From Raillietiella orientalis (taxonomy: Eukaryota): a DNA stretch of 64,000 nt. This document shows, piece after piece, positions 1-64,000 of the stretch (the first letter of the stretch is position 1; each line of letters begins with the position of its first letter). The notes under the pieces are model-generated. The model was not told where the DNA came from. It did not search any database and saw only the letters and a list, made by a program, of their open reading frames with translations. The stretch is from NCBI GenBank assembly GCA_036172245.1, contig JAYWIR010000031.1, positions 2,170,001 to 2,234,000 on the forward strand, written 5' to 3'. A program made the position numbers and the translations under genes.

Positions 1-675
1 GTTCCGGAACGACCACCAGAATGCCAAACGCGAAGCCACGTGATCATCCAGAGAGAGACTCCGACTCCGTCCGACCCGACGCAGCGAGCAGGGATGAGAA
101 CTTTGAGCCCATCCCAAGCAGTGAGGCCACCTGGTTCTCTCATCTCTACTTCCCTCCCCTCCTCTTCCTTCCTCCTCCTCCTTCTTCTCCTCCTCAGAAG
201 AGGAAATGTGCCCAAGAGAAACGCTCCGTCGTTTGCGTGCCAACGTGCGGAGTCATCCCTTCGAGGAGCCACCAAATGCAGCGGTTCGGTCTGAAGTGAG
301 AACCCCTGGCTTTCTTTCTGGAGCTGCTTTGGTGCACCGGGCTCAGTGCTGTTCCCTCTCAGTTTCCCTTCCTCCCAACGTTATCCTCCTTTTGCTCCTC
401 CTCCTCCTCCCGGAATGGCGCTGGAGTTGGTGCATTCAAAAGGGGAGAAAAGAGACCGGCAACGAAAAGATGAAGCCGAAAAGAACGCGAGAATCCGGGA
501 GTCCGCACCCGGAGGTCTCCCTGGATCTCTCCCTCTCTCCCCCTCCTCTTTCGACCAGTTCTGCCCGGCAGGGGATGCCCCCTCTCCCCCTTCCCCTACC
601 CCTCGGGTGCGCGTGCGGCCCGCTCCTCGCCTTCCTCCTTGTGACGTCACGGAGAAAAATGGAAATAAATCGTGT

Positions 676-876
676 TCACTTTTTTTTCTCTTTTATTGAT
701 TTTTTGGGGGTCTCCACTTTGGGCAGGGCCGGGGAGGCGCTCTTCAGGTTCTCGTACATGTCCTCGATCTGCGGTTTGAAGTATTTCGCGATCTGTGACC
801 TCTTGTATCTGCAGTTCGGCGTCAAGAGATCGTTGTGGATGGAGAAGGGGTCCGGATGCAGGTGTATGTCCGCCAC
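676..876 (-). CDS. ACSL: ACSL terminal coding exon 12 (VADIHLHPDPFSIHNDLLTP...KEKKK*)
   Basis: Acceptor ccatctttcag; matches ACSL1 LHPELFSIDNGLLTP; TGA at 678..676. Confidence 0.94.
   Translation of the reverse strand: MADIHLHPDPFSIHNDLLTPNCRYKRSQIAKYFKPQIEDMYENLKSASPALPKVETPKKSIKEKKK
692..697 (-). promoter_or_regulatory. Candidate polyadenylation signal AATAAA inside the last ACSL codons
   Basis: The only minus-strand AATAAA I saw at or below the gene end; a T-rich stretch follows the stop codon. It may be incidental to the S-I-K codons. Confidence 0.3.
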
Positions 877-1399
877 CTGAAAGATGGAAGCGGACCGTCA
901 TCCAGCGTCGGCACTCTCGGGAGGCTACCGCTACGCATTCTGGAAAATCTGCCGCCTTTTCGGGCTGGCCTGTCGGAAGGGACGACGCAGCGGGCGCCGG
1001 CGGCGGTATTCCCGTACGGCTTAGGAACGGGATGGGGAGAAGGGTGTGTGGTGGGGGGAGGGAAGCGAAGAAGTGGCTCCCATATCCGGTGGATCGGAAG
1101 GGTGGAGAGAAAGAGAGAGAGAGAGGAGGGGAGGGGGAAGGCTACGGAAAATGCAACCACTGGCTCGGTTCTTCCGTCGCCTTGGAAACTCTTTCCTCTT
1201 CCCCCTCCTCGTCCAAAGAGGAAGGGACAACCGCACTTCGGGGGAAGGGCCTGCGAGGAGACCCACCCGGGAAGCAGTACGCGTTCGCTACACAATGCCT
1301 CCTCAAAGATCCAGGCTCTACCCACTTCCTCTTGGGTGGGGCGGTATCCCGGGAACGCCGCGGATTCGTGCTGACCCGGAAGGTTCGGACGTCCGCGAA

Positions 1400-2700
1400 C
1401 GGCCTCTGGGAGCGGCGAAAAGGAGGAGAGCGCCGGAAGCTGCCCGGCACCCAAAGGGCTCCCGTCCTGGGAAACGGCCGGAGGCGAGGCAGATAGGAGG
1501 TTATCGGTGCTCGAAGTCCGCGCGGGATAGGTCCGGAGGTCAGGAAGGTTTTCTGCGCGCGGGATTTTCGCACTGGTCGCAGGGAATTTTCCCCCAAGGC
1601 GGTGGCGTCCCCGATCGCCCCATGGATTAGACGGTCACGATCTGCACAACGAGGGGAGGGGGGGAGCCCTTCTTGCTGCACAAGGGCGGGAGGAAGCCGC
1701 GCGGAGTTCACAGCAAAGGCTAGAACGCCACCGTCCCTCTCTTGCCTTGCACTTTGGGTTCAGCTCTCGGCAGGCGGAGAAGAGAGGCAGGGGAAGAAGG
1801 GGGGATAGAGAGAGACGCTCCCTACGTGCTCTCAGGAAGTGGCTCTCTATGGGAGAGGTGCCTAAGTCACGTGGCAGTCGCGGGAGACCCGGACAGGGAG
1901 GAGTCTGGTGGTAGCAGACGGCCGGAGGGGAATCCGAAAGGCGACTCCGAAAACCGGAGACCCGAGCGAGTCCATGGATCCGGTTGGGAACCGGAACAAC
2001 GACCAGAGGAGAGGGAAGAGTTTTCCACAAGTATGACGGCGGAGGTGACGTCAGGAAAAGATTCACTACGGTCCGGTCACATGTAGCGGCAGGGAGGCAG
2101 CGGCAGGAAGCGAAGTCGCTTCTTTTTCCCTGAGGCACACCTGGACACCCCTGTCGAATCCAGGTATGCTGGCACTCTTGAAACGGAGCCGCAAGCTGAA
2201 TTCTTTCAAACCCAGTGAAGCTGCCCAGGGGCCGTCTCCAATCCTCGCTGCCGATTTCAGGAAACAGCTCTGGTTCCCGTGGTGGGTCTCCAGGTTCTTC
2301 CGTAATCCCGTCTTCGCTTGTTTTCCGCCGCCGAGGGCACTCGATTCCTGCTCCTCCTAACGGGAGGTCTTTCAGTCCCCATCCCGAGAAGGGTGAACGC
2401 ACGGCCGGACCCCCTCCTCCCTCCTTCAGCATGGGACCGCTGAGGAAGGGAAACTGGAATTGCCCTCTTGCTAATGTTCCTTCCCTTCGCTCCCCCCCCA
2501 TCTCTTCGAAGCAGCTGGAAGTCTTCGCAGCAAACCAGCCGTTCAGCGCCATCGCTGGTCTCAATCCGGAACTCGATCTCATAACCTATTTGCCAGTAGG
2601 TCAGGTGCTGGCCAACTTTTCCAGTACAAACTCGAACTCCTGTACGTTTGTGTGGCATCCCTGTGTTCGCCGGGCCGCGACAGTGCCCGCGTCGCCCGCG
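1400..2700 (-). mobile_element. Possible decayed L1/Tx1-like post-RT region and finger
   Basis: SSGLRPAMALNGWFAAK, DLPLGGAGI (PxxxGGLG) and LIHGAI...PCDQC occur in the expected order. Confidence 0.4.
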
Positions 2701-4777
2701 AGAAGGAAGTAAACACTGAATGTAGGGTGTGTTTGGCGAACAGTGGGCAAAGAGATTTTTCGCGCACGCAGTGTTTGGCCGCGAAGAGGCCAAGATGCAA
2801 GGGCAAGCTCCGAGGGCACAGATCGTGTTGGAACAAGCAAGATCGCAGTGGAAAGACTGAGAATGGCAGGCTCCAAGGAAGAGTTTCGAGGAAGAGCTTT
2901 CTCTTTTTCCTTTTTTTTCTAAAAGGCATTTCCGGGCCCGGTGGGGGAAGTTCGCTAAACCCAAAAAGTCACGTCCCAAACCGGTCTGCTCTCATTCAGG
3001 AGGCACGAGACACGGGGTTGTTCTGCCGGAACGAGCGAGCAGTACCAGCAGCACCCGCTGTCCCGAAGGGATGCTCGCGCCGTCGCTCTCTCCCCGAGTC
3101 GCCTCGCTGATGGAGGAGAGAGATGGGGTGGATGGAAGCAAAACGCTCTTTGGTCGATGCGAATTTCCACTGTTGAGAGCGTTTGAAGGTTCCGCTCCGA
3201 CGGGTCAAATTGCTCAACGGGGGGCTGGAGACGTTGCGGGACCCCTCTGCCTGCTTAGCGGTTTATTCGCAAACCTTTTGCATCAAAGGTTCAGGGATCC
3301 CTTCTCAAATCGTCCGGGATGCGGAGAAGAATACTCCACAGACTGGATCGATGAGGAAGGATTGCGCTCTCTTGCTGCGGTGTTCCTTTTTTTTCGCGCT
3401 CGGAATGCTTGGTTCCCATTTTCCATCCATTGAGAATCTATTCTGCCAATTTTCTAGCCTGGGGCATTTTGATCTCCTTCCGGTTGAGGGGTTCCATTTT
3501 TCTCCGAAGCCAGAGGTCTTCGCTGCAGTGGATCCTCCTAGCAACCCATCCTTACCTAATGGAGGGCATGGATCCTTGTGAAGACAGTTCGCAGCCCAAT
3601 AGCATCCGTTCGAAGCTTTCCTCAGGTAAAGGTTACCTCAAGTTAAGAAAAACGCCGCCTACATTTGGTTTGATGTGGTGGCTGGAGCTTCAGCAGGCCT
3701 CTGCACCTCTGAGATTACTTTTCTGCACATTTCTTTCCTCCCGCGGAAGCACAAAAAAAGAAAGAAAAGAAAAAAAAAAATCGGCAGCAATTTTCTCCCG
3801 GAGAAAGAAGATTCCAAAGCTCATCGATTGAACGCAAAGTTTACCGACGCCTTCCGATGCGGACGAGAGAGGACTGGCTGGAGCATCCGGTCGTCGCTCC
3901 AATTCAGCGAAAGAACTGCAGCAAGAAAGAAAAAAAAGAAAAAAGAGCTCATTCGAAAGAGAGCTTTCTCTTCTTCTCCGGTATGTTTTCGTGAGTCCGA
4001 AAACCATCAACCGGTATCATCTGGTTGATTACTGATGCTGATGCTCGGTTAGCTCGGTCAGCTTGGATGGAGAGCCGAATCTTCTCTCCCATGTTCTGCA
4101 GAAACTAATTTCCTCTTGACGACGCAAAAAACAAGCTGCTGCTTCAGCGGAGATCCTCTACTGCTGCCCGGTTTGCTTCTGTGGAAAACGAGACGGCAGG
4201 AGGAGGCGTAGCTGATGAAGCTGCTGATAAGCTTGCGGTTCTCAGAACGGGCACACTGAAGAGCACGTCATTGGGCCTCATCCACTTGCCCGTTCGGAAA
4301 AAGAAAGTGGTCACCTTACCGTCTCCTTTGTGACGCTGGCCACTTCCCCACAAGGGTGAGTGTTCAAGCATCCTTCTGGAGGTCGATCGTACTAGCGCAA
4401 GACTCAAGATTCCAGGGTGTTTTCATCACCTCAAAGGAAGCGAGATTTTCTCTAAGAGCATTCCGGGGTTCCTTTCTTCTTCCGGCCAGATGCGGAAGAC
4501 ATCTTGGCTGCCGACGTCTTCCATGAGTTCATCAGGGGGTCTCCTCCAGCACTGAGAATCTTCTGACGGAAGTGAGATCCTGTTTTTTTTTCCTTGTGGA
4601 TGCTTTGGATCGCACGGATCCTGGAGGACTTTGGGGGCTGAAACTTGTCGGAAGCAGGGATACTGGCCACAAACGTACAGTAGCGTCATCTTAAGAAGTC
4701 TTTTACCATCTTCTCCGCCTGTCTGTGATCTTCGACCTGACAAGGACAGGTCGGGATGACAGACAGGAAAAAAAACT

Positions 4778-5215
4778 TCTCCGGGGAAAAACTGCAAGAA
4801 AACCGCTCCTTGTTTGTGCTTCCTCGTAAGAGAACCCCGAAGGGATGCTTCCAAATATTCCCTGCAGGGCCGCTCCCCAAAAGGAGACAGCGCTCTTCTT
4901 GCACCCTGGAGAGGCATCAACCGGCTCCATTTTCCCGACAGGAGGGGAAACTCCGAAGGGAACCGGTGCTCCTTGATTCCTGGAGGGTCCCCGGAGGGTG
5001 GTCGACTTTCAGTCCTGGTCAGTCAGCGGGGGCATCTGGCTTCCACCAGTGCCTCACCGTAGCCCGTGGGTCAACCAGCGTCATCCTTTGTGTTTGTGTG
5101 GGGTGGGGGGAGGGACTCGAAAACTTATTTCTCGGCGTCGACCTTTCCCCGGGAGGGATTTGAACCCGCGACGCTTGGTGCCACGCGCGCGGAGATTGTG
5201 GCTGTCAACGCGGCC
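4778..5215 (-). mobile_element. tRNA-derived SINE, copy 1 (3'-truncated)
   Basis: B-box-like GGTTCAAATCC (5166..5156); body colinear with the copies at 30.8-31.4 kb and 46.3-46.8 kb. Confidence 0.75.
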
Positions 5216-6456
5216 TGACCTGCCCTCCTGACGAGGGTGTGTGATTCCTGAAGGTTCTTCCATTATGAAAAGTGGTCCATTCGATGACTGGAGTGCATTT
5301 CTACGGGATGCCCACACGCCATTTTCTACCCGATGTGCTCCGTCAGTTTATTCGGAGTTCTCCCGATCCCCTCATCTCTTCGTGGATCGCGAGATACCAG
5401 AGATCCTACGACCATTAATGCTCAGTTCGCAAAGACTCCTCCCTCGGAAGAGAAATGGGGAAGCTGATTTTCTTCGTTTGGTCTTCTCCTTTAGCTGTGT
5501 CTCTTCTGGCGCGGCTGCTAAGCAACCGTAGGGGGCACGTCCTCTTCTCCTGGGAGGATCAGATCCAGCAATGCTATGACGAAAACAATCACAATGTCCA
5601 TCCTATTTCCACGAAGTTCAGGGAGGAAGTCATCCGATTTTTTCACCAACAATCAGAAAAGAGCAGGAAGAGGAAACACGAAGTGGGAATGGGTTGGGCG
5701 TGTAAAAGAGTCAGCCACTCTGCTGAAGGCAGCCAAAGAAGAGATACGGGAACTTCTGCTGCTCGAGCCTTTTTGCTTGGATGCAAGGATCACTGGGCAG
5801 AGGGTAAGGGGGACTCCGTAAAGCGGTACCGACTGCGTCACGTGCCTGTTTCACTCTTTCGGATTTCTCTAAAGATGCAGTCAGATGAATGGGATGTTCT
5901 CGGAGGGCGGCGGAAAGATCTTCCCGTTCCGGACGAGACGAAGCGGCAATGAGCACACACACGAAAATCCGCTGCTTGGGTGAAATCACGAGGTCGCTGC
6001 ACGTCTACTCCGGTTGACCGGGAACTCTTCGTATGCCGAGAGCATCAATTCAGGAGAACGGAAAGTAGGATCCAGTCATTCAGCCGCTCTGCAGCTTTCA
6101 CCGAGGTTCTCTTTGGTTCGTAGTTGCGGGAAGCTACACCCGCGCAGGTTCGAGCACTGGGAAGCACCAGGAACTAAGGTCAGTGTTGAGCATAAGACAA
6201 GCAGAGGAAGGCGACTGACAGTCAACAGTCGAGATTCCATCCAACGAACGCAAGTAGAAATATGCTGTTCTCTAAATACGTGAGCGGCGGGTTCGGCGCA
6301 AGAGGCAGATAAGAGAAACCAACTTCAGAGGCACGATGTTCATGGATGAAGGCATCCGTTCGCGATGGAGTGCCTTTTTTCTCGACTTAACAACCAGCCA
6401 TTCTCGATATCCAGTGCATCCGTGACGAGGAAGGAGGAACAAGGCGGAACACTCAC

Positions 6457-6630
6457 CTGCTCGTAAGAATGCAATCCAGCCTGCGTACCTAGAGTGTGCA
6501 TATGGGCGAGAAGTGCATCTTTGATTTTAGAATCGTAACACAGCTGCGTGTAGGTTCCTTCTAGACCGTTTTGCTCAGCCCACATCAGCAGAAACTTCGA
6601 GTCGGGAACCACAATGCCTACAACGGATGC
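6457..6630 (-). CDS. ACSL: ACSL coding exon 11 (ASVVGIVVPD...AGLHSYEQ)
   Basis: Follows a 50-nt intron (6631..6680); donor CAG|GTGAGT; IVVPD and GL.S.EQ motifs. Confidence 0.95.
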
Positions 6631-6680
6631 CTGTTTCGGTACCCAAGGAATGGAATTTCCGGAGCTACTGTTTTCTTTAC

Positions 6681-6824
6681 CTGTATGCTGTCCCCGTGGA
6701 CGAAACACTGGTGGATGAATCTGCTCCTGCCGTATATTTGTTCCACCTTCTCTGGTTCCACGTATTCCCCGTGGCACAACTTGAATATGGGTTTCTTGCG
6801 ATCGACAATACGTAAAACTCCATT
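6681..6824 (-). CDS. ACSL: ACSL coding exon 10 (NGVLRIVDRKKPIFKLCHGEYVEPEKVEQIY...CFVHGDSIQ)
   Basis: Acceptor after a long T tract (ttttaaatgtag), donor CAG|GTAAAG; hinge motif IVDRKK.IFKL..GEY..PEK.E. Confidence 0.96.
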
Positions 6825-9159
6825 CTACATTTAAAAGAAAAAAAAAAAGAAAAAGAAAAAGCGAGAGATGTAATTGCCCAGCACGCAGTTACCCGAGAAG
6901 AAAGCAGCAGGTATCACAAGAAAAGGTCTCATGCAGGTGTGACCGCGGATCTTGCGCGAATCTTTTCCACCCTTGTCTTGGTCGTGCCTAGTAACGGAAT
7001 TCTCTATTCCCTCAACTCGCAACCGTTTTCAACTTTCGACTCGTGGACATGTGCGTTGGGACATGACCGTCCCCCTTTCGCGCGCAAACACGGTGTGTTC
7101 GAATTTTTCAACCTCAATGATAGTTGCCCCCTTAATGATCTACTGTCAAACTAAGGCATTCTGCCGCCGAGAGCGGAACACTTTGGCAAAAGGCAAAACA
7201 CATCTATCGACAACCGCTCTGCTACTTCGCATTCTATTTTTTTTTTTTTTTTTTGTTATTCGTTTCCGAGGAACTGAAGAAGCAAACAGCAATGAGCAAC
7301 TGGAAAAGAAGTTTCAGGAGATGAAATCTCATACGTTCGTTGCAACTCGTGGACAGATTCCACAGCTTTCGAAAGGCTCCAGGAGCTGAAGCTGGTGCAC
7401 CTTCAACTCCTCCGTAACATTCTTCCCCGGCTACAGCCTCTCAAGAGTGCTGTTGTTGTCACTTATTATCGGAGATTTTTAACCGGGCAGTGGAGTAAAG
7501 AGGCAGCAGCTCTTTGATTCGAGAGGCATCAAAGCTCTGCTCACTTTGCAGAGCCCTCCTCACGAGCACCACAGCCAATCGCTACAAGACCAGGGGATCA
7601 GTGACTTTCCGGTCCAGTGTGACAGTTTTTCGTTGTTTTCATTTCTTTTTGACTGGAAAAAAAAAAAAAAAAAAAATGGCTACAGAGAAGGAGTGCACGT
7701 TGCGTCTTTGTCTCTGGATGTGTTTTTTCTTGAAAAGTTCTTGAAGAGTTTTGCTTGGTACTTTGTGGGTTCGACATCATGCAGGAGATAACAACAAGCA
7801 TGTAAACCAGAGGAAGGAATCATTGAAGGAATCTTCGTTCCAGAGATCCTGCTCTGGAACGAAGCGGGCTCCACTCTTCGCAGCAAGGAGGATCAGCAAA
7901 AACTCCAAGTTAAGAATCATTTTGAGGGGAGAAAGGGCAGAAGGAAGAAATGAAAAAAAAAAAAAAAAAAATCAAAGGTTTCAAGTGATTGAAGATCCGT
8001 TCTGAGTCTCACTTGCCAAAGAAGGCATAGCAACAGCATCTAGAAGATCGTAGGATGTGAAAAGCTTGTCGAAGAACAAACGAAGATAGGAGGGCAAAGG
8101 CGAAACGCGGTAGAAAGGCGAAAGTCGACATCCAGCGAGTCTTGCAGAAGCGGAGAGGACTGCAGACTTTAAAAGGGCGTGTGAAAAGTCGTGACGTATG
8201 TAAGAAGGCATCCACGAGGCTTTGTCGTGGAAGTGCGAACTTTCGGACAGGCAGGAGAGGCAGCTCCACAGAAGTTCGAACTGATCCACAGAGCCTGTGT
8301 GCTTTCGGATCCAATCGACCAGTAAGTACCCAGAGGTGTCATGGGAACCACAGAAAATTAGAACCTCGAATCAGCAGGTCACCTCTTGAAAGGATAACCA
8401 GGAAAACGAACCCGGCAATCAGCTCTCTGCGGCGCTCCCTTTGCTTCGTGCAGAGGACTTTACAAATCGATCGTTTCGCCTAGCTGGGATTTCCGATAGG
8501 AGATCCCGTAAGATGCTGAATGGGCACTCTAAAATCGTTCCTTATCCATAATCGCTTGTTCTTCCTCCCTATCAGAATTTCTTCAGCAGTTTGGACTCCT
8601 TTCATCTTCCCAGAATATCTCTGATGAGCCCAAGATGTGAAGGCAGCGGTGCGCCGCTCACGTCGGGAGGCGAGGGGAGGGGGGGGCTTTCTTGATGTGT
8701 TTCGCTTGCAGCTTCTTCCAGGCCCCGAGCCACACCACACAGAATCTCCGGGAGAGTAAGGCTAAGCCATAATTGCCTCTCAGCTTTTTTGCTGAGCTGT
8801 AGCATCATTGCCGTCGCTCTCCTCGCTCCTGAGCTAGCAGATTCTGCAGAAGAAGCCGAGGGAAATGACAGAGTGCCAAGATAAATACACCGCCACAAGT
8901 TCAAGTAGAAGAACAAAAGAGAGTGAGAAAGAGGAACGTGGAGCGGAAATAGAAGGAAAGTGGAGGAGGGATGTTTGAACTTTTCGTCGATGGGAACACT
9001 GAGGACTTCGTTCAGCTCTTCTTCCCTTTCATCCGAATCTCACTGCAGGCCCTTTACTTTCGGTACTTGTAAACACTATTCTATGATGCCGAATTTCATT
9101 CGTGCGAGAATGGAGACGCTTTTGCTAGCAAAGAGTGCAAAAGTGTAGCCTCAGGGCAC

Positions 9160-9620
9160 TTGGACGATGACTTCCCTCATCACGGTGGCACAGTGCATCC
9201 CGCAAGAGGGGCGAAGGTTGGATGCGTGGAAGAGGTCGCTAGACGTTGCACCTCGCTTGCAGCGCGGGCTGCCTGGGAAGCATCGAACCCGGACCTGCTC
9301 GTGGCTCCTCCCAGGATCTGGCGAGTGATCCCATCAGGAACTCGAGGAACGGCCGGTGAAAGCAAGGGACACGCCTGAGGGAGCTCCCGATTTCGGCATT
9401 CCCAGCGTCCGAGGGGCCACACAGGCGCCAGAGCGGGCGCCTATGTGGTCCATTTCGACAGGCGCAGGGATCTTCCGGTATCGGAGCAGGATCGAAACGG
9501 GCGGAGTGGGAAGGCGGTGTCGCAGCTGCGGCGGCACGGGAACGCGCGCTCGCTTGTCTTGAAGGAACGGTAGGCAGCCAGAAGAGTTATCGAGGAGTTC
9601 ACGCAGCTGGACCGACCGTT
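9160..9620 (+). mobile_element. Possible decayed LINE zinc-finger fragment
   Basis: GRRCRSCGGTGTRARL resembles CxxCGxxETxxHL; followed by (GT)n and (GGGA)n simple sequence. Confidence 0.3.
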
Positions 9621-12600
9621 CGATCAGGAACGCGAGGGGATGATAACAAACAAGTGCTCGACGTAAGCGTGTGTGTGTGGAGGGGGAGGGGGGAGGGAAG
9701 GAAAGGGAGGAGGGAGGGAGAGGGACATAGAGTGAGGGAGACAACGCCTCGGCTTCTCAGCTTTGTTGGCACCGCAAGTTTTGATCGCTTCTTTCACCGG
9801 AAAAACGGGACAGCCCTCTGAAGGTGGAGTACAGAGTTCCCGAAGAACCATCAAGAGCTTGCCGCGCATGAAAGAACGAACAGGATAGTCCTCGTGGGTT
9901 CCCGGAGGACCTTCCAATTTCCTTCCATCTTCACTTCTCATCCTTCGCCTTCCTCGTGGAGCTCGATTGGGAAGTTCCGGAGGCGCAAGAAGAGTTCTCT
10001 CGTGTGGCCCAATCGAAGAGGGGAGGGTGTTCGGCGGATGCGTTTGGTTCGAGATTGCTCAGGGAGATGGATGGAACACGGGAGGAGGGGGATGAAACCA
10101 CACCTTCCTCCCCTCCTTCCTGCTCTCGACCTTGGAAGTGGGCTGGGGATTCCCGGGACGTGCGCTCGGAGCGGGACTTTCCCGGTTGAGGGAGTTCCTC
10201 TGCACTCCCACATGCGATGGGGGAGCCGCCCTGTCTGGATCGCCACCTTCCCGGGCGCGCACCCGGCCTGTGGGAGCAGGAAGGTCTCCTCTCTCCCCCA
10301 CACAAGAGCCCGTGGCTTGTGGGCCTCTTCTTCTTCTCAGGCAGGACACCCTTTTCCCTCTGGGCAGGTCGGAAGGTCAAGAGCAGGGGTGCGCGCTCGT
10401 GAGCTGCCACGCGCCTCCACCAGGGAACGAATGGCAGCTTCTCATCGTCCGTGATGCCATCCGGCATTACCCAAGATCTTCCCGACGCCCGCCTCCTTGC
10501 CGACGGAAGCTCGCTTCCTTGGAGGATACGAACGGGTCCAAGGAGTCCTTTGTCCTTTTTTGCTCGCCTTCCCCCCAAAGCTCGGAAGTTTCTCTAGGGA
10601 GGTGCATGTGTGCGACTTCCTGATTCCTCGAGGTCACGTCTGGAACTTCGCTTCGCTCTCGAATCTCCGTTCCTTCGGGATCGCCTCACCAGCCCATTCG
10701 CAGATCCGCCGCCCTTTGCGGGTGAACTTTCGCAGCTGACGCGTTGGGGAAGTCAAACGACTTTGGTGCTTCGCGCCGGTGACCACCTCTGCGGTTCCCT
10801 CCTTTCCCTTCTTCTCCCCCGATGGATGGCGAGTGGGTCTCACGAACCCTCCTTTTGGCGTTCCTGTAAACCTTCGGCTCAGTGCCCCTTCAGGCGGCCG
10901 CGTAAACTCCGTGCACATCCTCTCTTCGTTGTTCCTGTTTTTTTTTTTCTTCCTTTCAGTGGCATGACCTCGCCGCTTGCGATCCACGCACTTGCTGCCT
11001 TGCGATATGCGCAGCCGCTTGCAAAGACCAAGGGACCAGCTCGAAGGAGAAGTGGGTGGGAGTTGGTGGGCGTGGGAGGTGCGGGTCTCGTGCTGTGTGT
11101 GTGAAGGTGCACGTGGAGTTGGCACGCATGCGAAATTCACGCGATGCTTCAGCTTCGACGTAACCCCATCCAGTGCTGCGCATTGTGGCTGCAAGCAAGC
11201 TTCCAAGATCTATGTTGGGGAGCCCTAATGCAGCGCGAGCGGTCATCTGCCAGCTGCAGACAGCATCCTTGCCTTCTGCTCGCGATAGCATGCTCGGGTT
11301 CTTATCACCCCTACGTTAGAGATGCATCTTCATGAAACTTGCTTGAAAGATACTCTTTAAGAGCAGCTGAGTATTTCTCAGGAAAGCCATCCTGTCTCTC
11401 CATTGCAGTGCTCTGATCATCTTCTCATATCGCTCTATTCCTCCCCATCGTACTGCTGTGTTCATCTCCATCGTGTTTCTTTATCTCATTTTTCGCTTTC
11501 ATCCTTTTCCCCTCGATAACGCTGCTTATACGGTGATTCAGCGGCAGATGCTTTCTCGCAGCATCCGAGCACAGATGCATATGCGTCGCTGAGCGAGCGC
11601 CGCGGATCTGAGCGCAGGATTTCTGCAGGCTTTCCTTTTCCATGGCTGAGCTCAGAGCGTCGATGAATTCCCGAGCACCCGGAGTCAGGTTGCCCTGCGC
11701 CGGACGACCGTGTGCGCCTCCTCCCTTCCCGCGAACCTGCGTGGCGCCTTGTCCTCCCGCCCTCCGTCCGTCCCCGAACCTCAGTGGTGGGCGCGGGTCA
11801 GACTTTTTTCTGAAGCAGGAGAGCGTATCTTTTTTGCGCCGAGCTCCCTGCTTCCGGTGCTGCTTCCGGCAAATGGTGAATGTGGCGTAGCAGCAGTGGT
11901 CACGTGGTCTCCCTCTTCTCCGCGAGGAGAAGAGAGGGATCCATCGCGTTCAGCCATCTCGTTTGCTTCCCCACCTCTGACTCGGTGGTCCGGTACACAC
12001 ACCCCGATCGTCCGAGGGGAGGCGGCTCCCGCTCCGCCTCTTCCGATGCAGAGGAAGGTCGAAGACGGAGGAGTGGAGACCGAACGGAAGAGGAAGAAGA
12101 GGCTGTCTGCCCTTTGCTGAGCGGACCTCCGGCATCGAGAAGCAAACCAGAAGCAAACCTCCGACATCTCTCCGTGCAGAGGGAAGAGATGAATCCGCAC
12201 ATCCCTTTCCTCCACGTGGCGAGGCCGCTCCGGGTCACTTCCTTCTTTCCCTGACGGGGACACACAATCACGTAGCGCAGACGGGAGAAAAGAGGGGTCT
12301 GGGCGGGATCTCGCGAGGGGTCTGGGTCGTTTCCCTTTTCCCCTTCGGCGTGCTGCGCGCGTCCTCTGCGGCTTTCCTCCGCGGCCATAGCTGCCAGGGA
12401 GCTCTCGCGGAGCCGCCTCGCGAACGTCTCTTCGCTGTGAGCGGAGCAGCTGCGAGGCGCATGGGTGCTGCCAGACGAGGAGGCGGCCACCTGCCGGTTG
12501 GTCCGTGAGGCGCATCCGTGGCTCTTTCTGAGCTGCCTCCTCCCTCCCCCCTGCCCCTCGCATTTCATTTTCTGGTCTCTCCGCCTTCATCTTTCTCCCT

Positions 12601-13056
12601 CCAAAGACGGACGCCACGCGATACTCATCGTCGTACCTGCTGGCTTGGCAACGCGCTTGGATTCCCGTAGGCTGGCGGCGGCGGTGCGAGGGGAGAAGAG
12701 AGTGGCAGAAGGAGGGACGGGAGCGAAGGAAAAGGGTGGGAAGGGGCGGGTGGGAGGAGGAGGAAGGGGGAAACGTGCTCACCTTCTCCTTGTTCAAATT
12801 TCTCGGGAGGAAGGGCTCCTGAGACAACTTCCTCTGGGTTCGCCCGGCAACCGGGGAACAGAGAATGCTTTCCCTCCCGACGCAGCGTGCAGTGGCGGAT
12901 CCGGAGGGAAGCTGCGGGATCAGAGGACCGCGAGGCGGAAGAGGAAAGGTGGAAGGCTGACTCCTCCAGGAAGGAGGCGGAAGGCAAAGGTCCTGTGGCT
13001 ACGCACGCGGAGCGCCCGCGGTGAGAAGGGGTTGCGCGCACCCTCCTCGTGCTCAC

Positions 13057-13143
13057 CTGCATCCACTCTCCAATGTCCCCCGTGTGGAGCCACCCTTCGG
13101 AGTCCACGGAGTCCTCGATACCCTCCGCCGTCTTCAGATAACC
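13057..13143 (-). CDS. ACSL: ACSL coding exon 9 (GYLKTAEGIEDSVDSEGWLHTGDIGEWMQ)
   Basis: Follows a 74-nt intron; acceptor ctttccag, donor CAG|GTGAGC; FACS signature GWLHTGDIG. Confidence 0.96.
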
Positions 13144-13217
13144 CTGGAAAGTGTCGCGGGTTGGCCGCCGCGAGTCGCTGAGCAGCAGCAGCGCGCGGAC
13201 CGCGGAGACAGACTCAC

Positions 13218-13409
13218 CCGGAACACGACGCAGCCCTTGACGCAGATCTCCCCCTCCCCACTGGCGACGAAATAGTCCATCTCGGGGACGTCGGCCAGCT
13301 TCAGGAGGCAAGACGGGAGGGGAGGTCCCACGTGGTCGACGCTCAGATCCGTCGGTATGGTCATCGAGACCGGACCAGAGGCCTCGGTCTGGCCGTAGCT
13401 CTGCAGCAC
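13218..13409 (-). CDS. ACSL: ACSL coding exon 8 (VLQSYGQTE...HVGPPLP...GEGEICVKGCVVFR)
   Basis: Acceptor cttccag, donor CGG|GTGAGT; YGQTE and GEICVKG motifs. Confidence 0.96.
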
Positions 13410-13565
13410 CTGGAAGTTTGTCGTTTTTCAGGCAACAACGCGGACGGGAGGAGCCACAGAACCCCGAGGAGGGGAAGGAGGGGTGGGGGAAGCGAATCAG
13501 AGCTGGCTGAAGACTTTCACCCTTCCTTCCTCTCCTCTCTCTATTCCCACTCCTGTCCTCCTCAC

Positions 13566-13716
13566 CAAGCATCCGAAGGCCCTGCGCAGGAAGCTCACTA
13601 CGCTCTCAGAAATGGGCGCCGACCCAACTACGATCAGCCTCAGGCGAGAGCCCATCCTGCGACGGAGATTCCTGAAGAGGATCCTGTCGAGGGTGGACGA
13701 CAGGCACGACGGGTTT
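13566..13716 (-). CDS. ACSL: ACSL coding exon 7 (RNPSCLSSTLDRILF...LRLIVVGSAPIS...FLRRAFGCL)
   Basis: Acceptor tttgtccacag, donor TTG|GTGAGG; matches ACSL1 RVRLMVTGAAPVS; phase 2 to 0. Confidence 0.95.
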
Positions 13717-14904
13717 CTGTGGACAAAGCAGACAAGAAATAAGTGTGAAGAGCCTTTCAGAGATGATGGCGGGGAGGCTGCAAGAGAGAAAAAAAGAAAG
13801 AAGGAGAAAGAGGAGGAAAGGGAAAGGAAGAAGAGAAGGAGGAGGAGGAATGGAGGAAGAGGAGAAGGAGAAAGGGAAGAGAGAGCGATCTCTGACAACA
13901 ACCGCCCCTCTCTTTCATTTTTAGGCGGCATCCCCAGCTGCCACTGCAGTGGACTCCACCCTCATGCGGTCGCGCTGCAGTGGCGGGCGAGAGCAGCCAG
14001 CTATCCCCCTACTCGAAGAGGCGGGCGCTATCGCCCACGAACCTCCAAGGATCTGCTGCGTATCCGAAAGGCCCTCCCTTACTCCTCCCTCCCTTACTAC
14101 AGAATTTCGCGCATCCTTCCGCTTTTCTCTTCAGCTGCTGAACCGCCCCACCTTCCAGCAGATCCTCTGGATGCTGTTTTCCCTCTCCTCCAGATCAGGG
14201 GTGAAGCAAAGGTGGGAGCTGGGGGAATTCCCTCATACTGTGAGGTTCCGTCGCGCTCCCACGTTCCTTCGGCAAGGCAGCATTCAGAGGATCCGGGAAT
14301 GGTAAATGCCACATGGCAACGACCGGGGACGCTGGGAAAGTCAGGAGTCACGGAGAAGCATGGGCTCGTTCCAGGAGCAATTCCGAAAGCGGGAGGGGGG
14401 CCGAAGTGCAGACATGGGTGAAGAAGCTAGAAGAGGAGAAGGACAACCCCAGTCGGCAAGGCAAAGCCGGTCGAAGCCGAGAGATCGAAGGGCGCGTGTG
14501 AATGTCCTCTCCCAGTCCTCCCCGCGTTCAGCAGAGAATCCAGGGCTCTCGGCGGCCCGGAACGGCTCTCCCCATCGCGCATCACGCTGGATGGAGCGTC
14601 CTTCCGGATTCCCCTCCTGCTCTCCAGGATAAGTCCCTTTGGATCCTGGGTGCTGGAACGGGAGGGAAAAGGAAAGAGTGGGTTCCCTCTTCGGGTTGGG
14701 ATGCCTCGTCCTGTACAGGATGATGATCAACGGTCGGAAGATGAAAAGGACTCTGGGCTGAGAATTGGACCGGAGTGCCTCCGGGTCTGGACGCCACAGG
14801 CAGGGATCGTATCCTTCTGTGTGGCGTCCTTGCCTTCTGACCGGCTCGGGAAAGCCCGCAGCTCCCTCCAGCTCTCTCATATGCATGCGACGACCCCTCC
14901 TCAC

Positions 14905-15125
14905 CTTATTCGGGTCTCCCTTGCCCTGGACGTCGTCAGTGCCTTGTACCTCATCCTGTCGAAACGGGACCGGGACACCTCCTTTCGGAACTCGTCGTGC
15001 AGGCGGTTGAGCACCTTGGGGACGGCGGGAAGCACGGTGGGACGGAACAGCGCCAGGTCCTCCGGGAACCTCTTCATGCTGCCGGAGAAGAAGGCCACGG
15101 AGCCTCCCACCATAAACATGCACAC
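14905..15125 (-). CDS. ACSL: ACSL coding exon 6 (VCMFMVGGSVAFFSG...RPTVLPAVPKVLNRLHD...)
   Basis: Acceptor tgtcctccag, donor AAG|GTGAGG; matches ACSL1 QPTVFPVVPRLLNRMFD; phase 0 to 2. Confidence 0.95.
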
Positions 15126-18100
15126 CTGGAGGACAGTTCGAGAAGCTCCGTCAGACGCGCTCTGCGGGATGGAGGACGCGCGCGCAGGGGAAAAGGACAT
15201 CCCGGGTCAGCGGTCCATCCCTCCGAGGCACGAGGAGGGATGACGCGGCCGCTAGAAGGACTGACGGACTGGCCTGCGCAGAGGGCTTCCCATCTGCGCA
15301 CCGTCTCCTCTGCCCGCTCCGGATTCCCCTTGTGCCGAGGCAAGTAGACAGGGACTCCTGAACCCGTGCTCCTGCCCCCTCGTGCCCTGCTAGGAATTCT
15401 CCTCGCAGTTGGGAATCTCCCTCTTTCGAGCTGCTGCTGCTGAGGCCGTTACGAAGAGGGCTTGAAGGGACGTGCTTGCGACTCCTTTCTCCAGGATCCC
15501 TCACTCCGGATGGAGTTGGGCGCGATCCTCACCGTGTCCTCGGCCGGACCCCGAGCGGAAGCGAGCCGTCGTGCACCAGAGGAAAAGGCTCTGGCGTTCC
15601 CCGCTGCCATCCCTCCCGGAGCTGGACGCCTTGTTCCCGGCATCCGCGGACCGTGGCAGTGATCCATTGCCACGCTCTCCGACAGGAAGTCTCGGCGGAA
15701 CTTTCCCGCGGGTCCAAGCGATAAACAAACGAATGCTCCATTCTTTGGGAGGTCAGCTGGCTAAGCACAATCTGACTCGCGGGGGCAGACAGTTGGGGAG
15801 TCACGCGCTATCGTCAAGGCGTTCTTTGAGCTGGGAAGATCTTGCCGGTTTGCTCTCTTGAGACAGCAGTGCGGGGTCCCGTGTAAAAAAAAAATTCCGT
15901 CTTGAGAATGCACGGACGTGTCATGTTTTCTTCATGAATGATGAGGGCATCCTTGCTTTTCCCTTTTCCTCGTCCTTGAGAGGCAGCCTAGGCTGCTGTT
16001 CGTCTCCCTTGCAGCGCTCCCAGAAGCCTCCACGTGACGCGAAAGCACATCTACCCTGATGAGCCAACTTGCGGCTCAGAGTCGTGGCGGCGGACTGCGT
16101 CGCAACCACAGCTGGGAAGGCGGTGTCTTACCTCGTAAACCCGAGTGAGCTCCTTGGGAAAGTATTCCTTGTTGGGCTTGTTCTCCTCCTCTTGTCCTCA
16201 CGCTGTTCGAGGAGTCGAGAAAAGCGGTCATGCGGAGCGCGCGTGTCAGTCACGCAAGACGAGAGTGCTCATTCGGAATCCAGTGCGCTCCTTTTGCTTC
16301 CCTCTCCGGACGACTCTCTTCGCACCGCAGAGTCTGCTGAAGTTGTTTCCGAGTTCATGTGCGATCCACTCTCTGACAATCTACATGGAGGGTGGAGTGG
16401 ACTTCACGCCACCTTCCGAAGGAAGGGCGAGGGTACAGCAAGCCCCGCGAGCTAGAAGAGCTTTGCTTCCTTCAAGGAGGTTAGCTCGTTCCCAGCTTCC
16501 CCATGTGCCGCAGAATCCCGGTTATGTGGCAGGAGGTTCCCTTGCCTTCCCTTCGCAGAGGGGAGCGACGCCACGCACCTCACTCCTTTCCGATTCGATC
16601 GAAGATCGCTGTTTCCAATGCCAATGACCGGCTCCCTGAGGAAACGGCAGTCTTCATCACGTACGAAAGTTTGCTTCAGGCTGCTTGCCGGTCAAGCATC
16701 ATTCCCAGTTAAAGATACTTCGTTCTCTTCAGCTCTTTTTCTGGAAAGAAGACTCCTCTACGCCTCGTTCGTGGAACGGCACTTGTTAATAATTTCATCT
16801 CCATCACTGCTTTGCACCGAAAGTGGAAGATGCTGCTCTCGGATCAGCACGGCTCAAAAACAAGTGCTACCGGAAATCTAAAACTTCTTCTTTCTCCCGT
16901 ATATCTTTCACCATCTCTTCCTTTTGGCTCGAATGTTCCACTTGGTTTCCTGGATGAGTATTCTTTGTCGCTCTTCCTTGCATATCCCCTCCCTTTGCAT
17001 TATCGCTGCATTTCGCCGTCCCCCCGTGGAAGATACTCTCAGGCACCCGACGCGGCGAGCACTGTATCAACCTCTACTAGGAGTCTTCGAACAATTGTCA
17101 ACATTCCGTTCACTTGTCTTTCATAACACCAGGGCTGCCATAACATGGGAAACCATCTAGTTACAGCGGCCTCACCTCCTCGGCAGTGATTCTTCCTCAA
17201 AAAGGCACCCCTGCCGACATTTTTCGACAAATACCAACTGCAGTCTCGGGCAAGGATCAGCTAGACGAATCAGAAAGACGGGTCCAAGAGTTGTTCCCGT
17301 TTGCTTTTCAAGTCCGAGTCCTTGTGAGAAGTTTTTTCTACGCTTCTGAAAAGCGTGCTGCTGTCAGTTCTTTCAGTCTCCGGCAAAGCAGCTTTTCATC
17401 TAAGAAAGAACAGGGGTGGCAAAATCTGAATAAGGGTTCTCTGGGAAGTATTCTTTTCCGTCTGCTGACTGCGCTTGGGACTTTCGAGTAATCCTGTGAT
17501 CGGTCTTCGCAAAACATTGCCATAGAAGATATTTCGGCTGCATCAGGAAAAAAGTCACTGGAAGTACGCCGCGTAAATGGAGCACTGAGTGAATGCACAA
17601 TGCAAAGAACGGCATGCTGTCTCGCCAGTCGGTATCGATCCGTTGGTCACTTGGACCACACAGAAGGATGGATCTTGAAGCATGATTTTTGCCTAGCAAC
17701 ACTGTCCACTCACGGAACAGCAGCTCGAGGAGCAGTCCCTCCACTCACCTTCTCTGGATGCTGACGGTATCACAAGATTTCGAAACTAAAGCTCAATTAA
17801 ACGAACTAAGGATGTTTCCTTTGCAGAAGGATGCAGCGGATGAAAATAGGGCACTTCGAACAAACGAATCGAGGGCCTGACGTGTATCCTACTGGATCAA
17901 AGTTGTGAAAATTCTCGGTCGTGTACGAACTAGAGGAGACTGCTCGTTTATGACTCTCTCATTTCGTCTTGTTCACAAAGGTGGACGCTTTTTGTTTCCG
18001 AGGTCTTAGCTTTGAAAGGGAGTTTTTCTTCTTTTTGCTTTCCTTCTTGGATACTCATCAACGAAACGTAGGAGACGCGCCTTAGGGGACATGAGGTCAA

Positions 18101-18477
18101 TCTTAACTTTTTTATTAGTGCTGCAATGGACTTTGAATGGAATAACTTCGCATTCGCAATTCTATCGACTACATGGAAGATGAATCTCGTGTCTTGTTTC
18201 TTTTTTTTACTGTGTCGGGATTTTGGATATTTGATACAATTTCGTCTCTCGGCATTCCAGAAAAGATGGATCGAGAGCCCAGTTCCCGAAGAGCGTTTCG
18301 AGTTTTTTCTTCTACGTCCACATGTCCCCCACGGACTCGGGGTTTGCACCGAAGCATTCAGATTGGGAGTTTGTTTACCACCGATCAGGGAGCAGACACC
18401 TGTGAGCTCCGAAGGTTTGAGACTCGCACACCGAGCAAACGCACATGCACGCAAAGAAGGAAGGAAAAAATGTTTAC

Positions 18478-18678
18478 CTGTGCAATCCTCTCCATTATGA
18501 AAGCAAGAGGCAGATAAGAAATCGCAACGTCATTCTTTTGTGGACCCATTTTAGAAAGATGCAACAAAACCGAACTAGCAGAAGCCACGACATTGGCATG
18601 CGTCAGCAGGACTCCTTTGGCCATCCCCATGGTCCCAGAGGTGTAGCACACTAAAGCGACGTCGTCACGTCCAGCAGG
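18478..18678 (-). CDS. ACSL: ACSL coding exon 5, AMP-binding P-loop (CYTSGTMGMAKGVLLTH...YLPLAFIMER)
   Basis: Acceptor tttccttgcag, donor CAG|GTAAAC; ANL A3 and A4 motifs; phase 0 to 0. Confidence 0.96.
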
Positions 18679-19965
18679 CTGCAAGGAAATTGGGCGTTCA
18701 TGAGTTCTCGCTCCCAGCAAAGGATCGTGTGAGAGACATCGGAGGAATCCACCTGAGGAAAATGGATCTTGGGTTCATCTGAACCCTTTCACTGTCCGAA
18801 GACCCGCTCAGATGTTTAACATGGAAACATGTCCTAAGCGAAGCAGCGAAGGTGGGGTCGATTTTTGTGGTGCATGCAAAATCAAGTGTTGATCTCCTTC
18901 CTCGACTGATTCGCCAAATGTGCGTCGAAAAACCACACCAACCAGCAGACAGACCAAGGAACACCACCAAGTCATTGCCATGAAAGTATTTTCCGTTGTT
19001 TGGTGTCTTCAGGGAAAGGCCCCTGTTTATGATCTTCAGTTTCCATTTGTTTCCTGATCGGCTGCGTGATTTGCTCACGCTAACCACTAGCCTTCAACAA
19101 GACCGGGAACATCGCCCGGTTTGCTTCACGACGGAGAGGGAACAGCCGCTCGCGACCGAGGGCTCTCAGGTATTTGCTTGGGAATGCTGGGCAAATTCGT
19201 GTGGCGAAGTTTCACTCCCCTCGAAAGAAAGGCTAGGAACTCTCAAGATGCCTAGCATCCAGAAAAAAGAATTCATCCTTCTCACAAGAAAGTAGGGACA
19301 ACAGTGCTCCAGAAATGTTCTCGCTTGAAGAAGAGGAACGCCAAACAAAACTTGAGGAAAATTGCAGAGGAGATGGCGTTTTGCAGCCTCTAAAGAGAGG
19401 CAGAGGATCTGTCGTTTAAAGGATGAGGATGATGATCCCGAGGGATTGAAGGCATTTTGTCATTCAACGGGCCTCAGGTTCTACATCCAAAAGACAATAG
19501 CATCAGCGTGTTCCATTCCGCGTTGGTCCTTTCTAAGGCTGAGACAATCGCTCATTGTGAATCGCAACTGGAATTCTTCGCGTTCGTTCCCATCGGTTTC
19601 AGGGGTCAGGAAGCCGCAAAGTGAAGTCTGAGACTCGAATGCCTCAGCTCTGCTCGGAACAAATGAAATCGGAAAAATCTACTTTTGCTCCTGGACAGCA
19701 GTGAAAGAAGAATCTTCAAGCCAGACTCGGAGACAGTAGCTGGTGAGCACTTGAAAAGTGATCTTCACAGCAAGCAAATGATCAAGACTCCAGCGTAAGT
19801 AACGATGGACACTCCTTGAGGCTGTGAGCCAGAAGTGCTCGTGTCTGTCTTGTACTCAGAGAATGGAACGGCCTAACGGAACCAAGCATTGCCTTTGCTT
19901 CGCACCTTCGTACCCTCAGCTCCAAAATGTTTTCCCGAATCACGCAAAGGCATTCCAGGACTTAC

Positions 19966-20165
19966 CTTCACTTTCACGGGTTGACCAGATCCCATTATTT
20001 CTATGTCTGCCATGAGATACGTTTCTATGTGAGCGTGCTGGCATCGTTCTATTATTTTCGGGCTCAGTGGAGTGAAAGAAATGAGTAGGCGAAGGTTTTT
20101 GGCAGGGTGGCTGAGAACAATTGAGGCTCTGCGGTCATCGTCAACGATGATGGCAGTCATCAAAG
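19966..20165 (-). CDS. ACSL: ACSL coding exon 4 (TLMTAIIVDD...IEIMGSGQPVKVK)
   Basis: Acceptor ttttttgttag, donor AAG|GTAAGT; phase 1 to 0; length and hydrophobic pattern fit the ACSL segment before the P-loop. Confidence 0.92.
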
Positions 20166-23100
20166 CTAACAAAAAACGAAAAAAAAAAAACAAAAACAAA
20201 TTCCCATCAATGCATCAGTTTTGTGTGAGACGTTCCATCCAGTCTTTCGAAGCGATGGAAATTCTTAATGCACAGGATTATCTGTGGAGAGCTGATGTAC
20301 AGTTACCAAAAGATATGGGACTGCCGAAAAACCGTGTAATATTGACGTACATTACGGAGGATCGTCGTGCAAAATGCAAACCAAAAAGCGAAAACGCTAC
20401 AATCAGTAGATGCTTTCAGAGGACGGTTTCATGTGGAGAGAAATCCGGGTTTCATAACCGGTGAGAGACTTCCATTTTTCGACAACGAAAGCAGCTACAA
20501 GAAGGAAGCGGAGAAGTCACCTTGGAAACTGAGGAGCTATCCATCCGGGTGGGGATGAGGCGAGCCGAGGAAGAGACCGCAGATCCCGACGCGCTCCGCC
20601 TGACTTCAAAGAGAAGATCGCGGAAGAGGGCAGGAAAAATTCCAGCGCGTCCGAATGCTGGGCATCGTGGGGTGGCTTCGGCGCTTTGTTCTTCCGCTCG
20701 GTTCAGCGTCGGGGAGCGGTGGAATCGCCCCATTCGTTCCAAGCTCGTTCGTTGCCCGACTTCCAGTAACGAACGGAATCTTCTTCCGGAGGTGCCATCG
20801 CGGAGGAGGCGCGCCAAGTGGGGTTCGAGGGGCGCGCCGAAATGACGACGCGGCGGTCCCTGAAGTTGCGACGAAAGCAAAGAACGTGGACGCGCCCTCA
20901 ACATGCGGAAAGCAACCACGGTGCTTTGCCTTTTAGGGTATTAGAGCCAGTCAGTGAGTTTCGGAAAACAGCATCGAGCTTTGGATAAGAGATGCGGATT
21001 CAAATTCTCAGGATCGAAATGCAGCGCGCTTGTCCCGGTCCACTTGTCCCGGAAGGCCCATTCCAGGTCTCCTTTCGAGGGGGGTTTCGAGTTTGCTTGT
21101 GCCGCTGTACGCAGTGCAAGAGTTCCCCTGAGGACTGCCGTGCTCCTTTCGAGGCATTTTTTTTTTTTTTTGTTTCAAATTCTGACACGAGGCAAAAAGA
21201 GTCACAGGAGACTGACGCCGGAGGTTATTTGCATGGAGGGGGATCGGAGACGGAGCGTTCGAGAACGTGATGTCTCTCGTCATCCTGATGCACGTGATTG
21301 ACCCCGCTCGTCGCTGGGCCGAACCGACAAAGCACACCAGGAAAACCAATTAAAAGCTGATGCGACCCCTCATGACGGCCGAGGCAATCGCCCTCACCTC
21401 CTGAAATAGAGGGCCACTCCACATGGGATTCATCCTTCGTGCACTCCTATCCCTAAGGAGTCAGCGACAAAAAGAAGCATTATTATGAGGCACAATGAAT
21501 CATTGCAAATGCTTCTGCTGACGTTTTTCCCACCTGCACCTCGGAAATCCTCAAGTAGAGCCTCTTTCCACGAGTGACTCAATTTTTTTTTTACGAAGCC
21601 GTAGGTGCGACGAGGCACACGTCGGGAGTAGGTCCCAGGAGTGACATCGCCCAATGATGTGTTTAACGGTTTACGAGCTTGCTGATCTGTCCCCTGCCCA
21701 CAAATTTTCGCATACGGAGGCAAAGAACGAACCCCTAGTGGGTTGGCTCACACGGAGTACCTCAGTGTAGCCGGGTTTCTGACCGAAGATGCACATCTTC
21801 GCGAGGTGAACGCACGTCCTACGTTCTCAAAGATGGAGGCGAATGGATTTTCAGTGAGAAGCGTCCGTTTCCATCTCTGCCAAAAAATTTAGAGGTACGA
21901 TACAAATACGGTTGTTTTCGATGTGAGTACTCAGAACACAAGGAGGAAACAAACATCGGTCAGGGTGTGTGTTTAGGTCCGTATATGATCAAATAAAAAA
22001 TAATACCACTCGAAGCTTCACTGTTCTGCGTATGTCTCGCGGATAGACTGCGAGACATTTTTCTTAAAGGGTGACTCCTCAACTAAAATACTAAACGCCC
22101 TCTCAACGCACACTTCCTGGGCTGCCCTGAGAGAAGTGGCGACTTGTAGCTCCCCTCTGTTAATAATAAAACAGAACGAAATAAAAAGACATGGAATGTC
22201 AAAGAGAGCATAGCAGCAGGGAGAAAAGCCATAGCAAAGGGACAAACAGCTTTTCGTTTCCTGATGGTAGCCTCCCTTTGGAAGCTTAATCCCGAAGAAC
22301 CGAACAAGTTGTGCACTTGTGAATCTCCGTGAATAATCTTTCGTCGGGTGTGCCCTAGAAACTAAAAATAGAGCAAAGCAATGTCCAGTTGATTAAAGTG
22401 ATCAAGCTAAGATTCGTGAGGGAATTCGTCACACTGTCGGAAAAGGAGCATGCTTGACTGGTTGGGCAACTTCTGGGTAGCAGAAGTGAAATCTACGTGC
22501 GCTCTTCGAACAAAGCAAACAAAAAACCGGAATGCTTAGGTGACAGGAATAACTAGAGGGAGACTGAGGATCCAGCAAGGAATGCCATTAGCATATCTTT
22601 AGCATAACCATCGACTACCTTCTTTATCTAAAAGCGATTTACATAATGAACGCGCTGACACTTTTTAGCAAACGCTTTAAGACATCTTCAAGTGACGCTA
22701 TTCATGCCCCTCTGTAGATGTCACTGAATGACACAAAGAAAAGGTTTCCGACCGGTTGCCGCGAGGAGGAATTCAGCCAAAGTAGACAAAAGGGACGGAA
22801 ATGCTTGCGTTTCCTTTTGTTACAACTGTTCATCCGAATGAATCGCAAGTAGTTATTAAGTGAGCTGCATCCGAAGACCTCGGTCCAGAGACGGAAGGTT
22901 TCTTTTGAAAGGAATGAATTTCAATCTAGGATTCCTCTAGAAGAAAATCGTCCACGAGACAGCTCAAAGCTTGCATCTTGAAGAGTTTCTCAGAGAAAGA
23001 ATCGGGGACGACGGAAAATGGGATCCATTCCTAAATTCTTGACTGCCAGCTACGAATACCTGGAAGGAAGGAATTCCAGGAAGAAGAATTCTGTTCTTTC

Positions 23101-25184
23101 CTAGAAAACAGACGAATTTTTCCACGACAAAACTCCCGATCTGGGATAGAAGAAAGGACAGAGTGCCACTCCATTTTTCGGGAACAGCGCTTGAGCTTCG
23201 GTCGGAAGGAGAGCGGATTGATAAGCTCTTGATCTCTTCCAAATCTGGTGCATCCGAAGGGCTGCTGCGAGAAGAAAGATGCAGTTTGTAAGCCCTGAGC
23301 GTCTCTGAAGCGTCTACGAGTCTCTGCACATGCGAGCGATGACGAGAAAATCGGATTCTCGGCTGTCCTTTAATCTGTGCTCTCACAGGTCGAGAGACAA
23401 ATGGGAATACGCGGTCTCCGCCACGAACGAGGAAACGGGAGGGTCGTGTAGCGGGTGTCGAGACTGCGAACATCAGCACCGCTGCGTTTCGAGTGGACCT
23501 CGCAGAGAGGTCAAGCATCATAGAGTTCCGCTTGTCAAAGGGAGGCCACGTCTCCCAGATCGGAGCTCGTTGGGTTTTTATGCGCTCTCAAACCGGGAGG
23601 AACAAGAGCGCCGCCTTCGTAACTGCGGCGGTCGGAGGAGCTGTATGTTGCGTGGAGGCGATCCGCATTTCCTGGCCATGCTCAGGATGGTGATTGTCAG
23701 ATGTCTGAAAAAGGAAATTCCCACAGTTGCCTGCCTTCATCGAACCGGAGACAGCATCTCTGAACTGACGACCATCACCCTTTCGGATGTGCCACCTTGA
23801 AAATACTTGAACAAGGAGGCCTAGATGGTAGCCAAGCCCAAATATGGCCAGCTACTGTTCCCTGGAGTGGAAACTAAGTGTTAAGAGGGCAGAAGCCGAA
23901 CCAGTGGGACGGACACCCATAAATATCACTAATCGAAGTCCAAAAGAGAGTTTTCAGAATCAAAGTTCGAGCAATCAATATTGAAGAGTTGTTTCAGGGA
24001 GCTGGTTCCTTTCTATTTAGACCAGGATCGTCTGGGTTCTAAGGGTTCGGAGAGAAAGAGGGAAAAGGGTAGAAATGCGATAGCAGACTGACAGGGAAGT
24101 TTTCCTTCTTAGGTCCCGATCTCCGGGTGTGGTTCCTAGTCGGAAGTCTGTCAGTATTTGTGAATGTTAGCCTTCCGTTCGCCCGCTTCCGTTGCGTCTC
24201 TTCTGCACTCGTTCTCGTTTATCAAGGCCCTGGGGGGATCGCTGATCTGAAATAGCTTAAGGGGAAGGCGCGTTCTTACACGAGATCCCTCCCCCTTCCA
24301 CCTTTATTTCCAACATAGCACGTACTTATAAATAATTCTGAAAGCCTGTCCCCGAAAGCTTTCTTTCTTCGGATAACAGGCAAAGAGCAAGCCTGGAAGA
24401 GGGAGGCGCCATTTTCATGCCGGCTTCGTTTCGATTTTTCCTTCAAAAGGCTTCGAGGGAAATTTGTTCTGCAAATGTACTAGCCACTACAGCCCTAGGT
24501 ACCGGTTACTTCCAATTACAGACTTTCTGTGTGCTCATTAGAAGTCTCTTCCGCAGGACTCGCTGCCATTGTGTTCCTTCGGGAACGCGGATCCAATACT
24601 TTGATTAGACGCTCTATTCGGGACTCATTTCTTTACGTCTCTTGTTTACCCATAGCATCGGCGTGCTTACGTTTTAGAAATTATTTCAAAAACAAAATTC
24701 CCGTGCTCAAACACTCGGTGTTTCGTCAAAGGACGACAACAGATTGTCAAGGAGTGCCAACAACTGCTTCGTATTCGGCCAAAAAGGTGAAGAGGAACCA
24801 TAGGAGATTTTTCTTAACACCCCATCACGTGCTCATGGAACTGCTGAATGGTAGTCCAAGGACGGCGAAAAAACTCTTCTGACCCCAGCCAGATCTTTCA
24901 GCATCCGATAAAACTTTCTGCTTCGATAAAACTGGCAAGTTGGCATCCCCAACTTTTCTGTCTCCTGTGTTCGAAGCATCCTATGGGATAAAGTAACGGT
25001 TGCATTTGTCCATGTTTTCCCGTTCACCCTCCCTGATCTCTTCTAATGATGATGTGTGTCTTTTCGAGTTTCTATTTGACTAGGGTTGCTGGTCATACGT
25101 GAAAAAATCTTCCACAACAACGGGTCCGATTCACGTCAGAGACACAACCGGAGAAATCCACTTTGAGAATGGAGTGGACTCAAA

Positions 25185-25207
25185 AGAGAGAGAGAGAGAG
25201 AGAGAGA
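25185..25207 (+). repeat. (AG)n microsatellite
   Basis: About 11 perfect units. Confidence 0.9.
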
Positions 25208-25439
25208 AAATGGTCGCTCGAAAGACCTGAATGGTAGCCTAAATGGTCAAGTAATCCAAGGGAAAGCTTTCGCTTGTCTCTTGACCTTTACTTGTTGTTT
25301 AAAATCTGCTTCATGCCTCCTCTACCACGAGATGCAACAGGATCACTTGGGTTACAGCGCAGTACGGCACAATAAGCTCCTCCCGATAGAATCGCTTGGC
25401 GAAGGTGACTCCTATTCTTCCACCGCAATTTCCACCGGT

Positions 25440-25930
25440 TCTTGCTTGCTCTCCCTCAAGTGGCAGCACGTGGCGCTGCTCATCTTGCGTCGGGACTCCT
25501 CGCGCAAAGAGCATCGGCATCCCCCAACTTCCCGGAATCGTGCCAGGTGAATGGAAGGAAGTGGAAACGCCCTTGCGCCTGCTCGTGGACCGTGGAGCCT
25601 TCAGGGTGGCTGGAGGTAGCATCTCCTCCTCCCTCCTTTCTCTCCGGTGACGTCCCCAGGAAGCTGTGCCGAGAAGCTGTGCTTTGCGAGTCGAGCACAG
25701 AGGACTCTTTCTCGCCTGCCTACCGGGTGCCGGATTCCAGTCCCGCGCCGGAAGGATGGTGGCTACCCTCCCACACGTGGGAGGTGCCTCAGCCCAAGAT
25801 CACTCGGGAGATCGTATGCTTCGCTCTCCTTCCCGAGACGAAGAGGCGACGAAGTGGCTCCATTTGCAACAGAGAACGGAGCAGGAAGATTGTCTCTGCA
25901 TCTCACGCACACGTCCGCAAAAGATGAGGA
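25440..25930 (+). mobile_element. Possible LINE AP-endonuclease fragment; related piece at ~10100..10450 (-)
   Basis: SFLSGDVP (GDFN-like) and PSHTWEVPQPKITREIVCF (YTW..SRID-like), with weak DNA similarity to the 10.2-kb segment. Confidence 0.35.
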
Positions 25931-26910
25931 GCGATTAACCGGAAATCTCATAGCTTCTCTTCCTTATTTATTCACTTTTTATGTACTGCCTGTCCTTCCC
26001 TTCGCCAATTCGGTCTCTTAATGCAGCGCGTTTACAAGTTGGTGGCTGAATCCCCTCCTTAAAGTTCGAGCGTTGCGTAGGAACCAGTTTCCCATCTGGT
26101 GCCCGTATTTCCCAGAAACACCGTGGCGTGCGTTCCGTATTTAGCATGCTGGCCCATTAATCTACTCTCGCATATTGCGCTTTCGATTTCCGCGTTGGAT
26201 TTTTATGCGGCGCCAACCGCAGGCACCAGCGCTGAGCGGTCTGCTTCCGCGCTCCGCTTCCTTGTTCGAGACGTGTCCCGCACAAGATGATCCACTCGCG
26301 AAGAGTGCTCAGGAAGAACAAGGACCCGTGGTTTCGTTGGTCTCGCTGGTGGACCGAGCCGAATCAGGAGTTCTTTGCTGGCAGGGCTGGGATGCGAGAT
26401 CTCCGTGCGACTTGCGGCGAGAGCCGGCCATCTTGGATTTTTTGGCCTTCTGCCGGTCGCGCAAGTCCCGGTCCCCAGCAACGACTTCCGTCCGCGCAAG
26501 TTCATCCATCTGCGGCAGTGACAACCGCGCGGCAGCCATGTTTATCTCCCTGGGGCGGATGAAAAACTGCTACCAGTGAAACCGGGGCCCTCTCTTTTCT
26601 GGCATGGAACGTCCCCGGTTTGCCCCAACCCCCGTGAGCTTGTCTCCACAAAGTGGCTCCGCAAGCGAACTGTGTTGGCGAGAACGAAGAGCGATTCAAT
26701 TCGAATTCTACGGCTCCGCACGAAAGAAACCAAACGCTCCTCTCTTCCTGAAACGGAACGGTTTCCACCTCTTGCGGCGGGTGAGGCGAGGAGGTGCGGT
26801 CTCTTAGATGGGTCCCGAATCGAAGCGCGGGACCAACGAAAGGAGCAACTCATTGACCACATGGTGACCGTTCCGATGCGTCTCCGCAAGTTCTCCAGAG
26901 ATCAACTTAC

Positions 26911-27177
26911 TTGCATTTATGATATAATTGCAGGAGTCCGCGCTAAACCGTTCGTGTATCGGTATCAGGACCATGGAGTAGTGGTAAAGTGCGTACTCCG
27001 TCACCACCCAGTTTGGAGCGTTGATAGCGCAAACGCCAACGTAAGTCTCGTTTTCTGGCTTCAATCCTAGACTCACCAGGCCTGCTCCAAAATTTTTGGC
27101 CCTCAGCAAGACTTCGTTGTAGCTGATCCACTGAGCTTTATTTTTGCCGTCCCTGTAACCAAGACAAGGCCCATTAT
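26911..27177 (-). CDS. ACSL: ACSL coding exon 3 (DNGPCLGYR...SMVLIPIHERFSADSCNYIINA)
   Basis: Acceptor gtttcag, donor GTAAGT; NGPCLG and WISYNEV ACSL motifs; phase 1 to 1. Confidence 0.95.
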
Positions 27178-27879
27178 CTGAAACATCATGAGACAATATG
27201 AAGATGTTTATTTACTCGATGATGGAGAATATTTCAACCAGAGGGCAAGGGCCATTAGCATATTTAATGTGCAGTTCGCTCAGAACGAGGAACTTGTTTT
27301 ATTAGGTGGCAGACAATAATCCAGGAAGAAGGCGGATGATTTAGAATGGCTATAAGTATGTGTTGGAGCGCTTTTCGTTCAGAATGAAAACAAATGGATA
27401 ATTTTTGGTCCCTCAACCACAACATGTTTACAAACTTTTTTATCACGTAGCCGCAGTATGACTGGCACGTGCGATTCATTTTTCGTGTTAGCACTTTCTT
27501 TTAGATCACTCCTTCTGTTCTTTCTTATTTCTCTTGTGAGGAATTCCTTGGCTTTCGAAGGTTTATCGAATATGGCTCGAACTTTTCCGAGTATGCCTTC
27601 GAGCTCCCCAGATCTTCAGGGACTCCAAGGACAGGCAGCAGATTACGCATGACTATTGCCAAAGCATCCTGCAGTTCTTGAAACGGGATCCCACTTCCAC
27701 TTTATTCATCCAGAAGGATGAAGAGAATTTCGAACACTCAACGTCGAAAAAAGACTCATCATTGAAAGTGGTCGTCGCGTGCTTTTCCGACGAGGATTCG
27801 AACGATTTATCTTGCAAGGAGATCGGTACAAAGATGTGTACGAGTCTGCATGCAGTTTCGAAACTAATGGAATTCACGT

Positions 27880-30400
27880 TCTGCCGTGAACAACCACCAC
27901 ACGAAAGAGGTGGAACCTTCAGAACTTGAAGGCGCCGAGACGATGGTTCGGGGAGTTCAGCTTTACGAGTGCTCCGACGAATCTGCAGGAGGCAGTTGCG
28001 GATTAGGGACGGGGCACTTGACAAAAGCAAAAGTGGCTTCCCGCCTTCCTTTTACGCGCGACCAGCTGGTCCATCGTTTCCACTTTGAGAAGTTGGCGGA
28101 TGGAGCGGGTGGGTTCGGTTTCGCCTACCTCGGAATCAGGTGTGAAAATCAGGAGCAGAAAGGGTTAGGGATTGCGACTGGCTGCACGGCTGACGTGCTC
28201 TGCCTGCTTCCCGAAGACACTGTAGGGAAGTGAGATCTCTGGGATGTCGGGATCCGGGAAAACGATGGAGGTGCTGCTAGGGGAGCTGGGCATCCTCAAG
28301 AAGCAGGTGAAGCGCGTCAGGATGGCGTGCCCGAAAGCACAGTTTTCCCTGGACGTGGGCTCGAAAGATCGGGTGGCTCACCATCCGCAAGCGCCCAGTA
28401 GCATCCTCTGTGAGTTTTCTGGTGCGTTCCACCTCACTCTTGACTTTTACTGTCCTTCGCTTCGCAGTTCTTTGTGGATAGGTTGCTGGGGAATTTCGAT
28501 CTGAGACGGTGAGCCTGAAGTGAACAACGTCAACTAAGGTGCGTTGTCACTTTGAAAGCGGGCAGTTGTAGCATTGCAAACAAACTCCACTCCGTGTTAT
28601 ACTGAGGCTGCATTTTTTTTTTTTCCTTCTCTTTTCTGAACTCAAAACAGGAGCGAAAAGACAGTGTTCCTTCCATTTGTTTTCGATGGAAGTAACGATA
28701 TCAGCAAGACTATCCATCAAGCCATTCAGTCAGCTTCTGTTTGATTGAACTTGCCAAACGTGGCATCACCGATTACAGTCTGGCGCGAAACAAAGTCTGA
28801 AAGTCTATATGATACGTACGTATCTTGGAGCGTCAAAAAAAAAGAAAAAGGAAAAAAAGAATTCAAGGATGATTATTCGTGCACCTTTTTTTTTTTTTTT
28901 TTTTTTTTTGAGAGTGCATATTTAGAACGAATATCTTGCACATTTTTCATTTTATTTTTTCAGGGAGCTTGAGAGCCAGGAAGGCAAACAAAGGAAGACG
29001 GATCTTCTTACAAATTGAGCAATTTGTTTCTTCCTTTTTATCCCTGAATTGCGAGTGGAATCCCGAAGAGCATAGGCTGTTTCAAAGAACGAAATCAACA
29101 TGCTTCAGTTACCACAGAAACCATTATACTCGGCATATTTTTTTTTTTGCACTACCGAATGCTCACGATTATGTTAATTTCTGCTCTTTATCCTCTTTTT
29201 CCTTTTTTTTTTTCTTCCTTCTTTTCCTCTCTCTCTTCTGGAAAGTTCTTTCCTTGGCGCATTCACCGCAGAGTTTCAATCATTACTCCTCGTCTTCTGT
29301 GCCCGGCGAGTGGAAGGAGGAAGGTTTTGCTTTCTCCCACGCTGAGGGATGCCCTCTCTGGATCCAAGTTCTCATATTCCCATGCATGTAGATCAACGAA
29401 ACTTCTATAAATGCAAATTTCCACAAAATGAGCTTTTCCTGGGACGGTTGGAGAGTTTATCGGTAATGATTATTACGAGTGCTCGAAATTTCCTTCTCAT
29501 TTGCTTCCGAGTTAAAACGCCATCACATTTTTTCGAATTTCGGTCCATGAAATGATGTTAAGAAAGGGAATGCAGACACAGCAAGGGGGATGTTTCCCGC
29601 ATCTACTTTGTCTGCCTCCTGTCTTCGGCTCTCGCCGCAATTCTCGAAGGTCCTCCGGTAAGAGGCGGTGAGTGAATATCCTTCAAAGTTTCCAGCTGAC
29701 GTCCCGAGGGTTCTGCACGCTGGAACGCATCACTTCTTTTCTGACGTGCTCTGCCTGCTTCCTGAAGACACTGTAGGGAGGTGAGATCTCTGGGATGTCG
29801 GGATCCGGGAAAACGATGGAGGTGCTGCTGAGGGAGCTGGGCATTCTCAAGAAGCAGGTGAAGAACGTCAGAATGGTGTGCTCGAGCTCACAGTTTTCCC
29901 TGGACGTGGGCTCGAAAGATCGGGTGGCTCACCGTCCGTAACGGGAAAACCTTCGGAAATTGCAGGAAGACTTGAAGAGAAGGGAGCTGCCAAGAAGAAG
30001 GAGGAAAATTTTCTGCAAATCAATCATTGCTGCTCACTGACGCTTCACGCGATCACGGTCTGCCCCTGGGAGAACCCAGGTGCCGTGTCGCAGTGGCAAA
30101 TGAAAGCGAAAGTATCCGGAAAGATCCACGTTTTCGAAATAAAACTGCTTCTGGGCGGAGGTCATGCACGCAACAGCGGAAGGGCGCCATCCTCATCGGC
30201 AAACAATTTTTTTCAAGATTCTTGCTTGCGAATCCGGTCCCGTGTAAGACATCCCGGGCATTCGACACGCCCTTTTCCAGGAGGGGATTTTCGCTTCTGT
30301 TTTCCGCCGAGCGAAGCTGGGAGAACCTGCCCTGTGATCACGCAAGCTGCTTGCCTCACTGCGCTGGTGGTACATCGCCCACACCTAAGCCTCGTGAAAG
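27880..30400 (+). mobile_element. Two pieces of a decayed LINE 3' region sharing a 201-bp duplication
   Basis: LVHRFHFEKLADGAGGFGFAYL (GGLG motif) near 28080; HGLPLGEPRCRV..ESES..FWAEV (finger-like) near 30060-30160. The intervening 28400..29740 is unrelated. Confidence 0.35.
28190..29941 (+). repeat. Direct repeat, 201 bp x2 (28190..28390 and 29741..29941)
   Basis: Ungapped, roughly 92% identical by eye. Confidence 0.95.
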
Positions 30401-30764
30401 CCCACCGAAGAAGCGAAGTACCCCCTCCTCTTTCACAGAGCACAATGACCAAGTTGAGTGCTCGACGAAAAGAAATCGTGTTGAAGAACAGAATCAGACA
30501 AAAAAAAAAAACAGTCGTTCCTGCATCCATCGAAGATGACAAAGAGAAACGATGGAAATTCTTGTGGTGATGGATGTCCTTCTAGATTCTTCTGTTTTCG
30601 CTGCTTTCCTTCCAGATTTCTCTCTCTCTCTTTTTTTGGTTCGCTAAGTACCGCCTCCTTTGGGAGGAGGGGGACTCACAGAGCTCTTGAAACACCACTC
30701 ACGCTACCCGGGAGTGCGTGACTCTTCAGTTAGGGAAGCAATCACGTAGGGACCATCCTTTGAA

Positions 30765-31362
30765 TCCAGGAAGGGATCCGGAGGAAGGAGTCCGTTCCTC
30801 TTACGCCTGGTAGCGAACCGTAGCCCTGGTTCTCCAGGAAGGGAACCTCTCCCTTGTTCTCTCAGGAGGGATCTCCCCGTAGGGAAGGCTACTCTTCATT
30901 TCTTCCCCGGAGGGAACCCGCAAAGGAGCCGCTCCTTGTTGGTGCTCCTCGGAAGGGAACCCAAAAGGGACTCTTCCCAATTTCTCTGAAGGGCGCCCCC
31001 TAAAAGAGCAGCGCGCTTATACTCTGGAGAGGTAACCCCCTGAGGGAACGGAGGGTGCTAACCAGCTCCACGCTACTCGATAGACTGCTCTCTCTTCACA
31101 ACCGGAGATGAATCCCGAAGGGAACCGGCTTCCAGATTCCTGTAAGGACCCCTGAGGGTCGACTGGTCCCTCAACGGGGGTTTCGAGCTTTCACCAGTGC
31201 CTCCGCACGGAATCTTACAGGCCAACCAGGGGGCTGAGGGACTCGAAACCCACGATGCACCCCACATTTCTCGGCGGTGATCCTCCGCTTGGGGATTCGA
31301 ACCCGCAACGCTTGGCGCCAAGCGCGGCGACCGCTGTAGCCACACGGCCGCCAACGCGGACC
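30765..31362 (-). mobile_element. tRNA-derived SINE, copy 2 (most complete, ~600 bp)
   Basis: Head has A-box-like CGGCCGTGTGG, hairpin CGCTTGG-CG-CCAAGCG and B-box GGTTCGAATCC (31303..31293). The distal half is made of ~40-bp diverged tandem units. Confidence 0.8.
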
Positions 31363-34300
31363 GTGCGGCTACTGAGTGAAAGTTCCTCGGTTCTCGGAGT
31401 TATGAGATCTTCATTATGTAATTACCAGGGATAGGTCTATTGTTTCTTATAGTTAACTAATGCACTATAGAAGAAACGGACTCGGTTGAGGACACCCCTC
31501 GGCACTCCAAAAAAAATCAATGAGCATTGCCTTTCGATGTATCCGTAAGCTCCCAGAGTGCTCAGCAATCCGCTGGGAGAAGCAGAGGAACAGATAGACG
31601 ATTGAAAGGCCAGAGGAGTTTCTTGCCAGCTGGCGAACAGCGTTCCGAGTTGGCGTTAGGATGATGCACCTGAATGGGAACGCGTTCTGGAGTTTGGAAG
31701 TGACATTTGGGAAACTTGGTTGCCGAAAAGGTGCATCTGCAAGGCAGACATCACTATTACGCGCCCTGCAGATGCAAGGAATTCACATAGGCGCGGGACT
31801 GTTGCAAAAGCGACGCTTGCTGAGCGTACGATCCGCGAGCATTCACGGGAGTTTGTATCCCTGAAACGGCGGTGGCGTTCGTCATGTTGAAAATGATGGC
31901 GCGTCAACTCCTCTTGCTCCCAACGCAAACAGAATTCAACTCGTTATTAATTTGAGGTTCTCATTCGACTCCACGAGCCGGGATTAAGGCTGCTCATCCC
32001 GAATACAGTCTTGCGTATTCCCTGGAACAGGCGCATCATCATCGTCATCATCATCAACCGAAAACAGACACGCTGCGTTCAAGGAGACGAAAGACGTGCT
32101 CCCGATTTCTCGTTTTGCTGATGGTTTGCATTTCGGAATCGTCCGTGAATCGCCATCGAAGCAAATAATTTCACATCGCCGTAGGATCGCGGCCTCGAAG
32201 TGCTTTCCTCCGCGATGGGCCGTCTTGATGGTTTCCTTTCTTCCTTTGCTAAATGGCATCAGGAATTGTTTTACCCTCAGCTAGTTGGGGTGCCATAAAG
32301 CGGAGCTCAGGAAGAGTGAGGGCAAGGCGCAAGACACGTCACACAATAAACTAAGAGTAAGAGTAGCCTAGTTATTTGAGTTGAGTTCGAGAAGAAAATA
32401 TTTCGAATACGTAGGGTACGGGTCAGGGTGAAGCTTGCGGTAATCTGTGTAGACGCTTTTAATCACTTCATGCCTTTCAGAATTGTGTTTCTCTCTCTCT
32501 CTCTTTTTTTTTTTTTTTCTATGAAAAATCCACTTCCTTCCTTAGAAAATAAGGTCTGCGCAGAATAAAAGCTGTTTGGATTCCCAAACCAAAAACAATG
32601 ATTGAATTCCGAGGTGGCTCTCGAAAAGTACTGCTGAAATTGGGATCACAGACTTAAGATGAGGTACTCTGTTTCAGAGCCTTTGTCATCTCATCAATAG
32701 AGAACCTGAGAGATTAAAAAATGGATTCAGCCAGAAATGCTGCAATGGCTCTTTGACTGTAACAGATCTCTAAGATGTACCGCGATCATTTTGCTAAAGA
32801 TAGGAAAAAAACAAAATACGTGTAGATATGGCTACCATAGAGATGTCCAGCAGCTCCAGTTGTACCTTTTTCACGACGACGATTGTTCCAAAGCCGTTGC
32901 AAAAGTGGTAGTTCATCGTGACTAACAGCAAGGTCAAGTCTTAATTAACCAACAGATCTGAGATCCCGGGTCTCAGCAAAGCATCTGGAAGGGGGAATCC
33001 ATTTCGGAACTGGATGATTTCATTCTTGCAGTTGAAACCATGCCTTGTGCCAGATCCTCCTCACCTGCTCCCAGATTTCGGAGTTTACGCAGCACATAAT
33101 AACAAGGAAGATCAGAGAGTGGAGGACGGAAGAGCATTCTTGCATCTCTATAGAAAGCAACCAGCTTTTGCTGCCAAAGTCTCGAAGTGCTCAGAGTTTG
33201 CGTATAATGATGAGACCATACCAAACAGGAAAAGTGCCATAGCTATATTCTGAGATGCCCCCCTCAGTCTAAAGCAGTGACATACGTTTGCATATGTACT
33301 CAATGGAGGATCCTTGGTAGCCATCTTATGTGTTTCCGGGAAGCGACATTTTGCACGTCTTCGAAACCAAAGTTTACTGGCAGATGTTTTGCTTTCCTCA
33401 AAGTTGGAGGGAGTGATGAAAAATGATGGCCGTTTGTAGTTATGTATAATCTCGAAAAAGATAGCTCACGATGCAATATAGAAGATAGTACGATTTCAAA
33501 AAATATATGCAATGCACTCGTATGTTTGGTAATACACATGCCCACCAAATATCAGCTGAGCGCAAGCCGAAAGCAAAGCAGGAAGGAATCCTCCTCCGTC
33601 ATTCCTCATTTCTTGACCCTCTTTTTTTTTTTTTAAAGATGCGGTGAGATCAGTTACCTTTCTCCTCCATCTCTCCCTTTTCACCTCAAGTGCTCAGTGC
33701 TTCCGGAATGTGTTTGAAGACTGCTCAAACACGAATGGAAGAACGAATCATACCAATGAGAATATTTTTTTGTGCATGTGCAACCCTTGAGGGTCTGCAT
33801 GGTTATCAAAATTGATTTCCATTTCCTCTTTTCCAGCTTCCGTTCCTAGATGGTGGGATTTTCGCTCGAAAGCTTTCTTTTCGAATTGAGGCATGCCATG
33901 CTCCATTATGCAAGGAAATCTAATGATTCACGGAAAGAAAAAAAAAAAAAGCATCCGTCAGCATAATACTGCTTTAATAATATTCAGTTCTGATATGGTT
34001 ACTTTCGAGTGCCTGAAACTCAAGAGTTTGGGGAATCGCCATTCATTTGAGGTCGCCTGAATACATCAGATGAATGGCATTACATTCATCATGCTCTTTT
34101 GTGAAATATGGTATTACACTCCTCCCAATTGCGTGACGCTGTAAGTATTCTCAGATGTTGTATGCAAAGAAGAAAATACATGTGTACTGTGGGAATGGTT
34201 TATCTGTACCGTCTACCTACCGCCTCCATTCATAAGAGCTGACTCGACTGCGTCGTCACTTGCCCGAGTCAGAGGCCCTCATTTGGAGAAAGCCATCCCT

Positions 34301-34480
34301 GGATGAGGGATGTTTTAGCTCTTTCTTCCGGAATCACAAGTGAATTTAAGAGGATTGCACGCGCCTCCCACCCTAAATGCACGCGCAAGCGTTCATTTCA
34401 CGATCTCGTCTTTATTCCAAGGCTTCCCATTCACAAAGCTGTAAGGACTTTCGCCCCTGAGGATAACTTGGGATCCCTAC

Positions 34481-34604
34481 CTGACAGATTTGCTCCTTTT
34501 TTCATCGTTTCTAACAACGTCGAGACATCGTCATGGATGCATTGCAAAAAGTTTCCTGATTTTGTCCCCGGAAACAATCGGGAATATCTGGATGGACTGG
34601 GACC
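34481..34604 (-). CDS. ACSL: ACSL coding exon 2 (GPSPSRYSRLFPGTKSGNFLQCIHDDVSTLLETMKKGANLS)
   Basis: Acceptor ctgctttttag and donor CAG|GTAGGG. 124 nt, phase 0 to 1, joins exon 3 as S-D-NGPCLG. DDVSTLLETMKKG matches ACSL1 DDVTTLYEGFQRG. Absent from the supplied ORF track. Confidence 0.9.
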
Positions 34605-35149
34605 CTAAAAAGCAGTTGGTTCAAACTTAAACTGTATTGAGGGCATTGCTGGTGGAGGGTCTTGTTTTGCTTATTTAAAGTACCATTCATCTTCTGGATT
34701 CGACGTTTACTCGGGGCGAACAGTAGATTTGTGATGTAGGCGTGGGAAATGAGAAACTTGTCACAGAGTTATCCTTAAGGATAACACGAGTCACTCCGAA
34801 ATGCTCACTAATAAACCCCGAACCATTCATTTTGTTCTCTCTCTTTCTCTCTCCCTCCCCGGAAACGTAGTTTCACTGAAGGCCGAGGCATTCAAACTCT
34901 TTCGGAGATTCAGAGCGATGCTCAGAATCATCCTGCAATGCAAACGATCTAAAAATAGGATGATGCTCCCAATCAAGTACTGATGCTCGCAAAAGAATGT
35001 GGTTCTTTGTCAGTTTCCCCACTCCGCGGACGTTATCCGTTTTCCGATATCAGCGCAGTTTTGGAGCGAGACCTTTGCTTGCGTCAGCGGAAACGGAACG
35101 GGCTTTTCAAGGTGGCCGGAAATGGCAAGCACCTCCAGAGTTGGTAGCA

Positions 35150-35950
35150 CCTTACTCATCGACTCGAAGCCCTGCTTTTAGATTCGCTTTTCGTCCTATC
35201 CATCAGCCGCCCTCCCGTTCGATGGCACCAGCCACGAGAATGGTTCGGGAGGGGTGCTTTGCTCTGAAGGCGGCCATGTTGCTCGCTGTATGCAGAAAGG
35301 GGGGGACGGTTTCCTTCGATTTCGAGCGTCGGCGGCTCCTTCCCGATACGGCGGGAGACAGGGCGACCCCTGCCTCCCATGGTACCCTGGAGCATTGACG
35401 AGAGTCGGCATAGAATGCGGCGCTTGCTTTCGCGTTTCGGAGCGGCCCGGCATGTTCGTCCACGATAGGCAGAGCTTCCATTCGATCGGGAAAAGCAGCT
35501 TCCTGAGCTCCTTAATCCTACGGACATGGATAGATATGCGATAAGCCTTCGGCGTGTTTGGAAGGCAGGTTGGCACCAGTCCACCAGGAAAATGCTCTGC
35601 TGAGCCTCGATGCTGGTAATGGCTTACCGACAATGCCTATGAGAGAGGGAAATGTGCAGGATGTTTCCCTGTTCGCAAGGGAACCTGTCGGGTTCAGTTC
35701 CAAGAACCGAGCAGTCATCGAGAAAGCATCCTGTTTCATACCTTTCTGTAGTTCTGGGATCCTTTGGAACAAATTTACGTGTTTCCCATTAGGGAGACGC
35801 GGAGAGGAAAGTCTATCCCGTTCGCTGCTGGCTGCAAAAACAGCCAATGATGTGAGACAATGCATCTGTGAGTCTGTGGCGACCAGGGACCACTCAGACA
35901 TGCTGCACGGAAGAAGGCGGTAGTTGACGATCACTATGAGCATGCAGAAC
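35150..35950 (-). mobile_element. Decayed L1-clade reverse transcriptase fragment in ACSL intron 1
   Basis: NPTGSLANRETS..LIGIV (QxGFxxGR region), LLVDWCQPAF (DxxKAFD-like) and RQGSP/LSPAV with a 1-nt frameshift (QGxPLSP). Confidence 0.55.
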
Positions 35951-38039
35951 TTTGTTTGTCAGCCGGTCGAATGGTGTTGCATAGGTCGAGCTTCCCCCCT
36001 GTGCATCTGTTTCCTGTAATTACGGGATGCATCTATCTCCTGTACCTGCAGGTAGCAAGAGAGAACGCTTCTGCATCACTCGCACGTGAAATCATTGAAA
36101 TCGCAAGTACCACCGACGGTTGTAGTGACGAGGTCGGATTTAAGGTTTCAGAAGTTACTACTGTTTCACAGAATCTCAAGAAAATCTCCTTCAAGTCCGT
36201 CTACGGCCAAGGTTTTTCTTAATGCTTTCTCTCTCTCTCTCTCTCGTGATATGTTTGCACACTCATGCTCTCCCTTGACTGGACTTTGAATGCCATGTAC
36301 ATGTGTTGGAGCAGTGTACTTGGACATATTCAACCGTCACCAAACATATCTACGGAAGTCGAACTTGATATCAATGTCATATTTCCTTCCACTTGTAACC
36401 TTCGTCATCAGTATGGGAATGGGTGGTTTTTCATAGACTTTCCAGACGCCGTGCTCTATCCCTGCCTCGCACGGATGCAACCGCACTCTCACCATTTCCA
36501 GAGCAACAACTGAGCAACCACGAAAAAAAATGTCAGTGAGTGATATGGGAAAAGAGCACGGTTGGGGGTGCGGACTCGATCGCGCACTTTGGGCTGGAAA
36601 ATTCCCGAAGACCGAACTGCTGCTGCACGAATTTCACTCATTCCACTTCCACTTTGCTGAATCGATTCGCTCGTCTTTGCATCTTTGCATTTCGATCTTG
36701 GAATTCCCTGCTTGAAACCGAATCGTCGCATGCCATTAAGTTCGCGAAAATTAATTGGACTCAAAAAACAATTATACTTTGAAATCAAAACGAGTGGTAA
36801 AATCAGCAGGTGAGCCAAGTACCGTGTTCAACTATTAAGCAAGCTTTTTTTTATGTGAGTTCATTGAGGATTTTCCATGATTTAGATAGACATGGAAAAT
36901 ACTGATCCTCACATTTAATCAATCAGGTATTGCAATCCTGCAAACCTAATCAGTGCTTCCCTCTCTAAAATTACACATGGAAACTGATGCCCCAGGGTCT
37001 TCGTAGTACTTGAATGCCAGTGGACGTGTGCCGGCCTTCGTAATGTACGTATCCTGTTTTTTTTTTTTTTTTTTTTAAACAAACATTTCAGCATGCCGAG
37101 AAACATTGGTGATTTTACGCTGTAACGCCCCTGGTCTTCTCTAAATCAGAGTTCCACTATCTAAATCGGTACGGTTCTGCTGAGATTGATATCAAAACCA
37201 TTCTGGAACGAACTTTATTTGCTTCACTCCGCCTTCGAGGAAGTAAGAAAACAAAATAAAATCATTTTCCCGTGAGAAACACATCATAAAAAGCGGCGGA
37301 CGTTGAGGGGAAGCTTACGATTTTCCCTATCGGACGTTTCCACATTATTTAGCGATTGGGATGTGCATTTTGATAAAAGGAAATCTCCTGGGGCGGAAAA
37401 CGAGAAGTCCGACCGATGAATCCGCTACCTATTTTTCGAGCAATTTACGAGATCGAAATTTTTACATTCTTCGAAAGGTCATTTTGACGGAAGCACCACC
37501 GCTGACTTCGTTGCCGTTTCGAATCGGAGCACGTCCTATGCACAAAGGTCATCTCGAGAAATTACCAAGCAACACCTTGCAGAAGGAAAATGGATCCCGG
37601 AAGATTCGCAGTGGGTGCCCATTTTCAGGGAATCCGGCGATCGCGAACGGATCCACTCAAGCGGATGCATGAGCCTCATCCAAATCATTTTCCGAGGGAA
37701 GCATCCTCCTCATCATCCCCCTCTTACTTTGTTCATTTGCTTACGAGAATGAACGTAAGGTATTGGGCGTCGATCTATTTTTTTATTCCACCTCTGCCTC
37801 CATCTCAATTGGATGACGCATTCGTTCAACATGGAGAAAAAAAAAAAAAAAAAAAAAACGACTCGGTAAACTGATTTGTTCTCATTGAATGTTTTTGTAC
37901 GACAACGAAGTTTCATTGATATCCATATGCCCTCATTATTTCCTCCTATCATTTTTCTTGTGCCTTTTACACGATCACATCCTTTTGCTTCAGCGCGATC
38001 AGCTAAAATGCTGTTGATAAAACATATTCCTGGTCCATT

Positions 38040-38700
38040 CTCATCCTCTTCCAAAGACGGCAGAGGTGCGCTGAGAAATACAGCAAGCGGTTTGGCTGCT
38101 TCCGAGTTTGCGTCTTCCACGTCGGTCGCAGGAGAACGTCCAAAACCCGTCGGGTGCTTTAGCAGAAGCTTCCTGGAACCGCAGGAATTTCAGCAGGGCG
38201 GGGATCCCATTCAGGATACCCCAACACTGGATTCCCAAGAAGGGACAATGGATTCCTGCATTGAATCCTCCGTTCCCTGGGTGTACTTGAAGCATTTCGA
38301 ACTCCTCGCTTCTTCGCCCGTCTGCTGACGGTCAACTTTACAGTGCGCTCCCAGTTTTGAGGTGTCCACAAGACAAAAGAAAACGCCGCACCCCATCAGT
38401 CCCATACACCAAATGGAAAACAAATTTGGAAGGCACGCTTCTGCATGTTTTCGGGGAATTTCCGGATTAAGAGAATAAATAAGTTTGGAGGAGGAGGCGG
38501 AGCAACCGGTTTCCAGCTTTGCAAAGGGCCTTGTCCCAAGAAAGAGAAGAGCACGGATGGGGAACACCGTGGGGTCCACTGAAGGGGGGGAACGGCAACC
38601 CTGCCATGCTGATCAATCTCTCGCGACGCCTGTGGCTCGCATCGTGGAAGATGCCCTCACCCCTACGGTCTCGATTTAAAGAGCTGCACGAGCATGGAGC
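38040..38700 (-). mobile_element. Possible decayed L1-clade RT C-terminal fragment
   Basis: Weak ordered remnants: GVR.., LISMAGLPFP, CSASSSKLIYS, LMGCGVFF..QNWERTVK. Confidence 0.35.
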
Positions 38701-38808
38701 AGCCGCGAAGGCAGGAAAAGACGTTCGAAGCATTCACTCTCTCTAGCAAACAACCGCTCCAAAAGCCTCGTCATTTTCCGCAAGCTGTTTCGTTCAGCTG
38801 GAACTTAC

Positions 38809-38880
38809 CTTAATGAGCTCCGATTGCTTGTGGACATCGATTGGGTACTCGGTGACATAATCACGTGAAGAGGTACACAT
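38809..38880 (-). CDS. ACSL: ACSL coding exon 1 (MCTSSRDYVTEYPIDVHKQSELIK); 5' boundary uncertain
   Basis: Strong donor AAG|GTAAGT, phase 0. PIDVHKQS resembles the ACSL N-terminal PxDLxxQS motif. The frame stays open ~33 codons upstream of the ATG, so the exon could start earlier. Confidence 0.72.
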
Positions 38881-39249
38881 CACGAACCGGAAAACGGAAG
38901 AAACGGCAGCACTTCTTAGGTTCCGTATTTCTTTTATGTGGACAGCAATTTGTCTACACGTGCTTTCCAGGTTTCTATCTTACTCAGATATTAAAGCATT
39001 GGGAGTGTGCTCACGCGCAGTGAAAGTTGGAACGAATTCCGGTACTTAAAAATAGGATATCTTGTTATTTTGGAAGGACGGAAAAGAAGAAGAAGATGAA
39101 GAAGAAAAAATGTCACACAAATCTTTGATATTTTCCTAAAGGAAAATTTGGAAACTCTCGATTTTTCAACTGCAGTGGTGCTTTCTTTGGGTGGTTCGTA
39201 TCCGTTCCGCCGTTTTTCCAGCTTCCAGCTCGACTTTGCCTGTCGTGCG

Positions 39250-41004
39250 AATGTTCAGCTGCTCATGAAGAAAATAAATGGGGCACTTCAACCCACCTCC
39301 TCCATGTATGCCACTTTGCCCGCGCAAAATGGCACAGAAGAAGTGAGAGGTGAACCTTCTTGAAAAGAAAGGTCTTGCTGATCGGGGAATCGAGACTTTC
39401 CTATTGGGATGGAAACAGCATCCCAGAGAGGAGACGGAAACTCCAAAATCTTTCTTATCTCTTGATGTAGCGGGAATGCACGAGAATGATAGAATCTCTT
39501 TTCCAAAGAAGGAAGAGGAAATGCTGGATGTAAATACCATACTGGATGAAGTTTCCCTTCCATATGAAAAAAGAATTATCCACTTGGAGGAAAGAAGTGG
39601 AGGGGGATGCCTCTAGAATCTTCATTCTAACGTTTGTTTCCAAAGAAGATTTCTTCCCGCTCGTGCATAAAGCAAAGTCGGGTCTCGTGGGCGTGAATGC
39701 GCCTATTTTTAGGACTGTTGGTTGGTAGATGCGCTGTTGGAACACGCTCGTCACTAGACCTACTGAAACAGTCGGTACTGTGAGACTCATGGTCCGGATG
39801 CTGGTTCACAGAGCTGGAAGGTGGAGGCAACAGATCAACTCTTCCGTCTCAGACGGAAAGCATCTGCTCATTCAGGCGAGCGGTCCGCTTGCAGGGAATG
39901 CTGGCGTCCCCGTGTTTTTACTGGATACCGCAGAGGCTGCTCAGAGAAGTGTCATTCGCCGTATCCTTGATCAGAGCTAAAGGAGCATTCCTTTCCTTTT
40001 GATCTTCCGGCTACGCAGAACAGCTCTGTTCTGATGATCACTTCCTATAAGATGATCCCAAAGACCATGCCTGCATCCTTGTGGCAGGGTCAACCAGAAC
40101 CACTGGGCCGTACACACATGGTCGGAAAAGTCTTGATAAACAAACCTAGAAGGAACACAGGTCGTAACTGACCGCAGAGACCTTGAAACGAAGAGACGCA
40201 AACTTGAAAGTTTTGCACCAAAAGACGGTCCGATAGGGTTTCACCTCGGGTGCAGTTAACAAGCGTCACCACTTTCTTGTGAGTTTCCCTCACGAAGTTT
40301 CTGTGACCTTTTGACTCATTATGTACCTCGGTTAAGCGACCGACACAACAGCGAGAAAGAATCATGCTGGTGCATTGGGGTTTCCACACCAACCAGCGGA
40401 CGAACCGTGTTTCCGGGGGAGTTGTCTCCCCAAACTGTAAGCGGTGCGGGGAAGTGGAAACGCTCCCGCACCTGCTCCTGGACTGCGGTGCCCTTCTAGG
40501 ACTCTGGCGGAGGCTGGCCTCAGCTCTCCTGCACCAGGGGGACACCGCGAGGGACCTGATGCGCCGTTTCTTCACGCCAGGCGGCCTGTCTTTGGGTGCT
40601 GTCGTTGCAACCGTGTGTTGCACCCACGCCATCCACAAGGCCCACCGAGAGTTGGAGAAGCTGGCCATCCTTCGTCAGCCCACCGGATTAGCCAGCACAA
40701 GCATGTCGTCGGCTGCCGAGTGGGCCCACCTACCAGAGAGCGTGAGGAGAGAGATCGCCGGCATCCATCGCCGGTTTTGAAATGAAGGAACGGACTCACC
40801 AAAGACCCCTGTCCCCTGCCCACCATATTTTCATTTTTATTTTTTATAGTAGTCTATTTGTGGTCTCCTCCCTCCCGTTCCGGACTTTCGCCATACCGAC
40901 CTGCGTGTCGGGGATCCCACCCCCTTCGTCTCTTGTTTTCCCCTTTGTCCAGGAACTCTGTTCCCGGATAGTTTTTTTAATAAACGCCCCAGAGCACCCG
41001 GGTG
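39250..41004 (+). mobile_element. L1/Tx1-like non-LTR retrotransposon, degenerate 3' part with zf-RVT-type CCHC finger and 3' UTR
   Basis: SPNCKRCGEVETLPHLLLDC...LW (finger at 40436..40486), a T-rich UTR, and the AATAAACGCCCC terminus. The 5' limit is approximate. Confidence 0.8.
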
Positions 41005-41449
41005 ATAAACAGCGAGAAAGAACACTCACGATCGATTTATGCCTGACAAAGGGTCCCTGATGCAAACACGGATCAGTAATAGACGGCTGCTGAAATTCTT
41101 GAGAAGATATTACGACCTTGCAAGGAATTCAGGACCTTACAAGTCAAGAAAAAATGATTTCTTTACGTACGCGATTGCGTCCTTAGTGAGTGTGGCTCTC
41201 TGCGCTGCTGAAACCAGGAATGCAAGTGATCCGCCTGCTTGGATAAGAGTGCAAACGTTCACTACTGGTAGCCTAGTTCACAATGGTGAGGAAACAGAGG
41301 AATATATCCTTAAGGTGTCTCAACTACCTATTCGGAAGGTGGAGAGGGGACAGGTTTTTCTGGATGGTAGCCGAGGAATCTTCACGAGTGCTCCGAGAGA
41401 TTCCCAGATGACCCTCTCCCTTTCCGTTCTCTTTCAACGAGAAAGATAA

Positions 41450-43860
41450 GCTTCAACATGTGCTTCCCCGGACTTCTTGAGGCAAGCAGGGCGGTGTCCA
41501 TGGAAGTCGAGGTTCTCTAAAGAGTGCGCGACAACTCTCCTGCCGACAGAACTGGCCCTGAAAATGGACAGCGTTCGAGCATCCACATGACCAGCTGGAG
41601 GAAGAATTCCAGAAAACGAGTGGTAGCCTGCCAGCATCAGTTGTCTCTCCAATACAGGAGCAAGGATGCTGTAGCGAACCGGAAAATTAACGTAGCGGTA
41701 TGGTCTCTTTGAGGGGACGGTCAAAATGGGAAAGGCAAAAATCTTGAAAGCGTAGACTTCGATTCGCAATTTCAGCTACCTCACGGACATTTCCAAACAT
41801 GAAGACATTTGTCAGCATAGGACGAATTCGTCTTATGGATTCGTAATCAGCATCAAGGAAGCAATGATGGCTCGCAAAAGTCTTTGTTTGAAGAAGAAAC
41901 TGTTCCAAGTGCTCAGCACGGTTCGGAATTTTAGCATTCATCATAGCAAATGACTGTGGAATTTAGGTTTTCTACAAAAAGCTGCCTGCCGGATCTCAGG
42001 AAGGAGAATGCTCTAGGCAAGCAATCGATTTTCATGAACCTTGGCTTCACGAAACTCAATTACATCCTCCATGGAATACTAGGGAAGAACGTCTTCCCAA
42101 GAGTTCGGCTGTCGAACTGAAATGGAAAAGAAAATTCCTTAGAAGGTACCTGGTAGTCGTTATATACCACCAATGCGTTCTCATCACGCATGTGATCTTT
42201 CAGAGTAAAGGTTCAATAAAGCCATCGAGAAAGGATTTTTGCCTAAAAGTCCAGTCGAAACGTTCTTCACGAAAATTTGAGAGCTGAAGTTTCCAATGTT
42301 CCGATGACTCCCAGTACTCAGCTTCTTAGCTGGAGATTAGGCTTCTAATTCTAATGATGATTCGAAAGATGACTTCAAGAACACCTCGTGATTCCTGTGA
42401 AACGCTTGAGGATTAACTAACTATCTTGCAACAGATCTCATAATCCAGCAACTTCAGTGACGGAGTGATCCTTGGCGGCGGCTAGCCGTATGGCACTTGG
42501 CACCTTGTGCTGCATGAAATTCTATTTTCTACTATTCTTGTAAAGGAACGTCAGTAGAAAGGTGCATCGTGGAAAAGAAGTGACGCGATCATGAAGAATA
42601 AGTTGAAGAAACGAGAAAGCAAATCGCACGAAGGAGGAGGACGGTCACGGGGAGATCCAAGCGCTTTGTGTGTGTTAACGTGTCTGGGATATCTTGTGAA
42701 TCTGTGGTCTTTGGTATTTCTCTTTCCGCATACCCACCTATTTCTTCTGAATGGAGATCCAAACCGGAATGAAGCAGAACAACTTCCGCGCTCGTGGTCA
42801 GATTCCTGCCGATTCCTTCCTCTACTTGATGAGCTTTCATCTCCTTCCTTTCTTCCCTTCTCCCAACTTTTCCTTTATTAAGTTAATCGGGTGTCTTCGA
42901 ATAGGTTAGGCGATGCTCGTTCCGCGTTGGGAGGACTTTTCATTAGAATCAGTGGGGGCACCTCTTGACAGCACCTCCACCTATCCAATTTCGGATCCTC
43001 TGCCCCTGGAGGTTCGAACCCACCATCTCCGTTAAGATGCGCTCCGCTTCGGAGTCTCCGATTCCTTCGACAGTGCGTCGTTTGCCCGATCCGGATCATC
43101 CCCTACGACGAACGCTCCTGCTGGTGCCAACGTTCCTTACGAGGGATAGTGGCAAGCCGGTCCTCGATGTCCTGCCTCTTCCGGAGCAGTTGCTGAATGC
43201 GCATAAGAGCAAGTGCCGTCCAGCATGATGACCTTCCTTTCGCCGTGGAGCACCGGCTCTGGCTTCGCATTCTTCTCCCTGGGCAGGATGAATAGGGGGT
43301 CACCGATTCCGAGCGTTTCGGGTCCGCCCCCTCGATCTGCGTTGCCAGTCTGTGGGCAAGCCTGGTTTTGTTGCCGACACTGTGGCTGAAGATGTGTCCT
43401 AGGGATTCCTCCCAAACCACACGAACCTCTTGCGTATGAGATCGCAGCCATCCCCGGTGAACGATACCAGCGAGCGCAGGTTAAGTCAAGCCACGTGTAC
43501 AAAGCCGACCCCGGGAACGGGCTCTGAGAATTTTCTGAGGATGGTTCCGCAAGCCACCACACGAGACTATGCCTCATCAGTCGTGGGTCTTGTTTTCTTA
43601 GCTGGACTTCTCCGGTGTACAGTCGCTGAGACCAAAAAAAGACACAAGACTGGTGCGTAGGTGATGTTTTGGACTTCTGTGGAAGCTGCCTATTGGAACC
43701 CCAGTCAGGAGACAGTTGTCCATTCCCCTGTTAGCAGGAGGTGACAGTGCATTCCCTATTTTCATGTGACCTTCGATGTTTCTCTCCACAGTAAACGGAA
43801 TGTTTCTGCGAACGAAACTGAGGTCGATCCACCGCTCTTCGCAGGCAGCCATCCTTCCGA
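41450..43860 (-). mobile_element. Decayed L1/Tx1-like ORF2 (endonuclease to RT)
   Basis: Ordered, frameshifted remnants: VWEESLGHIFSHSVGNKTRL (EN), GSPRDRPPP..LLSRFF (SPGPDG region), PSLKLLDYEICCKIV (RPISLLNxDYKILAK) and LLNLYS..FSISVRQ. Confidence 0.6.
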
Positions 43861-45291
43861 CCACACCTCCTTTTTTTTTTTTTTTTAGAAAATCTTCACC
43901 CTAAGTAGATTTTAAGTTTCCAGATTTTTTCAAGGTTTCTAAAGGAACAGTTGTCATGGAATCAAAATGGCCAGGTACGCCCAGGTGATCCTTGACTCTT
44001 GAAGCAAACACCGGTGACCTCTGCAAATGATCTGCCACGGACACATTGCGGCACACCGTGGCGTTCGGAGCGAAACGCGGGGGGGTCCCAGGATCCCGTT
44101 CCCTATTGAAGCAGAACGACCGGGGAACGCCGTCTTCGGGTATTCCCCGGTCTCCTGAATTCCTCGACAGCGCGAGTCACTGTATTCACTTCCTCGAGGC
44201 AGTAACGAGGGAGATTTCCTACCGCCTACTGCCCGCTACCACTGCCTTGTGGGGGGGAGTCCGTTAGCGAGGAGGCACAACCCGAGATGCGCGCGCAGGA
44301 CCACTCGCGGAGTCACGCGCGGAATCTTTTCGCCCACCTCGTCGATTCATTTCCACTCCCGCGCGCCTGTCGGATATCCTTCCGCCTTGACCCCCCCTTC
44401 CCTTCCCCTTTCTTCCCAACCGCAATTCCTCGCGACATGGACTCCTCGCGTTTTCGGAAAGCGTCGGAAAGAGGCGCGCCCCCGTCTTCCGGGAGGAAGG
44501 GAAAGAAGAAAAAAAAAAGAATGAGGGATCCTGGGCTTCGCAGCTTTGCGACGCTCTGAATGTGACCCCCCTGAATGACACGGAATTCGAGTCCATGGTC
44601 GCGCGCTTAATCCTCCCGCCTTCTCCGGCTCGCGCTTGTTCCACCATAAATCAGCAGAAGGGGAGGAAGGTTCTGGGTTGCCTCCTCCTTGCTAGAAGAA
44701 AGGAATGACTGAAAGAAAAGAAGTGGAAGGGCCCTTTTTTCAGTTTTTTTTTTTTTTTTTTTAAAAAAAGGGCCTCGAGACAGGAGCGTTTGATTCGAAC
44801 CAGAAACTCTCTTTGGGTCGCGCGAGCTTCCCAGAGAGATTCGGGTCTCGAAGCCGAAGCGTTCCGCCGGAAATTCGTCCTCTCCGCATTCCCGGATGGG
44901 AAGGCACGCACCGCTTATCAAGGAGACAGACTTCCCCGGGAGAGGCTTTCCCGGCTCTTTCAAGGAAGCCAAGCAGCTTTTCTGAGAATGGGATCATTTT
45001 TAACTGTCACAGCCTCCCGCACGAGATTCCCGAAGGTCTCGTTTTTCTTCCCCCAAGGGTCGCCGCTTCGACTGAAGGGTCTCAACAAGTTTCCCTTTCT
45101 CGTCCCCTGAGACAAACCAAACCGAGACAAACAAAACCGAGGATCGCTCAGGAGACGACGTTGTGGGCAGTGCGGGCAAAAAACAAAAAAACCTTCGGGG
45201 TTTCTCTGGCGCGACAGCGTGAGTTCCCTTTCTCTGAGGCGCGCCGCGAGGCCGGGTGGCGAGGGTTGGCCGGACGAGGCGATGCTGCAGA

Positions 45292-45866
45292 GGTGCTGCA
45301 TGCTGACCCCTGCGGAGCGCTCTCCGACCTGATGCTGTGCGGAACACCTCGCCGCTTTTTCATGGCACTAGAGCTCCCCCCCTTCGTGCCACCGTTCCTT
45401 CCCTCTCGCCAGCCCGAGACTGAGCCAAATCCTCCCTATTCGACCTGCACGGGTCGAATAGGGAGGATCCGTCCGAAAGCGGGCAGTAAGCCGAACCGGT
45501 CCGCTCCCTCATGCGAACTGCTAATTTCCGGGAAGTCCTGGGTTGCCCCTAGCTATCCACGTGCGACAGAGTTCGGAATGCCCCGCCATCAGCCAGTGAC
45601 GTCACGGAAGGGCGCGGCTCAGGAATGTTCCCCGAGAGGACCGCCCTCGTGGCGCCGCGCGCGTAGAGGCTGTGAGGTCTCGCAGATGCAACCGCGAAGG
45701 CCGCTCCGCTCCGAGTCCGACTGAAACGACGACGAGACGGATTTCCGGGAAGATCCGTCAGAGTGCTTGCTTAGCCGGATGAGCGGTGCTGCAGGCTGAC
45801 CTCTGCCGAGCGCTCTCCGACCTGATGCTGCGCGGCTGCCTTCTCACGGCGTTGAAGTCCCCCTTC
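45292..45866 (+). repeat. Direct repeat ~85-90 bp x2 (45292..45385 and 45785..45866)
   Basis: Shared core GAGCGCTCTCCGACCTGATGCTG with flanking similarity. Confidence 0.85.
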
Positions 45867-46304
45867 CCCCCGCCCCCCGGGAGTGCCTCCAGCGAATCTC
45901 TCGTTTCTTTCGCGGTGGAGCCTTTCGTTTTCGCCTCCTTGAACAGCGGCTTTCATCTCTGCGCCGATATGCCTCCCTGCCTCGTCTGCGATCAGCTGGC
46001 TGCTCCCGGATCCCTGGATCCCCGGAGGGGCTGGGAGGAAGAGAAACTATCCTTGCTCTGCTTCCGTTCTCCGCTGCGTCCGGTAGCACTGGCGGGCGGT
46101 TCCGCTTACCGTCTACCGAGGCCGGACGAGAGGGGTCTTTACTCACGAAGGGAGGGAAGCACAGAGCTCTTTGACGCGGTCCACGCCACCCGAGGGTGCG
46201 TCTACCTCTTCCAGTTGTAGGGGGAAATCCGAAGAGGAGGAGAAGGAGAAGAGGGGAGGAGGAAAAAAAGAAAAGGAGAAGGGACTATCTTATAAAGCCA
46301 GCTA

Positions 46305-46803
46305 GGGCTCCAGAGAAAGGAGTCCGTTCCTCTTCCTCTTACCCTGAATTGAACCCTCGCCCTGATTGTCCTCGAAGGGGACCCCAAGGGGAGCCACCTC
46401 TTCCTTATTCTCTCCGAAGGGACCCCTCAGAGGTGGGGGACGCTCCTCATGTTCTCCTCCGAAGGAAACTCGGAAAGGAACCTCTCCTGGATTTCTTTTT
46501 CAGAGAAAATCCTCAAGGGAACCGCTACTTGGTGTTTCTCTGAAGAAAACCCCGAAGGGACGCTTCCCAGTTTCTATGAAGGGTCGCTCTCCGAAGGGAG
46601 CAGCTCGCTTTTGACACCCTGGAGCTGGTTGATACCCTGGGGGAGGGTATCAACCAACTCCATTGTACGCGATGGGCGACTCCATCCTCACAACCGGAGG
46701 GGAATGCCGAAACCTCCTTGATTCCTGGAAGAACCCCAGCAGGTCTACCTCCAATCCCGGACAGTCAACGGAGAGGCATCCGGTTTCCGGCTTCCGCCAG
46801 TGC
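46305..46803 (-). mobile_element. tRNA-derived SINE, copy 3, body portion
   Basis: Shares GGAGTCCGTTCCTCTT, the tandem units and CTCCTTGATTCCTGGA with copies 1 and 2; stops at CCAGTGC. Confidence 0.75.
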
Positions 46804-48300
46804 TGGAACGGGCCGCGGTGTGAAACACGTGGGGCTTTCTCCTTCTCCCCTTGCTTTTTGTTTGCTCCCCGCCATGTAGCATCAGAAAGTGGACGAAGGA
46901 CCTTCTACGGATCGTCCCCTGGGGCAAAGAGAGGCCCTGAGTCCGCCTCAAGGACTCGTGTACTCCGCGCCGGGACCGCAGCCTAGGTCTTCTGGAGCGG
47001 ATGGAGCTGCAGCTCCGATTTCGAACACTGTTCCTCGCGGAAAAATTATGGAGCACCACCTGGTGCCAACTGCACGTCTTCTCGTTCAGCAAGCCACCGG
47101 AAGCGAGGGGCTCGCGTCCTTCCTTGCGCACCGTCCATGCAGTCTCATCCACGGTGGACTGCACCTGCGGCAGGTGGCCACGCTTGCGAGAAGAAACGGT
47201 TGGATCTCGTACCTCCCGCGAACGGTAGTGCCTGGTTGCAGGGAACTGGTCGTACGTGGAGGAGGATCCAGGAACCAAGTGCAAAACAGGTGCGACGTTT
47301 CCTGTACACGCTCACCAACAACTGCACGCTCCGGGAGATCCTGGAAGATCCCGTGAAGATTGCATAGGCGAGCAGAACCTCCCTCGCCGCCTCCCTGCCC
47401 TCCTTAGGGAACACTTGGAGAGCAGCCTTACGGCTAGATTAGAGGTTACTGTGGAAACCTCCGGAAGGAGGAAAGGACTGAGCGAGGGTCGCGGCAAGGC
47501 GTCCCCAATGGGGTCGGAGGCAACAATGCCCGTGTCCATTGATGCCGACGGCCGTTGCACGGGAAGCCCCAGCTGCAGCAGCATCAATGACGATTCCTGC
47601 CACTTCAAGGGGAGGGTGAGGGTGTTCATGAGCACCGTGGGTCACTGCGCGTCTTCATCCGGAATCTCCAGTAGCAAGCCCCAGCGCAAAAGTCCACGAG
47701 GTCGAGCACTCGGGGTCGCAGCGTTAGTGAGCTGGCCCAGTCCTTTCCTCCTTCCGGAGGTTTCCACAGTAACCTCCCATCTAGCCGTAAGACTGCTCTC
47801 CAAGTGTTTCATAAGGGAGGGCAGCAAGGCGGCAACACCAGAGACGTTATAGAGCACCTCTTCCTGCGCGACGCTCTCACGCCGGCCGCATCCTCAGCAT
47901 CACTTTGCTGCCCACCGAAGGGACCTTGGCGGCATGGAGCAACGCCAGAGGAGACCGGAATGACAGGGACGCCATCTAATTTGCTGTCATCTTCATGAGG
48001 AGAGCGTCAAGATGGCCCCACCTGGGAGCCTCGAAACAGGAACTTGCCGGCATCCTTACAAGAATGCAGAGGACATCCTCCAGCATCCAGTGATCCCTTC
48101 CCAAACTCCCTAGGTTTTCCTTTTTTTTTTTCTTTTTGTTTGTCTCCCCTTTCCCTGTACTGCCAAGGCGAACCTTGCTGACCTGCGTGCCAGTTCCTGG
48201 CAGGTTTCTTCTCGTATTTATAAGTAACGTGGCAGGATTAAACGTCCTATCACAGACATGTATGTTTATTTTTTTTATAAATAAACGCCCCGGGTGTCAA
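46804..48300 (+). mobile_element. 5'-truncated L1/Tx1-like element with internal inversion, nested in SINE copy 3
   Basis: The tail (HLFLRDALTPAASSASLCC...ELAGILTRMQR) matches the copies at 40.6 kb and 50.7 kb and ends AATAAACGCCCCGG (48280..48293). The block 47481..47833 reads as the same family on the minus strand. Confidence 0.7.
47386..47833. repeat. Inverted repeat, ~95-bp arms (47386..47480 / 47738..47833)
   Basis: Arms are about 90% reverse-complementary with a 257-bp spacer. Confidence 0.95.
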
Positions 48301-48472
48301 CCGGTGCCACACTCCAACATAGGCCAACCAACGTCATCACCCTGCAGGAAGGAGAGGGGGACTCGAAACCCACGGCGCACCTGTTTCTCGGCATCAATCT
48401 TTCCCCCGAGTGGAATTCGAACCCTCAAAGTTCGGTGTCGCGAGGAGATCTCAGCCACAAGGCCTCCAGCCC
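48301..48472 (-). mobile_element. tRNA-derived SINE, copy 3, head portion
   Basis: Resumes the SINE consensus at CCGGTGC...GGCCAACC...GGGACTCGAAACCCACG; B-box-like GGTTCGAATTC at 48423..48413. Confidence 0.7.
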
Positions 48473-50099
48473 GAGACTCGACCTTCGCGAAATCCCAGCA
48501 AGAAGCTGCAAATCCAATAGAAAAGGGAGGACCGTGGCGGGAGAAGGGACATGGTAAAATGCGGACTAAAATCTTGGGAGCAAACCTCACGAGACCTTTC
48601 CACTCGTCCCGACCCGCCTCGCTTCCTGAGCAGCCTCGCGTCTTCTGCTTGGACAGGGACCGCACGTTGCTAGCCTGAGGCGTTGCGGAGCAACCCCGAG
48701 TAGCCCCCCCTTCCTCGCCACAGGGGTATCAGGAGAGGGAGAACCAAAACTGACCACCGTGAGTCAACGGAAGGCTAGGTGAGGATACCCCGTGGTGCTG
48801 GTCGAGGTCTCTGAGCAGACGACCGCGGAAGACTAAGGATACCAACCTACAGAGAGATCCGGTCCAGATCTGATCAGCGGGGCGGAAAGTTGGAAGGAGA
48901 GCGAGAAAAAGTCTGCACATCACATTTAAGCCAACCAGCAAAAAATAAAAAAAGTCAGTTTCGGAAGGGCCCGAACTGTTGAGACAGAGGTGGTCATAAC
49001 GAGCGAGAGCTCAGCACGCGCAACGGAGTATCCGAGCTGCGGTGAAGCTCTTGCTGCGTGAAAGGGCGGAAGAAACGAGTTTTTTCTTTCTTCCTTGGTC
49101 TATAACTCCGGGAAACTGGTTGATCACCTCCAGGAAACGGAATCAGGTGGTTTCTCATCTACCGCTCTCAAGTGATCCACCGAACCTCTTGAAGCATCTG
49201 TCCCCTCCTCTTCCACCTCTCAGAGCAAGGGTTGGCAGTCCTCGACTTCAAGAGTCTCGCATGGTAGCATGCTTGCTGGAAAACCCCTTTCCAGAAGTCA
49301 TTCCAGAGCTTCCTCAGCTCCCCTTTCGAAAGGTGCTCCTCTTCCCTCTCTTCGCTTACCTCGAGACCTTCTCCCGTTCATGTTACAGGCTTCGAAAGTG
49401 GCTCCCGTGAGAACTCAGTCACAGCAGAGGACGATGCTCTACGCAACGTGAGGATCGTGCAAGCTCCGGAGAAGATGAGCACGGTGGTCCACGGATGGGA
49501 TGCGCATCCAGACGACCCACTATTCACATGTAGTTTCCCTTGAAGCGTCCTTATGGTCAACGCAGGAAGCCGGAGCACGCATTCCTTGAACATGGATTTC
49601 GATGACTCCATCCAGGCACCCCGATGTTTTCAAGCTGGGATGAGTAGTTAGAGGGTTCAAAGTGATCCTCCTACGTCCTGCACATCCTTGCGGCGGATCC
49701 TTCTGGTTCCTTCCGATCCTCGATCGCACTCCCCTGGTAAACAAACGTTTTGCCTTTCCGGAAGCTGACTGGCCGGGTGATGGTTCCAGTGCTAAAGGGA
49801 TTGCTGCTGCCTCGGGGCCGATCGTGGTTGAAACAGGTCCCCAGCCAGCTCCAAGCACGTCTTCCTCCTTGATTAGAGAAAATGTTCCCGGCGCATGTTT
49901 CCGCGGGAGCCATCTTGATCCAAGAATTTCCTCCTCCTTTCTGCAGCACAAACGTCCTCTCTTCCGCCTTCTGCTAGTAATGATCTCATCTCGAAACCGA
50001 CATCCTGTTTCACCATCCCATCCACTGTTATGCCACGTTCACGGCCGCGCCACACTGAAAGCATCGCTTCTCATTCGATCGGCGAGATTAAGCAGCGTC

Positions 50100-50400
50100 G
50101 CACCCAGTTAGCACTTGGATGGGCGATCGTATGGGAATCCTGGTGCTGTGAACGTCCCTTTTGAACTAGGAATTCCAATGCAATCAACGTGGTCACTTGG
50201 TTTCCGGGGAGAGGGGGAGATGTCTCCTCCAACTGTGTAAGGCGGTCGAATCGTTCTCGCACCTCCAGCTGGACTGTGGTGCCCTCGCGGACATGTGGCG
50301 GATACCAGCCTCGGCAGTCCTCCACCCTAAGGGCATCGCTTCGGACTTGCTGCGGAGGTTTTCCACGCAAGATGGGCTCCATGCAGGTGCCATGATTTCA
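50100..50400 (+). mobile_element. L1/Tx1-like zinc-finger fragment
   Basis: CKAVESFSHLQLDCGALADMWRI..DLLRRF is clearly homologous to 40405..40610 at DNA and protein level. Confidence 0.75.
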
Positions 50401-51250
50401 CACACAGGAGCGCCGGGGCGTTTATTCTCTTACAAGAATCGATGGAGCCGATGGTCCACCAATTCCAATTATTACACTAGAAAGAAGGGGGGGAGGGAGG
50501 CGGAGAGGTCCATCACGTCCACGAAGGGGAAGAGGAATGAAACAAAAATAGAAAATGAAAACAAACTATACAGCAAAAACAAAAATTAATTGGGGGGAAG
50601 GGAAGGGGCCATATTTCGTGATGGGCGAGACCTCTGCATCCGTTGAAGGATGCCTGTGAGCTCCTCCTTCTCCCTTTCCAGGTGGGGTCATCTGAAAGCT
50701 ATCTGCAGGAAGCGGATGGCATGCAGGACAGTCCCCCTGCCACTCTGACCTCCCTCGGCGCACTTCTCCACGACGACACCGCACGCAGCACAGAGCTGCG
50801 ATTGCGACTGCGGGCGTCATGGCGTCCCACACGAAGAGGGGCCTCAAGGAGTTTCTGGGATCGCCCACGGCTGGGAAAGGGACGCGGAGAAACTTTCCCA
50901 CAGTTCCCGGAAGGCGACGCACTGCATCATGAGGTGGGGAAGGTCTCTTTCTCGCCACACCTGGCACAGTTCGGTGATGCACTTCCCCTCGTCCAGTGGT
51001 GCCGCTGCTCATTGCACGGGAGACCTCAGTGAAGTATCAGTAGCTCCGATTGCTGCCAATTGAGGGGAAGTAGTTTTCTGTCTATAAACACGGGGGGCAC
51101 TTCCAACTCTTCGGGTGCCGTAATTGCAACGAGATGCTGCATCCGCGCCACCGTCGCATCCCGCTCCGTGATGGGATCTCGTTCGCAGCGAAGGGAGGGC
51201 GCCCGAATGGCAGCCGCCTTGATGAGGACGGCTACGAGGTGGCCTCATCC
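50401..51250 (-). mobile_element. L1/Tx1-like 3' end (zinc finger, UTR, terminal motif)
   Basis: WQQSELLILH*GLPCNEQRHHWTRGSASPNCARCGEKET/HLMMQC..LW; ends AATAAACGCCCCGGCG at 50426..50411. Confidence 0.75.
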
Positions 51251-51669
51251 TCAGAAATCTCTGAGGACATCCCCGGCATTCAGCACCAACTCTAGTAAGA
51301 AAGGAGCAGCTGCAACTAAAGACCCCGTTCCCCTACTCTTCACCTCCGTTCCGCAACACGAACGCCACCTTCTGCTCCAAATTAACCCACTCCGAAACCG
51401 ACATCCTGTTCCACCATCCCATCCACTGCTATTCCACGCTCACTACCACACCACGCAGAAACCACTGCCTCTCGTTCATTCGGCGAAATTCCTGCCCTCC
51501 CGCCTTTTTTCCTTCATTTATTGTCCCCTTCCTACCACTCCTGACTCCCTTAGAAGCCGGTCTGAGGACTGGTGGTCATCCCGAGCGGACTTTTTTTTTT
51601 TGCAACTAAATTGTGATTCATTTATTTTTAGATAAGCGTCCCGGCGTGACTGGGTAAGGAATTCAACGT

Positions 51670-52700
51670 TATTTCCTCTCTTCCTCGGAAAGGGACCTTA
51701 GATCACTGGCTCTATCGCCTGCTGTGAGCACTCTGACTTTCGAAGCAAACATACCGGTCATCCACCGATGCTCGACGAAGAACACCGACTGTCGTACCAG
51801 CGATTTCAGCTCTGGTGGGACTGGAATGCCCCAGAAAGACGATCCATCAGCAACATCCGGCAATCCCAACGAGCTCCATGCCGTCAAGTCCCTTCGCGTG
51901 TGCCACGCGGATCTTCCGTTCGCTCTCATGCATGTTAAGTGCGGAGGATGGACGAACCAACTTCCTCGGTCTCTGAGACCGCTGGGCAAGGCCGAGTTGG
52001 TCTCAGCTCATCTCACACGAGGGAATGTTCGTCCCGGGAAGGACATCCGAGCCCGTCCTGCAAGCATCCCGTATCTCCCTGCTTTTCTGAATATCCTCGA
52101 GGCAACTCCCGCGACCAGCCGCGCTTTCGTCCTCTCTTCCTCGGAAAGGGAAATTTTGGGAGAGGACTCGGCTTCCAGGAGAACCTCCGGAACAGAGGCA
52201 AGAATTTGTGCCTTGCAGTTGGACAGGAAGAGTTCGGAATCACCAAAAGACCTATTGCAAGACCTTAGACCAGATGTGATGACCTTAGGCCAAAGTTTGT
52301 ACGACCTCCTAATCCAGTGGCAGCCCACAGCACCTCAGAGTCGAGTGCTGAAGCATCTGAAGGAGTCCAACCTCTAGACGGAAACCAAGGAACGAATTGA
52401 AAACCAGATGTGGTGAATGGGAGAAATTTCTCTGTTCTTTGACAGCTGCAGCCGCAGCTGCAACACGAGTCGAAAGACACTGCAGGTGGCTCTCTCAAGA
52501 ATAGCCGCGGAACTCCCGGATACAAACCAGTTTCTTTGGAAGAAGAAACAACTCCATCTCACTAGGCACGATCCGAAGTTCGTGCTCACTCGAATGGCGT
52601 CTTGTCATGGAGCCGCCCATGCCTGATCATTCGAGAGGAATTTCCAGTCCGCGCACTATGAGGTCGTTCCAAAGCTCGATCTGGTGCACGCCGGAGACAC
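51670..52700 (-). mobile_element. Possible decayed LINE EN-RT linker fragment
   Basis: SSLGLPDVADGSSFWG..PELKSLV...VLTAGDRASDLRSL resembles the SPGxDG..FW..KGD..L..RP region. Confidence 0.35.
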
Positions 52701-54573
52701 TTCATTCCGGAGGAACACTGAACTTCTATTTCAAACATAATTCGATGTCAGATGGAACGATCGTGCCAAAGGGAGGACCGGTGGAAAGTCGGCTGATCTT
52801 CCCTGAACTCTTACGAACCGTCACCAAAGCAGGACACTTCGGCTTCCCCTCCAAAGGAGAAAAAAAAAAAAATGCATTGCAGTAGATCAGCATCTGACCT
52901 TTCCGAGATGCCTGCAATCACCACCAATCATCAAATGATGCGCCCTTTTGGCTCCAGGAAATTCTTTTGGCATGTTATTAGGGAATGCGTCAGAAGTCGA
53001 TTGAAATTTCGAAATTCTTTCGAAAAGTGCATCTGGAGCAAAAACTTCCACATGCTTCCGCATTCGTTTGCTGTTGCTTTTTTCTCTCTCTCTCTCTCCC
53101 TGAGATTCCTCTGGAAGAATTTTTTTTGTGCTTTTATCTGTCATCATCCTCCAGTTTATTCGAGCTCTGGAGGGAGGTGCTTCTTACGAGAGACTACGCT
53201 CCCGGGATAAGTTTACGAGTGGGTAAGTTTACTCCCGAAATGGGAGTTTACGAGTTATCTTCGCCTGAACTCTTTTGCAGCTGCTCGAAAAATAAGGACG
53301 GTCCTTTCTAGTTAGTGTCCTCTTGACAAGAGCCTCCCTTTGTTCATCGCAGGCGGAGCACCGAACGCCTCACTTGTTGATGACCTTCACTTCCCGAGTG
53401 AAGGTGAGTAGCAACCTCCCTATGTGAAAACCTGAGACGCAAGGACCTCGCACCCGCCTACTAAGAGTGGTAAGGAATGAAAGGGCCCTAGAAACCATCA
53501 GCTGACCTCCGACGCGTCTCGAAGAAAAGGATACTCGAGAAGGGGACACAGGCTCGCACCCCGGGAGGAAATTTACGGTGTGCAGAATTCCCTCGTCCAC
53601 GCTTAAAAAAAAAAGCGAGGCCGCAGCCAGATTGCGGAGGAGATCCTGGGATCCTGTAAACAGGAGGAGCGAAAATTTGAAGGCTGTGATTCTGGAAGAC
53701 GGTTACCTCCATGCATTCTGTGACTTCGAGTTTATGGATGCGAATCATCTGAGCACCAAAAGGGCACGCAGCAGCAGAAGGGGGAGATCACCCTGGCTCG
53801 CTGATTTTATTCAGTCGTGGTTCCTCTCTTTTGCAGTAAGGAAAAACTTTTTGAGGGAAGAGGGACAGGGACACATCTCTTCGGGCATAACTGTTTCCCG
53901 TCTCGTGCCTTTGTTCCGCTACGGTTCGCTCGCTGGAGCGAAGCAGCGCGTGGATCACGGAGGGTGGAATCTTTCTCTGCCTGTGCCCCAGAAAACCGCC
54001 TCCTTCGAGGCACCTTGTTTATGAGCACATTTTGAGGGCTCTCTTGATGTGCTGCAACCCGCTAGGCGCAGAGAGCACACGGCACGGACTGTCGAGCTGC
54101 GAGCCCTCGAAGTTTTGTGGGGAACCGTTCTTCGAGAGAAGACAGGTGGAAACCATCGTGGGATGTGTTAGGGGCTTAGGAACCAAGAGCTGCAGAGCTG
54201 GACAGCAGACTCTCCTTGAGACCCCGGTCCTTCTGTTCCCCTCCCTTTCACCGTCCGCCTCGTCCTCCAGGCGTTCAGGAAGCCTCGGATGAATCTGGTT
54301 CGGCAGTGAAGGAGCCGCTTGCTTCCCGGGTCCACCACGTGCAATCCCAAAAGGCTTTCTCCTACCAGACTTCCGATTTCTGAGAGCAATTTGGCAGGGA
54401 TCGGCAGGAATCGAAGAGATCGGAGGAGTCAGCTCAAGCTGGGAACTCGGGCGCGGTTGGGATCCAATGAGGAAAGGACGAGCGAGTGCACGCGCTGGTC
54501 CTGGAGTCCTGTTAAGAACGGGAAGCATCTTGGTGCTGCTGGAATGAGCAGGAGGAGCAGTTCGAAGCTGATC

Positions 54574-54600
54574 GATGATGATGACGATGACGATGACGAT
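54574..54600 (+). repeat. (GAY)9 trinucleotide repeat
   Basis: GATGATGATGACGATGACGATGACGAT. Confidence 0.85.
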
Positions 54601-55645
54601 GGTTATGGGAGGAGGAGGAGAGGAGGAAAAGAGGAGGAGGAGGCAATTCCATGCTTAACGAAATCCCGGCCTCACTGAGATGTTTTGTTTGTGCGTGCCA
54701 AGAACAGTCGGACAGTCGATCTCTTTTTCTCCGCAAGAGAAGGAACAAATGCCGCAAGAGCTCGAGCAGCGAAAAAGCAAGCAAAACGAAACTTCCACAC
54801 CCCGTCCCCCATTCGAAGGGATCCCGTCAGGGTACGTCGATGTGTTTTTGATAGTCTTTTTTATCTTAGCTCGACACCACAACCCTAAATTATGAGTTGC
54901 TGGGGAGACGAATGTGGAAGGAGCAGACCAACTGCTGCTGATCTTCGAAATTCGGTGGAGAGAAGTCCATGGACTGAAAGATGAATGAGGGCTCTTTGTC
55001 AGGCTCACGCTGGCGGTGCACGGGTGCACTCTGTCGCCTGCTTGGTTTCCAGCATCATCACCGACAAATTTCAGACAGCACAACGCCCCTCTTTCGGAGC
55101 AGAGAGAAAAGTCATGATTTGGAAAACAATTCTGCTGAACCGGATCTCCCGAGGCTGGTACGTAGACAGTTCAATGATGGCATTTTTCAGTATGTTGGTC
55201 AGGGGTTTGCTCCCGGAAGATGTCCGTTTCCACAGGTGTCCCTAGAGTCGACTATAACGGACTTGGAGTACAGACGCACAATTTTTATGCACTCCTTGAG
55301 AGGGCATTAGCATAGCGCAGATCCTCATCTACTAGTTTATCAGTTTGTGTTTCTTTTCTAAAGTTCAAGTTGCATCCGGCAGTCAATGATCTGACCTTGA
55401 CACCTTGGTATTCGGTACGGAGGAAAACTGTCTTGTTAAGGAATACGCTGAAGATTTGGTTTGGTGGTTGTGTTCTTGCAATGGATTATGTATGCGTCCT
55501 TAGAATTCTGGTAAGCTCCGTTGTATTTATTTACGACTTCTCCAGAGCGGATATTTTCAGCAGTTTTTTAAGATGTGTGTTTCTTGCCCGTTCTTGAAAG
55601 AATGGATGTTGAATACTGTGTGCTTTCTTGGCGATCACAACACCA

Positions 55646-55818
55646 TCTGCATTTTTCGCAAGATTGCACAGAATTTTTTTGCAAGAGGTGTTTACGTATA
55701 CATGCATGTATATATATATATATACATCATTGAACTGTCTACGTACATGTATATATATGCATATATACGTAAACACCTCTTGCAAAAAAATTCTGTGAAA
55801 TCTTGCGAAAAATGTAGA
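55646..55818. repeat. Near-perfect foldback, ~70-bp arms, with (TA)n next to the loop
   Basis: TCTGCATTTTTCGCAAGATTGCACAGAATTTTTTTGCAAGAGGTGTTTACGTATA pairs with TATACGTAAACACCTCTTGCAAAAAAATTCTGTGAAATCTTGCGAAAAATGTAGA. Confidence 0.95.
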
Positions 55819-56404
55819 AGCACCCCCCCCTCCAAATATATTATGTATATGCATATATGATATCAACTTAGATTCCGTGACGCAACTTCTCATATACAAG
55901 GCCAGCACTTGGGAAGCGCTTTCAAAAGGTGTGGTCCAAATTTTCTGTCTCTCCTAGAGGGGAGGGTGTATATTTCCCGGGGCGAACGTATGGATGGATC
56001 TTTACTGCCAGTCAAATTCTGTTCCTTCGATCAGTAAATGACGTTCTTCGTACGGCATGAAATTTTAGAAGAGCTTACTCGGAAGATTCGGTTGCAATGT
56101 TGCTGAAGAACCCATACTGCTTTGCACCTCCAAACATCATTGACAGACCCTGGTTTGTGGAAAGTATTCGGGAAATAGGGCTGCGAGTGCTGGTGGCAAA
56201 GGATGCCGTTCATCGATGCGGAGGTCCTTTTTCCACGTTTCGATTTCGAGGAGTCCCGAGCGCAGTATATACCGAGTCCGAAACCACGATCTCTGCACTT
56301 GCTAGCGGCCATGTTAATTTGCTATAATGGTTGCAATTTGGAAAATCCACCAATCCTCCTTAAGAAACGGAGCTGAGGACTACGAGGTCTTCCTGTCGTT
56401 AAAA

Positions 56405-56451
56405 ATGCCCGGGGAACACCGGAACTGTGTGAAAGCGCTGTCCCTGTTCTG
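56405..56451 (+). CDS. Exon 1 of a predicted secreted protein of unknown function (MPGEHRNCVKALSLF-W)
   Basis: AAAAATG start context; strong donor TG|GTAAGA, phase 2; joins 57652 in frame to build a signal-peptide-like N-terminus. Confidence 0.6.
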
Positions 56452-57651
56452 GTAAGAATTCCGTGAGAAGATATCCTCAGCTCGCTTCAAGAGCTGTCAG
56501 GAGCAATAAATCAGAGATGCTAAGTGTGTTTGAGGAATGGAAGCGAGAATGGAGACCAGGATCTGGAACGCGTGAGCCGCAATTCAGACTCATGATCCGT
56601 CCGATCTGAAATATCTTCCCTTCACGAAAGATACCTCCCTACTAATAATGCTTATTTATTTGCTCCGCCATAACCGTCCCACCACTAAGAGCGCAGCAGT
56701 CTTGGACTTGGGAGGGTTCCCGAAAAGGACTTGCTTCCCGTTTCGGAAAGTCTCTTGCTTTGAACCTTTTCTTCTGCCTTCTGCAACTCTCGGAGGCCTT
56801 GTGTTGCGCGTGATCTTCGGAAGGCGCCAGCCGTCCACGGAATCCCCGGTCGCCCACAAAGTCCCGCAGCTCGGTGCGCCCGCGAAACGTCAGATTTCAT
56901 CATCATTATCATCGCTTCGCTTCGAATGCTGCTCCTCCCAATTCTCTTCGGATGGTCAAAACCCGTCCTACGCCTTCGGTCCGACTTTCAGACAGATGTG
57001 TGACGGGATCTCAACGTGCCTCAGAGTGTCTCCTCCCCCTTGAAAAACAGGGGGAAAAAAAATGGATAAGCAAATGACGACTCTCGTACTCCCGGAGGAG
57101 GAGGGAAGGATTTTCGGAAATTCGGGAAGGAAGGGGGGATGGTGGGAGGGGAGGGGGAATCACTTCCGCGCTCGTTCGACTTTCGTCAGTCCCGCTCGCT
57201 CGCGTCTTTGCGTGAGTGCGAGTTTGTGGTGATGCGGGTGGTGGGAGGGCTTTTCTGGGGAAGGGGGTGGGGGAAGAAGAGGAGGAGATCCGGATTTTCC
57301 CCTCTTCGCATGTCGTTCGATTGTTTGCACGCTGGATGCCTGTGCCGCAAAAATCCAGAAATCCTTGACTGACCTTGCAAATTTCCGTGTCTGATTTCAG
57401 TCAATCCTTCTTCCGTTGTGGGATGCTCTCGCCATTCCTTTCAAGGACTCAGTTCCCTCGAGATTAACCCCTCAAAATGCCATCCAGGAGATTCCCTGCT
57501 CTAAAGGCAAAGCCTCCTTCGAGGAGCAGAGTGCCCCGACGAACTCTTCAGGTGAATTGGTAGCTTCAAAAACGAATTTCTATAGCGGAATAAAAAGAGT
57601 CGTGGCAACCAGCACGAAGAAGCCAAGAAGGAAGGTGTTACTAAGGAACAG

Positions 57652-58339
57652 GCTGGCGCACCTCGGTGTCAGCATCCCCATGAACCCTCTCCTTTCGTTC
57701 TACTATAAGAAGCTGAACACTCCCAACAATGGCATCCGAACGTACGTCCCTCCCCAAGGATGCGAGCACTCGTCCAAGACTCATGCCGCTAGCGACTCGG
57801 AGACCAAGCCCCAGGGTCATCGAGCATCCGACCTGCTGCAATATTTCTCTAACGACAAAGTGCTCTACTACATCGTCGTTCCTGTAACGTCGTCGAACAA
57901 GAACACACCCTGGTCCATACTGAGGAGAAACGACGATTGGGGCTACCCATCCGGAGTCCACGACGACGCCGAGTCTGTGGTCGTTCAGGGAGACGACGGC
58001 GTCGCTCAGGACGAAGAGGTCGAAAACGGCGGCTACAATTCCATCCACAGCAAGCCTCTGATATACGACGACCTTGATTCCATCGTGGTCACTGACGAGA
58101 AGGGCAGCGACGGGCAGAACGACTACCGGGACCCCGAGCTGCCGTCGGTCCTGGCCGACCGCGAGTCCGTGGTGATCGTGGACGAAGGCGACCGCCCGGC
58201 GGAGTTCAGGAAGGGACACGCGGAGCGAAACGCGACGAGATCCGCCGAGGGGAACTCCAAACGTGCCGATTCCGACCCGCGGGTGGATCGGGGCGGCGGG
58301 TCGCTCGAGGGAGTAGCCGGCGGACCGGTTTCCAGGTGA
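57652..58339 (+). CDS. Exon 2 of a predicted ~244 aa acidic secreted protein of unknown function
   Basis: Long ORF with C/G-ending codon bias (GAC, GTC, AAC, TAC) and a protein-like D/E/V/S composition. Acceptor aacag is preceded by branch-like TACTAAG but has a weak pyrimidine tract. TGA ends at 58339. Confidence 0.7.
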
Positions 58340-60457
58340 TTTAGGGTTCCCGCGAAAACTTAAGAACTCTGATGCCACCGCCTTTCTTCAAGGCCGCCCC
58401 CCCACGAAAGCGGTGTTTGTTGAAAACAGTGCTGAAAAGCAGATGAAAAGAAAAAAAAGAAGAAAAAAAAAAAGAGGAGCGAGGAGGCAGGGGGTGGGGG
58501 GTCGGTTTTCGAGAGGATTCTAGAAAATTAAGAAGCAACTTCGCTTGTGTCTCTGCTGGGGAGCGCTTCAAAGCGCACACTTCCCAGTGAACTAAGAACC
58601 GCCACCACCTTTCCTCTCGACGCACGGCCAACTTCCTTCCCGCCTCTCTCCCAGTCCGAATTCTTCCTCGAAAGGATATCTGCACCACGTTACCTCGATC
58701 TGCTTCTGTCGGACGGGAGTTTTTCGGATTCCAGATCGTGAGACGCACCTCTTCGCCCGGTCGCAGTACTTCCCAGACGACGGCGCCGCGTTGCGGAACT
58801 GCTCGGAAGCTCCCTCGCTGCCGAGATTCCGTCGCCGCCTCGGATCAGCCCATTCGGGTATCGGCACGTGGCGTGAGGGGGTGCTCGCCATTGGTCAGCG
58901 CCTGTGCCAGAGGGTTCGTTTGAAAAAAGCCTGTCTTGACTGCCATTCCACATCATTCGCCCTGTATCCAAGGCAGAGCCAGGCCGCCTCTTCTGCATTC
59001 CTTCCCTTCGTGGGCTAATCAGACGACCAATCAGTGACTTCCGCTCCGTGACCTGGACGGAAAGATGTTTAGTATTCTGCTGAGGTGGAGGGCGACCGTC
59101 GCGGAGAGCTGTACCGTTAAGTGCGGACCTCGGCGTCGCCGCAGGTGCGCTCCTGGTAGTTCGTGCGCGGGCAGGAGCTTCTAGCGGGCCGCTGTTTGCA
59201 CCTGCAGGATCTCGGCCCGTGGGCGCGGACGGGACACGAGCTCTCTGGAGAAACGGTCCAGGGAACCAAGAGGCGAACCAGTAGGTATGCTGCTCCCGGT
59301 TGCCCCAGGGTGGCGCCAGAAGCCAACCCTTCCTTGCCTTCCCCCCCTGCCCTCCTTCCCTTTCGTCCCCAGGGGGTGATCTCCCCTCCGCATCCCAGAA
59401 CGGGCTGGAGACGGATGCCGCTGCCTCCGGCCGAGGTCGCGGGAGTCTCTTGACGGCGTTGCTTTTCTCGGCGGCGGCGAACCCGGAGGCAGAAAGGGAT
59501 GGTGGGGCGGGGACGCACCCGGGGCCTTCCGTGGGGCTCGTTCCTCCGCCTCCGGTGCTCCGGGGGAGGGTCGCCTGACCTTTCTGAGTGGAAGAAGCCG
59601 TCCTGCGCAGTCCGCAGGTCTTCCGCGAGAGGGCGGAGGTCAGCTGGACGTGAAGGCTTTCGGTCTGCCTCGGTTACTCCTCGCCCTTCCCTGCGGCCCC
59701 CGCCCGGATATGGGCATTCCGGTTCCGACCCAAGGATAAGCCCTCGCGGGAATGCTTCGAGGAAGGGCCGGAGGCTGCGCCCTCTCGAACGGTGCGGGAT
59801 GCCTGCGGTTGCTCTACGCGTTCCGCCTAGATGGCGGGGTGGGCAGGCAGCCGCGGGGCCGGGCAGAGGTTTCCACAGGAGCCGGAACGGGGCAGCGGTC
59901 TGCGCCCCGCTGGGGACAGCGGTGTAGGTCGGCTGGGGATGCGATCGGAGTGCGCTTGTCATATGACTCTTCCCTAGGGGTGCGGAAGAACGCGTCTCCT
60001 CCGTCCCTTCCCCCTTTTCTCCCGGGAAGCGGCGACTGTGCAGCGCATCTTCCTCGGCCCCCGGCTACCTGGCTACCCTTCTCAGGGTAACCGGATGGGG
60101 CACCACAAAACCCTCGTTTGCCTCACCCTTCGCCGATGGGGGTGGGGGTGGGACACCACCTCCCGTGCGGTCCTCCGCGTGCTTCCGCTGCCTTCCGAGC
60201 GCGCCGCGGGCAAACTCAGTGCCGGCGGGACTCCTGACCCGCCGTCACCCGGGACTGCGAATGCAGGAACTGCAACTTCGCAGCCAGAAGCTGTCTTGAA
60301 TGTCAGGAGGAGGGGGAAGAGGGGAGGTGGGAGGAGTCGCCACAGCCTCCAGTTGCCCGGGCTCCGAAGCAACAGATGCTTGGCCCCTCTTCTCATCCTC
60401 CTCCTCAGCTCTCTTCCCCACTATAGCTTCCCGAGCAGCCTCCCCCGCTTCCGCTAG

Positions 60458-61973
60458 CCCCCCAGGGATGGCGGATACCATCCGCCAGCCCTGCCCTCGG
60501 AGGCCGGAACGGACGGTTCCAGAGGGAGGGCCCCGCGCGCCTCCTCCCTCGACGCACGGGCGCCTCCGAACGTCATTCCGGGAGCTCGGAGATTTCCCTG
60601 CTTTTCCCAGGCGTTCACAAGAGGAGGGGGAGAACCTTGCTCCTCCTCCTCCTCTTCCTCCCGGGTGGGTAGGAGTGAAAGAAGACAGCGCGTCCAGAAC
60701 GAAAGGCCGGTTGGTGCCGATCCCCTCGCGGCACGGGAAGTGCACGAGCGAGCATCACGCAGATCGGGTAGGGAGACTCGCGTGTCCCGGCACTTCCGGG
60801 AGTAGGAAGAGGTGGGAGGAACCGCCCTTCCTGTCACCCGGTTCTCTGCTAAGGAAAGCCGCGTCGTTATGGGACCTCCTGCCTCCCGTCGGATCGCGCG
60901 GGAGGAAAGAGGCGGTGGGGGAAAGGGGGGGGGGAGAGGATTTCTCCCCCTTTCTTTCAGGACGACCGATTTCGGTTCTCTGATCAGGAAGATGGCGTCG
61001 TAGACCAGGCCGAGGAGGACACCGTCCGGGCGAGAGTCCCCGCTGCCGGCGCCACGCGCGCTTGACGGCTGCGACTGCAAGTCGTCGCCAGTCCGGACAG
61101 CGGCAGCGCCATTTGCACGCACGAGAACGTCTCTGGATACTCCCCTGTCTCCCTCGGCAACGTTCCGCTTCCTCCCCCGACGAAGGCCAACCGAGAACGC
61201 AGCGGGTTGGCCCTGCTTCTGGGCCCGGAGGGAGGCTGAGCCCTTCTCAAAACTTCGTCCGTCCACCCCTCACCCCACCTTGGGTGAAGTGCGGCAGCTG
61301 GTGTTCGAACGGACAGCACCCCCGGCGAAACCGGTGGAAACTGCGCTCGCCCTCTCCGTGGGGCTGGGGGAGGAAGAGGCTCGGCACCCTCTGTGATGGC
61401 GAAGAGGGCACGTCGAGGGCGCCCGCTGGGTTGAGGGGGAGGGATGAGGGAGAGGCGGGGAAGGGCTCCAGAACCCTCGGGGCCGGGAGCTCGAAGGTGC
61501 ACGGAAGATCCCGAGCGCCCCTTGCGTCCGCTCTTCCGGCCCTTCGCGTCTTCGTCGGTGGAGGAGGAGGAACCTACGGCGACAGGAGGTCCTCGAGTCG
61601 ACGGGGACGGTGAGTCTGCTCGGGCGGAAGCGACGGGCGGCGACAAAGAAGACGCGCGAAAGCCAAGGGGATGGGGGTCGGCCAGACGCGACGCGCCGGC
61701 CGAGAACGGCAGCTCGGCAGCGCCTCTCGCGGGGCGGACGGGAAGCAAGCAGCTCCCTGTCTCCCGGAGCGGAGGGAAATCTCCTGGCTATCTGACTTTT
61801 CCCTTTCTTGGAAAAGCAGGGAAGAGGTGGGGAAATCTCCGAGCTCCCGGGATGACGTTCGGAGGCGCCCGTGCGTCGAGGGAGGAGGCGCGCGCGGACG
61901 TTCTCTCTCCGGCGCCGTCCGTTCCGGCCTCCGGGGGCGGGACTGGAGAGTGGCCTCTTCCGCCCCTGGGGGG
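60458..61973. repeat. Inverted repeat, ~150-bp GC-rich arms 1.2 kb apart
   Basis: The 65-nt core 60534..60598 versus 61830..61894 has one mismatch; the flanks are more diverged. Confidence 0.9.
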
Positions 61974-64000
61974 TCATGGAGTTGTGTCCACGCAGGAGGC
62001 AGGGGCGGATGCCTGAGATGCTGTCGCGGGGAAGAGAGCAGAGGAAGCGAGAGGGAACGGGAGGAGGCGGGAAGAACGTGGGGAGCTGGATGCTGAGCAA
62101 CTGCGGGGTGGAGAAGCGATCCGACCGACGCGTGCGGCCGAGACGGACCTTCGCGAAGAGGACCGCGGGAGGGGGAGGGAGGAGAAGGACGAGGAGATAA
62201 CCCCTCCTCCTTGCACGACCCGTTCGCCCCCCGTACCCCTTCTCGCTCTCTCACCCTTTCTTTTCGGACTTGCGGGATCAGGAAAGCGCTCGCAGGTGCT
62301 GCAAAGGGGGAGCCAGGAAGCGGAAGCGGAAAAACGCAGGGGCACAGTCCAAGGAGGCCGGTAAGGCTCCCGTGACCATGGACGCCTGGTCTGCGAGGCG
62401 GCATCCCGCGGTTCGGGCATTTGCAACCGCCGAATCGGGCGGGTCGCGGCACCTCAGTCCCAGATCTCCATGGTCTTGTTCCTCCAGGGGTATTTCGGGT
62501 TCCGCGAAGCGAACCCCGGGGAGCGAATGGACCCGTTTCGCTGGGTCCAAGCGGTGGCTGGTCCGGTTTCTTAGGCATTTGTGGACCCCGGAATCCAGGC
62601 GCGAGTTTCCATGGCGACGCCTTCGGCCCTCCGGAGACGGGAGGAGCATCGAACTCCCCCTCATCCCCTAGAAGATCCGTCCTCAACGGAGGAGCCCCTG
62701 CTTCTACTGAGAGGCGGCGGTTTCGGGGATGAGAAGAACTCTCCACGAGTCACAGTGGAATCCGTCGTGTAGCGACGGGAGACTCCAAGCGCCAGTTCCA
62801 TCTGGGAAATCATAAGCGGAGACACCCCGAAGAGGAAGGTGAGTCGTTGCCTTCAGGAAACCCAGCTTCCTCCGAGGCACGACGGAGAGATGTTCGAGAG
62901 GCAGGAGAGGGCGGGGAGCGCCTGCATATATCTTGTAGGTTTCTTTCATCTCGCTTCAGCTTTTAACAGGCGGCGACAGGACGAAGGTGGGTGGGGCGGA
63001 TGATGGCGAGCGGCCACAGCAAGAGCGAGCGCGATGTGCGGGATGCGGGACCCAGGATGGGGGAGCAACGGGTCCGCAAATCGCAGATCCACCCAGAAGG
63101 TGCGCCCGCGGGACTGGGACGCGCGGGAAGGGTCGCTCCCACGCATCCCCGGTTCTCCTCGCAGCCTCCGCTAGGGGGCGACGAGACGGCCCCACGGTCC
63201 AAGGAGACTGAGCAGGAAGCATTGGGGGGCCGTGGATGGCGCCCTGCTTCTCACCCCCTCCCGACCTGCGGTGCTGCGAGACAACGGGCGAGCTGGGCGC
63301 AGCCTCCTGCTCCTCGGCAGCTTTGGCACGGAGGCGCCGGCTCGCTCGTAGGGATCCCCCACCTCCCTGGGAGCGCACTCGTCTTAGGAGGTCCTTACTG
63401 TCCTGGATTTCCCGCATCCCAGGGAGCGTTCCTGGATGCGCAACCGAGAGGATGGAAGATCCCACGGCCACGGAAAGGAGACGGCGTGTTCCCGCGATGT
63501 CGGCTAGAAGCAGCCCCTAACTGCAAAGGAGCCAAGATGAAAATTTGCGTGGGAAAGTGGGGATGGGGGAAAGGAGAAGAAAAGAGGCGTCTTGACCTCT
63601 TTGCAGCCCGTGCTTTTCTCCCTCCGTTTCTTCCTGCAGAGGCGGTTAAACCGGACGCTTGCGATGGGGCGAGCCGCAGACGTGGACCGCTGCTCGTTTC
63701 CGGAGAAGCGTCCTTTCCGAAAGCTTCCCAAAGATGCGCAGACGTTTCCATTGGGGACGCGGTGAGATCCAGAGGTTTTTTCTTTCCTCCTTCGGCGGCA
63801 CCGCGCTGCCCGAGCGGATGATCGAAGAGCTGCCAAACGGGAGGAAAGTCACGGCAAACGTGTTGTCCAGTTGACGGCACGGAGGCTCGGAGGAATCTCT
63901 CCTCTTGAAATTTTGGAAGTTCAGAGAGCGATCCGCTCCTGAGAAATGGATGGCTCCATTCGAGGACTGGCTGAAACAGGCGCCGAAGCGATTTCGGGTC

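Follow-up and report, generated by a model that had tools for sequence, protein, structure and literature searches.

The question raised by this locus is whether an apparently intact ACSL gene with altered catalytic motifs still encodes a working acyl-CoA ligase. In the first-pass annotation of the window (the whole stretch of 64,000 nt analysed here, contig JAYWIR010000031.1 2,170,001..2,234,000, forward strand, to which all gene coordinates refer), five substitutions were taken together as signs of lost or altered chemistry in a conserved fold. All five are present in the sequence and altered or lost chemistry is probable, but joint action of the five is not supported, because T>M and P>A make up a widespread bacterial P-loop and the G>S site is variable.

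Gene model and family membership

The gene consists of 12 coding exons on the minus strand (38880..676; 2034 nt, 677 codons), with no stop in frame, GT-AG borders at all introns and no lesion in 22 splice sites. The uninterrupted frame and canonical splice sites described earlier are thus borne out across the 12 exons, in which no marks of a pseudogene (stops, frameshifts or broken splice sites) were found. All 12 had been assigned to 676..18678; the number is right for the whole gene, but only eight (456 codons and the stop) lie inside that interval, and the remaining four are upstream, at 20165-19966, 27177-26911, 34604-34481 and 38880-38809. The exons and the altered codons of exon 5 are:

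38809..38880, minus strand: exon 1 (provisional), first in-frame ATG at 38880, GTAAGT donor in phase 0
34481..34604, minus strand: exon 2, profile match E 4e-5
26911..27177, minus strand: exon 3, A1/A2 region with E121N and YDTLG>HERFS (residues 140-144)
19966..20165, minus strand: exon 4, profile match E 3e-5
18478..18678, minus strand: exon 5, P-loop YTSGTMGMAKG and gate motif YLPLAF
18630..18628, minus strand: codon of T238M (P-loop, exon 5)
18621..18619, minus strand: codon of P241A (P-loop, exon 5)
18501..18499, minus strand: codon of H281F (A4 gate motif, exon 5)
14905..15125, minus strand: exon 6
13566..13716, minus strand: exon 7, adenine-binding motif GSAP, intact
13218..13409, minus strand: exon 8, A5 SYGQTE (G416S) and A6 GE
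13057..13143, minus strand: exon 9, A7 WLHTGDIG with D499 intact
6681..6824, minus strand: exon 10, A8 hinge with R514, K520, G524 and E525 intact
6457..6630, minus strand: exon 11, separated from exon 10 by a 50-nt intron
676..876, minus strand: exon 12, A10 LTPNCRYKR with K634R, stop TGA

When nine exons were scanned with Pfam AMP-binding, three scored above the cut-off, two gave weak matches and four gave none, and the ACSL1/5/6 profile recovered 11 of the 12 exons at E ≤ 4e-5; because of these matches, the exons are not chance findings. The same ACSL1/5/6 profile detected no alternative canonical exons within the introns or elsewhere in the window. A segment at 27615..27379 resembles the exon-4 region and was rejected as an exon, being in the wrong order and without a profile match. 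Exon 12, with a basic tail that extends some 20 residues past the usual end, gave no relevant match to solved structures when searched alone. The 3' end of exon 1 has a QSxxxK stretch resembling relatives; whether translation truly starts at 38880 is uncertain, and an upstream exon is possible because the frame is open from 38979. From the first ATG, a provisional start, the N-terminus shows no transmembrane helix (best 19-residue hydropathy 0.17), and the upstream extension of exon 1 reaches 0.76, as against 0.9-1.8 in three canonical proteins.

The product has the AMP-binding domain and the motifs A3 to A10, in order, of the ANL (class I adenylate-forming) fold. By BLAST it scores 624-642 bits to ACSL1/5/6 proteins versus 201 to an ACSL3/4 gene of the same genome, and in the tree it groups, on a long branch, with ACSL1/5/6 against ACSL3/4 (SH-aLRT 89). 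It is 46-47% identical to arthropod ACSL1/5/6 proteins (for example P0012 of a centipede, P0062 of Folsomia and P0067 of Microplitis), among which Drosophila CG3961 is a named ACSL1 orthologue (PMC2798955), and shares with them Pfam AMP-binding, the HVGPP/DVPEM segment, the position of the gate motif and the A5-A8 residues. It differs from them in H281F, K634R, T238M, P241A and YDTLG>HERFS, in its long branch and in having no clear N-terminal anchor from the provisional start. Profile searches for an orthologue returned nothing above 47% identity; exon 8, compared with longer proteins, matched seven of 19 candidates (best 55%), and a metagenome scan with exon 5 gave relatives only, at no more than 68% over short stretches. 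Altogether, 32 of 160 invariant columns are altered in this gene, the reference median being 0.

Substitutions in the catalytic motifs

YTSGTMGMAKG (18645..18613), YLPLAFIME with its Phe codon (18501..18499), SYGQTE (13400..13383) and LTPNCRYKR with the Arg codon AGA (810..808) were confirmed at these positions, as was the retention of WLHTGDIG (13092..13069) and DRKK..FKL..GEY (6803..6762). The residues listed as invariant in ANL enzymes are Glu (A5), Gly (A6), Asp (A7), Arg (A8) and the A10 Lys (PMC6122825), and four of the five are kept here (E421, G465, D499 and R514). In A5, the Y, G, T and Mg-binding E421 are intact, and so are the Mg, adenine, ribose and hinge residues. Of a 19-residue catalytic core set, fixed after the changes had been seen, 15 are kept and four changed, a figure that overstates the damage, because T238M and P241A form a natural bacterial P-loop variant. 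The four retained invariant residues favour what may be considered the most serious alternative, although a distinctly less probable one than loss of activity: a slow or substrate-shifted acyl-CoA ligase, in which the P-loop is viable and the longer Arg634 gives the charge and takes over the carboxylate contact of His281.

The P-loop may suit such a ligase. At least 116 ACSL-like loci of bacteria have the form TSGTMGx[A/S]KG, 113 of the 116 with the A4 His kept, and among 73 long ORFs of these P-loop-variant proteins the A10 column holds Lys in 67 and Arg in none. The exact TSGTMGMAKG is found in four of the 116 and in three metagenome loci, with His kept. T238M and P241A are therefore not evidence of inactivity. 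In N. crassa CAR, changes of the A3 Ser, Thr, Pro and Lys have little effect (PMC5826065), and the proline change abolishes activity in CBL (P168A; PMC6122825) but is harmless in NcCAR (P189A; PMC5826065). The bacterial FadD15/ACSL-like proteins (L136-L255, L094, L095 and L129) have the same P-loop as the window gene, letter for letter in seven; unlike it, they retain the A4 His and in most cases the A10 Lys, and the likeness is presumably convergent. No covariation of the bacterial P-loop variant with E121N was seen (5/73). G416S falls at a variable alignment position, and Q523H need not be damaging, His also following K-L-x in three ACSL3/4 genes of the genome.

The case for inactivity rests on H281F and K634R. 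In ANL chemistry, the A4 His and the A10 Lys both contact the carboxylate and the alpha-phosphate during adenylation. Among 268 ACSL1/5/6-type proteins, counting only those with aligned flanks, 260 of 261 have His and none has Phe at A4, and 255 of 256 have Lys and none has Arg at A10; both residues are kept in 117/117 ACSL3/4 proteins. The first Lys of LTPTxKxKR had been equated with the A10 lysine, and alignment to carboxylic acid reductase (CAR) confirms this register for K634. The A domain of CAR (PDB 5MSC, 6OZ1 and 5MSS), which sets the A4/A10 register, is the solved structure nearest in sequence to ACSL1/5/6 and also the nearest in fold to the paralogue model; CAR is, however, a bacterial multidomain reductase that keeps His and Lys, unlike the window gene. 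The ACSL gate motif is D-x4-(F/Y)-LPLAH-x2-E (PMC1543647), and here it reads D-x4-Y-LPLAF-x2-E. The A10 lysine, invariant in 374/374 aligned ANL enzymes (PMC6122825), is Arg634.

Both changes weigh against a working ligase: luciferase K529R gives 37 versus 15,998 RLU, or about 0.2% activity (PMC3774628), H237A abolishes the activity of NcCAR (PMC5826065), CBL K492A and H207A are each 500-fold lower (PMC6122825), and FATP2 K572A is inactive (bioRxiv 10.64898/2026.07.06.736331). Against a pseudoenzyme, Lys>Arg is a charge-preserving change, and NRPS domains normally have Phe at A4 (PMC6122825). In four bacterial proteins the A10 column is Ser or Asp with a Lys two residues earlier, so the A10 loop is not wholly rigid. 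A rewired but active ligase, in which Arg634 would do duty for the A10 lysine as well as the A4 histidine, seems improbable.

A third reading, very unlikely in our judgement, is that adenylation from ATP has been lost and the thioester side would still act, for example in binding acyl-CoA or turning it over with AMP. The A8 hinge residues of the thioester conformation are intact, and in that conformation the A10 lysine swings into solvent (PMC6122825); however, a structural reason predicts an intact A8 equally, and the nearby changes YDTLG>HERFS and Q523H, placed by inference, may interfere on the CoA side.

Selection and the ACSL complement of the genome

The frame appears to be under purifying selection, as judged by simulation: neutral decay is rejected (the 32 changes at invariant columns average a BLOSUM score of +0.44 versus -0.75 ± 0.3; 5-6 stops expected, 0 seen), and changes outside the core are mostly conservative. 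The conservative spectrum and the lack of lesions across 677 codons and at 22 splice sites imply selection over most of the divergence, which argues against a gene that died too lately for stops after long, relaxed but real constraint, a poor prospect that requires special timing, even though core residues have changed as often as the gene's other invariant columns (4/19 vs 28/141, p=1.0), no N-terminal membrane anchor follows the first ATG and a close orthologue is absent among the proteins searched. In the genome's ACSL3/4 genes, core changes number 2/114 versus 4/19 here (Fisher p=0.004), at similar divergence (about 45% identity to named relatives for the ACSL3/4 gene of C60, 47% at best for the window gene).

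A canonical ACSL1/5/6 paralogue, whose presence the first-pass annotation had proposed to check, was not found in searches of the assembly, which may be incomplete. No other ACSL1/5/6 gene with introns was found there, which suggests that the window gene may still have an enzymatic role to fill, although this need could be met by six ACSL3/4-type genes whose catalytic cores and motifs are intact; P0274, a relative's ACSL3/4 protein, is 80% identical. Four intronless ACSL1-type paralogue ORFs are more degenerate, with 8-11 of the 19 core residues kept; the much milder loss in the window gene favours a working ligase and fits residual catalysis too. These four dead paralogues and the apparent lack of a canonical gene are additions to the earlier description. 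As to a common origin of the five, the LG+G4 tree joined the window gene and the four paralogues (96/96), whereas a mixture-model tree with an ACSL3/4 outgroup did not, and their shared rare residues (38/280) were no more frequent than in control proteins. A GYGQTE motif at C1:10477801 was rejected as an ACSL, with no further matching exon within 10 kb on either side.

A probable pseudoenzyme

On balance, we favour an ACSL1/5/6-type gene retained by purifying selection as a folded, nucleotide-binding pseudoenzyme with little or no ligase activity; the enzyme is probably weak or dead because H281F and K634R replace residues that hold the fatty acid in place for its activation. Such a protein would still bind ATP or AMP, and perhaps acyl-CoA, would barely form acyl-AMP, and may serve as a ligand-binding or partner subunit. 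The ACSL3/4 copies would provide ligase activity, and, with this supply, loss of catalysis may have become tolerable across the entire ACSL1/5/6 branch.

Pseudoenzymes are a well-known class; no dead ACSL was found in the literature, which is weak evidence given the limited coverage. If the product is non-catalytic, the whole ACSL1/5/6 branch (five genes) has apparently turned pseudoenzyme, with reliance on an expanded ACSL3/4 set, and the natural gradation from an almost intact gene to fully degenerate ones would be useful for finding non-catalytic ACSL roles. If it is active, it departs from the rule most strictly conserved among ANL enzymes; a rewired ligase would be a natural adenylate-forming enzyme without the invariant lysine, insensitive to acetylation at this position, and the sole working member of its branch beside four dead enzymes. 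The Drosophila sperm leucyl-aminopeptidases (S-LAPs; PMC3078892) are likewise paralogues of a metabolic enzyme that have lost active-site residues, in a family that has expanded in an arthropod; they have another fold, and testis expression is shown for them. By this analogy only, one might guess at a role in gonad or sperm.

Structure and family identity of the gene

Eight minus-strand exons at 18678..676 of the window (contig C31 of the 210-Mb, 491-contig assembly G000), once spliced, yield 456 codons plus a stop. Each junction is AG/GT, and all of the motifs listed in the first-pass annotation were recovered at their positions. That annotation had placed 12 exons in this span; the count fits the whole gene, but four of the exons lie further upstream:

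38880-38809 (minus strand): exon 1
34604-34481 (minus strand): upstream exon
27177-26911 (minus strand): upstream exon
20165-19966 (minus strand): upstream exon

The 12 joined exons comprise 2034 nt and encode 677 residues with zero internal stops, and thus the claimed stop-free frame with canonical splice sites stands. Exon 1 is the weakest-supported (E = 11 against the family profile), having been assigned on the basis of a motif and a good donor, and no membrane helix was found in it. At the other end, an AATAAA (697-692, minus strand) lies within the last codons of a basic C-terminal tail, directly before the stop; this tail may be a read-through of a former 3' UTR.

Judged from its sequence, the protein is of the ACSL1/5/6 type, scoring 624-642 bits against ACSL1/5/6 versus 201 against the genome's own ACSL3/4 gene. 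Its best identity is 47%, to arthropod ACSL1/5/6 (median among the references, 61%). In trees it falls within the arthropods and outside the sampled Pancrustacea, in a position that is unsure because of its long branch.

The five substitutions in catalytic motifs

The protein was aligned with 268 others, namely 119 of 124 proteins (those of 550-800 aa were retained) and 149 new 50%-cluster representatives; 256 of the 268 align cleanly at the A10 column. At A4, where the window protein has H281F, His occurs in 260 of 261 ACSL1/5/6-type proteins and Phe in none. The corresponding H207A in 4-chlorobenzoate ligase (CBL) is reported to cause a 500-fold loss (PMC6122825), and H237A in Neurospora crassa carboxylic acid reductase (CAR) to abolish activity (PMC5826065). 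Phe is nevertheless described as the normal residue at this site in NRPS domains (PMC6122825), and one source defines A4 merely as aromatic (PMC8388817).

The first Lys of TPTxKxKR, replaced in K634R, aligns with the A10 lysine of CAR, in which the second position is Leu; the second lysine is variable (109/149). The A10 column contains 255 Lys, one Ala and no Arg among the 256 proteins. Three proteins that seemed to have Arg there were rejected, their tails being misaligned. In a bird ACSL1 the A10 Lys sits 23 residues before the end, which for a human protein of 698 residues would correspond to K675. Human ACSL1 K675 has been described as an ATP-binding site (PMC9992462), and the A10 lysine as invariant in 374 of 374 ANL enzymes (PMC6122825). 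Reported effects of its replacement are a 500-fold loss in CBL K492A (PMC6122825), a 96% loss in FadD13 K487A (PMC2793005), 37 RLU versus 15,998 RLU in luciferase K529R (PMC3774628) and a dead enzyme in FATP2 K572A (bioRxiv 10.64898/2026.07.06.736331). A literature search found no K>R measurement in any ACSL.

T238M and P241A of the P-loop are absent from the 119 proteins; in the 149, Met occurs in none and Ala in two. A scan of bacterial genomes with the pattern TSGTMGx[A/S]KG, however, gave at least 120 loci, at least 116 of them ACSL-like, and the group (L136-L255, L094, L095 and L129) appears to be widespread. Among the matches listed, A4 His is kept in 113 of 116 ACSL-like loci and A10 Lys, by column, in 67 of 73 long ORFs. 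The six remaining long ORFs comprise two misaligned ones and four (L138, L148, L194 and L188) with Ser or Asp in that column; none has Arg. Each of these four has a Lys two residues earlier, possibly a register shift of the catalytic lysine. The exact P-loop of the window protein occurs in four of the bacterial loci (among the matches listed) and in three metagenome loci. Coupling of T>M and P>A is not demonstrable from these loci, because the search pattern imposed Ala or Ser. In L094, L095 and L129 the copy with this P-loop has a tandem partner in which Thr is retained at the Met position. Mutant evidence on the P-loop is discordant: P168A is reported to kill CBL activity (PMC6122825), whereas changes of the A3 Ser, Thr, Pro or Lys reportedly have hardly any effect in CAR (PMC5826065). 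The G416S site is variable (Ala in 5/119 and 14/149, Ser in 1/149).

Given the bacterial precedent and the variable G416 site, the case for inactivity rests on H281F and K634R, and of the five coordinated core changes proposed initially only these two retain their weight. In established ANL chemistry the His and the Lys replaced there both contact the carboxylate or alpha-phosphate during adenylation.

ACSL3/4-type genes and intronless paralogues

Searches of the assembly with three canonical queries, with the exons of the gene itself and with three patterns at the DNA level yielded no canonical ACSL1/5/6 gene, so the canonical paralogue that the first-pass annotation suggested seeking did not emerge. 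The assembly contains the following relatives:

C60, 301021-302908 and 322760-324691: two ACSL3/4-type genes, short introns, catalytic core intact
C1, 2513542-2541924: three ACSL3/4-type genes, short introns, catalytic core intact
C1, 9943450-9945293: one ACSL3/4-type gene, short introns, catalytic core intact
C2 (L006), C25 (L008 and L004/L011, in tandem) and C43 (L009): four intronless ACSL1-type ORFs, long and stop-free

The six ACSL3/4-type genes alter 8-28% of their own family's invariant columns, the higher values being inflated by projection. In a 19-residue core they changed only 2 of 114 residues (Ser>Cys and Thr>Ser), versus 4 of 19 in the window gene (p = 0.004). In that gene the core is changed as often as the remaining invariant columns (p = 1.0). 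Fast evolution alone therefore does not account for the core changes of the window gene, two of which may be harmless. The expanded ACSL3/4 set could replace ACSL1/5/6 activity.

The four intronless ORFs (about 720-760 residues, ACSL1-type by score) lack introns at all 11 junctions and were probably retroposed. All have hydrophobic N-termini, keep 8-11 of the 19 core residues and have an erased P-loop; they appear to be clearer pseudoenzymes than the window gene. For one, an ANL-domain fold was predicted (pLDDT 84.5, from an alignment of canonical relatives), with CAR as the best match. An exon-like stretch at C1:10477801 (L256), which reads QGYGQTE, was rejected as ACSL, having no match to ACSL profiles.

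Possible function and selection

The reading that we hold somewhat better than even is of a protein that would bind nucleotide and whose role would be that of a partner or ligand-binding subunit, with ligase chemistry left to the ACSL3/4 copies; little acyl-AMP would be made because the fatty-acid carboxylate would be badly positioned. We infer the loss of activity by analogy with other ANL enzymes, and the non-catalytic role is a guess, also by analogy, for which fly S-LAPs (PMC3078892) serve as the model. A literature search for an inactive ACSL showed none among the papers listed.

T234, S235, G236, T237, K242, the GSAP motif, E421, G465, D499, R514, K520, G524 and E525 are intact in the protein. 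A slow or rewired ligase, for which the intact E421, G465, D499 and R514 speak and against which the A4 and A10 columns stand, is a less likely alternative; half-reaction chemistry is improbable.

The gene carries changes at 32 of the 160 columns with at least 95% conservation. In simulations of neutral mutation to the same level of divergence (ten settings of 400 runs, substitutions only), 5-6 stops were expected, and 1 of 400 runs was stop-free at divergence 0.10. The chance of sparing the 44 splice bases was about 1%. The mean BLOSUM score of the changes was -0.75 +/- 0.3 in the simulations versus +0.44 observed, the simulated maximum exceeding the observed mean in one of the ten settings. 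On this sequence evidence the fold has been maintained by selection, and a very recently dead gene is unlikely.

Other features of the window are as follows:

57395-58339 (plus strand): 314-codon open frame, no Pfam match
40307-40780 (plus strand): weak zf-RVT match (E = 0.008) upstream of the gene, probably a LINE remnant
4776-5055 (intron 11) and 30902-31203 (intron 2): diverged copies of an interspersed element, 76-80% identical in matched blocks
28190-28390 and 29741-29941 (intron 2): two direct-repeat copies of 201 nt with 93% identity, offset by 1551 nt
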